Counted from the stretch's first letter, positions 1 through 64,000 are shown. The stretch: 64,000 nt of DNA from Bdellovibrionales bacterium RIFOXYD12_FULL_39_22 (GCA_001770205.1 MEQL01000025.1:1-64000), one strand, 5' to 3'. Notes: generated by a model from the sequence alone, not told the origin. Numbers and translations are program-made.

Positions 1-46
1 GTATAAAAACAATACCTGACAATACTGTTAGGTGTTCGTTTTTTTG

Positions 47-75
47 GGGAAAACTTGACTAAATCAAGTTTTCCC
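47..75. repeat. 12-bp perfect inverted repeat GGGAAAACTTGA-ctaaa-TCAAGTTTTCCC
   Basis: Read directly. It sits where the minus-strand kinase fragment loses similarity to kinases. A second weaker hairpin (ACCTGACA-atac-TGTTAGGT) lies at about 14-33. Confidence 0.8.
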
Positions 76-608
76 ATCTTATTAAAAAATGGTTGAAACA
101 TTTTTACCTGTATATTAAGCGGTATTCCCGCTCCAGCATCTACCACCGTAATGACTAGCCTATCTTGTTTGACCTTGCCACTAATATTTATCCACTTATC
201 CTTTAAATCTTTTATAGCATCAATACCATTACTGATCAGGTTTACAAAGACTTGTGAGAGATCACTCTCTCTGCATTGGATGATGGTCTTGCTTTCTACT
301 GGGGTAAAGGTGATCTTAACATTATTTTGTTTTATCTTGTCGGTTAAAATATCTAGTGATTCGTTAATGATCTCGTTTAAATCAAAATCTTCATATGGAT
401 CATTTTCAGAATCCCGGGAGAAGCTTTTTAATCCTTTGATTATTTTTGAAATTCTATGCACTGTTTTTTCGATCTTATGGCCAACATTAAATATATCTTC
501 AATAGTGGCATATTTTTTTTGCAGTTGGATTCCTTGCATTTGGAGAAATGTTAGAGGGTTATTTATTTCATGGGCAATCCCTGCTGCCATCTCTCCAAGA
601 GTTGACAA
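76..608 (-). pseudogene. Fragment of an NtrB-type sensor histidine kinase (HisKA + partial HATPase)
   Basis: Manual translation of the minus strand gives LSTLGEMAAGIAHEINNPL (H box), SQVFVNLISNGIDA (N box), VVDAGAGIP (G1) and MFQPFF (F box). There is no G2 GTGLGL box, and an in-frame stop lies just upstream with no sensor domain. Not in the ORF track. Confidence 0.8.
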
Positions 609-1690
609 CGGGAACCACTGGACGAGGAGGAATTGGTAACTTCAGTTCCAAAAATGACTACTGGGTAATTTCTAAATTAACGGCCTCCGGCCATTATGGT
701 GGAACAAGTGGCTTTGCAAACGGGCGAATTGTTGGCTGCGAATTTACTGGTAGAAGTGGCATAACGCCGCTGGGTGCCGGAGCACTAATAGATGCCGGGG
801 CAAATTTTGCAATTTCCTTTGGCGTAAATACCATTGATAATCTAAAGGTTTTTGGTAATTACCTTCATGATTTTGGTACACCCGCATCAAATAATAATTT
901 ATTGCATACTATGTACTTTAGAATTCGATCTAACACTAGAACATTGAGAGCTCCTGAAATTGGATGGAATTATTTACATGATAAAGATGGCCCTCGATTT
1001 GGGATTCATTATTATGATGAAGGTAGTGATGTAGATGGGGAGCCGGATGTTGGAACATTTATAGATGTTATGCGTATTCATGACAATGTTGTGAGGGATC
1101 AGACGGGGCCGGGAATAAATATAGGAACACTAACCTCTGGTACAAATAACGCCAACTTTAATGTAGAAATTTATAATAATCTTCTGATCGACTGCGGAAG
1201 AGATCGTGTGCTTACGGGAACGAATGTTCATGCCTTTCAAATTTACGGAGCACGAATGACTGGACACTTTTCCATTTACAATAATACCATATATGGATTT
1301 GGGGAACCAGAAAACGGAACCGGTTACGCACTATACATACCCAAAACGGCCTCTTTGGGAATTAAGTCTGAATTTGGTGGGTCTTTTGAGTTGAAGAATA
1401 ATATCTTCGTGGACACTAATAATTTAGAGTTTATTGATTTTAATAATTTGGCACTCCCCTCCACGTCCACAAATAATATATGGTATTCCTCCTATGGACA
1501 TCAACCTCCATCATTTGAAATTAATCCAATAATATCAAATCCCATGTTTGTAAACGCAGCATCTTTTGATTTTAATATTAGAGAGAATAGTCCGGGAAGA
1601 AATTCAGGCGCCGATACCAGCTCAGTGCTAACAACCGATATTCTCGGAGTAGTTAGAAACATATTTGATATTGGTGCATTTGAATATTAA
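608..1690 (+). CDS. N-terminally truncated right-handed beta-helix (pectin lyase-like) protein with a choice-of-anchor-Q-like C-terminus
   Basis: Gly/Asn-rich repeats (IHDNVV, IYNNLL, IYNNTIY, LKNNIF) and a C-terminus DFNIRENSPGRNSG...DILG..R..DIGAFEY. The nominal 548 start lies inside the antisense kinase fragment. Confidence 0.65.
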   Translation, partial: TGTTGRGGIGNFSSKNDYWVISKLTASGHYGGTSGFANGRIVGCEFTGRSGITPLGAGALIDAGANFAISFGVNTIDNLKVFGNYLHDFGTPASNNNLLHTMYFRIRSNTRTLRAPEIGWNYLHDKDGPRFGIHYYDEGSDVDGEPDVGTFIDVMRIHDNVVRDQTGPGINIGTLTSGTNNANFNVEIYNNLLIDCGRDRVLTGTNVHAFQIYGARMTGHFSIYNNTIYGFGEPENGTGYALYIPKTASLGIKSEFGGSFELKNNIFVDTNNLEFIDFNNLALPSTSTNNIWYSSYGHQPPSFEINPIISNPMFVNAASFDFNIRENSPGRNSGADTSSVLTTDILGVVRNIFDIGAFEY

Positions 1691-1715
1691 TACTCATACT
1701 CAATAAATATAATAA

Positions 1716-2777
1716 TTAGAAAAATTTAACTATTGATTCCCCATCAAATTTGTAAATCTCAACATAGTTTGGATGGAGATCCAAAAGCAGCTGTAGCGAC
1801 TCATTGTCACCATTAATGAAATTAGCAATCAGCTTGAAAGATACAATCGGAGGACCTTTCAAAAAATTTTCGTTGGGTAATCGTTCGAAAATTTTTTGCT
1901 CAAGTGGCAAAAAAATCTGAATGGGAAAATGTAATATAGTGGCATCCGCCACTTGCGATACTTTTGTTGATTTTCCAGCAAAAATGGACATCGCTGATTT
2001 AACTTCAAAACCCTCCAACCAATCCCCCGAACTTATCACCGTATTACACTCAGGCGTAATTACACCGCACTTTGTATAAAACTTTGCTGGCGCAAAAAAA
2101 GTGCCTGGCCGTATTATTCGATAGTCACGAAAATGCAGTAAAACATTTTCTGGATGATCCGCGGCCATAACTCCCCCAGCGATATGCGGAAGTCCCATTA
2201 TATGGCCAATCTCATGCCGAAGCACTTCAAATAAAACCCCATCATTTTTAAAAAGCCCCGGAGGAATATTACTATTTTTACCATATGCATGCGCACCAAT
2301 ATCTGAAGTGATATAGATAAATCCTTTTCCTCTAAGCATGATTTTGTCATAAGCTGTTCTGATTGTTAATCCAACATAATTTTCAAAACTTTCACCCATT
2401 GTGGCGAAAGTAGCAAGTTGCTCTGCGGATAAAGTGCCATAACCAAACTGAAATTTCACGTCTTCAAACCCATCACAATCTTGCAAAATGAAATTATGCA
2501 TACCTATTCCGGTCAACGATCCAACCGGCGCAAACTCAGACCTCCAATAGTCTATGGCGGCCTTAGTAATACGCAAAACATCCTCTTTGCTGGCGGAAAT
2601 ACCCTGTTCATCAAAGGCCAAACAATACTTTACATCAAAAAAGGTCCCTTCAATATCTTTTACAAACCATGGATTGTAGCGATCTTTGATAAACTCGCCT
2701 CCAGAGGATCCCCAATCTCCGGCCAAAAGTCCTGTGCAAGAAAACAGGAAACTAGTTATCAAAAATATCTTTCTCAT
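1716..2777 (-). CDS. Secreted metzincin/matrixin-like zinc metalloprotease
   Basis: HEIGHIMGLPH (HExxHxxGxxH) followed by a Met-turn-like GVM. Signal peptide from MRKIFLIT; GGAG RBS before the ATG at 2777. Confidence 0.7.
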   Translation of the reverse strand: MRKIFLITSFLFSCTGLLAGDWGSSGGEFIKDRYNPWFVKDIEGTFFDVKYCLAFDEQGISASKEDVLRITKAAIDYWRSEFAPVGSLTGIGMHNFILQDCDGFEDVKFQFGYGTLSAEQLATFATMGESFENYVGLTIRTAYDKIMLRGKGFIYITSDIGAHAYGKNSNIPPGLFKNDGVLFEVLRHEIGHIMGLPHIAGGVMAADHPENVLLHFRDYRIIRPGTFFAPAKFYTKCGVITPECNTVISSGDWLEGFEVKSAMSIFAGKSTKVSQVADATILHFPIQIFLPLEQKIFERLPNENFLKGPPIVSFKLIANFINGDNESLQLLLDLHPNYVEIYKFDGESIVKFF

Positions 2778-2787
2778 CGGCCCTCCA

Positions 2788-2821
2788 AATAAAAACCAGG
2801 CGGCCATGGCCAACCTGGTTT
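2788..2821 (-). terminator. Intrinsic terminator-like hairpin between the two minus-strand genes
   Basis: Minus strand AACCAGG-TTGGCCATGGCCG-CCTGGTT followed by TTTATTT. Confidence 0.5.
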
Positions 2822-2845
2822 ATTTCCATATTGTGATACCGATAA

Positions 2846-3424
2846 CTATTTCCTGACTTTCTGAAATTGACAACTAACTTTTTTCTCCATAACGCTATCT
2901 AATCCCATCCAAAAACCTAGTGTTGCATCAATATCCAGTTGTGAGTCAGATCTTTTTGAAAGGACACTAGCAATTCTGCCATTAAGTGGAAGTGGAAGAT
3001 CAGTTAGATCAATAGAAGTCAACGCTTGGGCCACTAGCGATCCATCTTCTTGCCAACGACTAGACCAAGCAACTGAAAGAAATGATCCAGCAAATGGACT
3101 TACAGTAGCTGAGCCATTCTCGCCAACACTAAAACTCTCTTTATTCACTGACAAATCAGAGCAATTTGTACGAGTAAGCTCAATTTCTACATCTACTTCT
3201 TCATCCGCAAGTCCACTACATTTACCGGCCCAATTTCCAGACATGTCTACACATTCTTCCTCTTTGGTGGCATGTTTTTGTGCCAAATAAGCTTGTCCAT
3301 ATTCTTCAATTTGCTTTCCAACTATCTTGTTTACAATTCCTGGAATTCCGTTAAGCGCAAACGCCGAAAATTGAAAAGAGCTGGCCACGACTAAAGATGC
3401 TAATAATTTTGTTCTTGTTTTCAT
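2846..3424 (-). CDS. Secreted hypothetical protein
   Basis: Signal peptide MKTRTKLLASLVVASSFQFSAFA; AAGGAG RBS upstream; several Cys. Confidence 0.7.
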   Translation of the reverse strand: MKTRTKLLASLVVASSFQFSAFALNGIPGIVNKIVGKQIEEYGQAYLAQKHATKEEECVDMSGNWAGKCSGLADEEVDVEIELTRTNCSDLSVNKESFSVGENGSATVSPFAGSFLSVAWSSRWQEDGSLVAQALTSIDLTDLPLPLNGRIASVLSKRSDSQLDIDATLGFWMGLDSVMEKKVSCQFQKVRK

Positions 3425-3570
3425 TTTGACTCTCCTTGATGTCATGTTATTAATTTGGTCTCATCATTTTTTGAATCAACCTTTCATGCTTTCATGATCG
3501 TCAAAATTTCCACTTTATTGTATTAATTAATTGTCTAATTTTTATAAAATAGTTATACTTTTTATATAAT

Positions 3571-4392
3571 ATGAATGTTTTTAGAGAAGATAACTACAAA
3601 GAGATCATAAAAAAACGGGTTAAAGAAGTGTCCAAGCTCAAGGCACAATCGTTAACTTTGCGTAAACTAGCACAAAGCATCTCCATTCAATATACCTATC
3701 TATCCAAGGCACTTAACCACGAGACTACTCACCTTAGTGAAGATAATCTTTATGATCTTTGCCAATATCTGGAATTTTTTCCTGATGAAGTAGACTTTAT
3801 ATTATTACTCCGATCTGCTCAGATTGCCAGTAGTCCAAAACGCAAAGATTTTCTCGCAAAAAAAATTTCCAAAATGCGTAAAGCAAAAGAATTGCATGCT
3901 GATCAAAGCTCCTCATATCCTACAGGCAGAGAGATAAATTTTTTACTTTCCCCTCTGGCATGGCTAACTTTTTTTGCTTTAGGCATAAAGGAAATACGTC
4001 ACGATCCGGGTTTGTTATGCAAGCTTTTAAATATTAATCTCTATCAACTCAAATCAATCTTACAAAATTTATCAGACTTAGATTTAATTAATACCGATGC
4101 AAATCTTTTGAATATAATCAAGATTAACAAGTATCACACCCACTACGGTGTCGATCATCCGCTGGCCCGTATTCATCAGCAAATGCTACGTCCCTTTTGC
4201 GACACACGCATCTTTACTTTACCAGAGCAAGATAAGTATCGCTTCATGGCCACCTTTAATGCAAATAACGCTAGCATCAAAATAATCCAGGATAAATTTT
4301 TGGACTTTATTAAAGAAGTTGAAAAAGTGGTAATACCTGCGCCTGGAGAGAATACCTTTCAGTTAAATTTCGATCTATTTAAATGGTTTTAA
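3571..4392 (+). CDS. TIGR02147/DUF4423-family HTH regulator-like protein
   Basis: N-terminal HTH (TLRKLAQSISIQYTYLSKALN), RIHQQML, and C-terminal FQLNFDLFKW. Size and motifs match this Bdellovibrionota-expanded family as I recall it. Confidence 0.75.
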   Translation: MNVFREDNYKEIIKKRVKEVSKLKAQSLTLRKLAQSISIQYTYLSKALNHETTHLSEDNLYDLCQYLEFFPDEVDFILLLRSAQIASSPKRKDFLAKKISKMRKAKELHADQSSSYPTGREINFLLSPLAWLTFFALGIKEIRHDPGLLCKLLNINLYQLKSILQNLSDLDLINTDANLLNIIKINKYHTHYGVDHPLARIHQQMLRPFCDTRIFTLPEQDKYRFMATFNANNASIKIIQDKFLDFIKEVEKVVIPAPGENTFQLNFDLFKWF

Positions 4393-5013
4393 ATTTTTCA
4401 CAACTCCAGAAGAAGCTGGAAGAATTACCATCGCAAAAGAGAGCGGATCTATCATTTGCACAAAATCTTCTGATGAAATTTTACTATTGTCGACTAACAA
4501 AAATTTTACCAAATCATCATCTTCATTATCTCCATCATCTCCAGCTTCATTCTCTGTCCATCGCATAGTTGTTTTCAAAATACTCCTCATAGAAAAACTT
4601 CTCATTTCATAAGGGATATTTCTGGCCTTCAATATGTTTGTGTCAATGGCCAGCCATCCAAGAATAAAGGATCCATCGTAGGTCCTGGTTATTTGAGTGA
4701 TTTGATATCCCTCGATAGGCGAATCCGGATAAATAGACTCTGAAATGTTAACGTTACCAATTGAACATACGTAAAACTTGTTTCCATCTTGGCCCAAATA
4801 TACTCCTTTAGAAATACGACGAATGGTGGCATTCATCTTATTCAACGTCCCATCTTTATTTGGCATAGTAAATCTAAAACGACCCTCAAGGTTAGGCATA
4901 TCAATACGATATTTTTCAGTGCAAACTTGCTTTGTATAGTACATACAAGATTGTAACACTGGTAATAGTATGAAAATAACAGATAGTTTTGCTACCAAAT
5001 TTAACTTCGCCAT
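4375..5013 (-). CDS. Hypothetical lipoprotein
   Basis: Lipobox LQSC after a hydrophobic stretch; GGAGGG RBS. Confidence 0.65.
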   Translation of the reverse strand: MAKLNLVAKLSVIFILLPVLQSCMYYTKQVCTEKYRIDMPNLEGRFRFTMPNKDGTLNKMNATIRRISKGVYLGQDGNKFYVCSIGNVNISESIYPDSPIEGYQITQITRTYDGSFILGWLAIDTNILKARNIPYEMRSFSMRSILKTTMRWTENEAGDDGDNEDDDLVKFLLVDNSKISSEDFVQMIDPLSFAMVILPASSGVVKNLKPFK

Positions 5014-5143
5014 AAACTATGCCCTCCTTCAAAAAAACCATTCAATTAAAGTATTAACAAATTAATACAGAGTATAAAGAAAAAAAATCGCAAATATAGC
5101 AAAAGTTTTTTTACATGACTAAAATATTAATTCGAAAAAAGTC

Positions 5144-5236
5144 TTTTGAAATTCTTACAAAATATTAATTTAGACTGACTAAAAAACTGCCCAACTATTA
5201 GACAGTCTAAATTAATATTTTGTAAGAATTTCAAAA
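5144..5236. repeat. 34-bp perfect inverted repeat with 25-bp spacer in a divergent intergenic region
   Basis: TTTTGAAATTCTTACAAAATATTAATTTAGACTG (5144-5177) is the exact reverse complement of 5203-5236. Confidence 0.95.
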
Positions 5237-5352
5237 ATCTATTTTCAATTTTAAATTTCGATTACCATCTAGGTAACGAATAACCGGGCCCGGCACTCGG
5301 GTGATGAATAAGCACATCAGTTCTGGGACAATATCCATATCGAGGAGCGGCC

Positions 5353-5955
5353 ATGAAAATTAAAATCATTTCAAAATTACCACTAATTGTCTTATCACTA
5401 TTTTCTATTACCTCTTTTGCAAACAGTGTTCTTGATGATATAGAGCGAAGTATTGTAAAAAATCATGATAAAGTAGGAACGGAAAAAGTTACTCCTGACG
5501 TGAGAAAACATGCGAACGATATCTGTAGATCGCCTTTTATTAAGAGAATTAACAAGTTTTTAGACACAAACACCAACTACGAGCTAATTAATGCAGATAC
5601 TCAAATTAGACCTGATCAACTGGACCAGTTTGACGAGAAAGATCGCACCGCAATAATGCAAGATTTTAATTATGACAAAGATCTTAAGGGCCATGTTTCG
5701 GCCTGGGTTTATACCAGCGGAGCAGGGGCTGAATATGATGGACGATATTTAGGCGCAGCATATTTTGCAAAAACATTATTGCTTGATATCGCTGCAGATA
5801 AAGTTGTCATCATTGAAGATGTGCGCATTTATGATTCAGGAAGAATTTCTTTTATGTTTTTAAAAGTAAGGCCAGACTCCTGTGAAGAGACAGAAGGGCG
5901 TCTTATGTTACGATCAAATTCTGATTCTTCTAATCGTATATATTTTGAGGATTAA
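5353..5955 (+). CDS. Secreted hypothetical protein
   Basis: Signal peptide ending SFA; GAGGAG RBS. Confidence 0.7.
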   Translation: MKIKIISKLPLIVLSLFSITSFANSVLDDIERSIVKNHDKVGTEKVTPDVRKHANDICRSPFIKRINKFLDTNTNYELINADTQIRPDQLDQFDEKDRTAIMQDFNYDKDLKGHVSAWVYTSGAGAEYDGRYLGAAYFAKTLLLDIAADKVVIIEDVRIYDSGRISFMFLKVRPDSCEETEGRLMLRSNSDSSNRIYFED

Positions 5956-6003
5956 AGTGACAAAATCGCCGAAAAAAGTAGTTGGTGGAGGTATCTATTT
6001 ATT

Positions 6004-6528
6004 TCAGATAGTCCATGGGAAATACCCCTTTTCTCTCGCTCGTGCAAACATCATTTCGCCGGCCGCTCTAGTATCACCATATTTTTCCATGGCCGCCTGA
6101 TGAAAATTTTCCACGATCAAAGTCCTTCCTAACTGCCGCAATACAGCTATAGGATCGCTAATCAAAAGTGGTCGATGACGTTCAATCCAAATAGGTGCAA
6201 TTTGCGAAGAACAAATGATCTTCGTCTGAGGGCCAAAATAGCGCTGAAAGCGTAAGGCCTCATACGGCTCCAATGCTATTAATAAATCCAGCTCTCTTTC
6301 TAAAATTTGCGACGAATAGTATTCATAATCTACAGTTTTAGAAAAAAATATTCTCATTGTTGAATATACTGAACCAAGTGTCTGTGCTCCACCTTTAAAA
6401 ATGGCCCCTTGAACCGAAAAACTACTTTTCTGAGATAGAGTCCAAATGGATTTAGTGAGACGAGAAATTCCCTGGCCACCGATTCCAGTAATAATTATGT
6501 TAAATGGTGGTTGATAGTGCAGTGACAT
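6004..6528 (-). CDS. iorB: Indolepyruvate:ferredoxin oxidoreductase beta subunit-like (POR gamma family)
   Basis: NIIITGIGGQG, GGAQTLGSVYSTMRI, DLLIALEPYEALRF. ATG overlaps the iorA stop (TGATG). C-terminus appears short. Confidence 0.8.
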   Translation of the reverse strand: MSLHYQPPFNIIITGIGGQGISRLTKSIWTLSQKSSFSVQGAIFKGGAQTLGSVYSTMRIFFSKTVDYEYYSSQILERELDLLIALEPYEALRFQRYFGPQTKIICSSQIAPIWIERHRPLLISDPIAVLRQLGRTLIVENFHQAAMEKYGDTRAAGEMMFARAREKGYFPWTI

Positions 6529-8384
6529 CAAACATCCTTTGCCAGTAATGCTTGCGCCAGTTTCATCCAATTAACATTGGCCGAGATGGCCCCGTTTGGG
6601 CAGACTTGCTTACAAACGCGGCATCGTTTGCAACGATCTAAATCAATGGAAAAATGTGGTAAGTTCGTTGTCTTTTTAACTATGGCCGGACATTGAAGCT
6701 CTCTATAACACAAAGTACAATCCTGGCATTTGGAACTATTAATTGTAGGAGAAAAGGCCTCTCTCCTTTTTATTGCCTGTGCAGGCAACATCTTCGAACA
6801 AGCACCTTTAACCCACAAAACCCGAACTCCTCGAGAGTGCACTAACTGCTTTAATTTTTTTTCATACGAAGATAAATCAAAAGCATCAACAGTAAATAAT
6901 TTGTCTACTCCCAAAGCATAAAGAAGCTTTTCATGGTCTAGCTTAGGATTAGAAGAAAGAGAGGCCTGGTGTCCAGTCATTGCAATATATTCATTATCAA
7001 AAACAAGGTGTAAAAGATCTACTTTGTTATGTACAGCAGAGGCAATTCCGCTAATACCCGCATGAAAAAAACTAGCATCTCCCCCTGTAGAGATGACTAA
7101 TTGAGAAGAGGCCATTGCCGTAATTCCCTGAGAAATTCCTACTCCGGCATTCATACACAAAAGCCAATCAGCACGCTGAGGAGGAAGAGAGGAGCAACCA
7201 ATATCTCCACCAATAACCCAACGATCATCTCCTTGTTCTGCCCGCAAAACCTTCTCGATGATATAAAAAGAGGCCCGATGAGGACAACCTTCACAAAAAG
7301 TTCCCAGTCGTTCTGGCACTTCTATCTCATGAGGTGCTTGCAAATTTTCTCCCATTTGTCTTATTGCAATATCAAATTTATCAGCAAAAAAATTGTAGAT
7401 CGAAGAAAAAGAGATTTCGCCGTAAGGCGTAAAAAAGATTTTTCCCTCCATGGCCGTTTGAATTTTTCCATAAAACAAAGATTTTAAACTATTTTCTAAA
7501 AATCCTCCCTGATCTTCAATCACTACCACTTCTTTTTTATTGGCAAAAAAAGGCAACAACTTTGCTTCATTTAGAGGATACGTCATATCAATATTGAGTA
7601 GATGAACTTTCTCACTTAGCTCTAATCTTAAAATAGACTCATAACTATGTCCAAAAGTGGCACCACGAGTAATAACTCCTATCGCGCTATTAGCATTAAA
7701 AAACTCTTTACCAAAAAAAACGTCCTGAGAGATTGTCTCCATTTTAGCAAATAATTTTTTACTGTTTGCTACACATTGAGCACCAACATTAATATAGCTG
7801 GCCGGATTTTTTATAAATTTAAACTCTCTCTGTGCTTGTCCAATTTTGCTTTCATCCGTCAACAGACTATCATGATTAAAACAAAGCCTAGTTGGTAAAA
7901 AGACAACTACGGCCGTGGCATATTTTTCTGACAATAAAAAGGCCTCTTTGGTTTGATAATAAATCTGCGAAATAGTAGTTGGTTCAAAAAGTGGTAAATT
8001 AATTTGGGGTAAATACCAATGAGGATCTTCCTCTCCAGTACTACATTGTGCCCCAGGATCGGTACCTACAACTAATAACATTCCTCCCCTAATACCAGTG
8101 TATCCAATATAGTTTAGCGGATCAGCGGCAATATTCATCCCGACATGCTTCATAACTACCATCGAGCGCGCGCCTGACAGACTTGCACCTAGGGCCGAAA
8201 GAGTGGCCACATGCTCATTGATGGCATCATTAAAAACCACACTGCCTTTGTATTTACTATTTAGTTCATAAATGGCCGGAGCAATCTTATTAACCGGTGA
8301 GCCGGGATAGTGGGAAAAATAATTAAGTCCCATCTCCATGGCCGCCCAAGCAACCGCCTCATTTCCATTAATAATATTTCTCAC
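6528..8384 (-). CDS. iorA: Indolepyruvate:ferredoxin oxidoreductase alpha subunit
   Basis: GNEAVA, YPGSP, NEHVA, MKHVGMNIAADP, FCEGCPHR, GDIGC, TPP-binding GDASFFHAG...DN..IAMTGHQ, C-terminal 2x[4Fe-4S] ferredoxin. Confidence 0.9.
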   Translation of the reverse strand: MRNIINGNEAVAWAAMEMGLNYFSHYPGSPVNKIAPAIYELNSKYKGSVVFNDAINEHVATLSALGASLSGARSMVVMKHVGMNIAADPLNYIGYTGIRGGMLLVVGTDPGAQCSTGEEDPHWYLPQINLPLFEPTTISQIYYQTKEAFLLSEKYATAVVVFLPTRLCFNHDSLLTDESKIGQAQREFKFIKNPASYINVGAQCVANSKKLFAKMETISQDVFFGKEFFNANSAIGVITRGATFGHSYESILRLELSEKVHLLNIDMTYPLNEAKLLPFFANKKEVVVIEDQGGFLENSLKSLFYGKIQTAMEGKIFFTPYGEISFSSIYNFFADKFDIAIRQMGENLQAPHEIEVPERLGTFCEGCPHRASFYIIEKVLRAEQGDDRWVIGGDIGCSSLPPQRADWLLCMNAGVGISQGITAMASSQLVISTGGDASFFHAGISGIASAVHNKVDLLHLVFDNEYIAMTGHQASLSSNPKLDHEKLLYALGVDKLFTVDAFDLSSYEKKLKQLVHSRGVRVLWVKGACSKMLPAQAIKRREAFSPTINSSKCQDCTLCYRELQCPAIVKKTTNLPHFSIDLDRCKRCRVCKQVCPNGAISANVNWMKLAQALLAKDV

Positions 8385-9492
8385 CCATCACCTGCGCTAA
8401 TTGTTCCTGTGGAATAGATTTTATATCACCCTTGAACTTGGGAGCATTGATATTTAAAATGGCCAATGCTTGACACTGTTTCACACAGGCCAAACATTCA
8501 CAACACTCCAGCTCTAATTGAAAGGATGGATACCCGTTATCTTCTTCGCCAATTATTCCTTTAGGGCAAATATTTTGACAGGCGTGACACTTAGTACATC
8601 GCTCACTAACTAACTTTGGCCCAAAATAACTCTTATTATTAAATGTACAAAGCCAATTTGCCACTGAAGATTTAAAGTGAATCGTTGATCCTAAAATATC
8701 CATACAAATTAAAATAGTAAAAACAGAATTGGCCAATAAATATATCGGAAGCATATGGATGAAGGCCGGGTAACTTTCTACATACCACCACAAAAAAAAG
8801 TAAGAAGGAATACTAATCACCATAAGATTGTTGGTTGCCCATTTAAAGGGCAAAAAATCCAAAAAAGGTGTTAGTAAAATTGTTATGGTGTAGGCAATGG
8901 TAATAAGAAAAACATCATGATTATATTGCATGCCTAAAAAAAGCGCAAAAATAATATAATACTTTAGATAAGACAAAAAATAAGTCCCTACCATTCCAAT
9001 GGCCAATTCCATCCGATCAAAAAATGGCATGCGCAAAATATGCATCCGCTCTGAAATAGATCTTTTATCTTGCGCCAGATATTCTGGGAGATCGTAAAAA
9101 CTGGCCGGCCCCCACTCTCCATTAAAACCACTTCGTTGCCGCAAAATCTGCAAATCAACTCCCACTGCTGCCAACTGTGGCAAAATGACTCTTCTGTGTG
9201 ATACCAATTCATCCAACTTATAAGTAAAAATAGCATCTACGACTTTATTTTCATTAAAATCTCCGGCACCTGCGGCACACCAAACATTAACTCCCGCCGA
9301 ATCCACTACCAATATGTAGCAATTCAAATTTTTTAATATCCTTTTCAGCTTAAAAACTGTTAGAAAATAGTTGCCGGAAATTAGCACCAAAGAATTTTTA
9401 TCTGGATGGCCTAAGGCCACGATTCCCGGGGGATACCTCAAGGGAAAATATCTAAATAGTATCGAACAACAATACCAAAAATAATCTTTCAA
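8368..9492 (-). CDS. HgcAB-like fusion: CdhD-type corrinoid-binding domain + transmembrane helices + 2x[4Fe-4S] ferredoxin
   Basis: PPGIVALGHP..S.VLISGNY, cap helix GVNVWCAAGAGDF, HRRVILPQLAAVGV, GF...WGP, several hydrophobic helices, then CTKCHACQNICP and CCECLACVKQC. Confidence 0.9.
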   Translation of the reverse strand: MKDYFWYCCSILFRYFPLRYPPGIVALGHPDKNSLVLISGNYFLTVFKLKRILKNLNCYILVVDSAGVNVWCAAGAGDFNENKVVDAIFTYKLDELVSHRRVILPQLAAVGVDLQILRQRSGFNGEWGPASFYDLPEYLAQDKRSISERMHILRMPFFDRMELAIGMVGTYFLSYLKYYIIFALFLGMQYNHDVFLITIAYTITILLTPFLDFLPFKWATNNLMVISIPSYFFLWWYVESYPAFIHMLPIYLLANSVFTILICMDILGSTIHFKSSVANWLCTFNNKSYFGPKLVSERCTKCHACQNICPKGIIGEEDNGYPSFQLELECCECLACVKQCQALAILNINAPKFKGDIKSIPQEQLAQVMGEKYY

Positions 9493-9508
9493 TGAAAAAA
9501 ATCTCCAT

Positions 9509-10165
9509 TCATGGCCTTTTGCTCACTTTTAAAAAGACTATTCCCCCTCCCATATTTTTCTTTTCATCTATTTTCAGATTAAGCTTTGCAAGATCGTCAG
9601 GAAGATTTTTTACAGGACGAATCACTGTTCTCGTAAAAAGAAAATTTGGAATAAAAGAGATACAAAAAAGCAAGTTATAAAAAAAGGCCTTAATCTTTAC
9701 ATCTGGCCAAAGCTCATCATTTATCAGAATAAATCCCTTATCTTTAAGATGATCTCTCATCTGCATTAAAGTTCTAAATCGTAAATCATCAATTAGTTCT
9801 CCCAACATCAGCGAGGCAATAATCACATCAAATTTCTCTCCATTTAAAACTTTATCCATACTGGCCGATCCCGCATTAACAATTTTAATATTGGAAGATA
9901 GTGATTGCTTTTTAGCGCGAGAACGCAAAATATCTAACATCTGTATCGAACTATCCAAAGCAACAACTTGTGCCCCTTTTTTAGCACAACCAAGTGCAAC
10001 TTTTCCACTGCCACATCCAACATCTAAAACACTATCACCGACACTAACTTGCTCAATTAATTTTTCAAGAGAGCGGCCATATCGACCTAGCGAAATTATA
10101 TTCATAAACTTTTCGTAATGAAAAGGTGCCTGCTCCACGAATTTCATCAAACCATAAATTAGCAC
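9509..10165 (-). CDS. Class I SAM-dependent methyltransferase, resembling corrinoid protein-associated methyltransferase (CpaM-like)
   Basis: VLDVGCGSG motif I. N-terminus YGLMKFVEQAPFHYEK..IISLG resembles the CpaM family as I recall it. Directly upstream of the HgcAB-like gene. Confidence 0.75.
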   Translation of the reverse strand: MLIYGLMKFVEQAPFHYEKFMNIISLGRYGRSLEKLIEQVSVGDSVLDVGCGSGKVALGCAKKGAQVVALDSSIQMLDILRSRAKKQSLSSNIKIVNAGSASMDKVLNGEKFDVIIASLMLGELIDDLRFRTLMQMRDHLKDKGFILINDELWPDVKIKAFFYNLLFCISFIPNFLFTRTVIRPVKNLPDDLAKLNLKIDEKKNMGGGIVFLKVSKRP

Positions 10166-10168
10166 CCA

Positions 10169-11371
10169 TTACCCCCATAGCAAATATTTTAGATGACGAG
10201 CCTCGATTTTTTTTTGCAAAATCCTGTAACGTTTTTCTATGATATCCGAAGAAATTTTATTCGGATAGGTTGACGCTAAAGTATGCGGACGATCTTCATA
10301 CTTAAAAACCATGTACATCCCAAACTTTGCCTGCTCCACTACTTCTACCGATTTATCAAAATCCTCCTCCGTCTCACCAGGGAAACCGACAATGATATTA
10401 GAGCTAATCATGCCTACCTTTGTTTTGGTAATTACCTCATTGACAGTGTCTACCACCTCTCTTGCAGAATAAAAGCGCTTCATCTGCGCCAATACTTGAT
10501 CTGAACCAGACTGAATGGGAGAGCAAAATGCCTTTATCCGGCCAGTAGCAAAAATTGGCATCAACTTATCTTTCAACTTCACCAACCAAAAAGGATCGAT
10601 GTAGCGAAGATTAACAACAAAATTAGAATCAACGGCCAAAATTGCGGATAAAAGATCTGCCAAATCTAATCCAATATCAAATCCATATCCCCCTTGATCT
10701 TCTCCGGTTAGAGCAATCTCTCGCTGCCCTTGTGCCACCCCTTTTCGCACTTGGGACAAAATTAAATCAAGTGGATCACTTTTTATTGGGCCATGGGCAT
10801 GCTTAATTCCACAATAACTACATTTTCCTGTACATCCCATCGCACAGCGAATTAAAAACCATTTCTCTGAAGGCACAGTATATAAAATTTTAGGAACACG
10901 AACTCCGGGAATAAAGGACAATTTCTCAAAACGCTTACGAGTACGGAAGTAGCTATGTATTTTGGGATCAGTATTATATTCATCCTCTGAAACAAAATGG
11001 TTGTCAAACTCCTCAATCTTTTTTTCTACACTCACCACTTTATTAAAATCGGTCATCTCTTGAATGCGTATATATTTTCCTGCAAAAATCTTGTCTACGG
11101 CCGTGCGATTAATCTGGGGCAGACATCCGGTTAGAACTACTTCGGCATCACTTTTTTTACCCTTCGTATACTCTTCTATTTTTTGTAATTCATGATTCTC
11201 CTCACTTTGAGAAAAACCGCAGGTAGAAACAATGATAAAATCTGCTTCTTTAAAATTACTCGTCACCTCCCAATCATTGGCACTATACCAGCGTTTTAGC
11301 ATATTTAAATTCATTGCGTTCTCTGTACAAGGATGATTAGTAGAGTGAAAAAATACTTTTTTTGTTATCAT
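10169..11371 (-). CDS. Methylthiotransferase-like (MiaB/RimO family) radical SAM enzyme lacking TRAM
   Basis: UPF0004-like N-domain with 3 Cys (PCTEN, STCGF, TGCLP), CTGKCSYC, PIQSGSDQVL, IIVGFPGETEEDF. Ends right after the radical SAM core. Confidence 0.85.
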   Translation of the reverse strand: MITKKVFFHSTNHPCTENAMNLNMLKRWYSANDWEVTSNFKEADFIIVSTCGFSQSEENHELQKIEEYTKGKKSDAEVVLTGCLPQINRTAVDKIFAGKYIRIQEMTDFNKVVSVEKKIEEFDNHFVSEDEYNTDPKIHSYFRTRKRFEKLSFIPGVRVPKILYTVPSEKWFLIRCAMGCTGKCSYCGIKHAHGPIKSDPLDLILSQVRKGVAQGQREIALTGEDQGGYGFDIGLDLADLLSAILAVDSNFVVNLRYIDPFWLVKLKDKLMPIFATGRIKAFCSPIQSGSDQVLAQMKRFYSAREVVDTVNEVITKTKVGMISSNIIVGFPGETEEDFDKSVEVVEQAKFGMYMVFKYEDRPHTLASTYPNKISSDIIEKRYRILQKKIEARHLKYLLWG

Positions 11372-11498
11372 CGTTAATAAACCTTATCCACAAGTATCGT
11401 TATTTTTAAAGCGCCACGAATACATTTATCTTGTTAGGCATAATAAAATTTATTAGACTATTTAACAAGTAAACACTCTATGCAAAGGCCAAAAGAAA

Positions 11499-12122
11499 AT
11501 GTCACAACAAAAATCTCTAACGGAATGGTCTGGTTTTCGCGGCACCTTCAACTCTTGGTTTTTTAGCACTGCCGCCCGTCGACTAATTGAGAAAACAGTT
11601 TTTGGAAATTATTGGCCAACCTTTTACACCCAGCTTGAAAAAAATATAAAAACAGGCAATGAGACTATTTTGGACGTCGCCGCAGGATCGGGCAATTTTA
11701 GTATTCCCATTGCCCGCAGACTGCAAAATGGAAAAGTTATTTGTATCGATCGCTCCAAAGAGATGTGTCACTACCTAGCAAAGCGGGCCACTAAAGAGGC
11801 CCTTCTTTCCCGCATAGAAATTATTAATCACGATATTTTAGAAGATGGCCCCCAAGACAACTCGATTGATTGGGCCATTTCTGGAAATTTTATGCACGAA
11901 TGCTCTCGCCCTGAGAAAATATTTAGCAAAATGTATCAAACATTAAGGCCCGGCGGCACCATCTTGGTTGTCGATTTCCGTGATTGGCATGGATATGATG
12001 GCGGTGATTCTCATGGCCCATTTCACCCCGATGAATTTGGCCAACTATTTACCAATGCTAATTTTAAAAATATTAACATTCAAACCAAGCGACACTTCGT
12101 CATTGGAACTGCCAACAAATAG
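11499..12122 (+). CDS. Class I SAM-dependent methyltransferase (UbiE-like fold)
   Basis: ILDVAAGSG, IDRS.EM, LRPGGTILVVDF. Confidence 0.85.
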   Translation: MSQQKSLTEWSGFRGTFNSWFFSTAARRLIEKTVFGNYWPTFYTQLEKNIKTGNETILDVAAGSGNFSIPIARRLQNGKVICIDRSKEMCHYLAKRATKEALLSRIEIINHDILEDGPQDNSIDWAISGNFMHECSRPEKIFSKMYQTLRPGGTILVVDFRDWHGYDGGDSHGPFHPDEFGQLFTNANFKNINIQTKRHFVIGTANK

Positions 12123-12138
12123 CTTCTTAGGGTGCATT

Positions 12139-13389
12139 ATGAAAACTTTTTGTGTTGTTCCGTCCGCCCATGCCTGTACCGAACTAGTAGTAGAAACCAA
12201 TCAACTGCGCACTTATATGAAGGCCGCCAATTTTGAAGAGATTGATAATAAGTTAAAAAGCGATGCTGAGTATATTTTGGTGGCAACCTGTGCTTTCAAT
12301 CAAGAGTTTGAAAATGAGGCCTTCGCTAATATTACCAGTGCCATAAAGCAAAAACGCGCCGATGCTAAAGTGATCGTCTCTGGATGTTATCCAAAAATTG
12401 CACCACTTACCTATAAAAGTTTTGCCAATGAGACGGTAGACATTCCACCACTTAATATGAAAAAAATTGAAACAATTGTTCCGGCAAAAGTGGCCTTTAA
12501 TGAAACTATCCCGAATACTGTAAATCTTCATGAATATTTAAAAGATAGAGTCTTTGCCAAAGGAATAAAACTAAAAAATTTCTGTCGCACTTTAAATAAA
12601 ATTTTACCCTTTAATACGGAACCCAAATGGCTAGACTCTCTTCCCATGACAGATTGGTATTTTATTCAAGGCGGTAATGGCTGCTTAGGAAAATGTACTT
12701 TTTGTGCCATAAAACATGCGCGCGGAGGTATTCAAAGTGTGGGAATTGATCAAATCATTCCTCAGGTAGAAAAAGCAGTACGCCGAGGATATCAAACCAT
12801 CTCTTTTGCCGCCACTGATATGGGATGCTGGGGGGCCGAACGTGGCCAAACTCTGGCCGACCTTTTAAAAGAAGTTATCAAAGTAAAAGGCGACTTTGTA
12901 GTTGATATGCACTACTTTGAGCCAGAATGGCTGATTAAAAATTTAGGTGAGCTTACCCCTGTTTTTCAATCAGGGAAGATAAAATCTTTTGGAACTCCCG
13001 TGCAATCTGGCTCTAATAAAATTTTAGAAAAAATGGGGCGAGCATACAAAATTGAAGAGTTTATTTCCGCTGTAAATTTTGTCTTAGAAAAAACTAAAGT
13101 ACGCAGCTTAAACTCCATTATAATGGTGGGCTTTCCTTCTGAAACAGTAGAAGACTATTTGGCCTCCTATAATCTTATTAACAAGGTAAAAGTATCTTAC
13201 TGGTGCCTTTTAAAATATGAGGGACGCTATAAGGTGGAAAGTGAATTGTTGCCTGATAAGGTTTCTGAAGAGATTAAAAATGGCCGACTAGAACGGATTA
13301 AACTAAAGGCCATGCTACGCAACTATGTAGGATTACCAGATCTTCTTACTGAAAAAATGGTCTCTGCCAAATATGGCCCAGTTCGTTAA
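12139..13389 (+). CDS. Second methylthiotransferase-like radical SAM enzyme lacking TRAM
   Basis: 3 N-domain Cys (ACTEL, ATCAF, SGCYP), CLGKCTFC, PVQSGSNKIL, IMVGFPSET. Start reassigned to ATG 12139, after the methyltransferase stop. Confidence 0.85.
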   Translation: MKTFCVVPSAHACTELVVETNQLRTYMKAANFEEIDNKLKSDAEYILVATCAFNQEFENEAFANITSAIKQKRADAKVIVSGCYPKIAPLTYKSFANETVDIPPLNMKKIETIVPAKVAFNETIPNTVNLHEYLKDRVFAKGIKLKNFCRTLNKILPFNTEPKWLDSLPMTDWYFIQGGNGCLGKCTFCAIKHARGGIQSVGIDQIIPQVEKAVRRGYQTISFAATDMGCWGAERGQTLADLLKEVIKVKGDFVVDMHYFEPEWLIKNLGELTPVFQSGKIKSFGTPVQSGSNKILEKMGRAYKIEEFISAVNFVLEKTKVRSLNSIIMVGFPSETVEDYLASYNLINKVKVSYWCLLKYEGRYKVESELLPDKVSEEIKNGRLERIKLKAMLRNYVGLPDLLTEKMVSAKYGPVR

Positions 13390-13491
13390 CCAAGTTAGTG
13401 CTAATTTTTCCAGAAGTTTTTTTATAGACTCCTTCTTTTTATTCAAGAATAATAATAGTGAGTATTTTTATTATAAATTTAGGAGGATTTT

Positions 13492-15051
13492 ATGGCAAAA
13501 AAATGGGGATCTTTAATTGTCCTGACATTTCTGTTTTTACATAATGTTTTTGCAATCAGCACAAAGGCCACCGCCGAATCTACTAGCGAACTTAAAGCTC
13601 CGGCAATTACCTTTAAAATTTTAACTGACGTAACCATGGCACCCCTTTTAAAGCAGGCCGCTGAGCGGGCCAAACGCCGGGCCGTCGCCTCTGATCAACT
13701 AATCGATCCAACGAAAATGAGCAAAGAATATACTTCCTTTCGTGATAGATTTATCAACGCCAAATCTCCTGATGATGTGGCCCGCGAAGTGGCATTCTTA
13801 GAAAAAGGTTATAGTGATTTCCCTCTGGACTTACAATATTTTGCTGCGCAGATGATCCCCATTAAGGCCTTTCGTGGAATAGTCTACCGCATGGTTCCCT
13901 TGGCAGAAAAAGAGAACATCACGCACAGTGCTCTTTTAACTACAGTGCAAGGTTTTGTTGAACAAATGGGCATTTATATCCCCAAGGATCACGCCAAAGC
14001 ACTCTTAGATTATCTTTTGTCTCCCTATGTAACTGAGGACAATAGCATTGTTACACAAATAAAGTCCTCAGCAGATCTACAACGTTATGTGGCACAAGAA
14101 GTTATTCCTATGACCTCCAACGCCATTTTTCGCCTGCAAGAAATCCAAATTGGCAACAATGACGTTATTTGGGACAATACTATAATTTACGGTAACACGG
14201 CATTCCTGGACGATATAAGACGCTATAGAATAATTGCTGATGTCGATCGTTATGCCGCTATTGCCCATCTTCATTCTGCCTTAGCGCACTTGTGCTTTTT
14301 AGATGCTTATAACCTAGATCGCCTCTCCGAGTTACTTAAAGATGAGGGTAAATTAGTGGGATTAGATGGCTTCTTAGCAAAAAAAATCGAAGGCGCCACC
14401 TCACTGGATCGAGCGGAGGTCATGCAAAAAGAGCGCTATGAAAAACTATTTGTCACGACTAACTATGCAAATACCAAAGAGTGGATGGCACTCTCTTTTA
14501 CCAACTTGGAACAAAGTATTCGTAATATTCGTCTAGTATGGAACGAGACTAAAAATCGTCCGGCCGAAGAGTTTGCCATTTTGGATTCTACCAAAGTTAT
14601 TCCTTGGGAAAAAGATATTGAAATTAATCTTTCTATTGCCGAGGTCATCATGGAAGGAAAGGCCCAAATTCGTAGTGCCGTTTCAGGAGAGAAGTTGACA
14701 ATTAATCTGCCTGGTTTTTTCGAAAATCCACCCAAAGATTTGAAAAAACTTTTACCAATCGTTCCGGCAAATTGGAAAAAAACTGATCGCTACGCATATT
14801 TAAAGCTTCCTCCTAACGTTAAAAATCCTAATAACCGTAGTTATGATGATTTAGAAGGAAATCCTGGGACAAACAAGAAGGATTTTCAGTATCGAAACTA
14901 CTATCATGGCCAGGCCAAAGAGTGGAATTTGGACGCTTACAAAACTCTCTTTCCAGAGCTGGCCAGCGGAAAAGATATTAAAAAGGCCGTACGCATTTTA
15001 AGCGAGACTTGGAATAGTTCTCAGGTAACGGCCATCTCTTTCATGCAATAA
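13492..15051 (+). CDS. Secreted hypothetical protein (519 aa, helical)
   Basis: AGGAGG RBS, signal peptide ending VFA; no recognisable motif. Confidence 0.7.
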   Translation: MAKKWGSLIVLTFLFLHNVFAISTKATAESTSELKAPAITFKILTDVTMAPLLKQAAERAKRRAVASDQLIDPTKMSKEYTSFRDRFINAKSPDDVAREVAFLEKGYSDFPLDLQYFAAQMIPIKAFRGIVYRMVPLAEKENITHSALLTTVQGFVEQMGIYIPKDHAKALLDYLLSPYVTEDNSIVTQIKSSADLQRYVAQEVIPMTSNAIFRLQEIQIGNNDVIWDNTIIYGNTAFLDDIRRYRIIADVDRYAAIAHLHSALAHLCFLDAYNLDRLSELLKDEGKLVGLDGFLAKKIEGATSLDRAEVMQKERYEKLFVTTNYANTKEWMALSFTNLEQSIRNIRLVWNETKNRPAEEFAILDSTKVIPWEKDIEINLSIAEVIMEGKAQIRSAVSGEKLTINLPGFFENPPKDLKKLLPIVPANWKKTDRYAYLKLPPNVKNPNNRSYDDLEGNPGTNKKDFQYRNYYHGQAKEWNLDAYKTLFPELASGKDIKKAVRILSETWNSSQVTAISFMQ

Positions 15052-15067
15052 TCTTTTTTTTTACTTA

Positions 15068-17242
15068 ATGAATCTATTAGAACGTTTTGAAGCTCTGCTA
15101 CTTGCTCTTTACCAGGCAAGTAGCAGACATCCTCGCTTGATAGTTCTATTTTTTATACTCTTGTCTTTTTTCTTTTCTTTTTTTATTCCTAAGCTTTTTT
15201 TTCATATTAACACTGAAAATCTTGTAGATAAAAATTCTCTCTCTAGTAACCGATTGGAAAAATTGCAACAAGACTTTCCGACAAAAAATTCACTCTACCT
15301 TTTCTTTCACTCTCCCACTCCCTTTGTGGGAAACACTCTATGCACCATAGATAGTTGGTTAAAGGCACAAGGCCGCCACAATACTCACATCAGTGCCATT
15401 CGCTCTCCATTTTTTTTGCGACGCCCCCAGGTTAACAATGAACTGCTTTTTTATCCGTACCTAATACCTCCTCCTTGCCTGAAAGAAAATAGAGATAAGG
15501 TATATGACTTTTCTCTGATTGATCAATCGCCTTGGCGACAAATTCTTACTACTAAGGCCGGAGATTTTTTTGGAGTAGAAATTTTATTTCATGATACTCC
15601 CGGCGGCAGTCAATTTGGCAAATTTGATCCAGCAATTTTACGTGCTTTCAAACATGAGTTTGATTCATTTATCCGAAACACCCTTCCAACCATCAAAACT
15701 GATTTTTTAGGCCACATGGGATATTTCCATTACGGCATAGAGGGGTTAGCGCAAACTAATCTTTTAAATGTTGCTCTTATTCTTCTTCTAATCTTTTTAT
15801 GTAAATTGGCCTTTGGAACCTATAAGTCCGGCCTTCTTCTTACTTTGACCTTAGTAATGATGGGAGGAGTATTATATGGCGCCATGGCCCTCTTTGGTAG
15901 TCCGGTGGATACTCTTAATGCTGGACTATTTCTCATCGTCACCATCGCAGTTGCTGAAGATTTTTTTTTCCTCTCTGTCTGGCAATTACAACATCCGAAA
16001 GATCACGAAGATCTTTTTGTAAAATTTCTTGTTCCCTGTTTTTTTACCTCCTTCACCACCATTATAGGCTTTGGCTCTCTTTGCTTAACAGACCTTACCA
16101 TTATTCAACGCTTCGGGTTTTGGGCGGCCTTTGGGGCCCTTTGGGAATGGCTTTTAATTTTCTTTTTTCTGCCGGCCTTTTTACAACTCTTTCCCAACTG
16201 GAAAATTTGGACAGATCAGCGAAAAGCAAGATTTTATAAATTTTCAAAAAGAATCCTTTTACGCCAACTTCCCTCGCCTTTAATAAGGCCACTCATAATA
16301 TTAGGCTGCTTTTCACTTTTTTTACTCTTTCATTTAAAGATTGCAGATGCTCCTTTTAAAATCTTCCCCCAAGATCATCCCTTTCGAGCAGGTATTTTAC
16401 GGATTCAAGAAAAAAGTGGATGGCAAGTATCATTTGATATGATCTTCGAAAATAAAGACGATCAAGTTTTTAATGAAATGATTATGCAAAAATTGGCCAA
16501 TGATCCACTAATTAGCTTTGTGCAAAATCCCTACGAAATTGAACGCTACTACACCCAAGATTTTCCTCCTCTGACTCAAAAACTTATTTTACGTGAATAT
16601 TCTTGGACGACAGATTACAAACGCCATAAATCTTCTCAAGGCCAGCTCCATTCTACGATCTTTGGCCGAGAAAATAGCATTGAAGATTTTTCTCAGTTAA
16701 TTGCTAAAATTAACACCTGGTGTGAGAATGGCAAAAGATGCTATCCCACCGGAGATGCGATCTCTTTTGCAGAAATTGCCATGCAAATTCCAAAAGTTTT
16801 AATTGAAAGTTTTTTTTATAGCGTCTTTTTTGTTACGGCCATATTAGTTTTCATTCTGGCACAAACTGGACATGGAAGTGTCCGAAACATTTTTGCCACT
16901 CTGGTCTCTTCATTGTGGGGGCCCTCTATCATGATTTTAATTTTTTGGGCCTTTGGCGTCTCTTTAAATTTTATCACCTGCACCTTTGCCAGTGTTTTGG
17001 TGGGACTAACTGGAGATAATGCCGTTCAATTTATTTTTGCGGCCCGCAGAAAAAATATCTCGGTGGGAATTGTGGAACAAGGAGTCAGTTCTATTCATAT
17101 TGCCATTATAACCTTTTTGGCCAGCAGTGTATTTTTATTTTCCTATTTTGAAGCAATGCGGACAATGGGCCTTTTAACCGCCACCGGCATCGTGATTATG
17201 AATTTTGGGGATATTTGGCCTTTAAAAAAGCTACTCTCTTAA
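15068..17242 (+). CDS. MMPL/RND-superfamily membrane transporter
   Basis: Two repeats of TM + large loop + about 5 TMs; IAVAEDFFF and GLTGDNAVQF motifs; TTIIGFGSL. Confidence 0.8.
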   Translation: MNLLERFEALLLALYQASSRHPRLIVLFFILLSFFFSFFIPKLFFHINTENLVDKNSLSSNRLEKLQQDFPTKNSLYLFFHSPTPFVGNTLCTIDSWLKAQGRHNTHISAIRSPFFLRRPQVNNELLFYPYLIPPPCLKENRDKVYDFSLIDQSPWRQILTTKAGDFFGVEILFHDTPGGSQFGKFDPAILRAFKHEFDSFIRNTLPTIKTDFLGHMGYFHYGIEGLAQTNLLNVALILLLIFLCKLAFGTYKSGLLLTLTLVMMGGVLYGAMALFGSPVDTLNAGLFLIVTIAVAEDFFFLSVWQLQHPKDHEDLFVKFLVPCFFTSFTTIIGFGSLCLTDLTIIQRFGFWAAFGALWEWLLIFFFLPAFLQLFPNWKIWTDQRKARFYKFSKRILLRQLPSPLIRPLIILGCFSLFLLFHLKIADAPFKIFPQDHPFRAGILRIQEKSGWQVSFDMIFENKDDQVFNEMIMQKLANDPLISFVQNPYEIERYYTQDFPPLTQKLILREYSWTTDYKRHKSSQGQLHSTIFGRENSIEDFSQLIAKINTWCENGKRCYPTGDAISFAEIAMQIPKVLIESFFYSVFFVTAILVFILAQTGHGSVRNIFATLVSSLWGPSIMILIFWAFGVSLNFITCTFASVLVGLTGDNAVQFIFAARRKNISVGIVEQGVSSIHIAIITFLASSVFLFSYFEAMRTMGLLTATGIVIMNFGDIWPLKKLLS

Positions 17243-17263
17243 TCATCCTCCCCCAGCTGAATT

Positions 17264-17557
17264 CTAATTTTTAAAAAAAGATTCCGTTGGATAGTAGGCA
17301 CGATCATCTAGTTTGAAGGCCTCCAATTCAACATCTTGAGGATATTCACATGTAAAAGATAATTCTTGGGGATGAGTACGTGTGACTAAAAAGCGATGAC
17401 TGGGCCCTTTTGGTTTTATTTCAATCATCTCCTGTTGTGTGGAACCATCGCGAAATTGTCGTATCATTTGCGCCTGAACTTTCTGCCCTTCTTGTTTATT
17501 TATCTGCAAGTGCAAAAGAAAATATCGCTCATCCCATGTATAATCTAGCTTTTTCAT
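17264..17557 (-). CDS. Small hypothetical protein co-transcribed with the AmmeMemoRadiSam-type enzyme
   Basis: 97-aa ORF 9 bp downstream of the radical SAM stop, with GAGGGG RBS. Confidence 0.6.
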   Translation of the reverse strand: MKKLDYTWDERYFLLHLQINKQEGQKVQAQMIRQFRDGSTQQEMIEIKPKGPSHRFLVTRTHPQELSFTCEYPQDVELEAFKLDDRAYYPTESFFKN

Positions 17558-17566
17558 AATACCCCT

Positions 17567-18646
17567 CTAGCTCAAAACAATTGGAAGTTTATGGCCACAT
17601 CTGGTGCAGCAGCTCTCTGCAGAAAATGTCTCTTTAATGTAGGTAGATAGGCCGAAACGTTCAATTAAAAGTTCATGGCATTGTGGACAATAGGTATTTA
17701 GGCCAATGGCCTCAAAGGCATTGCCGACATAGGGATACATTACTCCCTTATCTAAAGCTCTATTTCTAGCACTCATCACATCTTCCAGTGGAGTTTGCTT
17801 TACATCCATATATTTGTAGTCTGGATGGAAACGTGTGAAATGAATTGGCGTAGTCGGTGCCAATTCTGATAAAATAAAATTAATCATCTTATCGTAATTA
17901 TCATTATTATTTGTAAGATCAGTCACAACTAAATTACTGATCTCATAGTGTATTCCGCTGCGATGAATTTGATTGGCATTATCCAAAACCGGCCGCAACC
18001 ATCCTTTTGTAAACTTAGTATAATATCCCTCATCCATGGCCTTTATAGAAATAGCAAATACATCAATAACCTCGACCAACATTTTGACCGCTTCTGGTGT
18101 TAGGAAAAATGCCGATTTAAAAAGATTTTTTAGCCCTCTTTTTTTTGCTTCCTTGGCAGTATCAATCACAAATTCAAACCATACTGCCGGATCGTTGTAT
18201 GTCCAGCTAAGAATTGGAATATTGTCTTCTAGTGCTTTTTCTATTACTTGCGCACTTGTGTACTCTTGAATGGTGTGCTCTGGCGTATATTGAAATTGTG
18301 AGTAGGTCCAATTTTGACAATAGTCACAATCTAAATTACACCCAAAATTCCCTAGAGATAAAATCTTGGCCCCAGGCATGTAATGAAAAACGGCCTCGGC
18401 CTCAATACGCTCTACTGTGACATGAGTGGCCTTGCCATAATTTTGAGTATAGAGAATTCCTTCAATATTTTTTCGAACTTTGCAAAAACCAACATGGCCT
18501 TTCGCAATTTTACACTTTCTTGGACAAACCAAACACTGCACTTTGTTATCGGCCAACTTATCATACAAATACGCCTCTTTTCTGGTATCGTTCCACACTT
18601 TATGTAAATCGTAACGAACGACATCTTCACTATAAGGATTGCTCAA
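17567..18646 (-). CDS. amrS: AmmeMemoRadiSam-system-type radical SAM enzyme (PflA-like)
   Basis: N-terminal CLVCPRKC...FCKVR, GCNLDCDYCQNW, WTYNDP, HFTRFHPDYK, C-terminal TYCPQC..LIER zinc ribbon. TTG start with AAGGAG RBS. Confidence 0.8.
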   Translation of the reverse strand: MSNPYSEDVVRYDLHKVWNDTRKEAYLYDKLADNKVQCLVCPRKCKIAKGHVGFCKVRKNIEGILYTQNYGKATHVTVERIEAEAVFHYMPGAKILSLGNFGCNLDCDYCQNWTYSQFQYTPEHTIQEYTSAQVIEKALEDNIPILSWTYNDPAVWFEFVIDTAKEAKKRGLKNLFKSAFFLTPEAVKMLVEVIDVFAISIKAMDEGYYTKFTKGWLRPVLDNANQIHRSGIHYEISNLVVTDLTNNNDNYDKMINFILSELAPTTPIHFTRFHPDYKYMDVKQTPLEDVMSARNRALDKGVMYPYVGNAFEAIGLNTYCPQCHELLIERFGLSTYIKETFSAESCCTRCGHKLPIVLS

Positions 18647-18775
18647 TTTTCACTCCTTTAATCATGTCTGCTGTCATAACTCGGCCATGGTTGAGTAATA
18701 CGATACTTCATCCTCTACAAAGAGGCCACTTTCTAGACGCCGCTTTAAATTAATGTAAAACGTTTAAACCTCATT

Positions 18776-18802
18776 TAAGAAAAGGAACAAAAACGCCGAA
18801 AA
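18776..18802 (+). promoter_or_regulatory. Putative sigma28 (FliA) promoter TAAG-N15-GCCGAAAA
   Basis: Matches the TAAA-N15-GCCGATAA consensus with correct spacing; 22 bp before the ATG. Confidence 0.55.
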
Positions 18803-18824
18803 GGGAAAGGCGGAGGTTATTACT

Positions 18825-20243
18825 ATGCCCAATATAATCGATATATTTAATAAAAAACAATCACTGCTTTTTGGCATTTTAGTTGCTTTGTTATTTTCTT
18901 ACTCTTGCTCCTTGGCCCCCCTTAATCGGACACCCGCCAATGAAGGCCAAACATTCTCTTCTTTGGCCACCTTTGGAGCGGAATTTACATTTACCAATCG
19001 GGACATTATTCGCGAAAGCTCTATCTCATACGATCAAGTGCGGCCCATACGCAAAAAGGCCAAAGATGATCTAATCGCTACTATTTTAAAAAGTTGTGAT
19101 GGATGCTACCTGGACAAAAACTTCATCTATTACCCAAACGGAATCTGGATTGATGTCTCCCTGGATCCTTCAGTAGTAGAAGTCAGAATGAAACCAGTGA
19201 CGGTGGAAGAGTTTGAGCATTTTGCACCAACATTGCAAAAAGATCTCTTTGAAAATGCCAAAAACTTAGGACTTTTACCTGATCCAGAATATGGCGGCGG
19301 CCATATTCATATTGGATTGGAATCTGCTTTTGAAAATGATGATCTTTTATTCCGCAACTTTATGGTAGATTTTTTTAATCATCCTGAAATAGCATCTGGC
19401 ATATGGAAAGAGGACCTGCTCAACGCTCCACATCTAACCAAGCTACCTAACGAAAAAATTAATCGCTTCATTGAGCTTGTGGAAACTTTTGATAATGGGA
19501 AATTAAATCTCTGGGACTTGCTGTGGGCCATAACCAACGAGGTATACGATGTAAACTTGGCCCCCAAATCATGGAGTGAAGATGCCTCTCCCGATAAATA
19601 CCAGGCCTTCAACATCAGACGCATTGTTGGTTCTTTTGCAAAAGAAGAAAAAACTGCAGAAATTAGATGCTCTAAAGCACAAAATGATGCGTTTGAATTT
19701 TTAGCGCAAATAAAACTTCTGCAAAATAGAATTAACTACCTCCGGCAACTCGGCCATCCTATCCGCCCGGTAATTTTAAAAAATCTTTCTCCTCAGCAAA
19801 AGGTAGATAACTATTTTGACTATATAACAGAAAGCGGCGGAAACTGGAGAATGTACAAAGAACTTCTTCATTCTGAATATAAACATCTAACTCCTGAGCA
19901 TGCCAGGAATGGAACATTATGGAAAAATGAAATGCTAAAAAAATTGGCGCAAACCAATATTGAATGGACGGAAATCTACCGCGAACTCAAAGGGGTCGAT
20001 ATTATCTCGGAAGATGTTTTAGAGGTAACAACTATTGCACTAAAAAATGCCAAGATAGAAACTATTGAGTATCAAGAACTCTCTACTATTTTTAATTATG
20101 GCCATTGGAAAAATGATTCCCTGGGAAAAAATATTGTAAACATGACAGAAAAAAAATTAGAAAATTATAACGCCTTCCCTCGAAAAATTATACGCTCTTG
20201 TCTTGGTGCCTTGATGAATTTAATTTGGCCAGTTTCTAAATAG
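18825..20243 (+). CDS. Exported/lipoprotein with amidoligase (COOH-NH2 ligase, Amidoligase_2-like) motifs
   Basis: TFGAEFTF, VVEVRMKP, GGGHIHIG, KYQAFN, TAEIR in family order; N-terminal hydrophobic stretch with SYSC and RTPAN. Confidence 0.6.
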   Translation: MPNIIDIFNKKQSLLFGILVALLFSYSCSLAPLNRTPANEGQTFSSLATFGAEFTFTNRDIIRESSISYDQVRPIRKKAKDDLIATILKSCDGCYLDKNFIYYPNGIWIDVSLDPSVVEVRMKPVTVEEFEHFAPTLQKDLFENAKNLGLLPDPEYGGGHIHIGLESAFENDDLLFRNFMVDFFNHPEIASGIWKEDLLNAPHLTKLPNEKINRFIELVETFDNGKLNLWDLLWAITNEVYDVNLAPKSWSEDASPDKYQAFNIRRIVGSFAKEEKTAEIRCSKAQNDAFEFLAQIKLLQNRINYLRQLGHPIRPVILKNLSPQQKVDNYFDYITESGGNWRMYKELLHSEYKHLTPEHARNGTLWKNEMLKKLAQTNIEWTEIYRELKGVDIISEDVLEVTTIALKNAKIETIEYQELSTIFNYGHWKNDSLGKNIVNMTEKKLENYNAFPRKIIRSCLGALMNLIWPVSK

Positions 20244-20264
20244 ACACTCCTTAGATGATATTTG

Positions 20265-20291
20265 TAAACTTTAATTAAATTACTCCGAGTA
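20265..20291 (+). promoter_or_regulatory. Putative sigma28 promoter TAAA-N15-TCCGAGTA
   Basis: Correct spacing; upstream of a chemoreceptor gene, a typical FliA target. Confidence 0.55.
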
Positions 20292-20330
20292 GCTCAACAC
20301 AAAAAAATTCTATCCGCAGGAGCACCCGTT

Positions 20331-22118
20331 ATGTCCATCTCTTTTGCCTCTCTTAAATTTGATAAAAAAATCTTAATCCTTTTTTTCATTTCCACACTAT
20401 CGTTAGTAATTGCGATGGGAATCATCTCTTACCTAAACGCTAAAAAAGCAATCTATGCTCAAGTAGAGGAAAAACTAAACTACCAAGTTCGGGCACTGCG
20501 TGACTCTTTTGAGACAAAATTTGCTAATATTCCCCAGGAACTTACTAAGGCAAAAGATATTGCCGAACGCTCTGTTATGCAACAAGCAAAAATCATCAAC
20601 GATTTCATCTTAAAATATAACCTCACTAACAACGAGGAGGAATTAAAAAATTTATTGTCCAAATTTGCCGTAGGACAAACTGGCTACGTTTACATTTTGG
20701 ACTACCAGGGAAATTATGTACTCAGCAGCAAACGCGCATCCGATGGCAAAAACATTTGGAATGTGCAAGATGCTAATGGAGATTTTGTCATTCAGAAAAT
20801 TGTGGCCGCAGGCAAGGCCTTAAAAAATGCGGAATTTACAACCATCTCCTATCCCTGGAAAAATCAAGGAGAGACCAATGCACGTGATAAAGTGGCCGCT
20901 CTTTTTCACATCCCTGAAAAAAATTGGGTGGTAGGGGCATCGGCCTACTACGATGATTTAATAGATTTCACTATGGAAAAAAAGCTTTCTGATGATTTCA
21001 AGACGGCAATTCAAAAAGAGCCGGTGGGAAAAACTGGTTACGCCTACGTCATGAACTCCAAGGGAGACTTAATTATCCATCCAAAACAAGAGGGCACAAA
21101 TATTTCACAATTCCCTTTCATTCAACAAATCTGCAAAGAGAAAGAGGGTTTTATTAGCTATGACTGGGAAGGATCAAAAAAGATTGTCTCATATGTTTAT
21201 TTAAAAGATAAAGATTATATCATTGCCGCCGGCAGTTACTTACGCGACTTTACCGATGAATTGCAGGCCATCTTTATTTCTACTATCGCCTCTATCATTG
21301 TGGCACTATTGCTGGTGGCGGTTATCTCCTGGTATATAAAAGTCTTTATAAAAAAACTTTCTACCGATCTAATCCATAGCTCTCAGAAAATCAAAAATAA
21401 TTCCAATCAAATTTCTACTGGAAATCAAGACTTGGCATCTCGCACTCAAGAGCAGGCCTCAGCATTAGAGGAAACGGCCGCGACACTAGAAGAGATTACC
21501 TCTACAATAAAACAAACTTCTGAAAATGCAGGACTGGCATCTAATCTAGTGGTCGATTCCGAACAAAAAGCATTAAGCGGAGGAGCTCTTTCGCTGTCTG
21601 TGGAAAAAGCAATGAATGAAATCTCTGACAGTAGTCAAAAAATAGTGGATATTACCAACTTAGTAGATGAAATTGCCTTTCAAACAAATATTTTGGCCAT
21701 CAATGCGGCCATCGAAGCGGCAAAGGCCGGAGAGTCTGGAAAGGGATTTGCTGTCGTTGCAATAGAAGTTCGCGATTTAGCACAACGTGCTTCTAGCGCT
21801 GCCACTGATATTAAAAATTTAATTGACTCCAACATGTTAAAAATTAAAGATGGCTCTTCATTGGTGGCCCAAAACTCACTACAGTTGAAGGATATTGAAT
21901 CCAGTGTAAAAAAAGTGGCAGAAATTATGGCCGACATTTCTAAGGCGACCAAAGAGCAATCGTCTGCTATTGAAGAAATAAATAAAGCGGTAACGGAACT
22001 AGACTCCGTTACTCAACAAAACTCTTCTTTAGTTGAACAAGTTGCTACCAACTCTCAGGGACTATCCGGTGAGGCCGATGAAATGAATCGTTTAATTTTA
22101 GATAATTTTTCCACTTAA
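20331..22118 (+). CDS. Methyl-accepting chemotaxis protein with Cache sensor domains
   Basis: Two TMs, two Cache-like motifs ([22 protein letters not shown]), signalling hairpin [30 protein letters not shown]. Confidence 0.95.
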
Positions 22119-22218
22119 ATTTATTAATTTGATCCTACTTCCGCTACTTCTTACTTAATTTTATGGCCATGATTCCGATAGGATTGCACACAACAAAAAA
22201 CAGTATCTCAATTTAATT

Positions 22219-23376
22219 ATGAGTATTTTGGCAAGAGTTTTAATTATTGGCCCAATTGCAGAAGATCGCCAGGTACTTGCGCAGGCCATTTTTTCTCTTG
22301 GACATACTGTCATTGAAACATCTTCAGAAAAAGATGCTCTGCTTAAATTTAAAACGGTAAGGCCAGATTTAGTATTACTCTCCGTTGGGGCCGCCTGCCC
22401 CGAGCATTTTGAAATTCTTGATTACATTAAATATGATGTCTCTTCTCACAACATCTCCGTAATTGTAATCTCTGATGGTGCGGACATTTCCAGCATTGTA
22501 AAGAGCATTGAAATGGGAGCTGATGATTACCTAACCCGGCCAGTGCAGGCCCCAATTCTTAAGGCAAAAGTCAACGCCTCGATTGAAAAAAAATTACTTC
22601 GCGATCGCGATGAGAACTATCGTAATCAAATTGAATTATACCTTGAAGAAGTAAAAGATAAAAATGCGCAAGTACAAAGTCTTTTGCGAGTTTTAACTCA
22701 CGATATAGCCAATCCGTTAACTATCATTCAAGGCAATATTTCTATTGCTCACTCCAATTTCAAAAACAAAAAAGAACTTTCTGAAAAATATTTTGAAAAG
22801 ATTGAGCGAGCTACACAAAACATTGCCGACATTCTTCAACACGTTCGCCAGATGCAGGCCATTGAAAGTGGGAAATTAACCGTCAAACTTGGCCCTGTAG
22901 ATATTGGGGAGGCCATCGGGGATGGCCTCTTTACTTTCAAAGAAAAACTAGATGCTAAGAAAGTTTCATTGGTGGTGGAAAATCAATTGCCAGCAGATAG
23001 AAAAATAATGGCCGAAAAAATAAGTTTTAGTAATCAAGTTCTAAATAATTTAATTTCTAACGCTATAAAATTTTCTGCAGAAAATAATATCATTACTATC
23101 TGTGCTAAAGAGGTTGAACATAATTTTGTGCAAATCAATATCTGCGATCAAGGTATTGGCATACCCACTACTTTGTTAAGCAATATTTTCATGCCTAATA
23201 AAAAAACCTCTCGAAAGGGAACGGCCGGCGAAGAAGGAACTGGTTTTGGAATGCCTCTAGTAAAAACCTACATCGAGCGTTATGGCGGCTCTATTGAAAT
23301 CAAGAGCAAAACCATTGATGAATTTCCTGATTCTCACGGGACAGAGGTTATTCTCAAATTAAAAAGGGCAATATGA
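22219..23376 (+). CDS. Hybrid receiver-histidine kinase
   Basis: N-terminal REC-like domain (PDLVLLS: Ser at the usual phospho-Asp position), THDIANPL, NLISNAIKF, DQGIG, GTGFGM. Confidence 0.9.
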   Translation: MSILARVLIIGPIAEDRQVLAQAIFSLGHTVIETSSEKDALLKFKTVRPDLVLLSVGAACPEHFEILDYIKYDVSSHNISVIVISDGADISSIVKSIEMGADDYLTRPVQAPILKAKVNASIEKKLLRDRDENYRNQIELYLEEVKDKNAQVQSLLRVLTHDIANPLTIIQGNISIAHSNFKNKKELSEKYFEKIERATQNIADILQHVRQMQAIESGKLTVKLGPVDIGEAIGDGLFTFKEKLDAKKVSLVVENQLPADRKIMAEKISFSNQVLNNLISNAIKFSAENNIITICAKEVEHNFVQINICDQGIGIPTTLLSNIFMPNKKTSRKGTAGEEGTGFGMPLVKTYIERYGGSIEIKSKTIDEFPDSHGTEVILKLKRAI

Positions 23377-24089
23377 CAACAACCTCAGAAGATAGCATTT
23401 TGCGTTTTAGATATACTTTCAAAATCCATGATAGCGATCGCGTCGTCGACTATCAATTTGCCCTTAACAGTAAAACCCTACTTTTCATCCCACAAGAAAC
23501 CGGCCCTGCAAAACTTTCTTCGTGGGCCGATCTCACTTTTTGCCAATGCTCCAATTGCCCCTTAGATAGTAAAAAAATTTCTCAGTGTCCAATTGCTTCC
23601 AACATAAATAATCTCGTCTATTCTTTTAATGATTTTCGCTCATACCAGAAGGCCACAATCATTGTCTCAACTCCCGAGAGAAAGTATTTCACAGAAGACT
23701 CTGTGCAAATTGGTCTCTTCTCTATTTTTGGAGTTATAATGGCAACAAGTGGTTGTCCGCACATGAATTTCTTGCGGCCGATGGCCCGCTTTCATCTACC
23801 TTTTGCTACTGTAGAAGAGACAATTTTTCGCTCTACCTCTACTTTTTTACTTAGAGAATATTTAATAAAGAAAACACAAAACAGTAAGCATGAAATTTCT
23901 TTGGATAATATGGCCGACCTCTATAAGAGTGTAGAATTAGTCAACGACGGAATTCTAAAACGCATTCACAGCATTGCCATCGCCGATGCCGACCAAAATG
24001 CACTTGTTATTTTAAACAGTTTTGCTCAAATCATCGGGATGGAATCAGAAAATGACTATTCAGAATTAACAAAAATATTTTTCCCCTGA
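23373..24089 (+). CDS. Conserved hypothetical protein (DUF6901-like)
   Basis: W..L.FCQCSNCPL...CP, TPERKY, MATSGCP, LRPMARFHLPFA match this family as I recall it; coupled to the kinase (ATGA overlap). Confidence 0.6.
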   Translation: MTTTSEDSILRFRYTFKIHDSDRVVDYQFALNSKTLLFIPQETGPAKLSSWADLTFCQCSNCPLDSKKISQCPIASNINNLVYSFNDFRSYQKATIIVSTPERKYFTEDSVQIGLFSIFGVIMATSGCPHMNFLRPMARFHLPFATVEETIFRSTSTFLLREYLIKKTQNSKHEISLDNMADLYKSVELVNDGILKRIHSIAIADADQNALVILNSFAQIIGMESENDYSELTKIFFP

Positions 24090-26036
24090 TCAACTAACAG
24101 CCGGAAGTTTTATCTCAAAAACTGGCCCACCTGTGGAAGCATTATAGACTCTCATTTCTCCTCCATGATCGGCCACAATACCATGACTTACCGAAAGGCC
24201 CAGCCCTGTTCCTTTTCCAATTGGTTTTGTGGTGAAAAAGGGTTCCATCACTTTATCTATAATATCAGGCGCAATATTTGGCCCACTATTGTGAATATGT
24301 AGAACAATCCATCTCTTAATTATGACTTCATTTTCACCCATGCGCTGTTTATCATTTTCCACCAGAACATCCACCACAAAATCTCCTCCTCCCAACTCCT
24401 CCATGGCATCTACCGCATTATTGGCCAAATTTAAAAATACCTGGGAAAGCTCATTGGCATTACCCCAAATGGCCGGCAGAGCACTCTCTCCCTCTAATCG
24501 AAAATTAATTTTGTTCTTAATAAAACGGGGACGCACTAACTCCACAGCATCATGGATTGCCGCTAATATATCAAATTCTCCCTTTTGCGCAGATTTTCTG
24601 CGTGAAAAGGCCAACAGGCCACTAACAATCTCCGAAATTCGCGTGGCCTGCTTAACAATTCGAGTCATATATTTTTCAACATAATCAGGAATCACCCCTG
24701 GATTAGTTGCTTCACTCTCTCGAAGACGTCCTAAAACATATTGTGCACCTGCAATGATCACGCCGTTGGGATTGTTGATCTCATGGGCAACTCCTCCTGC
24801 TAACTCTCCTACCGCCGCCAGTTTGGATGATTGCAACAACTGCTTATTTGACTCTTCTAATTTCTTTCTCTCTACATTCAGTTGAGAAGTAAGTTGTTGA
24901 TTAAAATTTTGCAAAGTATCTTGTGCTTTTTTTTCATTGGTAATATCGCTATACTGCACAATAATAGCAATGACGCCCTTATCCTTATCTCGCAATAAAT
25001 GGGCAGTGCAAGCATAACTGCGTCGCCCCCCTCCTCCCTGTGCCTCGATCTCCACATCTTCCGTTTGAAATGATAAGGTTGAAAGTAATCTATCCACAAT
25101 GGCCGCTAGTCGTTCATGGCCAGACTCAAAGACAGAAAGTCCCTGCCCGACCAAGTCAGAGGTAGAAATACCTCCAAAAATCTCAAGAATATATTTGTTA
25201 ACCAGAACTACTTTTTTATCTGCAGACAACATTATGACTCCGGTCAATAGGCCATCAAAAATTGCCTGAAGGGTGTCCTTGGTGCTAATTAATTGATCTT
25301 CACGCTGTTCCAATTCTTTCATCAGATTATCAAAGTTACTCAAATAAAAATTGCTCTCTAGGCCAATCCCGGGCAGCGTTAAAGGATGCGTAGAATCAAG
25401 GTCTCTTCTATTTTCTAAAACCAAAGCAATTTTTTCCACAAAGTAAGAAAGATGGGTATCGACAAATATCAAAGTTCCCAGCAAAAAAATAAATGCCGTG
25501 ATAAATAAAACCACAAACAAAGCAAAAAGATCCCTAATCAACGTGTAAACCGGCGCGTAAGAGATCCCCACCTCTAAGGCCTCTGCTTCATTGTTAAATT
25601 TTCCCAAAGCTAAGTGAAGTCTATACTTGGCCTCCGAAAGATTTAATACCTTAGGCCGCAGAATCTGCTTGGCCACTTGTGAATGGCCGGCAATATCTAT
25701 TTGCCTTAATCCTTTTTGAAATTTAACCGAAACCTCAATGCCTGATCTCGCTACCACGATGCCGTTTCGAAAATATTTTGCCCACATCACCAATTTATTA
25801 TTTTGCAACATTGATACGGCCAATTCTGGGGAAAGCGAATGTAGCTCATCTTGGTAAGATATGGTGGCCAACTCCAAGGCAAGTCGATCCACTGCTTCTT
25901 CTGCTAATTTTTTTTGCTGCATGAAACTTATCGACATGGAAGGAAACAAAATGGCAGCGCAGACTGAGGCAAAGATCAAAGTTTTGAGATAACCAGACGG
26001 CCAAACAAATCGCCTTGCACTAATTGTTCTCTTCAT
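24090..26036 (-). CDS. Membrane PAS-domain NtrB-type sensor histidine kinase
   Basis: Two TMs, PAS-like region, KLAAVGELAGGVAHEINNP, QVFLNLANNA, PFFTTKPIGKGTGLGLS. Confidence 0.92.
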   Translation of the reverse strand: MKRTISARRFVWPSGYLKTLIFASVCAAILFPSMSISFMQQKKLAEEAVDRLALELATISYQDELHSLSPELAVSMLQNNKLVMWAKYFRNGIVVARSGIEVSVKFQKGLRQIDIAGHSQVAKQILRPKVLNLSEAKYRLHLALGKFNNEAEALEVGISYAPVYTLIRDLFALFVVLFITAFIFLLGTLIFVDTHLSYFVEKIALVLENRRDLDSTHPLTLPGIGLESNFYLSNFDNLMKELEQREDQLISTKDTLQAIFDGLLTGVIMLSADKKVVLVNKYILEIFGGISTSDLVGQGLSVFESGHERLAAIVDRLLSTLSFQTEDVEIEAQGGGGRRSYACTAHLLRDKDKGVIAIIVQYSDITNEKKAQDTLQNFNQQLTSQLNVERKKLEESNKQLLQSSKLAAVGELAGGVAHEINNPNGVIIAGAQYVLGRLRESEATNPGVIPDYVEKYMTRIVKQATRISEIVSGLLAFSRRKSAQKGEFDILAAIHDAVELVRPRFIKNKINFRLEGESALPAIWGNANELSQVFLNLANNAVDAMEELGGGDFVVDVLVENDKQRMGENEVIIKRWIVLHIHNSGPNIAPDIIDKVMEPFFTTKPIGKGTGLGLSVSHGIVADHGGEMRVYNASTGGPVFEIKLPAVS

Positions 26037-26163
26037 TGTTTCACCTAGGCAGATTAAAACATACTAATATAAAATCAATACCTTATCACTTCCAGGTCTC
26101 ACCCCCTAAAGAGTGTGACAATCTTTATAACCTTCTGATTTTTATCAACTTCTCTTAAACTAA

Positions 26164-26181
26164 TGCGACAAGCATGTCTCA
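26164..26181. promoter_or_regulatory. Palindromic candidate enhancer site TGCGACA-agca-TGTCTCA
   Basis: Near-perfect dyad 73 bp upstream of the sigma54 promoter; extra half-site TGTGACA at 26114-26120. Confidence 0.5.
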
Positions 26182-26254
26182 CTTTTTAATTATAAAATAA
26201 AAAAAATGGAACTTTTTTTTATTAATTCGTTGAATTTAAAGGATTCTATCTAAT

Positions 26255-26270
26255 TGGCAATCCTATTGCA
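26255..26270 (+). promoter_or_regulatory. Sigma54 promoter TGGCAATCCTATTGCA
   Basis: GG-N10-GC with consensus TGGCA and TTGCA elements; upstream of the 26333-28442 operon. Confidence 0.75.
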
Positions 26271-26332
26271 ATAGGATTGGCAGGACTTTTAGATTAATAA
26301 ACTTTTCTTAGATATTTTACCAAGGAGACTTT

Positions 26333-26950
26333 ATGAATGAAACACAGCACGCATCAAGTGAAAACTTCTCTCTGACTGACAAAATGGGCATCTTTATCGG
26401 CACCATCATTTTTCTTTTAATAATGCCACTCACCCTTTTAATTTCTTCCCTCCCTATAGCCATATTAAAAAATATAATTTCCAACAGTGTGATTATCATG
26501 TTTGGCGGTTTTTTTCTTATGCTCATTGGTGGGGCCGTATCACTGGTTATGTCACTTATTTTCGGGATCATCATCTCTTATACAATGAACAAAATTGATA
26601 AATTTATCAATGTCTCAGAATTTTTCTTCCGCTTAGTAAGAAATGATCGTCCATTCCAAAATAGCTCTTTTTCTAACACCGGCGCCTTGATTGGTGGAGC
26701 ACTCTCCATGATTGGACTAATTATCAAAGGTGGCGAACCCATTCACACTGTAACTGCCAAAATTGAACACCTCTTCCCGGCCCCATTAATATTGAGCTTA
26801 GGTGATATCGTGACTTTAAACTTTGCTCATGGATATGCGGTGGCCACTGGCTTTCTAACTATTGGTTTACTATTCCTTATCGCTGGTGTAGCATCTGGCA
26901 GTATCACAGGTATCATTTTCGATAGATTATCTCACAAAAAACATGAGTAG
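26333..26950 (+). CDS. Hypothetical integral membrane protein
   Basis: About 4-5 hydrophobic segments; AAGGAG RBS; overlaps the cytochrome gene. Confidence 0.7.
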   Translation: MNETQHASSENFSLTDKMGIFIGTIIFLLIMPLTLLISSLPIAILKNIISNSVIIMFGGFFLMLIGGAVSLVMSLIFGIIISYTMNKIDKFINVSEFFFRLVRNDRPFQNSSFSNTGALIGGALSMIGLIIKGGEPIHTVTAKIEHLFPAPLILSLGDIVTLNFAHGYAVATGFLTIGLLFLIAGVASGSITGIIFDRLSHKKHE

Positions 26951-28442
26951 AGGGGAAATGGTTTCATCAAGAGCGGTTTTTTTATTCGTTACAATAATAA
27001 CAACACTCATTGGCCTGCGCAGTAATAGTGCATGGGCCAATGATCTTCAACTGGCCGATAACGAAGTAGTAAAACTTTTTTCGGAAATGCCAAAAGAAGT
27101 TCACCTGGCCGCTAGTTGTCTTGCTTGCCACAAAGAAAAACTGAGTGAATTAGAACAAAGCATCCACGGCAAAGCGGGATTGTTATCTCAACACCCTCCA
27201 GGGGCAATCTGCCTTACCTGCCATGAAATCAACCATCGCTCTAATAAACCCATCAGCATTGAAAAAAATAATTTGGATTTTTCTCATGCGCTCCCAAAGG
27301 AGCGGGCATGTATGAAGTGTCATGGCTCGGAAGCTCTGGCAGCTCAGTTTGGTTTTTCGCCTCACGTTCCTAGCGAATTCGAAGAGTCTATGCATTACCG
27401 CAAAGTAACAATTGGAGAAAAGAAGGCCCCTCTTTGCTTTGACTGTCATGGAGCACATAACGTACAAAGCATGCAGGCGCCAAATTCTTTAAAAAATAGT
27501 CCGGCAGAACGCGCCAAAGTATGTTCAAAATGTCATCGCGGTTCCAATGAAACATTTGCCATGACCTTTGACCATCGACCTACCACTTGGGAAGAAAAAC
27601 CGCTGCAATACGCCGTCATTGCTATGTTTAAAACGCTAACGCTGGGAACCTTCGTGGGCCTGGGCCTCTTCATGTTATTAGATATTTCCAGTCTTATTCG
27701 CTGTATTGTTTTTAGAAAAAAAATGGGACTGCACGCTCATCACAAACCAAAAAAAGTGGAATATGTCGAACGACTTACCGCCTCACAACGTTGGCAACAT
27801 TTTTTTATGCTCTCTAGTGTTCTCACATTAGTGGTGACCGGCTGGCCGCTTTTTTCTCCCGAATCAGAAACTTCTATCGCTGTTATGAATTTATTAGGCG
27901 GTGCCGGAACGGTGGCCATTATCCACCGCACCGCTGGCCTGGTAATGATCGCGGACTTCCTATACCATCTCTATTACCTCTTCACACTCTTTCGCAAAGG
28001 TGGAAAAATTTTGGCCTTCCCAATGCTACCCACGCCTAAAGACGTTATAGATGCTTGGGGGTTAATCCTCTTTTTCTTTGGCCTACGAAAAGATAAACCG
28101 GCCTTCAAGCAATTTGCTTTTTTTGAAAAATTTGATTATTGGGCAGTATTTTGGGGTGTGGCCATGATGGGTTTTAGTGGACTTATGTTGATGTTTCCCA
28201 CCGTTGTAACTCGTGTTTTACCCTCTTGGTCTGTTAGCTTGTCTGAAATTATTCATGCCGATGAATCCTTACTTGCCGGAGTAGTACTAATTATCTGGCA
28301 CTTCTATAACGTCCACTTTAAACCTGGAATTTTCCCAATGAATTGGGCCTGGTTGTCAGGGAAAATGCCAAAACATCACTACGAAGAAGAGCACGCCGCT
28401 CACGTGGAAGAGTTGAAAAAAGAAGGAAAGTGGAAAGAATAA
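26943..28442 (+). CDS. Pentaheme cytochrome c fused to a cytochrome b (FdnI/Ni-hydrogenase b-type) membrane domain; CbcL-like quinol oxidoreductase
   Basis: CLACH, CLTCH, CMKCH, CFDCH, CSKCH; then QRWQH, IIHRTAG, EKFDYWAVFWG, IIHADE, IWHFYNVH. True start may be ATG 26958. Confidence 0.88.
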   Translation: MSRGEMVSSRAVFLFVTIITTLIGLRSNSAWANDLQLADNEVVKLFSEMPKEVHLAASCLACHKEKLSELEQSIHGKAGLLSQHPPGAICLTCHEINHRSNKPISIEKNNLDFSHALPKERACMKCHGSEALAAQFGFSPHVPSEFEESMHYRKVTIGEKKAPLCFDCHGAHNVQSMQAPNSLKNSPAERAKVCSKCHRGSNETFAMTFDHRPTTWEEKPLQYAVIAMFKTLTLGTFVGLGLFMLLDISSLIRCIVFRKKMGLHAHHKPKKVEYVERLTASQRWQHFFMLSSVLTLVVTGWPLFSPESETSIAVMNLLGGAGTVAIIHRTAGLVMIADFLYHLYYLFTLFRKGGKILAFPMLPTPKDVIDAWGLILFFFGLRKDKPAFKQFAFFEKFDYWAVFWGVAMMGFSGLMLMFPTVVTRVLPSWSVSLSEIIHADESLLAGVVLIIWHFYNVHFKPGIFPMNWAWLSGKMPKHHYEEEHAAHVEELKKEGKWKE

Positions 28443-28448
28443 TTTTTC

Positions 28449-28874
28449 CTATTTTTTTATTGGCCCAGCAGTAGAAATACTTTTGATTACATTCAAAACC
28501 TTGGTTTTAAGAGCACTCTCCTCGAAAGGTTTTACCATAAAATTTTTAGCGCCATTTTTTATGGCATTTTCTAATACGGTTTTATCCAGTTCACCAGACA
28601 CAATGATGATGCTATTGAGATTTTGATTTTTCATTTCTTTAATTTGCGAAAGAATTTTTACCCCATCTTTTTTAGGAAGATTTAGATCCAGCAATATTAC
28701 ATCAAACTGCTGATTAGATAACTTATTCGTGGCCGTGACACCATCGTTGGCAACAATAATATTTTTAAAAATTCCAATTCCTTCCAGACAAAGCGAAATC
28801 ACTTCGCAAATATTTGGGTCATCATCTATTACCATAGCATTATATCGCGCTACCATCTTATTGTCCTGCCTCAT
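28449..28874 (-). CDS. Single-domain response regulator (CheY-like)
   Basis: VIDDD, DVILLDLNLP, VSG, VKPF. Confidence 0.9.
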   Translation of the reverse strand: MRQDNKMVARYNAMVIDDDPNICEVISLCLEGIGIFKNIIVANDGVTATNKLSNQQFDVILLDLNLPKKDGVKILSQIKEMKNQNLNSIIIVSGELDKTVLENAIKNGAKNFMVKPFEESALKTKVLNVIKSISTAGPIKK

Positions 28875-28972
28875 ATAAGTTTGTGAAACATAATATTCAC
28901 TATTACTAAATTATATGGCCTCATCTTTTCTTTTTCAACTGACAATTCCTCAAGCAAAAATCACCCACTTTT

Positions 28973-29073
28973 TGTAAATTGTTTAGACGCCCTCACAAAA
29001 AATAGACGGCCCTCCATGCCAACTACTGTCAATCATTTGCGCAAAACGGTCAGGTTCTGGCATATATCTTGTA
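28973..29073 (+). promoter_or_regulatory. Candidate enhancer site TGTAAATTGTTTAGACG (28973-28989) plus sigma54-like promoter TGGCATATATCTTGTA (29058-29073)
   Basis: GG-N10-GT (one mismatch at -12); geometry identical to the 42478-42578 promoter. Confidence 0.5.
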
Positions 29074-29085
29074 ATGTAGCTCACT

Positions 29086-29835
29086 ATGAATAAAAAATTA
29101 GTGCTGCCACTATGTGCATTACTCTCTCTCTCTCTGCTTTTTCCACTATCTGCCGAAGAAAGTAGTGACAACGAAATTGATTGTGAGAAAGATGAGGAAC
29201 TTACCAAGGAACTTACTGCTAAGGTAAAGAAGTTGGAAGATGAGCTGGAAGAGATTTATGAAACGCTTGAATTAGCAAACAGCACAGATAGCGCATTGGC
29301 CAAATTACAAAAAAAAATATCCAAAGATACTAGTGCTGACTTAATTGATCCACATCTCTCCGCTCAACTAGCGCAAATTCTAATAGATAATTTTGGCAAT
29401 GATTTCTTGACTGCCGCCCCACCTATTTTTCAATACAATGGCCCTTGGGCCACCCAATACGATCCATATAGTGGTGCCATTACTGATCCCTATGTCGTAG
29501 AGGCATACCAATTTAAAAACAGTATGGCCTCTCAGATCCCTTACGGATACGGACTAGATTTTCACAACTATCTCGAAAATAGCGGTATTGCCAAAAATTT
29601 TAGTAATGACTTGGCAGAGTACTACAATCCCAATATTGGAAATAATACTCCCCGCGAAAGTATCGATAGAATGAACACCACTCACACTTTTGTCCCCTCT
29701 CGCAATGATTATCGCTACTATCAATTCGAACCGGCCACCAAACCGGCCGACCCTTCCTACCTAAATGAACATCTCTTTTATGATTTTGATCAAAAGACAG
29801 TTGAATTAAATGAGAGTGAGCTTATTTGGATTTAA
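29086..29835 (+). CDS. Secreted hypothetical protein with N-terminal coiled coil
   Basis: Signal peptide ending LSA; heptad region ELTKELTAKVKKLEDELEE. Confidence 0.7.
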   Translation: MNKKLVLPLCALLSLSLLFPLSAEESSDNEIDCEKDEELTKELTAKVKKLEDELEEIYETLELANSTDSALAKLQKKISKDTSADLIDPHLSAQLAQILIDNFGNDFLTAAPPIFQYNGPWATQYDPYSGAITDPYVVEAYQFKNSMASQIPYGYGLDFHNYLENSGIAKNFSNDLAEYYNPNIGNNTPRESIDRMNTTHTFVPSRNDYRYYQFEPATKPADPSYLNEHLFYDFDQKTVELNESELIWI

Positions 29836-30620
29836 TTTGCTTGGCCGATCCACGACTTAGGGAAGACCTCTCCTGCTCCAATATGAGTTTTGGGCATTAC
29901 TACCGCATGTGGAGCAACATAGGCTCCCTCTCCCACCACGACATCCCCCATAATGCTGGCCTTAAGCCCTACCGTAGAACCATTTTTTATTAACACCGGA
30001 GCACAAACCACAAATCCTTTCTGAGCGTAATGAGCAAAGATCGTTACCGAGCCTCCGATTGTGACATAATCTCCCACTGTGATTAAACAAGGATCTGAGA
30101 TGTTGGCAGTATTAACAATGGATCCCTTGCCTATTTTCATCCCCATTAAACGTAGGTAGAGAACATTTAAAGGCGAAGGAGTAATAAACTCTAAAAATGT
30201 ATAACGAACCAAATAATGAAGCGCATTGTGAGTAGACCAGGCCAATGATTGATTGGAAAACCAAGGTGCACGATAAGGACGAAGTTTAAAGGGATTTAAA
30301 AAATTAAAAAATGGAACGACAAAGATGATGGACAGGCCATAGGCAAGATAAGCGGCCCCTAATGTCACTGCTTGCGCCAACGCCGCCACCACAAAATGAC
30401 TATTAGCAACTGCCGACGAAATGGCCTTATAAATCATCATCCCGGGAAAAAGGGATAACCCAATAGAGAAAATATAGGCCCCCACCATTCCTACCATTAC
30501 CGCTAAATAGGCCAGCGTACGAAATCTCCGGATAAAAGTCTCGCCCAATCCTTTCCATCCAGTAAGTTCCGAGTTCTTTGATAGAACGTCAATCCGCTTT
30601 TCTTTTTCAGGAACACTCAT
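29832..30620 (-). CDS. Membrane-anchored left-handed beta-helix (hexapeptide repeat) acyltransferase-like protein
   Basis: TMs, then LMGMKIGKGSIVN, ITVGDYVTIG, VVVGEGAYVA. Confidence 0.8.
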   Translation of the reverse strand: MSVPEKEKRIDVLSKNSELTGWKGLGETFIRRFRTLAYLAVMVGMVGAYIFSIGLSLFPGMMIYKAISSAVANSHFVVAALAQAVTLGAAYLAYGLSIIFVVPFFNFLNPFKLRPYRAPWFSNQSLAWSTHNALHYLVRYTFLEFITPSPLNVLYLRLMGMKIGKGSIVNTANISDPCLITVGDYVTIGGSVTIFAHYAQKGFVVCAPVLIKNGSTVGLKASIMGDVVVGEGAYVAPHAVVMPKTHIGAGEVFPKSWIGQAN

Positions 30621-31702
30621 TGCAAATTCTCCAACTGATTTTTCTGAATGCCAATTGATTCGGCGTGAATAGTTTGAAACAGATTATTTACAAAATCACC
30701 ACTCAATCCACAAGAAGTTCCATAGGCCAAACGATCATGAATGATTTCCTTCCAGCGATCAGATTGATAAAGAGATAAGTTAGAATGTGACTTAAGATAA
30801 GCAATCTTCTTTACTACTTCCATGCGCGAAGACATTGCATCTAAAATATCTTGATCGAAGCGATCTATTTCCTCTCGAAGGGCGGTTAACTCACACATAA
30901 CTTTTTTATCTTCTGCCAAACTATCTCGTCTTTTTAGGCCGGCCAATAGTGTTTGCAAGGTGTTGGGGTATAACTGTTGGGCCTTATCACTTAGTGCTAA
31001 CTCCGGCCGATAATGTGATTCAATCATTAGTCCATCAAAATTTAAATCTAGCGCATATTGCGCTAACTCCGCCACATACTCGCTCTTTCCCGCAATATGA
31101 CTAGGATCAACAATAATGGGAAGTGAAGGGAATTTCTGTTTTAAGGCAAAGGCCATAGACCAGTTAGGATTATTTCTATATTTCTGTGGACGAAAGCTAT
31201 AACATCCGCGATGAATAGCTGCCATTTTAGAAATACCTACTGCATAAATCCGTTCAATGCTTCCAATCCAAGCATCTAAATCAGCATGCATTGGATTTTT
31301 TACCATCACCACCAACTCGCTCTGGCCTCTAAGTGCCGAAGCAATTTCTTCCACATAAAAAGGATTCACCGTAGTTCGCGCCCCCAGCCAAACTGCATCA
31401 ACTTTATGCTCCACTGCTACTTCTGCTTGCTCTTTAGTCCCCACCTCAACAGCAATTTTAAGGCCAGTTTTTTCCCGAACCTCTTGCAGCCAAGCAAAGG
31501 CCTCCGGCCCGGCACCTTGAAAATTACCCGGCCTAGTCCGCGGCTTCCATACTCCGGCGCGAAAATAGTTAATCCCTGGAATTTTGGCAATCTGTATGGC
31601 CGTAGTTAGTAGCTGTTTGCGATTTTCTGCGGCACAGGGGCCAGCAATCACCAGCGGATGAGTAAAATCCCTAATCCAATCATTGAGTGGTTGAAAATTC
31701 AT
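30617..31702 (-). CDS. Bifunctional DAHP synthase (type I-beta)/chorismate mutase
   Basis: IAGPCAAE, WKPRT, LGART, IVDPSH, DGLMIESH; C-terminal AroQ-type LREEIDRFD...R. Confidence 0.9.
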   Translation of the reverse strand: MNFQPLNDWIRDFTHPLVIAGPCAAENRKQLLTTAIQIAKIPGINYFRAGVWKPRTRPGNFQGAGPEAFAWLQEVREKTGLKIAVEVGTKEQAEVAVEHKVDAVWLGARTTVNPFYVEEIASALRGQSELVVMVKNPMHADLDAWIGSIERIYAVGISKMAAIHRGCYSFRPQKYRNNPNWSMAFALKQKFPSLPIIVDPSHIAGKSEYVAELAQYALDLNFDGLMIESHYRPELALSDKAQQLYPNTLQTLLAGLKRRDSLAEDKKVMCELTALREEIDRFDQDILDAMSSRMEVVKKIAYLKSHSNLSLYQSDRWKEIIHDRLAYGTSCGLSGDFVNNLFQTIHAESIGIQKNQLENLQ

Positions 31703-31797
31703 AAGATCTGCTTATATATATTGGATACACGACAAGTTCAAGAAAGTTGATGAGATATTAACAATATTACAGAGTAAAAAGGATAATCGGCCAAACA

Positions 31798-32586
31798 CTA
31801 TTTGAAAATCTCCGAGGCCTTGTCCTCCGCTTGATCCTCTTTAATAAATAAAAAGCTGTTTTTTACATCACGCCCATGACAATCAACGCATCCCCACCCC
31901 GGCCGCATTAAACGTTTACCACCCTCATGGCAGCGCTCACACTTGCCAGCATAGGTTCTGGCCACCTTGTTATGCCATCCTAGGCGAAAATATTTTTCAT
32001 GTGGAATATCTACGTGGCAAGCATCACAGCTAGGCAGCTTCGAGGCCCCATATTTTTTGGCAAACTCTCCATCTTTTTTGTGACAATCCAAGCAGGATAT
32101 TTTAACCACTTTCTTCTTCTCTTCTTGCACATATGATTGGCCATGATTTTTGGCCAATGCCCAAGACTTCGGATGTGGATAATTATGACATTTAAAGCAG
32201 ACCGAAGCACTATTGATTCCCTTGCTACCACCATCCAATCGGTGACAATCTATGCACATCTGCGGTTTTTTCAAATATGCTTTTCCATGCGAACTCCCTT
32301 TCGCAAACTGCTTTTCATGTGGATAGGCCTGATGACAGCGATCACAACTTTTTTTGGAAGGCCCGCCTTTAAAATCTGTTCCGTGACACTTCTGGCAAAG
32401 TTCTTTATTTTTTTGAAAACACTCTCCACCGTGATCTTTGGTTGATCTGAATTTTTCGGTGTGAGAGTAACAGTTTTTGCTCTCTTTTATCATTGAGAAC
32501 ATCTCCTCTTGGGCCATTAGTCCGCCGGCCAGCAAAAACGAGATTACTAATAGAAACTTGGGGGTAAAATTGTATTTTGTTTTCAT
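31798..32586 (-). CDS. Periplasmic octaheme cytochrome c
   Basis: Eight CxxCH motifs (CQKCH, CDRCH, CIDCH, CFKCH, CLDCH, CDACH, CERCH, CVDCH); signal peptide from ATG 32586. Confidence 0.88.
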   Translation of the reverse strand: MKTKYNFTPKFLLVISFLLAGGLMAQEEMFSMIKESKNCYSHTEKFRSTKDHGGECFQKNKELCQKCHGTDFKGGPSKKSCDRCHQAYPHEKQFAKGSSHGKAYLKKPQMCIDCHRLDGGSKGINSASVCFKCHNYPHPKSWALAKNHGQSYVQEEKKKVVKISCLDCHKKDGEFAKKYGASKLPSCDACHVDIPHEKYFRLGWHNKVARTYAGKCERCHEGGKRLMRPGWGCVDCHGRDVKNSFLFIKEDQAEDKASEIFK

Positions 32587-32722
32587 GACACTGTTTTCGT
32601 AAAAAAATGTCTGTTTCTTGAGAACTTTATTTGCCAATCAAATTTTCGTATGAAACACTTTTTGTCAGGAAAAATTTAACACAATAGCAAACTATTATTG
32701 TCAGTATTAAAAAGGAGATTGA

Positions 32723-33586
32723 ATGAAACTAATTATTACCATTATTACCATTTCCCTTATTATTCCACTATCCCTGTATGCTAACCTCCCAATCGATACT
32801 GTTAGCTTCGTACCCGAAAATAATTTGCGCGTTACTATTTATGATAAAAATGCATCTAACGTAACAGAGCAAGATTTTAACGCAATTTTGGACAAAGTAG
32901 AGAGCATCTACGCCTCCATCGTTGCCGAAAAAGGTGGACGCCTGGAGGTAGTACGCAATTGGGGAGATTCAACAGTAAACGCTTATGCCAATCGCGAAGG
33001 CGCCAATTGGAAAATTCATATGTTTGGTGGACTGGCCAGACACAATAGTATGACTCATGATGGTTTTGTTCTAGTGGCCTGCCATGAGTTAGGCCATCAA
33101 ATTGGTGGAGCACCTAAAGGACGAACCCTCTTTTTTAAAAGTTGGGCCTCCAATGAAGGCCAATCGGACTATTTTGCAGCACTCAAATGTTTAAAACGAG
33201 TTTTTGAGAAGGAAGATAACATTACTGATGTGGCCTCTATGCAGGTTGATCCTGTTGCCGCTAACGCTTGTGAGCAAAGTCTCCCAAATCTCTATGAGCA
33301 AAGTATTTGTAAACGAGTGGCAATGGCCGGACAATCTGTGGCCAGATTATTTGCTGCTTTGGGCGGCGGAAGTGGCAGCTTTTCTACTCCTGATAGAAAC
33401 GTAGTCTCTCGTACTAATAATTCGCATCCTTCTACACAATGTCGTCTAGATACCTACTTGGCCGGAGCACTCTGCCATCAAGATCCATATCTAGACTTAA
33501 GTGACAAAGATGAGCAGATCGGTGCTTGTAATGAGGCAGAAGGCCACACTATCGGTTTTCGGCCACGTTGCTGGTATCGTCCATAA
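32723..33586 (+). CDS. Secreted zinc metalloprotease-like protein (HExxH, M48-like)
   Basis: VNAYA, GGL, CHELGH, NEGQSDYFA, HP..QCR; signal peptide; AAGGAG RBS. Confidence 0.75.
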   Translation: MKLIITIITISLIIPLSLYANLPIDTVSFVPENNLRVTIYDKNASNVTEQDFNAILDKVESIYASIVAEKGGRLEVVRNWGDSTVNAYANREGANWKIHMFGGLARHNSMTHDGFVLVACHELGHQIGGAPKGRTLFFKSWASNEGQSDYFAALKCLKRVFEKEDNITDVASMQVDPVAANACEQSLPNLYEQSICKRVAMAGQSVARLFAALGGGSGSFSTPDRNVVSRTNNSHPSTQCRLDTYLAGALCHQDPYLDLSDKDEQIGACNEAEGHTIGFRPRCWYRP

Positions 33587-33733
33587 ATAAGAGATAAGAT
33601 ATCTACTACCTGGGCCTGCCTATATTTTAAGCGGCCATGTAATTATTAGCTGATGGCGCCCAGGGGTATGACATACACAAAATAGTAAAGTAAAATTCTC
33701 TTATTTGAGTATCTACTTCTTTGGAGGATTTTT

Positions 33734-34327
33734 ATGTCTAGCAAAGTGATTAAAACCATTTCATTTTATTTGCTAGCTATAATTATTGCAGCAATGGGCA
33801 AACTCTTTGCTTATGAACCAGGTTTAGGAATAGAGTCTTGCGTTGGTTGCCATCCCACCAAAAACTATGGAGGTAACGGCCATGGTGGAATCGCTAAAAA
33901 TTGCTTTAACTGTCATGGAAAAAGTCGCTTTGATACCCCGTACCGTTATAATTTGAATGATGAAACAAATACCATATGCTACAGCTGTCACGAGCAATTT
34001 GACCCGGCCTTTGGCACCTATGGAAATCCTGCTGGTGGCCATCCAGTGGCCAAACATCCGGTAGCAGGAGGTAATGATATGCTCTATCCGGAAAAGGAAT
34101 TTTCCTGCGCTTCCTGCCATAATCCTCACGGTTCTCCGATGAGAGATATGTTTCGATATGAATCTCGCCCTGGCGAAGATCGCTGCAAGATCTGTCATAA
34201 TAAAATTCTCTATGGTAATGGCAACCGCCGGCAACCGCCCCCTTGGGAAATCACCGATGGCAAAGTAGATTTCAAGGATATTCCGAAGCGTCCACCTCGT
34301 GTACTAGGAAAAAAACGACTTTTGTAA
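33734..34327 (+). CDS. Periplasmic pentaheme cytochrome c (paired-CxxCH type)
   Basis: CVGCH, CFNCH, CYSCH, CASCHNPHGS, CKICH; signal peptide; GGAGG RBS. Confidence 0.88.
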   Translation: MSSKVIKTISFYLLAIIIAAMGKLFAYEPGLGIESCVGCHPTKNYGGNGHGGIAKNCFNCHGKSRFDTPYRYNLNDETNTICYSCHEQFDPAFGTYGNPAGGHPVAKHPVAGGNDMLYPEKEFSCASCHNPHGSPMRDMFRYESRPGEDRCKICHNKILYGNGNRRQPPPWEITDGKVDFKDIPKRPPRVLGKKRLL

Positions 34328-34356
34328 TTATTTAAAATTCGCGGTAAACTTTCAGC

Positions 34357-35223
34357 ATGGCAAATGGCCGAATCAAACTACTCTTTTTTTTGTCGCTTTT
34401 TTTTCTTATTTTCAACATAGCGACAATTGAAGCATCTCAGACTGCCTATATCTCTAGTGACACGGCCGTGATATATGCTGACAGCAGCCTTACAGCTCCC
34501 ATTGGATTTGCTCGTAATGGCCGGCAGGTTTTAGTAGGAGAAGTACCTAGAAAAAACGGCACTGTTTTACCCATTTACGTGTCCGGCAAAATTGGTTATA
34601 TAAAAATTTCCGATATAATTACTGAAGGGGGCAAAAGAGAAAAAAGTGAAAGCGAAATGACCTCCATCACTCGCGCTACTGATATCCCTGAAGAAAAAAA
34701 TTCTGCCATCGAACTGACCTATGCTCAGACCGCCCTCGGTAGTGATTGGAATAAATTTTCACAAACACTTGGCGAAGAAAGTAATGACAACGCTATTTAT
34801 AATTATCGTCTGGCCTACCAATATCTTCCTGATCGATGGAATCTTTTCTTAGGACTGGGTATAAGCTATAGCACAATCCTACAAGAGCGCGTTGCCTACG
34901 CACACTACGCCATAGATGCTACTCTTTACTGGAGCCTCTTTCGCACCTCTCCTCTGGCCTTAGACTTGTACGTGGGAGGATTTGCTATTCCGGCATTTTT
35001 GGTTGATTTGCAAATTAATAATAAAATCGAAACTCAAGAAGGTTGGGGGCTTGGAAATATGGCAGGTGCTCAATTGCGCTTTTTTCCTGGCCACCTTTTT
35101 AATTTAATCATCGGGGCCGATTATCGAGTGGCATATACCAAATCCAGCAGTAAAAATCCCGAGATAGAATTTGAGGGATTCGACGGTATTAGTTTTTTTG
35201 GCGGCCTTAGCGTACGTTTTTAA
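34357..35223 (+). CDS. Outer-membrane beta-barrel protein with SH3-like N-domain
   Basis: Signal peptide, AVIYAD...IGF..G...GYIK, alternating beta strands, terminal SVRF. Confidence 0.6.
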   Translation: MANGRIKLLFFLSLFFLIFNIATIEASQTAYISSDTAVIYADSSLTAPIGFARNGRQVLVGEVPRKNGTVLPIYVSGKIGYIKISDIITEGGKREKSESEMTSITRATDIPEEKNSAIELTYAQTALGSDWNKFSQTLGEESNDNAIYNYRLAYQYLPDRWNLFLGLGISYSTILQERVAYAHYAIDATLYWSLFRTSPLALDLYVGGFAIPAFLVDLQINNKIETQEGWGLGNMAGAQLRFFPGHLFNLIIGADYRVAYTKSSSKNPEIEFEGFDGISFFGGLSVRF

Positions 35224-35295
35224 TTTTTACTAAATTACCAACAATCCTGACCTACATCCCTTGCAAAATAAGAGTAAAACTGCAAAGCTCCTCTA

Positions 35296-36756
35296 ATGCA
35301 CAAAATTATTTTGGCCACAATAAATTCTAAGTACTCTCACTGCGCACTTGGCCTCCGTTATCTCTTGGCCAATCTAAAAGAGTTAATCTCAGAGACGTCT
35401 ATAAGAGAATTCACCTCCGAACAAAGGCCGGTTGATATTGCAGAAGAATTACTACAAGAAGATCCCACTATCGTTGCCCTTGGAATTTATATTTGGAATC
35501 TAGAAATTTCTACCGAAGTGGTAAAAATCATAAAGCAAATTAATCCTCAATGTTGCATAGTCCTTGGTGGGCCCGAAATTAGCTACGAATATCACCATCG
35601 TGAAATTTTTATACATTGCGATTTCCTAATTACCGGCGAGGCCGAAGAGGCCTTCTATAATCTCTGCCTTAGAATTTTATCTGGAGACAAATGCTCGCTT
35701 CCTAAAGTTATAACTCCTGCTCCTCCAGATCTAACTACTCTTACACTCCCTTACGATTACTATCTGCCGGCGGACATCCAAAATAGAATTATCTATTTAG
35801 AAGCATCTCGCGGCTGTCCTTACGGCTGCGAATTTTGCCTATCCTCCATTGGGCCCAACCTGCGCTATTTTAATATCGAACAAATTATGGCCGCCATCGA
35901 AGCTTTGTGGTCAAAAGGAGTGCGCTCATTCAAATTCATTGATCGTACTTTTAATTTACAAATTAATAGTTGTAAAAAAATCCTTTCCTATTTTTTGCAC
36001 AAATTACCCGAGACTTTTTTTATTCACTTTGAAATGGTACCGGATCTATTACCCGAAGAACTAAAAAAAATAGTTACTCAATTTCCGCCAGAACATTTGC
36101 AGTTTGAAATTGGAATTCAAACTTTTAATGAAGAAGTTTGCCATCGCATCGGCCGTAAACAAAACAGTCAGCAATCGATAGCAAACCTCTCCTTTCTTTT
36201 GGCCAAAACTTCTGTCCATTTACATACAGATCTCATCATTGGCCTTCCCGGAGAGAGCATCGAAAGCATTAAAAATAGCTTCGATAAACTTCTCTCTTTG
36301 GTGCCACATGAAATCCAAGTAGGTCTTTTAAAAAAATTAAAAGGAACTACTCTTGGCCGACACGATACTGCCTATCAAATGAAGTACTCTTTCAATACGC
36401 CTTACGAAATATTAGAAAATAGTGAAATTGATTTCATGACAATGCAACGACTAAAACGCTTTGCCCGCTTCTGGGAACTTTTCTATAATAAGAAAAATTT
36501 TCCCATGACACTGGCACTGCTATGGAATAATGACAAAAACAGTTCTCCCTTTGAACAATTTTGGAACTTTTCAGATTGGGCCTATGGCCATTTTAATAGA
36601 ACATTTCAAATATCTTTGAATCATCAGGCAGAGGCCTTGGCCAAATATTTAATAGAATTATTACTGATTGATAAACAGGAGATAGCAAAAACAATCAGCA
36701 TAGACTACCGGGGCAGAAAAAGAAATCTGCCCCCGTCGTTAATTAACTTATTTTAA
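35296..36756 (+). CDS. B12-binding domain radical SAM protein (DUF4080-type)
   Basis: INSKYSH..LGLRYL, IYIWN, LGGPE, GEAE, EASRGCPYGCEFCLSS, DRTFN, HTDLIIGLP. Confidence 0.88.
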   Translation: MHKIILATINSKYSHCALGLRYLLANLKELISETSIREFTSEQRPVDIAEELLQEDPTIVALGIYIWNLEISTEVVKIIKQINPQCCIVLGGPEISYEYHHREIFIHCDFLITGEAEEAFYNLCLRILSGDKCSLPKVITPAPPDLTTLTLPYDYYLPADIQNRIIYLEASRGCPYGCEFCLSSIGPNLRYFNIEQIMAAIEALWSKGVRSFKFIDRTFNLQINSCKKILSYFLHKLPETFFIHFEMVPDLLPEELKKIVTQFPPEHLQFEIGIQTFNEEVCHRIGRKQNSQQSIANLSFLLAKTSVHLHTDLIIGLPGESIESIKNSFDKLLSLVPHEIQVGLLKKLKGTTLGRHDTAYQMKYSFNTPYEILENSEIDFMTMQRLKRFARFWELFYNKKNFPMTLALLWNNDKNSSPFEQFWNFSDWAYGHFNRTFQISLNHQAEALAKYLIELLLIDKQEIAKTISIDYRGRKRNLPPSLINLF

Positions 36757-37071
36757 CTACGCCTCTTGAATTGCTGACTCCTCGTCGAGAGCACGCCCAG
36801 CTCTGCCTTCCTGCAACGCTAAATAGCTATCCAAGGTAGCATCATGGTCACGTAACATGGCCTGCTTCAATCCTTCTGGATTGATATCTAATACTTCAGA
36901 AACCTTCCGTAACATTTTGAGTGGAATATTGCATAGGCCACGCTCAACATTGCTTATAAATTGGCCGTTTTTATAACCTAAAATTTCCGACAATTCGGCC
37001 TGAGAATAAGATTTTGGATGGCCAACTCTTTTTTCACGTATTAATTTTGCTATATGCTTAAATGATCTCAT
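36757..37071 (-). CDS. XRE-family HTH transcriptional regulator
   Basis: YSQAELSEILGYKNGQFISNVERG; AAGGAGG RBS. Confidence 0.9.
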   Translation of the reverse strand: MRSFKHIAKLIREKRVGHPKSYSQAELSEILGYKNGQFISNVERGLCNIPLKMLRKVSEVLDINPEGLKQAMLRDHDATLDSYLALQEGRAGRALDEESAIQEA

Positions 37072-37328
37072 AAATTCCTCCTTACAATGGGTTATTTGCT
37101 CCGCGTCTAAATTTTTTCTCTTCTTGCTTGAAGATACTCGCTTATCAGATTATCTGTAAGAGTTGTTTAGGGGGAGTTAATGGGGGGCGAATTCCAACCC
37201 TACCCTTGCGCGTGGCATTAAAACAAAAAGCAGCGGTTTTATTATTATTTTTATTTGGATATATAATTAAATTTATCGTAATAATATAATATCTGTTCAC
37301 TATACATAATACATACTCTTGGGGGCAT

Positions 37329-38285
37329 ATGCTCGAAAATGAAAAAATTTTAGTTGTAGAAGATGATTCTGTTGATCGTCTTATATTTGAAAAATTTGCT
37401 AAACGCTCTGAATTTCAATATCCATATAAAATTGTTCCCTCCGTTGCCGAGGCCCATGCGGCCATAAATAGCGAGCAATTTGCGGCCATCGTCTCTGATT
37501 ATAATTTAGGAGATGGCACGGCATTGGATATTTTGCAGCGCCTGCGAGGTACTCCACTTATTGTGGTAACCGGACTAGGAGATGAAAAAGTGGCCGTCCG
37601 CGCACTAAAAAGTGGGGCCTATGATTATATTGTGAAAGAGCCTTCTGGTGGCCATCTCGAAACGATTCCGCTCTCTATTGAGCGGGCCATCGCGAATAAA
37701 AAGCAACAGGATGAATTGGCCAAATATAAAAAATATCTCGAAGAGATGGTGCAAGAGCGTACCGAAAAATTAAATAAAGAAATTACTCGCCATAAAGAAA
37801 CTTTACAAGTTTTAGAGGCCAGCCAAGCACAATTAAAACTTGCTTACACTGAGCTGCAAGAAAAAAATATTCTTCTAAAGGGTGTGCTTAGTCAAATCGA
37901 GAAAGAAAAAAATGTAGTCTATGAAAACATTGCCCAAAATATAGAACGTAATATTTTTCCCATGCTCAAGCAACTAAAGATTGGTGCCAATGAACACAAG
38001 TTGCCAACCTGTATGCGGACCATTGAACTTGTGGAAAAATATCTTCTGGATATCAATAAGGACTTCTTTAAAAGCCTCGAAGGATTGAAAATAAAATTAA
38101 CTCCAACCGAAATTAAGATTTGTCACTACATCAAGGCCGGGCATGGGATTAAGGAAATCAGTGAACTATTAAGTTGTTCAGCGGAAACAATTAAAGGACA
38201 TAATAAAAATATTCGCAAAAAAATTGGCATTAGCAACAGCAAGGTTTCCCTTAAGGCATATTTAGAAAAACTCTCCGATCTCTAG
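37329..38285 (+). CDS. Response regulator with coiled coil and LuxR-type HTH
   Basis: ILVVEDD, SDYNL, GAYDYIVK; LTPTEIKIC...G..IKEISELL..S.ETIKGH. Confidence 0.9.
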   Translation: MLENEKILVVEDDSVDRLIFEKFAKRSEFQYPYKIVPSVAEAHAAINSEQFAAIVSDYNLGDGTALDILQRLRGTPLIVVTGLGDEKVAVRALKSGAYDYIVKEPSGGHLETIPLSIERAIANKKQQDELAKYKKYLEEMVQERTEKLNKEITRHKETLQVLEASQAQLKLAYTELQEKNILLKGVLSQIEKEKNVVYENIAQNIERNIFPMLKQLKIGANEHKLPTCMRTIELVEKYLLDINKDFFKSLEGLKIKLTPTEIKICHYIKAGHGIKEISELLSCSAETIKGHNKNIRKKIGISNSKVSLKAYLEKLSDL

Positions 38286-38291
38286 AACTAT

Positions 38292-39854
38292 CTACTCCCA
38301 TTCAATAGTCCCTGGAGGTTTAGAAGTTATATCGTAAACCACTCGGGTAACTCCACTGACTTCGTTGGTAATTCTACTAGAGACCGTCTGTAAAAAGTTA
38401 TAGGGAAGGTCTGGCCAATTGGCGGTCATTCCATCAACACTATTTACAATCCTGAGACAAACTACCTCTTCATAAGCTCGGCCATCTCCTTTAACTCCAA
38501 CTGTTTTAACTGGTAAAAAAACCGTAAATGCTTGCCAAACATTATCGTAGAGCTGAAATTTTTCTAACTCCTCTAGTACAATTTGATCGGATTGCTGTAC
38601 GATGGCCACTCTCTCTTCACTAATTGGGCCCATGACTCTAATTCCAATACCCGGGCCAGGAAAGGGGTGGCGATAGATCCATCTTTTCGGTAATTCTAAT
38701 CTCTTCCCTAGTGCACGCACCTCATCTTTAAAAATCTCCCGCAGTGGCTCTAACAATTTAATATTCATCCTATCTGGCAATCCACCGACATTATGATGCG
38801 ACTTAATAGTCACCGATTTGCCTCCCTTGCCGTGAGGACTTTTTGATTCAATCACATCCGAATAAAGTGTGCCCTGTAAAAGCAAATCGAATTTAATTCC
38901 ATGCTCTTTTTCAAACTGTACAACTTTCTCTTGAAAGACATCTATAAACGTTGATCCAATAATTTTTCTCTTCGTTTCAGGATCACCAACTAATGCCAAC
39001 TTATCAAAAAAGAGTTTTTTAGCATCGATGATGTTAATATTCAGTCCGCTCTGCTCCATTAAAATTTTAATATGCGAATAATCTTGCGGCCGCAGTAGCC
39101 CATGATCTACAAAAAAACAAAATAAATTAGAGGGGTCTACTTGGGCAACAAGTTTTGCCGCCACCAAAGAATCAACTCCACCAGAGAATGCACATAAAAC
39201 TTTCTTTCCCTTTATAGCGTTTATCTGCTCTACAATTTCCAGATAAATAGTATCGGCACTCCAATCTTTTTGCAGATGTGCCATCTCTTTTAAAAAATAT
39301 TCTATAATCTCTCGTCCATATTGCGAATGATGAACTTCTGGATGAAATTGCAATCCCAAAATAGGCCGACTTTTATGGCGAATCCCGGCAACAATGCCAC
39401 TGCTGCTTTTTAAAACCACTTCAAGCTCATCTGAAATGGTAGCAACGTGATCGGCATGGCTCATCCAAACATCCAAAGTTTGTGGTAAATTGGCAAAACG
39501 AAATTTATCCTGAAGAAAAAAAATCAAAGCTCGGCCATACTCAAAAGTTTTTCCTTTCTGTACAGTGCCTTTAAAGTAATGACCTAAAAGCTGCATTCCA
39601 TAGCAAATTCCCAAAATAGGCATCTTCTCATTTTGAAAGAGAAAATTATAATTTTCATTATCTTCATATATCGACTGAGGCCCACCAGATAGAATAACTG
39701 CCCGCGGTAGTCGGCCATGAAAAAAGCGCTCTTTTGCATCTTCGACTGTTACAATTTCGCAGGAGTAGGCCAATTCTCTACACTTTCTGGCAATAAGTTG
39801 CGTGTATTGAGAGCCAAAATCGATGATAAGCACTTGTCTGATCTTTTTTATCAT
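38292..39854 (-). CDS. guaA: GMP synthase (glutamine-hydrolysing)
   Basis: DFGSQYTQLIAR, GICYGMQ, QFHPEV, SGGVDS, IKSHHNVGGLP, RHPFPGPG, TSKPPGTIEWE. Start moved to ATG 39854 (AGGAG RBS). Confidence 0.98.
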   Translation of the reverse strand: MIKKIRQVLIIDFGSQYTQLIARKCRELAYSCEIVTVEDAKERFFHGRLPRAVILSGGPQSIYEDNENYNFLFQNEKMPILGICYGMQLLGHYFKGTVQKGKTFEYGRALIFFLQDKFRFANLPQTLDVWMSHADHVATISDELEVVLKSSSGIVAGIRHKSRPILGLQFHPEVHHSQYGREIIEYFLKEMAHLQKDWSADTIYLEIVEQINAIKGKKVLCAFSGGVDSLVAAKLVAQVDPSNLFCFFVDHGLLRPQDYSHIKILMEQSGLNINIIDAKKLFFDKLALVGDPETKRKIIGSTFIDVFQEKVVQFEKEHGIKFDLLLQGTLYSDVIESKSPHGKGGKSVTIKSHHNVGGLPDRMNIKLLEPLREIFKDEVRALGKRLELPKRWIYRHPFPGPGIGIRVMGPISEERVAIVQQSDQIVLEELEKFQLYDNVWQAFTVFLPVKTVGVKGDGRAYEEVVCLRIVNSVDGMTANWPDLPYNFLQTVSSRITNEVSGVTRVVYDITSKPPGTIEWE

Positions 39855-39975
39855 ATTCTCTACTCCTAATTTCCATCTGCCGTTAAACAGAGAAAAATAT
39901 TTCCCCGGTTGACGCAACTAATTCCAAATAGAATACTGGTTAGATGCTGGTATTATTTTTTGAGGGATTGTAACA

Positions 39976-41328
39976 ATGAATCTTCTATATTTAAACAACA
40001 ATGATGAGCAAAGTGATCTGATCGCCCTCCAATTGGAAGGTGAAAGTAGCTATGATGTTTGTCTAGTTAATTCGGCCGAAGAGGCCATCGAGCTTTTAAA
40101 ATTCAAGCAAGATCAAATTCACCTCATCATTAGCGATCTAAATGAATGCCTATCTGATACCTGTTTGGTCTGTGCCCATATCATAAAATCATCTATTGAA
40201 AATATTCCCCTAATCCTTTTAGGCCAACCACCTGCTGTCGGACCTCGTGAAATTGAAATTGCCAAAGAAAAAATCACTATCAAACATATTAACAATTCCA
40301 AAAACATTGAAGAAATCGTTCAGATGGCCAATGATTTTTCCAACGAAATTGCCACTCGCAATGATAGTGAGTTTTGCAAAATTGCGCTTGTACGTTTTCT
40401 GCAATTTTCTTCCATAAATTGTGACGTTTTCATACGACTCTCGGAAGAAAAATTTATAAAGATCATTGCTAAAAATGACAGCTTCCGCCAAGAATTAATA
40501 ATTAAATTCATGAAAAAAGATTGCAAATATTTCTACGTTCATAAAAAAGATTTTAAAAGCTTTTCACTAGAATATGGAAAAAAAATTAGTGGTGATCTGT
40601 CCATAGAAAAAAAATCTCCCCACTCCCTCCTAAGTCAGACTCTCTTGCTACAAGTAAGTGGACTTGAGCTAATTCATGAACAGATAATGGGCCTTGGAAT
40701 TGATGAAGACGCAATCAAAAATGTGGATATTCTTCTTGAATCATGTATGGCCATGTTGAAAAAAAACAATCTTTTTAAAGAGATCCTAAAGGATGGCCTT
40801 AATGCCAACGAATATCATCACAAACACGCGCTACTAATTGCTTATTTATGTGGGGCAATTGCTATTCAAATGAGTTGGGATTTAGGAAAAACAGCAGAAA
40901 AATTAGTAATGGCCGCCCTTTTACACGACCAATATTTTGATGTCGGCCAGATGGGAGAAATTCATGATCTCCATCCTGAAAAAGTGGCCGAACGCCATCA
41001 GAAAATTCAGCAAATGGTTAAGGAGCACTCCGAAAAGGCCGCAGGCCTTGTTCGCGAAGGCCGAGGCCTTCCAATGGATGTAGACACTATCATAGCTTGC
41101 CATCATGAGCGTCCGGATGGAAGTGGATATCCAAGAGGAATGACTGCTCAAAATATTCCGGCACTGGCCGCGGCCTTTATTGTTGCCGAAGATTTTATTG
41201 TAAAAATTGTCGATAAAAAATTCGATAGCAATTTAATTGCTTCTGTTATGAGTGAGATGGATGCCTATTATTCTAGCGGCCATTTCGCCAAAATTATACC
41301 TGCACTAAAAATGGCGCTAGGCCTATAA
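39976..41328 (+). CDS. REC-like + HD-GYP domain protein (candidate cyclic dinucleotide phosphodiesterase)
   Basis: AALLHD, EH, HHERPDGSGYPRG. Confidence 0.82.
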   Translation: MNLLYLNNNDEQSDLIALQLEGESSYDVCLVNSAEEAIELLKFKQDQIHLIISDLNECLSDTCLVCAHIIKSSIENIPLILLGQPPAVGPREIEIAKEKITIKHINNSKNIEEIVQMANDFSNEIATRNDSEFCKIALVRFLQFSSINCDVFIRLSEEKFIKIIAKNDSFRQELIIKFMKKDCKYFYVHKKDFKSFSLEYGKKISGDLSIEKKSPHSLLSQTLLLQVSGLELIHEQIMGLGIDEDAIKNVDILLESCMAMLKKNNLFKEILKDGLNANEYHHKHALLIAYLCGAIAIQMSWDLGKTAEKLVMAALLHDQYFDVGQMGEIHDLHPEKVAERHQKIQQMVKEHSEKAAGLVREGRGLPMDVDTIIACHHERPDGSGYPRGMTAQNIPALAAAFIVAEDFIVKIVDKKFDSNLIASVMSEMDAYYSSGHFAKIIPALKMALGL

Positions 41329-41334
41329 TATAAT

Positions 41335-42465
41335 TTATAACTGACAACTAAACTCTGTTTCCGCTGAGTCTGTCTCTATCTTTTCGCAATCATTTTCATC
41401 GGTGCCATAATCACAAGCAGCATAAGAGGCCCCGGTACGGCCATCATCACACACCCCATCATTGGCAAAGCGACAATCATTGGCACTGCTACCTTGCTCA
41501 TAAATATCAAAACTGTAGATCGCAGATGGAAGAGCGGTTATTTTAGTGGCCCACTCCCCAGAACATCCTCCCACCGGACATTTTTTTGATTCATAACAAA
41601 CAGGAGTAGCGCTACTATTTGCCACTAAATCTTCCTCTCCACTAATCAGAAGGCCTTCTACTTCTAATGTCATATTATTAATTATAGGTGAACCAGAATT
41701 GCCCCCATAGCTGTCAAGGTTGGAAATAAAATAGGAGCTAGCAACCCCACGCACCGATCCATTAGTATCGGCCTTAAAGGGTAGTCCCATTGGATAACCT
41801 AGCACCGAGACCCGATCATCTGGGGCCACACTGCCATTTTTATTCTGACGCAACTTAAGCGGTAACCTATCTAACACCGGACGATCTAGACGAAAAATAG
41901 TATAGTCTACCCCCGAAACAGAAGTACTGCGATACAAAATTCGTTCACAGCTATAAACACTATCTTCCGATAAAACTTTTGGGCCGGTTTGATCAGCAGT
42001 TGAAGAGGCGATCGCATAATCAAAAAGTACACTAATTTCGTCACAATCAGCAGCATCCAGCACACAATGGCCGGCAGTTACCATAATGTCCGGAGCAATA
42101 AGGAAAGAAGAACAAAAGGCCAAAGAGTCTTGGGCGCGATATGGTTCGCTACTGCATAGGTTATAGGAATCACCATAAGAAGCAGAAAAAAAAGAAAAAC
42201 TCTCCGTGGCCAGATTTTCACGTAATCTACTAGTCGAAACTAAGGCCCCTACAGAGCGCGATAAATGCTGAATTTTTGTACTGCTCTGAAAAAACTCATG
42301 TCGGTCATCACTGCCATAGATGACTTTCTGCGAGATTTTTCCACATGATTGCCCTAAATCCTGAGTTTGCTCTTGCAGCAAATCTTCTTGATTTACCACT
42401 TTGGGGCCGCAAGAAAAAAGGGTGATGTTTAAAATAAGAATAATTAAAAATGAGGTTATTTTCAT
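41335..42465 (-). CDS. Trypsin-like (S1) serine protease lipoprotein with Cys-rich tail
   Basis: Lipobox LFSC, VIYGSDDR, TAGHC, DY, GNSGSP. Confidence 0.9.
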   Translation of the reverse strand: MKITSFLIILILNITLFSCGPKVVNQEDLLQEQTQDLGQSCGKISQKVIYGSDDRHEFFQSSTKIQHLSRSVGALVSTSRLRENLATESFSFFSASYGDSYNLCSSEPYRAQDSLAFCSSFLIAPDIMVTAGHCVLDAADCDEISVLFDYAIASSTADQTGPKVLSEDSVYSCERILYRSTSVSGVDYTIFRLDRPVLDRLPLKLRQNKNGSVAPDDRVSVLGYPMGLPFKADTNGSVRGVASSYFISNLDSYGGNSGSPIINNMTLEVEGLLISGEEDLVANSSATPVCYESKKCPVGGCSGEWATKITALPSAIYSFDIYEQGSSANDCRFANDGVCDDGRTGASYAACDYGTDENDCEKIETDSAETEFSCQL

Positions 42466-42477
42466 ATGGAGTAAAAC

Positions 42478-42578
42478 TGCAAAGGCGAGGCCATTTTAAA
42501 AGATATAAATTTGCAAGGTTGCAGTAGATAGAAAAAAGCTCATGTATAAAAAATACAAAGCTGTATAGAAGTTAGACG
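42478..42578 (-). promoter_or_regulatory. Sigma54 promoter TGGCCTCGCCTTTGCA (42493-42478) plus candidate enhancer site TGTATAGAAGTTAGACG (42562-42578, + strand)
   Basis: GG-N10-GC; ATG 12 nt after the TTGCA; enhancer-like 17-mer 68 bp upstream. Confidence 0.65.
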
Positions 42579-42587
42579 ATTATTCAA

Positions 42588-43658
42588 TTAAAAACGATAA
42601 GAAAATCCTAGCAAACCACGTAGGCCACCAAAAACCACGTTGTAACTTAAACCACCAGTAAGTGAATAACTTTCCTTGCGCGAATAATAGTCTGCAACGG
42701 CAGTAACTCCAAATCCATTTTCCCAAAAATACTTAACTCCCATTCCTCCATAATAAAAAAAACTTCCACCTTTGTCGTTGTTATTCGTCGTAGCAGAGGG
42801 AGAAGTTGTCGTTCCTACCCCCATTCCTAAAGTCAAAAAGGGAATCATACTTTTGTACGCCAGCGGATCTTCCAAGAAATGCCAGGTTAAATCTACCCCA
42901 AACTCAGCGGCCGCATAATAGTCCTCACTGTCTACGCCCTTAATAGTAGTAGCGGCAGAATGGTAGAAAATACCAGTGGAGAAGTTATGCAAAATACTAT
43001 TTTTATCTGCAAAATATTTCTCCAACCCAACAGTAAAAAACAGACTCGAAGAATCAGCACTTGCCCCTCCATAATAATCAGAATCACCAGAGGCCGAAGC
43101 AGATAATCCGGGGAAATATAGTTTAAAATAGAACTCCAGGGTACGCCCACTAATTCCCCCACTCCCGACAATATCAAAATCACCTTCTCCACGAATCATC
43201 TCCATTTCACTTTTATCATCTGCGTTCAAATTGCCGGCCGTAATAGAGGCATGTCCATAGCGTTCATCTGAACCCGGAACTTCGGGAATTTCGGGTGTTA
43301 ACATTTTAGTAGCATCAGAGGTCAGCTTTACTGCCGAAGAAATTTTCAAACTCATAACATTATCTTCTTTCACTTCACTATCATCCACTATGCGATATAC
43401 CGACCAAATAGAACGAGAAGGGGCAACTTTAATTAACACTCCACGAGCGACTACACCCGTAGTCACAAAAAATTTGGCATGATCCCCAACAAGAAGGCCA
43501 TCTTCCGTTCCCCGATTGACTAGAATTGTTTTTTTAGAATTAGAAACTCGCAAAATTCTCATGGTCAATTTTTCATCGATCTCCAATGCCAATAGTTGAA
43601 AAGCGCTCAGCATTACCAAAAAAAATACAAACACCTTTAATAACTCTACTTTTTTCAT
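42588..43658 (-). CDS. Putative outer-membrane protein (conserved N-domain + beta-barrel)
   Basis: Signal peptide; ILRVSNSKKTILVNRG..GL..GDHAKF; terminal FSYRF; paralog of 56670-57704. Confidence 0.65.
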   Translation of the reverse strand: MKKVELLKVFVFFLVMLSAFQLLALEIDEKLTMRILRVSNSKKTILVNRGTEDGLLVGDHAKFFVTTGVVARGVLIKVAPSRSIWSVYRIVDDSEVKEDNVMSLKISSAVKLTSDATKMLTPEIPEVPGSDERYGHASITAGNLNADDKSEMEMIRGEGDFDIVGSGGISGRTLEFYFKLYFPGLSASASGDSDYYGGASADSSSLFFTVGLEKYFADKNSILHNFSTGIFYHSAATTIKGVDSEDYYAAAEFGVDLTWHFLEDPLAYKSMIPFLTLGMGVGTTTSPSATTNNNDKGGSFFYYGGMGVKYFWENGFGVTAVADYYSRKESYSLTGGLSYNVVFGGLRGLLGFSYRF

Positions 43659-43667
43659 ATGACAGTC

Positions 43668-45203
43668 CTAATAGTAAAAAGAAAATCCAATTCCTATCCT
43701 CAAATTTTGATTCTCCACCATGCCACTAACTAGCTGGCCATAGGTCTCATTGGCAGAAAGTAACAACGTCTCATAGCTTAACACTAAATTCATCCCCGCT
43801 CCAAATCTAAAAAAATCGCCCAACTCATCTCCGCCGGAGAAACGATACTTCACCCCTAATTGATAGGAGGGCAGCGCCGATATTTGATAATCAACACTTC
43901 GACTCAAGTCTTCCGCATAAACTCGGGCGTTACCAAACTTAAATCCGGCACCCAGATAGCACATATAGCGACGAACTGATGATGGTGTATTATAAAAATA
44001 CCAATTAAGAGAACTTTTAAAATAATACTCCGATGAATAAGTATTAAGTGCTCCCGTTAAATAATAATTAATTCCTTGGTAGTAAAAAAATTCTGCGGAA
44101 AAAGAACTAAATAACTCTCCCGTTCTGGCCAAATTGAGATCATAACCAACCCCTAAATCCATTCCATGGCCTTGATTATCTGCATCTTCTGGTGCAGAAA
44201 GATTATTTATGGCCCAATCGTAGCGTAAAATAAGCTCGTGAGAGATTTTATTATTTAAAGCATTTTGTTGCCTTATTTTCTCATCCGCAATTCCTGTTTT
44301 CAAAACATAATAACGGAGCTCTTCATCTGAAAAGTTTGCTGACCACAAGGGGCCTTCTTGATCCATTTTATGAAGGGCGCCAGGAATTATCACTTGATCG
44401 GCCTGCTCACTTTTATCATATGTTTCAAAAAGACTGTCCAGCGCATCAATTGGCCGGCCCTCCTCTGTGGTGCGCCGATTATATCCACCGTCTGGAATCT
44501 CATCTTTTTCAAAAGCATTTAGTTGATTGACAAAAATTTTATCCGCTATCTCTTTTCTAATCGTCTTGCTGCGTCGATAATTTTCTTCTAAATTGGCCAA
44601 CGAAGAACCCACTTCCTGGCCATACTGTTCAAAATAATAAATATCTCCTTCCGACCAATTCTGGGCACGATTTTCCTCCACATCTTCCCAGCGATGTACC
44701 TTTGTTTGGGACAAAGTCGCTCGATCCTCACTATAGTTATCTTTTTTTACAACTATACGCTCAGGATGGCCTTGAACCTCCTGCGCCTTTGACTGCCCAC
44801 TCGGATAAACATTTTTCTTATGCAAAATTTTTAGAAAATCACGTCCCCCAACTACCTCGTTAACAGATATAAAAGATAGTTTTTCTCCAGCGATCAGGGC
44901 CGACGGCTCCTTCACTTTATCCAGATACCAATAGGAGTAGGTATCGTGAACTTTCACCGCCTCTCCTACTGCCACCTCTTGTAATATTCGTTCCCTACTA
45001 CTAATACGGTCTGCCGATGGGAGATAGAATTTCCCTCTATCTCCTATTTCAATTTTATCCAAAGAACCAACATCAATTTTAATGCTTTTTTTACTGCGAC
45101 TAATTTCTAAAATATTTATATCGTCAAGTGGAACATGCAAGGCCCAAGAACTCAGAGTTAAAAAACAGGTTAAAACTGTCAACTTTGTACTTTTTTTCAC
45201 CAT
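43668..45203 (-). CDS. Putative outer-membrane protein, same N-domain family
   Basis: ILEISRSKKSIKIDVG...IGDRGKF; beta-barrel-like C-terminus ending GFSFYY. Confidence 0.6.
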   Translation of the reverse strand: MVKKSTKLTVLTCFLTLSSWALHVPLDDINILEISRSKKSIKIDVGSLDKIEIGDRGKFYLPSADRISSRERILQEVAVGEAVKVHDTYSYWYLDKVKEPSALIAGEKLSFISVNEVVGGRDFLKILHKKNVYPSGQSKAQEVQGHPERIVVKKDNYSEDRATLSQTKVHRWEDVEENRAQNWSEGDIYYFEQYGQEVGSSLANLEENYRRSKTIRKEIADKIFVNQLNAFEKDEIPDGGYNRRTTEEGRPIDALDSLFETYDKSEQADQVIIPGALHKMDQEGPLWSANFSDEELRYYVLKTGIADEKIRQQNALNNKISHELILRYDWAINNLSAPEDADNQGHGMDLGVGYDLNLARTGELFSSFSAEFFYYQGINYYLTGALNTYSSEYYFKSSLNWYFYNTPSSVRRYMCYLGAGFKFGNARVYAEDLSRSVDYQISALPSYQLGVKYRFSGGDELGDFFRFGAGMNLVLSYETLLLSANETYGQLVSGMVENQNLRIGIGFSFYY

Positions 45204-45341
45204 CGCCTCTTGCTTTCGCTATAATGTAGTATTATCGCACTGCCTAAGGCCCAGTGCAAAGAGGCAAACATCTCCACATAACTTGACAAAAAGGCCTCTT
45301 TGGCCGATAAATGAGCAAATACTTTTAGCGAGGGCCTCCCC

Positions 45342-45566
45342 ATGTCAAAGAAAAAATTTAAAGAGACTTACGTCTGCAAATGTACTATCACCGGCCAAGA
45401 ATTTATCACCACCAAAAGGCCGGCCAATCCGGAAGAATTAATTTCTGTGAAGGCCTACTATCAACTCCACCAAGATGAAGATGATCGGCCAGAAAAAATT
45501 AAAATGAGATTGGCCTCAGTAGAGGCCAACACCCCATCAGGAGATGAGAGTGATGAACAGTCGTAA
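45342..45566 (+). CDS. Small hypothetical protein
   Basis: 74 aa (CKCTITGQEF...VKAYY); overlaps the trxB start; TTGACA element upstream at 45283. Confidence 0.6.
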   Translation: MSKKKFKETYVCKCTITGQEFITTKRPANPEELISVKAYYQLHQDEDDRPEKIKMRLASVEANTPSGDESDEQS

Positions 45567-46479
45567 TTGTATCATCGTCGGCACAGGCCCTGCCGGATAT
45601 ACTGCCGCCATCTATGCGGCGCGGGCCAATCTTGCACCTCTGATTATTGAAGGCAATCAACCAGGTGGACAACTAACCACCACCACCGAAGTAGAAAATT
45701 TTCCCGGTTTCCCCAACGGAATTGATGGGCCTCAGTTAATGGAGAACATGCGCAAACAGGCCACGCGCTTTGGTGCAGAATTTATGGCCACTTTGGCAAC
45801 AAGCGTTGATTTGAAAAAATACCCTTTTAAAGTGACGTTAGAAGATGGCCAAACAATAACTACTAAAAGTTTAATTGTGGCAACTGGTGCCAGTGCCAAA
45901 TATTTGGGAATACCTCACGAAAAAGAACTCATTGGCAAAGGGGTTAGTGCCTGTGCTACCTGCGATGGCTTCTTTTATCGGAATAAAATAGTTCACATTG
46001 TAGGTGGTGGGGATACTGCCATGGAAGAAGCAACTTTTTTAACAAAGTTTGCTTCCAAGGTTTTCGTCATTCACCGACGCGATTCTCTTAAGGCCTCCAA
46101 AGCAATGCAAGAACGTGCTTTTAGTAATCCTAAAATTGAATTTCTTTGGAATAGTACTGTTTCAAAAATTCTTTTTGATCAGGCCGGTGTTACTGGCATT
46201 GAATTAGAAAATTTAAAAGATGGCAGTAAAAAAGAGCGAAAGACAGATGGCCTTTTTATGGCCATTGGCCATCAACCCAATACCAATTTTTTAAATAAGC
46301 AGCTGGCATTAGATGATCATGGCTTTATCAAAACTCATGAAGGGCCTTATACCTCGGTAGAAGGAGTTTTTGCCTGTGGCGATGTCCAAGATCCTCATTT
46401 TCGCCAGGCCATTTCCGCGGCCGGAAGCGGATGCATGGCGGCCATCGCTGCTGAGCGTTTTATCTCCTCTAAAATGTAA
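45553..46479 (+). CDS. trxB: Thioredoxin reductase
   Basis: GTGPAGYTAAIYAARA, VENFPGF, CATCDG, GGGDTAMEEA, GVFACGDV. Confidence 0.98.
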   Translation: MNSRNCIIVGTGPAGYTAAIYAARANLAPLIIEGNQPGGQLTTTTEVENFPGFPNGIDGPQLMENMRKQATRFGAEFMATLATSVDLKKYPFKVTLEDGQTITTKSLIVATGASAKYLGIPHEKELIGKGVSACATCDGFFYRNKIVHIVGGGDTAMEEATFLTKFASKVFVIHRRDSLKASKAMQERAFSNPKIEFLWNSTVSKILFDQAGVTGIELENLKDGSKKERKTDGLFMAIGHQPNTNFLNKQLALDDHGFIKTHEGPYTSVEGVFACGDVQDPHFRQAISAAGSGCMAAIAAERFISSKM

Positions 46480-46488
46480 TTAGAAGTA

Positions 46489-47046
46489 CTAAATACCAAG
46501 ATGCAGTTTAGCAGCAATAATGGCCAAAAAGCTAAAAAGATAGAACCCAACTCCGCGCATAAAAATCCACCACCAGTTTGATAATTTCAAGGCCACTATC
46601 CAGGTAAAAATAGCATGGGCAATGAAACTAAATCCCATATAAAGGGAGCTGAGTTTTAGAAATTCTATAAATACAGGAATGGCCACCATGGCCTTAAATT
46701 CCTCCGGTAAATAGTTTTGATATTTAATTGAAAAAACGTAAAAAAGCGGTTGGCCCATAAAATAGGAAATAATAAATGTTATGCCAAAAAGTGCGCTTAA
46801 AATCACCGGCTGCATCTTAAAATGGAGTGAACTATTTTGACGATACGAAAAATAGGCCAACAATACAACCAGCAAAAAGGAGGTAATGGTCAACCAATCA
46901 ATCTCTCCAAAATAGTATAAGGAAAAAAGTAACTCAAATAATGCCATCAAAACGGCACTAATCAAAGCGGCCTTAAGATTGGATATACTATCTATTATGA
47001 CAAAAAGTAGCAGCGGAACAATACCCAAAAAAAGAGAAATACTCAT
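46489..47046 (-). CDS. YciB/IspZ-like inner membrane protein
   Basis: PLLLF start, five hydrophobic segments, FKMQP motif. Start moved to ATG 47046. Confidence 0.6.
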   Translation of the reverse strand: MSISLFLGIVPLLLFVIIDSISNLKAALISAVLMALFELLFSLYYFGEIDWLTITSFLLVVLLAYFSYRQNSSLHFKMQPVILSALFGITFIISYFMGQPLFYVFSIKYQNYLPEEFKAMVAIPVFIEFLKLSSLYMGFSFIAHAIFTWIVALKLSNWWWIFMRGVGFYLFSFLAIIAAKLHLGI

Positions 47047-47050
47047 GGAA

Positions 47051-47374
47051 TTAAAATCGCTTGGTTCGCCCATATTGACGGCGAAAGATTCCCTTCTTGG
47101 AAAAATCACTCTGCTTGGTCTGTCTGGTTTCGTCCGGAATATTATTTTTATCGGCACATTCACAGCATAGCCATTGTGCCGAGACGGTAGGATTTTTATG
47201 AAAATATTGTTCTACATCAGGGTAGGTCCGCTCACAATTATCGCAAAAATTTCTTTCCAGTTGATGTTGATTATATTTTATACTCTTGCCTTGCTCTTTC
47301 TTCGGCCGCTCATTTTCCCGCTTACTGGGTTTAAATCCCGCATCATTCAAAGCATCTTTTAAACTCTTAACCAT
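47051..47374 (-). CDS. Hypothetical basic protein with zinc-finger-like Cys pairs
   Basis: CDNC...WLCCEC; N-terminal SLKDAL..AG. Confidence 0.65.
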   Translation of the reverse strand: MVKSLKDALNDAGFKPSKRENERPKKEQGKSIKYNQHQLERNFCDNCERTYPDVEQYFHKNPTVSAQWLCCECADKNNIPDETRQTKQSDFSKKGIFRRQYGRTKRF

Positions 47375-47528
47375 AATTAAATCCCGTTAAACCATACAAG
47401 AAAACTCAAATGTATCAATAAATAAATACACAAAAAAAAAGTATTAGTAAATATGCTGTTGTACTTTCCTTGATAGCACTGGCCGGCCAGTATAAAATAA
47501 AGGGTAAATTGTATCGGAGGAATGAGCT

Positions 47529-48884
47529 ATTTTTAAAATATTAGTAGTAGAAACAGATGAGCGTGTGAAGCGAATTGTAAAAAATGCGCTAATGAGTGAA
47601 TTTAATGCCGAAGTTTTGGCCACAGACTCTGCGGCGGCCGCAATATCACTAATTGAACATGAAAATATCCCCTTTAATATAATTGTATCTCGAAATAAAT
47701 TAGATGAAGAGGCCTCGGCCTTGACACTACTAAATTACAACTACGACCGCACTCCCTCCATTCCCATCATCGTTTTAGGAGATGTGGAATTTTCCGGAAG
47801 TAATTACATTAAAACTGCCGATCGTTTTAGAACCGAAGAAATTTTTCGCCACATTATTGATCTGCTCAACATTAGCAAAGAGGAATTAGCGGAAATAAAA
47901 CTTCCTGAATACATTCCAGTCCCCATAGAGATTTTTATTCGTAGCAAACTGACCATTTGCGATGTTTACATAAAAATCTCCAAAAAGCATGATCCTGATC
48001 AATATGTTAAAATCATGCATACCAATCATGAAATTAATCATGAACATATCACTCGTTATCAACAAAAAGAGGTCACTCACCTCTATGTAAAAAAAGCTGA
48101 TCGCAATAAATTTTTTGACTCGATGATTGAGCAATCAGTGGCCATCCTTGAAAAACAAGACTTGCCATCAAACGTCATAGTTGATGTTGCGGCAGAACAC
48201 TACGGAATTAGTCAAAATCTTATTACCCAAATGGGCATTACGCCTCACTGCGTGAAATTAGTTAATAGCTCGGTTAAGGCCATTGCTAAAGTTGTTCAAG
48301 GACATACCTCCTTGGGGCCCTTGCTTAAACTACTTTTAAATAATCGTGGCAGCTACGCCTATCGCCATTGTCACCTTATTACCCTTTTCTCTCATCGCGT
48401 TTTAAATATAGTTGATTGGTGTGATGAAAAACAATTTGATCAAAACTTTGAAAAGATCTCTTTTGTGGCCTTTTTGCACGATATTACTCTCCCTGAAGAT
48501 CAACTAGTTCAGATTAATAACAAGCTTGATCTATATAAGTTAAACCTCTCCAAAGAAAAAAAAGATTTAGTACTAAATCATGCCAACACCATTTCCACCA
48601 TTGTACAAACTTTCCCCAAAGCTCCTTCTGGGGCCGATATATTTTTGCGTCAACATCATGGTGTAAGTAATGGAATTGGTTTTGCTGATACCTTTGTAAG
48701 CAACCTGTCGATACATGCCATTTTATTTATTGTTGTTGAAGATTTCGCTCATCATCTTTTGAATTTCAAAGAGAATAAACTGACTATGAGTGAGATTTTT
48801 ATAAAATTATACCAGCGCTATCCTCTTCCCTCTTATCGTAAAATCGTTGATGCCTTAAAGACAATGATTGTTGGCGGAATGTAA
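47529..48884 (+). CDS. REC-like + degenerate HD-GYP-like protein
   Basis: AFLHDI, NH, QHHGVSNGIGF. Frame extends upstream of GTG 47565 to ATT 47529, giving FKILVVE. Confidence 0.75.
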   Translation: MFKILVVETDERVKRIVKNALMSEFNAEVLATDSAAAAISLIEHENIPFNIIVSRNKLDEEASALTLLNYNYDRTPSIPIIVLGDVEFSGSNYIKTADRFRTEEIFRHIIDLLNISKEELAEIKLPEYIPVPIEIFIRSKLTICDVYIKISKKHDPDQYVKIMHTNHEINHEHITRYQQKEVTHLYVKKADRNKFFDSMIEQSVAILEKQDLPSNVIVDVAAEHYGISQNLITQMGITPHCVKLVNSSVKAIAKVVQGHTSLGPLLKLLLNNRGSYAYRHCHLITLFSHRVLNIVDWCDEKQFDQNFEKISFVAFLHDITLPEDQLVQINNKLDLYKLNLSKEKKDLVLNHANTISTIVQTFPKAPSGADIFLRQHHGVSNGIGFADTFVSNLSIHAILFIVVEDFAHHLLNFKENKLTMSEIFIKLYQRYPLPSYRKIVDALKTMIVGGM

Positions 48885-48895
48885 TATAGTTAGCC

Positions 48896-50260
48896 CTAAC
48901 TATATTGGCCGGCAGCTCGGGCCAAACTCTCGATGCTTCTGAATATTTTGGAAAAAACTGGCCCTTTGAAATTATCCTTGCTGTTGTTGTAATAGTTCAT
49001 ATAGGTCCAATCCGGTTTTGCCAAAATATAGTGCGCAAAATCTATTGCGATAGATAAAACGATGGAAAATGGCATAATGCGAGTAGGTGAAATCTGAGCA
49101 GGAAAGCCGTCACGATTTGGGCGCTCATGATGCTGTAATATAATTGCCATCGCGTCTTGCGGTGCCAAAAAATCTTTTTCAACAATTTTTGCCACATCTT
49201 CCGGATGTTTTAAAAAAAGTTCCTTTTCTTCTTTTGAAATTTCTCCTCGACTCATTTTATCTTCTAACTCCGAAAGATATAAAATTTTAGTTAATTTCAA
49301 GTTAGAAAGAAGTGTTAAATCATGAATATAGGCCAAATAGACAAATTTTTCAAAAACAGCATCCGAGGCCCATTCTAAATCAATGAGGATAGCGCATGCA
49401 ATATTACTAATTAGTCCAATACGATTTTTAATATATTTGCTATCTTCCCGATTAATAGATATTTGAGTCAAATATTTAGCGATATTTTTATTTTTCTTTA
49501 GGTTGTCCAAAACTATTTTACTCTTCTCTCGAATAGTATGTAGATACTCCTGTTCAATAGCAAACGGCCCTTGCTCGGCGGAGGCCACCTCTCCTAATAG
49601 ATCGGCCCTTAAGGAGTCAATTTCTACCTCTGTGCCCGTATCAATAACTGCAGCGTGTAGTCCGGCAATTAAGTCAACACTATTTGTCTCTTTTAATTTC
49701 CAAATAGTCGGGGCCTTTTTTATATAAAAAAAATTAACTCCCTTCCCACTATATTTTTCGATATCACGAGATGCCAACAAGTCGTTGGCCGAAAACAATT
49801 TTACAAATCGTCCGGAGGCCATTTTAAGATATAGATCATCTGGCAAATTATGGCCTACTACACAACGCTGCAAAATAGGAGTATATTCCACAGGTAAAGT
49901 GACCTCTGGTTCCATAACTTCTTTTAGGGCCTGCGACAGTAAATTCATGGATATTTTTTGTGCCCAAGCTGTGGCCAAAATTTTATCAAATTCTACCTCG
50001 GCCATAGCATCGGTACAAAGTACCGGGAGATGCAGTTTATTAGAAGCAATATAGTTAATAAGCTCCTCTGTTTTCTGGCCCACTTTATCATCCACCAATA
50101 AAACCAAACGAACCGCTCCCATCGGAAAACTGTTAAAACTGGGAATATCTTCTATGCATACAGTGGCCAATCCAAAAAAGCTGCCCAATAAATAGCAGAA
50201 ATTGGCACTGGCCTTATTACCATCAACGACGATAGCGATATAATTTTGTCTCTCATCCAT
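48896..50260 (-). CDS. HD-GYP-like domain protein
   Basis: AYIHDL, KHP, QHHERPNRDGFP. Confidence 0.78.
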   Translation of the reverse strand: MDERQNYIAIVVDGNKASANFCYLLGSFFGLATVCIEDIPSFNSFPMGAVRLVLLVDDKVGQKTEELINYIASNKLHLPVLCTDAMAEVEFDKILATAWAQKISMNLLSQALKEVMEPEVTLPVEYTPILQRCVVGHNLPDDLYLKMASGRFVKLFSANDLLASRDIEKYSGKGVNFFYIKKAPTIWKLKETNSVDLIAGLHAAVIDTGTEVEIDSLRADLLGEVASAEQGPFAIEQEYLHTIREKSKIVLDNLKKNKNIAKYLTQISINREDSKYIKNRIGLISNIACAILIDLEWASDAVFEKFVYLAYIHDLTLLSNLKLTKILYLSELEDKMSRGEISKEEKELFLKHPEDVAKIVEKDFLAPQDAMAIILQHHERPNRDGFPAQISPTRIMPFSIVLSIAIDFAHYILAKPDWTYMNYYNNSKDNFKGPVFSKIFRSIESLARAAGQYS

Positions 50261-51706
50261 TGCAATATTAAAAAGAAAAAAAGCTATAAAGTCAAAAGAT
50301 TCTGGCCTTTACGGCCAAATCTAAATATAGTTCGCCATTACATAATCACTCAACAAAAAGAGAATAAAATAAGCGACAGGACTATTCAAACATTCACTGC
50401 GCTCTTGGATAAAATCAAATGCGCGATTGCCAGTTTACCAAATTTAGAAAAATCGCCCTGGAGCAGTCTGGAAATGGCCTGCCCAGAAATTGCTCCACAC
50501 TTTATGGAGCTATTAACTTCTTCGCTCTTTCCTCTTTGCTATTTTAAATCGAGAAATGGACAAGAAGAAGTTATTGCCATGGGTAGTTGGCAAGAACTAG
50601 ATAATTGCGCGACTTCCGAATTAATCGCCTCTTTCCCTAAATTAACTATTATATATAAAACACCTTTTTCAAATAAAAGTCCCTGCTCCGCTGAATGGTC
50701 ACTTTTTACCCAACATTCCGCCTATCTGCCAATAATGCTCTTTTTTAAACAAAAAAATAACTACTCTCTTAAAATTCAATTTAACGATAATTTATCTCAA
50801 ACAAATGAACTCCTTGAACAATGTTGTACCAAAATTGAAGAGGCACTATGCTCAACATGCTCCCAAAAAAATATCCCCCTACTGCCCACTTCTCAAACGC
50901 AAGAAGAGATCCCAACGCTTTTTACCTGGAATATAATAATAAAAAAAGTACTTCAGGCCTTAGAAGATAAGTTTTTATCTAAGGTGGTTTTAGCACGAAA
51001 GCAGCTTATTAATTACGATACACCTCTTGACCCATTAACTTTTCTTGATAAAGTTCAAAGCAAGAATGACCACTCCTATCTATTTTTTTACGCTCCTAAG
51101 CAAGGCCATGCCTTCATCTCCAAAACTCCCGAAAGACTCTTCTGGCAAAATAAAAATATTCTAGAAGTTGATGCCATTGCTGGCACTCGTTTGCGAGGTG
51201 ATACCCCAGAAGAAGATACTAGACTGGCCGCAGAACTTTTGAGCTCGGCAAAAGAGCTTGCCGAGCATCGCATTGTTACCCAAACGATAAAAAAAAAGCT
51301 AGAGTTAATTTGTGCCGATATACAACTTACTGAATGCGAGCAGATTAATAAGTTGAACTATGTACAACACATTAGAAGTCAATTTAAAGGCCTCCTTCTA
51401 CCTAAAATTGACCCTGTATCAATTATAAATTTACTCCACCCTACTCCGGCAGTAGGCGGAGATCCTCAAGAGATCGCCTGTCAGTACATTAACGAACTCG
51501 AACCCTTTGAGCGCGGACTCTATGCCGCACCAGTGGGAATTATTTCCCAAAACCAATCAGAAGTGATAGTAGGAATTCGAAGTATTCTTATTGATGGCCA
51601 GCAGCTCCACATCTTTGGAGGTGCTGGAATAGTTGCAGGCTCAACGGGGATAGCAGAATGGAAAGAGATAACGGCCAAGATGAACAATTTTCTCAATCTA
51701 CTCTAG
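50246..51706 (+). CDS. menF: Isochorismate synthase (true start probably downstream of 50246)
   Basis: KVVLAR, TPERL, AIAGT, KELAEH, LHPTPAVGG, ERGLYA, VGIRS, GAGIV; adjacent to menD. Confidence 0.88.
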   Translation: MSLIHCNIKKKKSYKVKRFWPLRPNLNIVRHYIITQQKENKISDRTIQTFTALLDKIKCAIASLPNLEKSPWSSLEMACPEIAPHFMELLTSSLFPLCYFKSRNGQEEVIAMGSWQELDNCATSELIASFPKLTIIYKTPFSNKSPCSAEWSLFTQHSAYLPIMLFFKQKNNYSLKIQFNDNLSQTNELLEQCCTKIEEALCSTCSQKNIPLLPTSQTQEEIPTLFTWNIIIKKVLQALEDKFLSKVVLARKQLINYDTPLDPLTFLDKVQSKNDHSYLFFYAPKQGHAFISKTPERLFWQNKNILEVDAIAGTRLRGDTPEEDTRLAAELLSSAKELAEHRIVTQTIKKKLELICADIQLTECEQINKLNYVQHIRSQFKGLLLPKIDPVSIINLLHPTPAVGGDPQEIACQYINELEPFERGLYAAPVGIISQNQSEVIVGIRSILIDGQQLHIFGGAGIVAGSTGIAEWKEITAKMNNFLNLL

Positions 51707-53367
51707 CAACGAAAGGCATCCATAACCTTTCGCGGCTCTGGTCTTTGCTGATTATTCATGAAATGATCTGCTGTAATATCGATCATTTTTTTATTTCTCC
51801 AGGCCTTCGTAACACTCCATTGATCAAAGCACTCACCCTCTTTCCTCTTGTCAAAAAGATTATTGCGATCGATGAACGCTCCTTGGCCTATCAAGCACTG
51901 GGATATACCAAAGCATCAGGGAAAATGGCCGTACTCCTTTGTACTTCAGGAACGGCCATGGCCAACTACTCTCCGGCCTTAATTGAGGCCAGTAAATACC
52001 ACCTCCCCTTGCTAGTACTCAGCGCTGATCGCCCTTTTGAATTAGTAGCAGTTAATGACAATCAAACCATGGAACAGGCCAACTTCTTTAGGCAGTGGGC
52101 CTATGACACGCTCAATCTGCCAGATCCTCAAATGGCCATTGCCCCAAACAAACTCAAAAAAATTGTATCGCATTTTTTGACTCAAAATAAAGGCCAAGGC
52201 CCGTTACATATAAATGTTCCCCTTCGCCAACCACTAGATATTGAAAATGAAAATATTGATGAGTCTTTTATCAATAGTGCTGTAGCGCTTTTGAATAAAA
52301 AAACTCCCGCCATCCAAATAACCAAAGCTCATAACGAGGTAGGGCCCATTAACCTTGCCAAAATTGATCTATTGCTAATAGGAGAACTCCCTCCGGCGCT
52401 AGATAAAAATGCCATTCTTTCGATAATTAAAAATTTCCCTGGCCCGATCTACATAGATATTACCTCGGGATTGAAACATTTCCATCCATCTTTAGATTTA
52501 TCCACCATCTCTTCTTTAATTTTCTCAAGCAAAACACCACTTAAAATTGTCCAAATTGGTGATGGTTTTACTGCTAAATTATTATATCAGTATCTAGCAC
52601 AACTTCCGGCCGACAGCAGACATATTCAGATAACCAATGGCCGGCAACTAATTGATCCGGCCTTTTCTCTTACTGAACAAATTATTGGTGAGCTTGAAAA
52701 AATTCTCCCGTCCTTAACAATTCATGCAAAAAATATTTTACCTCCAATCTTTAGGCCAGATTTAAAGAAGGTACTAGAAGAACTTCCTTTTTCTTTTGCT
52801 CACATTGCCAGCGTGTTAAATGAGCTAATCCCAAATGATTCTAATCTCTTTTTGGCCAACAGCTCGGCCATTCGCATTTTTGACAGCTATACTTATGGAC
52901 AGAGTAAAAATATCTTTCTTTTTTCTAATCGTGGAGTAAGTGGCATTGAAGGTAACATTTCCACCTCTTGTGGAATAGCTCACCACCTCCCTACACAAGT
53001 TACCACTATGGTAATCGGAGATATTTCGTTTCTTCATGATATGGGATCATTACTCGAAGTAAGTAAGGCCGTTGGGAAAATTATTATCGTTTTGGCCAAC
53101 GATTTTGGTGGTGGTATTTTTAAGCAACTACCTATTGCGCAGGACCATGAAGTACTAGAAGTCATTACCACTTCTCACCAATATACCTTTGAAAAACTGG
53201 CCGCCCAATTTTCTTTAAACTACCAATGTGCCAACAATGTTGGTGAATTGCGCGGCCACTATCTCAAAGCACTTTCTAGATCTGGCCCAGAAATCATTGA
53301 AGTAATTTTAGATTCAAAACAAAATTTACACACCCTCAATCAATTAACTAATATTTTTCAAGCATAA
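51658..53367 (+). CDS. menD: SEPHCHC synthase
   Basis: [56 protein letters not shown]. Confidence 0.93.
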
Positions 53368-53390
53368 AATATAAAAGAAAGGAGAATAAA

Positions 53391-54224
53391 ATGAGTAAAA
53401 CAGTAAAATGGATTCCCACCGGTGATTATCAAGACATTAAATATGGAAAATATCAAGGCATTGCTAAAATAACTATCAATCGTCCAGAGGTGCGCAATGC
53501 CTTCCGCCCACAAACCGTAAAAGAAATGATCATAGCACTAGATGATGCTCGCAACGACCCGGCGGTTGGTGTAATAATTTTAACTGGCGAAGGAGAAAAG
53601 GCCTTCTGCTCCGGTGGAGACCAACGTATTCGGAAAGAGGCCGGCTATGCTGACGAAGTGGGGACTCCGCGTCTAAACGTGTTAGACTTCCAAAGACAGA
53701 TTCGCACCTGCCCAAAACCTATTATCGCTATGGTTGCCGGATACGCCATTGGAGGAGGCCATGTTTTACATTTAGTATGTGATCTAACCATTGCTGCAGA
53801 TAATGCTATCTTTGGCCAAACGGGCCCAAAGGTTGGCTCTTTTGATGGCGGCTTTGGAGCAAGCTATATGGCCCGTATTATTGGGCAGAAAAAAGCTCGC
53901 GAAATTTGGTATCTATGTCGACAATACAATGCTCGCGAAGCATTAGAGATGGGACTAGTTAATACGGTCGTGCCCTACGAAAAATTGGAATCAACTACTT
54001 TAGAGTGGTGCCAAGAAATTTTAGAAAAATCACCACTGGCGCTTCGCTGCTTAAAGGCGGCCTTTAATGCTGATTGCGATGGCCAGGCCGGACTACAAGA
54101 ATTGGCCGGCGCGGCCACTATGCTTTACTATATGACCGATGAAGGGACAGAAGGGAAAAATGCTTTTTTAGAAAAACGCAAACCAGAATATGATAACACA
54201 AACAAATTTCCACGCCTCCCCTAA
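53391..54224 (+). CDS. menB: 1,4-dihydroxy-2-naphthoyl-CoA synthase
   Basis: [39 protein letters not shown]. Confidence 0.98.
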
Positions 54225-54239
54225 CGTATACTTTACTTG

Positions 54240-56552
54240 CTAGAGCTTTAAATTTTTTAATTTGGCGAAAGGGTTATTCTTGGCCGGCGAGTCATCGACA
54301 ATACGCTTGCTATTATCGCCTGTTTTTTTTCCACTTCCTTGATTGGATGATTCTGGATTTGAAGCTTTGCTAGTACTAGTACTATTACTATTGCCTCCGC
54401 TTTTACAAGACATGGCAATTCGCTTACGATCAAAATCAATCTCAACCACCCGAACCTTAACCTCCTGGCCCACACTAACCACGTCCAGCGGATTTTCAAT
54501 AAACTTATCTGCCAACTGGGAGATATGCACGAGTCCAGATTCTTTAATTCCAATATCTACAAAAGCACCAAAATTGGTAATATTATTCACTACTCCCACG
54601 TACCAATTTCCTACTATCAGATCATTAATAGTACGAACGTTTTTGGCAAAATCAGTACTTTTAAAAACAGTCCGCGGATCTTGCACCGGAGCAGTCAGTG
54701 CTTTAAAAATATCATTAAAGGTGTGTTCACCTAATTTTGCACGTAATAATTTATCGCCTTTGAATTTCTGCTGAATCTCACTATTTTCCACTAAACTGTT
54801 AACGCTGACTTGATTATCCGCACACCACTTTGCAATATCCGCAAACCGTTCAGGATGAATAAAGGTGCTATCCAAAATATTATCTCCACCATAGATACGT
54901 AAAAAACCGGCGGATTGCTGAAAAATTTTCTCTGAAAATCGCCCAACGTTTAAAAGTTCTTGGCGATTTTTAAATTTACCATGCTTATTGCGATACTCAC
55001 TAATTCCCTTGGCCAAGCTGGCCCCAATTCCAGAGATATAGGAGAGTAATTGATAGCTAGCAGTATTTAAATCCACTCCAACATAGTTAACGCAATCTTC
55101 TACCACATTTGTCAGAGACTTTTGCAATTTTGACTGATTCATATCATGCTGATACTGTCCAACCCCAATGGCCTTGGGATCAATCTTTACTAGCTCGGCC
55201 AGCGGATCTTGAAAACGACGAGCTATCGAGACCGCTCCACGCACTGTAACATCTTTATCTGGAAATTCCTCAATGGCCATCTCTGACGCAGAATAAACCG
55301 AAGCTCCGGCCTCAGAAACAAGCGTAGCGCGAACTTTATTTTCTTTCACCACTCCAATGTTATCCTCCACAAAAGCTAAGGTCTCTCGGCCATAGGTACC
55401 ACTGCCAATTGCGATATATTCCACCATGAATTTCTCAATCACTTTCTCCAATATCATCGCTGATTTTTCTACTTCCCGTTTCGGTTCATGAGGATAAATA
55501 ACAAAATCCACCAAAAGTTTACCATGCTGATTAATCACGACAACCTTGCAACCAGTACGTACGCCCGGATCAATTCCCATAATTGTTTTCTGCCCAAGGT
55601 ATGGTGCCAGCAGCAAACTTTTTAAATTATGGCCAAAAACCTCTATAGAAGCATCTTCGGCGATCTTGCGCAGCTCGGCCATAATTTCTAATTCTACCGA
55701 AGTATGTAAAGAGGCCTTATAGGCCTTTGAAACACAATCCATTATTGTCGGCAGACATCCCTGCTCTCTACCGCGCATAACCACCGTTTTTTGCGCCAAT
55801 TCAATAGCACGTTTATCATCAACATCTATCGAAACTTTTAAAACTTTCAGTAACATCCCTCGACGCATGGCCAAGAAACGATGGGAGGCCTTGGGGGAAT
55901 AGAGATTTTTTACTGGTTCTGCAAATTCAAAATAATCTTTGAATTTTAAATAATCAGTAATTTGATTAGCATCCTTTTTTAGAGCGGAAGTAAACATTGC
56001 CTCACTCTTATATAGCTCTCTTAGGCCACTCTTCACATTCTCTCCGTGAACAACCTTCTCTATGATAATATGCTTGGCCCCCTCTAACGCCTCTTCCCAA
56101 GTGGCCACCTTTTCAGTTGGAACGAAGGCCTGCTCCAGCTGCTTAATAGTTTTGGCGGTTTCAATTATTTCGACGGCCAGTGGTTCCAATCCATTTTCTC
56201 GCGCAATCATCCCTTTCGTTTTTTTCTTGCTCTTGTAGGGTGCATAAATATCTTCCAACTCCATTAGAGTTTCGGCCTTGGTAACAATTCTGGCCAATTC
56301 CGGCGTTAAAACCTCCATTTTTTCTAATGTCTCTAAGATAAATTTTCGACGTTTTTCGGTCTCGTTATATTCGTTATACAACTCTTCCACCAAGCGAATC
56401 TGAGTTTCATCTAAATTACCAGTTACCTCTTTGCGATAACGAGCAATAAAGGGTACGGTACATTGTTCCTCAAACAGAAGTTTTAAAACTTGTTGTATCT
56501 GGTTTTTAGAAATTTGTGACTTTACTGCAACGAAATCAACAACCATCGGCAC
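54240..56552 (-). CDS. tex: Tex family transcription accessory protein with S1 domain
   Basis: TVPFIARYRKE, GIDPG.RTGCK, EAGASVYSAS, IGVGQYQHD, NFGAFVDIG...GLVHISQL. Confidence 0.95.
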   Translation of the reverse strand: MPMVVDFVAVKSQISKNQIQQVLKLLFEEQCTVPFIARYRKEVTGNLDETQIRLVEELYNEYNETEKRRKFILETLEKMEVLTPELARIVTKAETLMELEDIYAPYKSKKKTKGMIARENGLEPLAVEIIETAKTIKQLEQAFVPTEKVATWEEALEGAKHIIIEKVVHGENVKSGLRELYKSEAMFTSALKKDANQITDYLKFKDYFEFAEPVKNLYSPKASHRFLAMRRGMLLKVLKVSIDVDDKRAIELAQKTVVMRGREQGCLPTIMDCVSKAYKASLHTSVELEIMAELRKIAEDASIEVFGHNLKSLLLAPYLGQKTIMGIDPGVRTGCKVVVINQHGKLLVDFVIYPHEPKREVEKSAMILEKVIEKFMVEYIAIGSGTYGRETLAFVEDNIGVVKENKVRATLVSEAGASVYSASEMAIEEFPDKDVTVRGAVSIARRFQDPLAELVKIDPKAIGVGQYQHDMNQSKLQKSLTNVVEDCVNYVGVDLNTASYQLLSYISGIGASLAKGISEYRNKHGKFKNRQELLNVGRFSEKIFQQSAGFLRIYGGDNILDSTFIHPERFADIAKWCADNQVSVNSLVENSEIQQKFKGDKLLRAKLGEHTFNDIFKALTAPVQDPRTVFKSTDFAKNVRTINDLIVGNWYVGVVNNITNFGAFVDIGIKESGLVHISQLADKFIENPLDVVSVGQEVKVRVVEIDFDRKRIAMSCKSGGNSNSTSTSKASNPESSNQGSGKKTGDNSKRIVDDSPAKNNPFAKLKNLKL

Positions 56553-56669
56553 TCCCTAATTAAAGTTATACAGAAAGAGAAAGATTTAAACATGACAGCA
56601 CTCCCAACTTCAACACTTTTTTGCTATTTGATAATTAAAAATAATCGATTATAATCTTTCTATCAAATT

Positions 56670-57704
56670 ATGTTTAAGCAAACAGCACAGATCACGGCAT
56701 TTCTCTTTTTATCGCTAAATATTTTGGCCATAGAAATAGGAGAAAAATACGAAGTAACTATTTTGGATAGCTCCCAATCGAAACGAACAATTCTCCTAAA
56801 TCGAGGGTTATCTTCTGGACTTACCATTGAAAATCATGCCAACTTTTACGATGATGTTGGGCCTATCGCTCGCGGCGTGGCCATTGAAGTTGCGCCAATG
56901 CGCTCGGTATGGGCCCTCTACACCGTTGAAGATATCAGCAAAATTGCAAGCAACAGCAAAGTAAAAATGAAAATCACCTCTCCTGTTAAATTAACAAAAG
57001 ATCAATCGAAAATGATACGGCCAGCGATTGCTATCTCCGACGAAGAAACCTACTCTCCCTCCCCCGACGCTCGCCATTTTTACAACAAACTACCAACCGT
57101 CATAAAAAGTGAATTTGAAATAGAGAAGGAAAGAGAAGACGAAAAAAATAAAGGACTTTTTTCGCAGCGATATCATGAAGTTTGGGGAGTAGTTGATTTC
57201 GCTCTTTTTGATACCTCAGAAGGCCTAGTTAACAGCTCTATAAAAAACTCCAGCACTTTGGATATAGAATATTTACTAGGATATGAATACTATATCGGCA
57301 AATACATAAAAGAACTCTCTTTTAATCTTTTTTTGCATGAAGAATACCGAACCTATCGGCAAGAAAATGAGCAAAAAAGTAGAATAAATTTCCTTGAAAT
57401 CGGCCTAGGGCCTGATTGGCATTTTTACCATGATCCCATGGCCTATGGCGATCTTATCGGCCACGGCTATTTTCATTTTGGGTTTGGCACAATGGATTCA
57501 GAGGCGGTTTCAGCAGCAAGCGAAGGCGATACTAGCTTTATCGCCGTGGGAATTGGCGGAAAATATTATTTGAGTAGCGGACTCGGTATGCGCCTGGCAA
57601 TTGAGTATAACTACTCTAAAAAAGACCTAGTCGATAACTCGGTAACAAACAGAACCACTAGTAGTGGAGTAAAAAACTATTTTGGACTCTCCTATCGTTT
57701 CTAG
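56670..57704 (+). CDS. Putative outer-membrane protein, paralog of 42588-43658
   Basis: ILDSSQSKRTILLNRG..GL, ARGV, RSVW, VKLT.D; terminal LSYRF. Confidence 0.65.
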   Translation: MFKQTAQITAFLFLSLNILAIEIGEKYEVTILDSSQSKRTILLNRGLSSGLTIENHANFYDDVGPIARGVAIEVAPMRSVWALYTVEDISKIASNSKVKMKITSPVKLTKDQSKMIRPAIAISDEETYSPSPDARHFYNKLPTVIKSEFEIEKEREDEKNKGLFSQRYHEVWGVVDFALFDTSEGLVNSSIKNSSTLDIEYLLGYEYYIGKYIKELSFNLFLHEEYRTYRQENEQKSRINFLEIGLGPDWHFYHDPMAYGDLIGHGYFHFGFGTMDSEAVSAASEGDTSFIAVGIGGKYYLSSGLGMRLAIEYNYSKKDLVDNSVTNRTTSSGVKNYFGLSYRF

Positions 57705-57776
57705 TCTGGCCTTGGATAACTTTTCCTTAAATTTTGTTCTTCCCCCTTACGCCCACTATGATCTATCATAATAGGT

Positions 57777-58208
57777 ATGAATCCAGATAAATTTGAAGAA
57801 ATCTTTTTAAATTTACGCATTCTTGTTGTCGATGATGTTCCCATCATGCGCTTGTTTGTTGTAAACACACTTAAAGAATTGGGAGTAAAAAAAATTCTAG
57901 AAGCAGAAGATGGAAATGCGGCCTTGACCTTGGTGGAAGAAGGTTTGATGAACAATAAAAAAATCGACTTAATTGTATCTGATATCAATATGCCGAATAT
58001 GGATGGTATTGATCTTTTGCAGGCCATCCGTAAAAACAATGTCAAAGAAATTAAATCTATGCCTTTTTTGATTGTTTCGGCCTCTAACGAAACTTCAAAA
58101 ATTTTAAAGGCCTCGGAGTTGGGAGTTACCAATTATATTTTAAAACCCTATTCTCCGGCCAATTTGAAGAAAAAAATTAGAGAAGTTTTTATTTCGCAAA
58201 ACGATTAA
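57777..58208 (+). CDS. CheY-like response regulator
   Basis: ILVVDD, SDINMPNMDG, VSA, LKP. Confidence 0.92.
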   Translation: MNPDKFEEIFLNLRILVVDDVPIMRLFVVNTLKELGVKKILEAEDGNAALTLVEEGLMNNKKIDLIVSDINMPNMDGIDLLQAIRKNNVKEIKSMPFLIVSASNETSKILKASELGVTNYILKPYSPANLKKKIREVFISQND

Positions 58209-58231
58209 AATAAATTACGGAGATTGCTAAA

Positions 58232-59557
58232 ATGAACGATTCCGCAGAAGGTGTATATAAGCGATTTGGTAAATATCTACTTCTAGACCATGTCGTTGAT
58301 GGTGGTATGGCCGAACTTTATATGGCCCGCGAATTGGCGGAAAATGTAGAAAAAATTGTTGCAGATAAAGTGGTCGCCATAAAGGTAATCAAAAAACAAT
58401 TCTCTGAAGACCCCAATTTTAAAAAGATGTTTTTGGATGAGATAAAAATTGCTTTCGGACTCGTTCACCCCAATATTGCCCAAACTTACAACTACGGTGA
58501 ACTAAGCGGAAAGATTTTTACCGTACTAGAGTATGTTCACGGACAAAACTTGCAGCAAATCAACAAAAGTTTAAAAAAGAAATCACTTTCCTTTCCTATT
58601 GAGATGGCGGTTTATATCGCGGCCCAAATCTGTCAAGGCCTTGATTATGCCCATAAGTTCACCGACAAGCTCTCTGGAAAAAAATTGAATCTCGTTCATC
58701 GCGATATCTCTCCTCACAATGTTATGCTTGATTATGATGGCATGGTAAAAGTAATAGATTTTGGAATTGCTAAAGCTGAAACTAACACTGAGGCCACGCA
58801 AGCAGGAACCATCAAAGGAAAAGTATCCTATATTGCCCCAGAGTATTTAGTAGAAGGTGGCAAAATTGATCATCGGTATGATCAATTTGCAGTAGGACTG
58901 GTGCTATGGGAAACGCTGGCCGGCCGAAAGGTTTTCTCCGGAGAAAACGATATGGCCATTTTGAAAAAAGTTTTTGAATGCAAAGTTCCAGCGCCCTCTT
59001 CTTTTAATCCCAACGTTCCCAAAGAACTAGAGGCCATCTTGGCCAAAGCGCTATCTCGCGATCCCAATAATCGCTTTCCAGATATGGATCAATTTGGCAG
59101 ACATCTAACAAAGTTTTTGCATGTGAAATATCCAGATTTTACGACTAACGATCTTGGCCAATTTTTGCAAAACAACTTCTCTTCCGAAGTGGTTGAAGCG
59201 CGTGAAAAATTAAAAGTTTTTGGAAAAATACCTCTTCGTCCCTTTTGCGAAGACCTAAAGGCCGAAATAGAAGGGCGGCCTTCTTCTGCCGATGCTCCAT
59301 CTCTACCCAACACAAATCTATTGGGTCAAGATGCCACTACTTCTCGAAAGTTATCTAGCGGCTCAAACACCGACTCGGCCATCGGCTCCTCTACGCAACG
59401 AAGAATTTTTGGACAAAGCTCCGTAACTGACACCAGTGATAAAACAATCAGTCCCTTTATCCAACAGATGCGTACAAAAAAACTAGAACAAACCAAAAGC
59501 AATATTCAAATACAAGATGTTCGCAAAGAGTTAGAAAAAAAAGAAAGAGGAAAGTAG
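58232..59557 (+). CDS. Hanks-type Ser/Thr protein kinase
   Basis: GGMA, VAIK, HRDISPHN, DFG, YIAPE; low-complexity C-terminus with no obvious TM. Confidence 0.95.
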   Translation: MNDSAEGVYKRFGKYLLLDHVVDGGMAELYMARELAENVEKIVADKVVAIKVIKKQFSEDPNFKKMFLDEIKIAFGLVHPNIAQTYNYGELSGKIFTVLEYVHGQNLQQINKSLKKKSLSFPIEMAVYIAAQICQGLDYAHKFTDKLSGKKLNLVHRDISPHNVMLDYDGMVKVIDFGIAKAETNTEATQAGTIKGKVSYIAPEYLVEGGKIDHRYDQFAVGLVLWETLAGRKVFSGENDMAILKKVFECKVPAPSSFNPNVPKELEAILAKALSRDPNNRFPDMDQFGRHLTKFLHVKYPDFTTNDLGQFLQNNFSSEVVEAREKLKVFGKIPLRPFCEDLKAEIEGRPSSADAPSLPNTNLLGQDATTSRKLSSGSNTDSAIGSSTQRRIFGQSSVTDTSDKTISPFIQQMRTKKLEQTKSNIQIQDVRKELEKKERGK

Positions 59558-59566
59558 TAGAAGCTA

Positions 59567-61417
59567 CTAGGACAGTTCTTTCTCGCGTCTGTACATCTCT
59601 TCAACCTTCTCGGAAAATCTGGCCAAAATAACTTTCTTTCTAAGTTTTAAAGAAGGAGTTAAATGCCCTCCCTCAATAGTGAATTCTTCTGGCGAAATAA
59701 TAAATTTCTTTATAGTTTCAAATTTTGCCAATTTCTGATTCAAGGCATTTATATCTGCCTGCACTAACGCTTGCACCTTCTCATTTACTGCCAACTCTGC
59801 GATGGTAACATTCTTTATCTCTTTTCCAATCCCCAAACTATCATATATTAGGCGAAAACGATCTATCTCTATTCCCACAATTGCTGTTAAATACTTTTGC
59901 TTATCTCCGATTACCATCAAATGACTAATATACCTCTGCGTTTTGGCCATATTTTCAATCTTTTGAGGTGCAATGTTTTTTCCTCCTGAGGTAATTATTA
60001 TATCTTTTTTACGATCAGTTATTTTTAAATGGCCATCCGCAGTCAATTCACCAATATCTCCAGAATAAAACCATCCATTTTTCATCACCTCATCCGTATG
60101 CTCTTTAGATTTATAATATTCTGAAAACATCGCTTCCGTTTTAATTAAAATTTCACCGTCTTCAGCAAAGCCAATTTGCACATCGCCAATAGGTATTCCT
60201 ACTGTCCCGGCCACTTGTTTCCAGGTGGGATTAACACAACAAGGAGCAATTGTTTCTGTCAGGCCATATCCCTCCAAAATAGTAAGGTTGGCGTTTTGCA
60301 AAAATTTTATTATTTTCACAGAAAGAGGTGCTCCTCCTGAAATAAAATAACGAACTCTTCCTCCAAAGCGATTATAGATTTTCGATAACACCAATTTATA
60401 GGCCAATTTGTGATTTAAAATCTCTTGCATGCTAGGAGCTTCTTCATTTTCTATCTTATTATAGTAAACTTCTGTAACCTCTTCGGCCCAAGCAAATAGT
60501 TTTTTCTTAATAAATGATCCTCCCTCTACCTGCTCCATAACCTTGGCATAAATTTTTTCAAAGATGCGAGGAACTGCAAACATAATTGTCGGGCGAACAA
60601 TTGCTAAATTATTAACTAAAGCATCTACCGACTCGGCATAAACGGTGCGATATCCCAAAACCAAAAACATCATTGAATCACAGCGGCCTAAAACATGAGA
60701 TAGAGGTAAAAAAGTTAAAGAACAGTCGTCATGCGAAAATTTTCCCTGAAAAGCAGTCCGAACATTTTCTAACATGGTGGTAAAAGCATGATTAGAAATA
60801 ACAGTTCCCTTTGGTTCCCCGGTAGTCCCAGAAGTATAGATTATCGAGACAACATCATTACCCTGCTGTTGTGCAACTATCTCCTCTAACCAATGCTTAT
60901 TCTCGTTGTAGCGCTTCTCTCCAAGCTTCTTAAACTCCTCCATGGTAAAAAATTTAATATCATTTCTTAAGTTTCCTTTTAAAAGATCACTAACTTCCTT
61001 AATTGAAATAATAGTGCGAAGTGCCGGAAGTTTTTTTTGCACTCTTATAATTTTCTCAAGTTGATCAGCACTATCTATTACCATCATAGAAGCACCAGAG
61101 TGATTAGAAATAAACTCCACTTCTTCTGCCAAATAAGTTGGATAGATGGGAACTGTTACGGCCCTAGAAGCAATGATGCTCATATCAAAAAGGTGCCACT
61201 CCAAAGAGGTATTTCCTAGTATGGCCACTTTATCTTGTACTGCAAGGCCAAGCTCTCTAAAACCATTTGCCAAAACATTTAAAACTTCCCAATAGCTGTT
61301 GTAGGAATAGAAATTAATTCGGCCATCACTTATACTGCCCATTAAATCTAAGTCGCCACCTTTTTTTACAACCTTCATTAAAAGCTTGCCAATTACCCTA
61401 GTATTGCCATCAACCAT
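59567..61417 (-). CDS. Long-chain fatty acid-CoA ligase (AMP-binding)
   Basis: YTSGTTGEPKG, LPLSH, VPRIFEK, EGYGLTET, SGDIG, DRKKD, TPSLK. Confidence 0.92.
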   Translation of the reverse strand: MVDGNTRVIGKLLMKVVKKGGDLDLMGSISDGRINFYSYNSYWEVLNVLANGFRELGLAVQDKVAILGNTSLEWHLFDMSIIASRAVTVPIYPTYLAEEVEFISNHSGASMMVIDSADQLEKIIRVQKKLPALRTIISIKEVSDLLKGNLRNDIKFFTMEEFKKLGEKRYNENKHWLEEIVAQQQGNDVVSIIYTSGTTGEPKGTVISNHAFTTMLENVRTAFQGKFSHDDCSLTFLPLSHVLGRCDSMMFLVLGYRTVYAESVDALVNNLAIVRPTIMFAVPRIFEKIYAKVMEQVEGGSFIKKKLFAWAEEVTEVYYNKIENEEAPSMQEILNHKLAYKLVLSKIYNRFGGRVRYFISGGAPLSVKIIKFLQNANLTILEGYGLTETIAPCCVNPTWKQVAGTVGIPIGDVQIGFAEDGEILIKTEAMFSEYYKSKEHTDEVMKNGWFYSGDIGELTADGHLKITDRKKDIIITSGGKNIAPQKIENMAKTQRYISHLMVIGDKQKYLTAIVGIEIDRFRLIYDSLGIGKEIKNVTIAELAVNEKVQALVQADINALNQKLAKFETIKKFIISPEEFTIEGGHLTPSLKLRKKVILARFSEKVEEMYRREKELS

Positions 61418-61474
61418 ACGTCTCCCTCTATTTCTATATCCTTTGCTACATTGTGATTATACTCGCATATACGC

Positions 61475-61501
61475 TAAAATAAAGTCAAAAAAAACCGACA
61501 A
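61475..61501 (+). promoter_or_regulatory. Putative sigma28 promoter TAAA-N15-ACCGACAA
   Basis: Correct spacing; upstream of a PilZ/YcgR-like gene. Confidence 0.55.
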
Positions 61502-61550
61502 GACAGTGAGGGGAATGCATCATGGCCATTGAACAAAACGGAGCTAGATT

Positions 61551-62534
61551 ATGAATGACGAAGAGATCGGGAATAAAATTCTTTTACTTATTGGGAAAGA
61601 AGAACGGATTAATAGTTTCACGAGCAATTGGATCCAAGCAAAATCAGGTCTGGCCACCGAACAAATTAATCGCGGCATTAAACATCTTGCCAATAATGGG
61701 GCCATCCAAAAAATTATTACTCCTGACTCTGGGCCCTTTGAATTTAGTAGTGTCATTCTTCTGCCGCGCGGTAAATATCTTTACTCCTATGTGGTTGAGG
61801 CCAATAACGTCTTGAGGGTCAGTTCTAATCAGTCCGAAGTTTTGAATTTCTTGACTATGGCGCAAACAAAAAATTTAAAAATTACTCTCTGGCAAAAGAT
61901 TCAGGATGAAGTTGTTATCAATTATGGTGAAATTCAAAATATTAACCGACAAAATAAATCCATTCAAATTTCCTTAGAAAATAGTCATATTAAATTCAAT
62001 ATGAATCAGTTAACTCACATTTTTATTCGCGATATTGATAACAGTGTTCTTTTTAAGGAATCCATTACTTTCGATGAAGGCCATCAACTAACTTTTGCTA
62101 TTCCAAAAAATCTTCGCATAATTGAAAAAAGATCCACCTCTCGTTATATTTTTAGCTCCCATGATCTCAAGGAAGTAAAGATTTCAAAAATTTCAGACTC
62201 CTCTTATCATCGAGTCATAGATTTTCAACTCTCTGACTTATCCAACCTGGGAATGTCTTTAATGGTATTGCCTGATGAAATTGATAAATTTGCCACCGGA
62301 GATACTTTTTTGATTCACAAAATGGCCTGTGAAACATTCACTCCACCACTACAGGCCTCGGTAATTTATATTGCTAAGAGCGAATACAAAAAGAAAAAGC
62401 GCTATTTTCGTGCCTTTAAAGTTGGTCTAAAATTTACTGACGTTTTAGACAATCGCATCGTCAACAGAGTTAATCTTGATGATACTACCCAAAAAGATGA
62501 TGATGACGATGATGATGAAAAAATCAGTGCATAG
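61551..62534 (+). CDS. PilZ-domain (YcgR-like) protein with a wHTH-like N-terminus
   Basis: KRSTSR (RxxxR) and DLSNLG (DxSxxG) c-di-GMP-binding motifs; acidic tail. Confidence 0.75.
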   Translation: MNDEEIGNKILLLIGKEERINSFTSNWIQAKSGLATEQINRGIKHLANNGAIQKIITPDSGPFEFSSVILLPRGKYLYSYVVEANNVLRVSSNQSEVLNFLTMAQTKNLKITLWQKIQDEVVINYGEIQNINRQNKSIQISLENSHIKFNMNQLTHIFIRDIDNSVLFKESITFDEGHQLTFAIPKNLRIIEKRSTSRYIFSSHDLKEVKISKISDSSYHRVIDFQLSDLSNLGMSLMVLPDEIDKFATGDTFLIHKMACETFTPPLQASVIYIAKSEYKKKKRYFRAFKVGLKFTDVLDNRIVNRVNLDDTTQKDDDDDDDEKISA

Positions 62535-62536
62535 AA

Positions 62537-64000
62537 TTATTGCTTTATCATACTCAACGCATCACATGAGCTTGCAGAGAACGATTTGTTGAGCTGAGTT
62601 CCTATTATTGCTCCGCTTGCAAAAACTTTAATATGTGATATTTCTTCCGCAACTTCCGGAAAAATTTTATCCACTAACTCCACATACTTTGAACGGGCAG
62701 CTAACGTTATGAATCTATCTATTAGTCGCTCCCCATTCTGATCATAGGCGTTCAATTCAATCTCCACGCTAGTATCTTCGATATTGGTAAGCGCTAATGT
62801 TACACTATCTTCTCTGGATAAATTGGTAAAAACGCCAGCATATATCCCCTCGCTAGCTGCCTCAACGCCGGCCGCACATCGTCCATCTGTTCGCCCATAG
62901 ACGACAATACCACTAATCGGAGTGGATGATATTATTTCTTGCCAATCACCATTGACGGCCTTGGAAAACTTTTTACGCTCCCCCAATGTAAGCTCCTGTT
63001 GTTGGATAATCTCCCCAGCTTTTGAAACCGATTTAATTGCTATTTTGCTGTTAACTGCTTCAAAATTAGTTAGTACTAATCCACTCCAAATTTCATTATC
63101 AGTTCGTGTTTCTGCAACATAAATTTTTCTTGCAATCTCATCTCCCAGTTGTGATCCTGAAAGATACCTGTTTTTTGACTCAGGCCTTGTTCCATTTAAG
63201 TTTAAGGCCACCACCCCTTCACTCCCACGAATAATAGCAGAAGATAGTGCGGGAACAACTTCTCCTTGAAACAGAGTATCCATAGTGAAAGCACGATGCT
63301 CCCCGGCCGCCAACGTGATATCTTTGTATATTTCACTGCCAAACGATAATTTTAAATTTTTAATTTGCGAAGTCGTATTTAAAAGCGCGAGTCCAGTCCA
63401 CCAAGTTTTATCAGACGCGATATGTGGCATATATATAGTTCCATTTGAAGGAATGGTAATAGCGCTGGCCACCACCGAATCTCCATCTTTTTGAGAAAAC
63501 TTTAAATGCCCACGAACGTTGGCCCCTCGATCTTTAACATAAATCATACTTTTAATTTTGGCCGGATCACTAAAAACTTCCTCTACCTGAACTGTAATCT
63601 TGCGGTTAGGGGCCAGCAAAATATTTTTCTGTTCTATAACATTCCCTGCCTCATCAAAAGCGTAAAGCCACCCATTAACTTCCTTCATGTCATTAATATT
63701 TACCAAAACGACTTCACTATCCCAACCGCTGTTTGCGGCAATATGAGGGAAGTATAGTCTGTCATCAAAATATGCCCAGTTAATTATTGCTCCAAGATCT
63801 GCATGAAAATGACTATGATGATTGTAGGCCACCACTTCGTCTCCACCAATGAATTTATTAAATAACGCGTCTACCACTTCTTTCCCGTAACGCGCACTGG
63901 CCTTTTCTTTCGTATAAATCACCAATTTCTCATTTGCCGAAATCCTTACTTCCGGAAAGGCCTGTGATAGCATCTTCCATATTTTATAAGTGCGATCCCA
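62537..64000 (-). CDS. C-terminal part of a large protein with repeated beta-rich modules (5' end outside window)
   Basis: Frame stays open to the window edge (WDRTYKIWK-MLSQ). Repeats LYFPHIA...WDSEVVLVN, IYMPHIA..WWTGLALLN, IYVAET...WSGLVLTN. Confidence 0.7.
   Translation of the reverse strand, partial: WDRTYKIWKMLSQAFPEVRISANEKLVIYTKEKASARYGKEVVDALFNKFIGGDEVVAYNHHSHFHADLGAIINWAYFDDRLYFPHIAANSGWDSEVVLVNINDMKEVNGWLYAFDEAGNVIEQKNILLAPNRKITVQVEEVFSDPAKIKSMIYVKDRGANVRGHLKFSQKDGDSVVASAITIPSNGTIYMPHIASDKTWWTGLALLNTTSQIKNLKLSFGSEIYKDITLAAGEHRAFTMDTLFQGEVVPALSSAIIRGSEGVVALNLNGTRPESKNRYLSGSQLGDEIARKIYVAETRTDNEIWSGLVLTNFEAVNSKIAIKSVSKAGEIIQQQELTLGERKKFSKAVNGDWQEIISSTPISGIVVYGRTDGRCAAGVEAASEGIYAGVFTNLSREDSVTLALTNIEDTSVEIELNAYDQNGERLIDRFITLAARSKYVELVDKIFPEVAEEISHIKVFASGAIIGTQLNKSFSASSCDALSMIKQ

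Follow-up and report, generated by a model that had tools for sequence, protein, structure and literature searches.

The window (the whole stretch of 64,000 nucleotides of Bdellovibrionales bacterium RIFOXYD12_FULL_39_22 DNA that was analysed) contains seven genes at positions 6004 to 13389, all read from the sequence on the strands given in a first-pass annotation of this DNA. Five of these lie on the minus strand in the order rSAM1-CpaM-HgcAB-like-IorA-IorB, and encode a TRAM-less MiaB/RimO-like radical SAM enzyme with UPF0004 and Radical_SAM domains (rSAM1, 10169..11371), a corrinoid protein-associated, SAM-dependent class I methyltransferase (CpaM, 9509..10165), an HgcAB-like fusion (8368..9492), and an IorA-like (6528..8384) and an IorB-like (6004..6528) subunit of a 2-oxoacid:ferredoxin oxidoreductase (IOR). 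The annotation had described this set as a tightly coupled operon facing a divergent methyltransferase-radical SAM unit, and the junctions bear this out: 3 nt separate rSAM1 from cpaM and 16 nt cpaM from the HgcAB-like gene, the latter overlaps iorA by 17 nt (with a GTG start), and iorA and iorB overlap by 1 nt (TGATG) provided that iorB starts at the ATG at 6528. That start, which defines a product of 174 aa (6004-6528), is most likely correct, rather than a TTG at 6570.

Beyond a divergent intergenic region of 127 bp (11372..11498) is situated the plus-strand unit, consisting of MT2 (11499..12122), a second class I SAM methyltransferase which is UbiE/MenG-like and a distant relative of CpaM, and rSAM2 (12139..13389; UPF0004 and Radical_SAM), the TRAM-less paralogous partner of rSAM1. 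The rSAM2 start is most likely the ATG at 12139, 16 nt past the MT2 stop, corresponding to a protein of 416 aa; the TTG frame originally listed for this gene, from 11968, overlaps MT2. The unit probably extends into two further plus-strand genes separated by a 16-nt gap, which encode a secreted 519-aa protein of no known family (13492..15051), a putative transporter accessory, and an RND-like (HAE3/HpnN/MMPL-type) membrane protein (15068..17242), a putative exporter. A single promoter-like site was found in the divergent gap, on the minus strand at 11468-11440; since promoter-like sites are no commoner in the region than in shuffled sequences (28 found versus 34.7 expected), this site is no evidence of function.

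The corrinoid protein scores 307.8 bits against NF043039 (cut-off 285) and 158.8 bits against the HgcA model NF040863, below the cut-off of 275. Its architecture comprises an N-terminal corrinoid-binding domain, which resembles the large subunits of CFeSP (4djd_C, E 1.3e-15), four membrane helices and a C-terminal 2x[4Fe-4S] ferredoxin domain, so that a cap-helix N-(V/I)-W-C-A motif, a membrane domain and two CX2CX2CX3C motifs are combined in a single chain. Across 33 sequences, N69, W71 and the cap-helix cysteine C72 are invariant, as are the eight ferredoxin cysteines, C299, C302, C305 and C309 among them, while the AlphaFold2 model (pLDDT 93.1) predicts long helices at 157-186, 191-213, 219-240 and 242-269 and a ferredoxin fold at the C-terminus. 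CpaM in turn scores 205 bits against NF043040 (cut-off 180), and its gene adjoins that of the corrinoid protein. This adjacency is found in 79 of 80 HgcAB-like loci, where cpaM is either separate and directly upstream of the HgcA-like gene (54/80) or in the same frame with it (25/80), the remaining locus being cut by a contig end; among the 120 homologues listed, 12 are proteins of approximately 540 aa carrying both methyltransferase and CdhD domains. Such natural CpaM-HgcA fusions support the proposal, already made in the first-pass annotation, that a SAM methyltransferase may load the corrinoid.

rSAM1 and rSAM2 form a conserved pair with all six cluster cysteines. Against TIGR00089 they score 235.6 and 199.8 bits, respectively, both below the cut-off of 251, with the alignment stopping at profile position 361 of 429, and in neither is a TRAM domain detected by Pfam (no PF01938 match). 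The nearest solved structures to rSAM1 are those of RimO (4jc0) and MiaB (7mjv), the match stopping short of their TRAM domain and ending, for RimO 4jc0, at residue 354 of 438. All 32 rSAM1 orthologues retain C51, C83 and the CxxxCxxC cysteines C180, C184 and C187, and at least 90% of them have C15 (C15, C51 and C83 being located in UPF0004); the corresponding residues of rSAM2 (C13, C51, C83, C182, C186 and C189) are shared by all 15 members of its clade. The rSAM1 orthologue group is sharply bounded (47-61% identity, the next sequence being at 36%), and in the tree the two families branch as sisters (clade support 99 and 100), away from the housekeeping methylthiotransferases; three other, longer MiaB/RimO-type genes of the same genome (on contigs C39, C9 and C57) fall outside these clades. 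The pair is arranged in tandem in 10 genomes, and in 8 of 14 metagenome loci when the window copies are left out.

The IorA-like protein has the POR_N, TPP_enzyme_C and 2x4Fe-4S architecture expected of this subunit (PF01855, PF02775 and Fer4 matches), with the 2x[4Fe-4S] ferredoxin domain at its C-terminus, and scores 395 bits against TIGR03336, below the cut-off of 650.9. The IorB-like protein reaches 46.8-53.6 bits on its five best IorB equivalog models (cut-offs 205-274), with 51.8-53.6 bits on the TIGR03334 and NF0053xx beta models (205.8-237) and cut-offs of up to 348 in the family as a whole, and shows a weak PF01558 match (24.5 versus 27.4 bits). Both subunits find their closest relative in genome G042, at 47-48% identity for IorA and 108 bits for IorB. 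In the IorA tree, the window protein and nine IorAs whose genes adjoin cpaM-hgcAB share one side of a branch (SH-aLRT 100), in a clade confined to the neighbourhood of cpaM-hgcAB, while further IOR paralogues encoded by these genomes fall elsewhere; pairwise scores of the window IorA are 322-409 bits with these linked proteins and 163 bits with the second IorA of its own genome, encoded as an IorAB pair on contig C35. Within the closest clade, 12 of 14 loci have IorA- or IorB-type genes immediately beside cpaM-hgcAB, and the two loci without them belong to assemblies that encode this IOR elsewhere. This separate clade suggests an IOR dedicated to cpaM-hgcAB.

MT2 matches Methyltransf_25 (65.4 bits) and, below their cut-offs, UbiE/MenG-type quinone methyltransferases as its best named models (46.7-47.9 bits) and the CpaM model (45.3 bits versus 180). 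In genome G048 an MT2 orthologue (221 bits) adjoins an rSAM2 orthologue (593 bits). The 519-aa protein has a hydrophobic segment at its N-terminus and no Pfam or NCBIfam match. Its neighbour, with about 12 hydrophobic segments, weakly matches HpnN (26.9 bits) and HAE3 (23 bits). A paralogue of the 519-aa protein (308 bits) adjoins an RND paralogue on C57, an unnamed 515-aa protein occupies the same position beside the RND gene on C35, and weak homologues of the RND-like protein occur inside related clusters of G042, G048, G049 and G054, all of which is consistent with both proteins belonging to the cluster.

In a sample of 81 genomes of one phylum, the fusion and rSAM1 are found together in 13, the fusion only in one (G054), rSAM1 only in one (G108; assembly completeness is not given for either of these two) and neither in 66. 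Of the 14 genomes in the closest HgcAB-like clade, 13 encode an rSAM1 orthologue (at least 619 bits); the 11 genomes whose HgcAB-like genes are more distant have none and score no higher than 142 bits. As 13 of the 14 concordant genomes belong to one phylum, the co-occurrence counts are not independent events. On one locus of 18.6 kb (L094; assembly completeness not given) the rSAM pair is present, but cpaM, hgcAB and ior are all missing from the stretch covered. Recurrence of the arrangement in other genomes indicates more than chance. The first-pass annotation had named, as observations that would count against its proposal, a lack of such recurrence and a grouping of the IorAB proteins with stand-alone catabolic IORs; the gene set does recur, and IorA groups with the proteins linked to cpaM-hgcAB. 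Among 41 relatives, none but this genome possesses the fusion, the rSAM pair or the B12-radical-SAM enzyme of contig C12, all three of which it has, and the window sequences pair with G042 in the HgcAB-like tree and in both rSAM trees. The best reading of these trees and this distribution is that the cluster was acquired horizontally, as a package.

In related genomes the same families are interleaved with a dedicated acyl carrier protein (ACP), FabF, FabG, FabZ and a hexapeptide-repeat protein, as well as with B12-radical-SAM enzymes and RND-like transporters. The order hexapeptide protein-FabF-like ketosynthase (KS)-rSAM1-partner is found in L094, L123-L126 and L132, and partially in L093, L095, L099 and L127, whereas L020 carries on one strand iorA-iorB-cpaM-hgcAB-hexapeptide protein-ACP-FabG followed by glyoxalase-B12rSAM-rSAM1-partner-B12rSAM. 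The iorAB orthologue of G042 is located inside a FabZ-unk360-KS-FabG-ACP-hexapeptide protein-RND cluster, which is collinear with a cluster on C12 of the genome analysed here. The window itself includes no ACP or ketosynthase, and its cluster covers just one part of the system; the other, fatty-acid-like half is present on C12, the link to C12 being provided by synteny in other genomes. Since the rSAM pair normally follows the hexapeptide protein and FabF-like synthase, and the G042 iorAB lies in a Fab cluster, the substrate would be acyl- or lipid-like rather than a metalloid. The initial proposal of a small molecule, lipid or metalloid substrate is thereby narrowed towards its lipid option and away from the metalloid. 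Similarly, the proposal of one anaerobic pathway is favoured by the co-occurrence and by the IorA grouping, with the qualification that the window holds only a part of the system.

From the gene content, the conserved residues and the co-occurrence, all of which were observed directly, we infer the chemical steps and product of the system as follows. We consider it somewhat more probable than its opposite (about 0.55) that 6004-13389 is a compact, horizontally acquired part of a larger system that tailors an ACP-bound, lipid-like molecule under anoxic conditions, to which 13492-17242 probably also belongs. With good probability, CpaM would transfer a methyl group from SAM to the corrinoid, in its Co(I) form, on the membrane-anchored HgcAB-like protein; at roughly even odds, electrons from the dedicated IOR would pass through the fused ferredoxin domain and maintain both corrinoid and radical SAM clusters in the reduced state, the IOR alternatively supplying an acyl-CoA primer. 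The TRAM-less rSAM pair, in which both Fe-S sites are kept, may activate an unreactive acyl-chain carbon and add a sulfur-linked and/or methyl group; ACP, FabF, FabG, FabZ, the hexapeptide-repeat protein and the B12-radical-SAM enzyme encoded on C12 would build and further modify the chain, and the RND-like transporter would carry the product to the envelope. The recurrence beside fatty-acid-building genes provides a testable non-mercury role for the HgcAB-like family.

A more specific and doubtful possibility is a 'split' cobalamin-dependent radical SAM enzyme, of which the HgcAB-like fusion would be the cobamide part, detached and bound to the membrane. The corrinoid would then receive each new SAM methyl group from CpaM, the fused ferredoxin and the dedicated IOR would return Co(II) to Co(I), and the MiaB-like pair would form, on a membrane lipid tail, a substrate radical or cluster-bound sulfide that accepts the methyl from the Cys-ligated methyl-corrinoid. 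To our knowledge, mercury methylation is the only known activity of HgcA; if the split enzyme exists, it would show what the HgcA fold natively does apart from mercury chemistry, and the methylation of mercury would have arisen as a side activity in an ancestor that methylated lipids.

The lipid-tailoring reading has to be weighed against maturation of a ribosomal peptide or modification of a protein, in which the rSAM pair methylthiolates a residue, the corrinoid module methylates it and a lipid tail yields a lipopeptide. RimO, the nearest structural match of rSAM1, does act on a protein, methylthiolating a residue of S12, and 8 of 80 loci encode a SPASM radical SAM enzyme close to hgcAB, following it in L011 and L026 and lying up to 7 kb from it in the six others; such an enzyme is also found near the rSAM pair in L130 and L131. 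The best matches of these enzymes are peptide maturases (PapB, 173 bits; nif11-type, 175 bits), and some B12-rSAMs best match RiPP C-methyltransferases (e.g. 82.7 bits in L094); however, every peptide-maturase score is below cut-off, no gene resembling a precursor came to light, SPASM enzymes are absent from the window, and the rSAM pair is accompanied most consistently by the ACP-type set, which makes this explanation unlikely. A quinone or other isoprenoid cofactor of the membrane could also be methylthiolated or methylated, as methionaquinone and caldariellaquinone are known methylthio-quinones, the corrinoid protein is predicted to be membrane-embedded, menaquinone genes are present in the same window (50246-54224) and the best named matches of MT2 are quinone methyltransferases. 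Yet the MT2-rSAM2 adjacency was seen in just one other genome, and what recurs in related loci is ACP and KS rather than any prenyltransferase or quinone gene, so that we give this idea little credence.

Methylation and efflux of a metal or metalloid (Hg, As, Se or Te) is very unlikely as well, although the cap-helix cysteine and ferredoxin domain are HgcAB features, MT2 weakly matches arsenite methyltransferase models (40 bits) and a transporter is adjacent: the HgcA score of 158.8 bits is below its cut-off of 275, no mer or ars genes were found in the window, and the conserved partners are ACP, KS and rSAM. Moreover, as far as the available portions of two reports go, assayed organisms with fused HgcAB yielded no methylmercury (PMC10087281, PMC4646819). 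Finally, the genes might be unrelated neighbours, namely housekeeping tRNA/ribosomal methylthiotransferases, a catabolic IOR and an orphan corrinoid protein, each from a broad family with housekeeping members; with three longer MiaB/RimO-type genes and an IorAB pair already present elsewhere in the genome, and contradicted by cluster copies that form their own clades and co-occur across genomes, this is highly improbable.

The gene set had been put forward as undescribed. The pairing of CpaM with an HgcAB-like protein is already known, both families being curated in NCBIfam under those names, while the links of this pair to IOR, rSAM and fatty-acid genes were nowhere to be found in the literature searched. 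With HgcA/HgcB and the fused HgcAB clade (NF043039; Pyrococcus furiosus fusion, Podar et al. 2015) the corrinoid protein shares a CFeSP-type corrinoid domain, the cap-helix N-x-W-C motif, a transmembrane domain and a 2x[4Fe-4S] ferredoxin part; unlike HgcA/HgcB, it is flanked here by CpaM, IOR and radical SAM genes, partners absent from that literature. rSAM1, rSAM2, IorA and IorB all fall below the curated cut-offs of their nearest named families. The rSAM pair resembles MiaB, RimO and MtaB (TIGR00089; 4jc0, 7mjv) in its UPF0004 domain with three conserved cysteines and its CxxxCxxC core, but is TRAM-less and occurs as paralogues near FabF-like and hexapeptide-repeat genes rather than as a single enzyme. 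Likewise, POR_N, TPP-binding and two 4Fe-4S motifs in the alpha subunit and a POR gamma-like beta subunit are as in the indolepyruvate:ferredoxin oxidoreductase IorAB (TIGR03336, TIGR03334), from which the low scores and the separate clade tied to cpaM-hgcAB set the window proteins apart. The proposed anammox ladderane cluster similarly groups a dedicated ACP, FabZ, FabF and a B12-radical-SAM enzyme, while in the available part of the review that describes it (PMC13459092) no HgcA-like, CpaM, IOR or MiaB-like genes are named; the B12-rSAMs of the related clusters score 68.9-79.2 bits against rSAM_ladder_B12 (TIGR04072), below the cut-off of 360. If the corrinoid protein, methyltransferase and radical SAM parts act together, the system would resemble class B (cobalamin-dependent) radical SAM methylases in combining a SAM-derived methyl group on a corrinoid, a radical SAM cluster and a low-potential reductant, the difference being that the corrinoid is here carried, with a Cys ligand, by a separate membrane protein and is predicted to be loaded by a separate class I methyltransferase.

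The cluster is real, and we consider it highly probable, at roughly 85%, that its genes belong together. Reading of the sequence confirmed the layout put forward in the first-pass annotation, namely a five-gene run on the minus strand facing the MT2-rSAM2 unit across 127 bp, with two starts corrected and a probable extension of the plus-strand side to position 17242. The minus-strand run consists of rSAM1 (10169-11371), encoding UPF0004 and Radical_SAM domains, cpaM (9509-10165; NF043040, 205 bits against a cut-off of 180), the gene for the HgcAB-like fusion (8368-9492; NF043039, 307.8 bits against 285), an iorA-like gene (6528-8384; TIGR03336, 395 bits against 650.9) and an iorB-like gene (6004 to 6528 or 6570; about 53 bits against cut-offs of at least 205). 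The successive junctions are gaps of 3 nt and 16 nt followed by overlaps of 17 nt and, within the sequence TGATG, 1 nt, a spacing which has the look of translationally coupled genes. On the plus strand, MT2 (11499-12122) is followed by rSAM2, the start of which is likely the ATG at position 12139, 16 nt past the MT2 stop; a gene for a secreted protein of 519 amino acids lies 102 nt after rSAM2, and one for an RND-like membrane protein 16 nt further on.

Promoter and terminator scans of the region returned counts at or below shuffle expectation and do not define its transcription units, the base composition of the window revealed no GC anomaly that sets the cluster apart as foreign, and the RND-like protein had no match among PDB sequences. 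The gene that converges on the RND-like gene (17567-18646, minus strand) also encodes a radical SAM enzyme but was rejected as a cluster member, because its product belongs to the AmmeMemoRadiSam family (TIGR04337, 278 bits; cut-off 220). Elsewhere in the window, genes for three multi-haem c-type cytochromes and for a B12-binding radical SAM protein with DUF4080 (26943-28442, 31798-32637, 33734-34327 and 35296-36756) suggest a low-oxygen lifestyle; the protein families closest to those of this genome occur most often in Bdellovibrionota. The 10 sequencing runs listed are all DNA, from metagenomes of groundwater or soil, and 8 of them are a possible source of this DNA.

CpaM is tied to the fusion. 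A single-sequence scan of genome contigs with the fusion retrieved no relatives, and an alignment query was used instead to assemble the locus set. Among 80 loci with HgcA-like relatives, sampled as one genome per species, cpaM is a separate gene directly upstream on the same strand in 54, shares an open frame with the HgcA-like gene in 25 and is cut by a contig end in one; 12 of the 120 homologues listed are proteins of about 540 amino acids with both methyltransferase and CdhD domains. As both families are already named in NCBIfam, the pairing represents curated knowledge, and no experiment on it was found in the literature searched. The N-terminal domain of the fusion gave matches to CFeSP large subunits, in their corrinoid domain, and on the model for true HgcA the protein scores 158.8 bits, short of the cut-off of 275. 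Its cap-helix motif (N69, W71, C72) and eight ferredoxin cysteines are invariant in an alignment of 33 relatives. The AlphaFold2 model (pLDDT 93.1, pTM 0.89) comprises an alpha/beta domain, four long helices (157-186, 191-213, 219-240 and 242-269) and a ferredoxin fold; since the number of membrane helices is even, both soluble domains would face the same side of the membrane. A prediction of rSAM1 in complex with residues 1-155 of the fusion, its HgcA-like domain, returned 'no answer' (score 0.00) and counts neither way.

In both enzymes of the radical SAM pair, the three cysteines of UPF0004 and the CxxxCxxC motif are retained; both are without a TRAM domain and score below the TIGR00089 cut-off. 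Orthologues of rSAM1 form a sharply bounded set of approximately 49 clusters at 47-61% identity, the next match being at 36%; for ten of the clusters, the length of the longest contig equals that of an HgcAB-like match. A quick tree built from 42 MiaB-like sequences shows rSAM1 (20 rows, support 99) as sister to rSAM2 and its counterparts, the partners encoded beside rSAM1 orthologues (15 rows, support 100), both clades standing apart from the three housekeeping enzymes of the genome.

The co-occurrence in other genomes on which the first-pass annotation had made its proposal depend was indeed observed. A FastTree phylogeny of HgcA-like proteins places the window and 14 fetched loci in one clade of 15 rows (support 100), and 13 of the 14 genomes in this closest fusion clade carry an rSAM1 orthologue (at least 619 bits), usually with its partner in tandem, as against none of 11 genomes whose HgcAB-like genes are more distant (best score at most 142 bits). 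Within an 81-genome sample of the phylum with most carriers, 13 genomes have both fusion and rSAM1, one the fusion only, one rSAM1 only and 66 neither, these counts sharing ancestry and therefore not being independent; weaker HgcA-type matches (153-194 bits) in eight genomes of that sample are all without rSAM1. The tie between the pair and the fusion gains weight because two further lineages carry both: that of genome G042, in which rSAM1, cpaM and hgcAB adjoin with gaps of 7 and 8 nt, and that of the window itself, where among 41 relatives only the window's genome has the fusion or the pair. A metagenome scan for rSAM1 relatives yielded 16 loci, mostly on contigs of 1.5-4.5 kb, too short for a reverse census.

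The IOR appears to be a dedicated one, with iorA and/or iorB abutting cpaM-hgcAB in 12 of the 14 fetched loci of the closest clade; for the two exceptions (L012 and L016), a matching IorA is encoded elsewhere in the genome or at a contig end. In a quick IQ-TREE analysis of 16 IorAs, a branch with SH-aLRT 100 separates the 10 that adjoin cpaM-hgcAB from six other IorA paralogues of these genomes, among them a second copy on another contig (C35) of the window's genome. The window IorA has a long branch (2.9), and its placement agrees with bit scores of 322-409 against the linked IorAs versus 163 against its own paralogue. The outcome that the first-pass annotation named as refuting, an iorAB that groups with stand-alone catabolic IORs, was thus not observed, the window IorA grouping with the cpaM-hgcAB-linked enzymes rather than with the other paralogues. 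In another HgcA-like clade, a PorA-type oxidoreductase lies 1.4-3.3 kb off on the opposite strand in five loci, a faint hint that the need is for low-potential electrons from some source and not for indolepyruvate in particular. In part of the closest clade, genes for an MTHFR C-terminal-like DUF5981 protein and for an unnamed one of about 215 amino acids always precede iorA (L011:5632-6803, L017:5394-6613, L020:5499-6785, L127:348-1528), with FabZ just upstream in several loci; no homologue of either protein was detectable in the window's genome.

As to the substrate, the usual setting of the radical SAM pair is a hexapeptide-repeat protein, a FabF-like ketosynthase, rSAM1 and then its partner, often close to B12-radical-SAM enzymes, FabG, ACP and RND-like proteins. 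One locus (L020) encodes on a single strand DUF5981, a protein without a name, iorA, iorB, cpaM, hgcAB, hexapeptide protein, ACP, FabG, glyoxalase, B12-rSAM, rSAM1, partner and a further B12-rSAM. The closest iorAB is that of G042 (47-48% identity), in which iorA is broken by an in-frame TAG (L114/L117, G042:C15:12552-14178) and appears as two fragments, which score 290 and 233 bits. Its run (orf519-like, FabZ, unk360, KS, FabG, ACP, hexapeptide protein, RND-like, iorA, iorB, PLP enzyme) is collinear with another contig (C12) of the window's genome, the B12-rSAM of which occurs, among 41 relatives, only in that genome. This collinearity and the settings of the pair indicate that the window contains one half of a system, the corrinoid and radical part, and that the acyl-building half is encoded on another part of the genome; on this synteny an acyl-ACP or lipid-like substrate is proposed. 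Alternatively, the substrate may be a peptide, considering that a SPASM enzyme with peptide-maturase-like matches follows hgcAB in L011 and L026 and that an enzyme of the same type lies within 7 kb of hgcAB in six further loci. The chemistry (methylation, methylthiolation or both), the role of the IOR and the product are inferences. The fatty-acid-like half of the system in the window's genome and in G042 also includes a conserved PLP enzyme of the cystathionine/methionine gamma-lyase family (501 bits; L107:8640-9782 on C12 and L121:5430-6641 in G042), which could, speculatively, be a source of sulfur or methanethiol.

Related gene sets were seen in the same genome and in other clades. The second IorAB pair, which scores better on IOR models, heads a one-strand cluster on C35 (L108:3902-19076), followed by an HAE3-type RND protein, two proteins of no assigned family, a Tes/TrsS-like radical SAM enzyme (292 bits against 450), a 761-aa B12-rSAM, FabG, SDR, FabZ, FabF and ACP; this is another IOR, radical SAM and fatty-acid cluster. 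On contig C57 (L109:4098-17972), paralogues of the 519-aa and RND-like proteins have as neighbours a NirJ/SPASM-like radical SAM gene and a tandem array of four genes for B12-binding radical SAM proteins. In a sister clade of the HgcAB-like tree (L022, L024, L045, L076, L081), SPASM and HemN-like radical SAM genes lie approximately 2-9 kb upstream of hgcAB, ahead of cpaM-hgcAB, joined in L022, L024 and L045 by a third radical SAM gene (about 512 aa); a ThiF/alpha-beta-hydrolase fusion is conserved nearby, and L081, from a cultured isolate (Bradyrhizobium sp. Ai1a-2), is a possible experimental handle. Kineosporia sp. NBRC 101731 (P0042) is another carrier of this clade in culture. In three loci (L013:7576-11463, L014:8392-12342, L015:11111-15016), the gene immediately after hgcAB encodes a giant protein of about 1300 amino acids that includes a radical SAM domain. 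The Chloroflexota clade with CpaM and HgcA in a single protein (L030, L036, L054, L060, L061, L068, L080 and others) has different recurrent neighbours: a TetR regulator, a separate small 2x4Fe-4S ferredoxin, an ABC-2 transporter and a patatin-like phospholipase.

It has long been asked what HgcA-type proteins do for the microbes that carry them, because mercury methylation has, to our knowledge, no evident benefit to the cell; mercury surveys routinely set fused HgcAB-like genes aside as of unknown function. The fused clade now gains concrete partners (CpaM, a dedicated IOR, a TRAM-less MiaB-like pair and a private ACP/KS/KR/DH set), which makes its physiological role testable, and the results support leaving it out of mercury-methylator counts in metagenome surveys.

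The gene combination is not described in the literature searched, which did not extend to subscription journals and in which hgcA appeared nowhere alongside indolepyruvate or methylthiotransferase, nor the phrase 'corrinoid protein-associated methyltransferase' anywhere. Earlier reports place the discovery of fused HgcAB in 2015, state that no methylmercury was produced by the carriers tested and give the function as unknown (PMC10083202, PMC10087281, PMC4646819). The available portion of a 2026 review on lipid-modifying radical SAM enzymes makes no mention of MiaB and, among ketoacyl lipids, gives only ladderanes and the Jaw5 product as proposed substrates of such enzymes (PMC13459092). If true, the present reading would extend the radical SAM chemistry of fatty-acyl lipids by a second kind.
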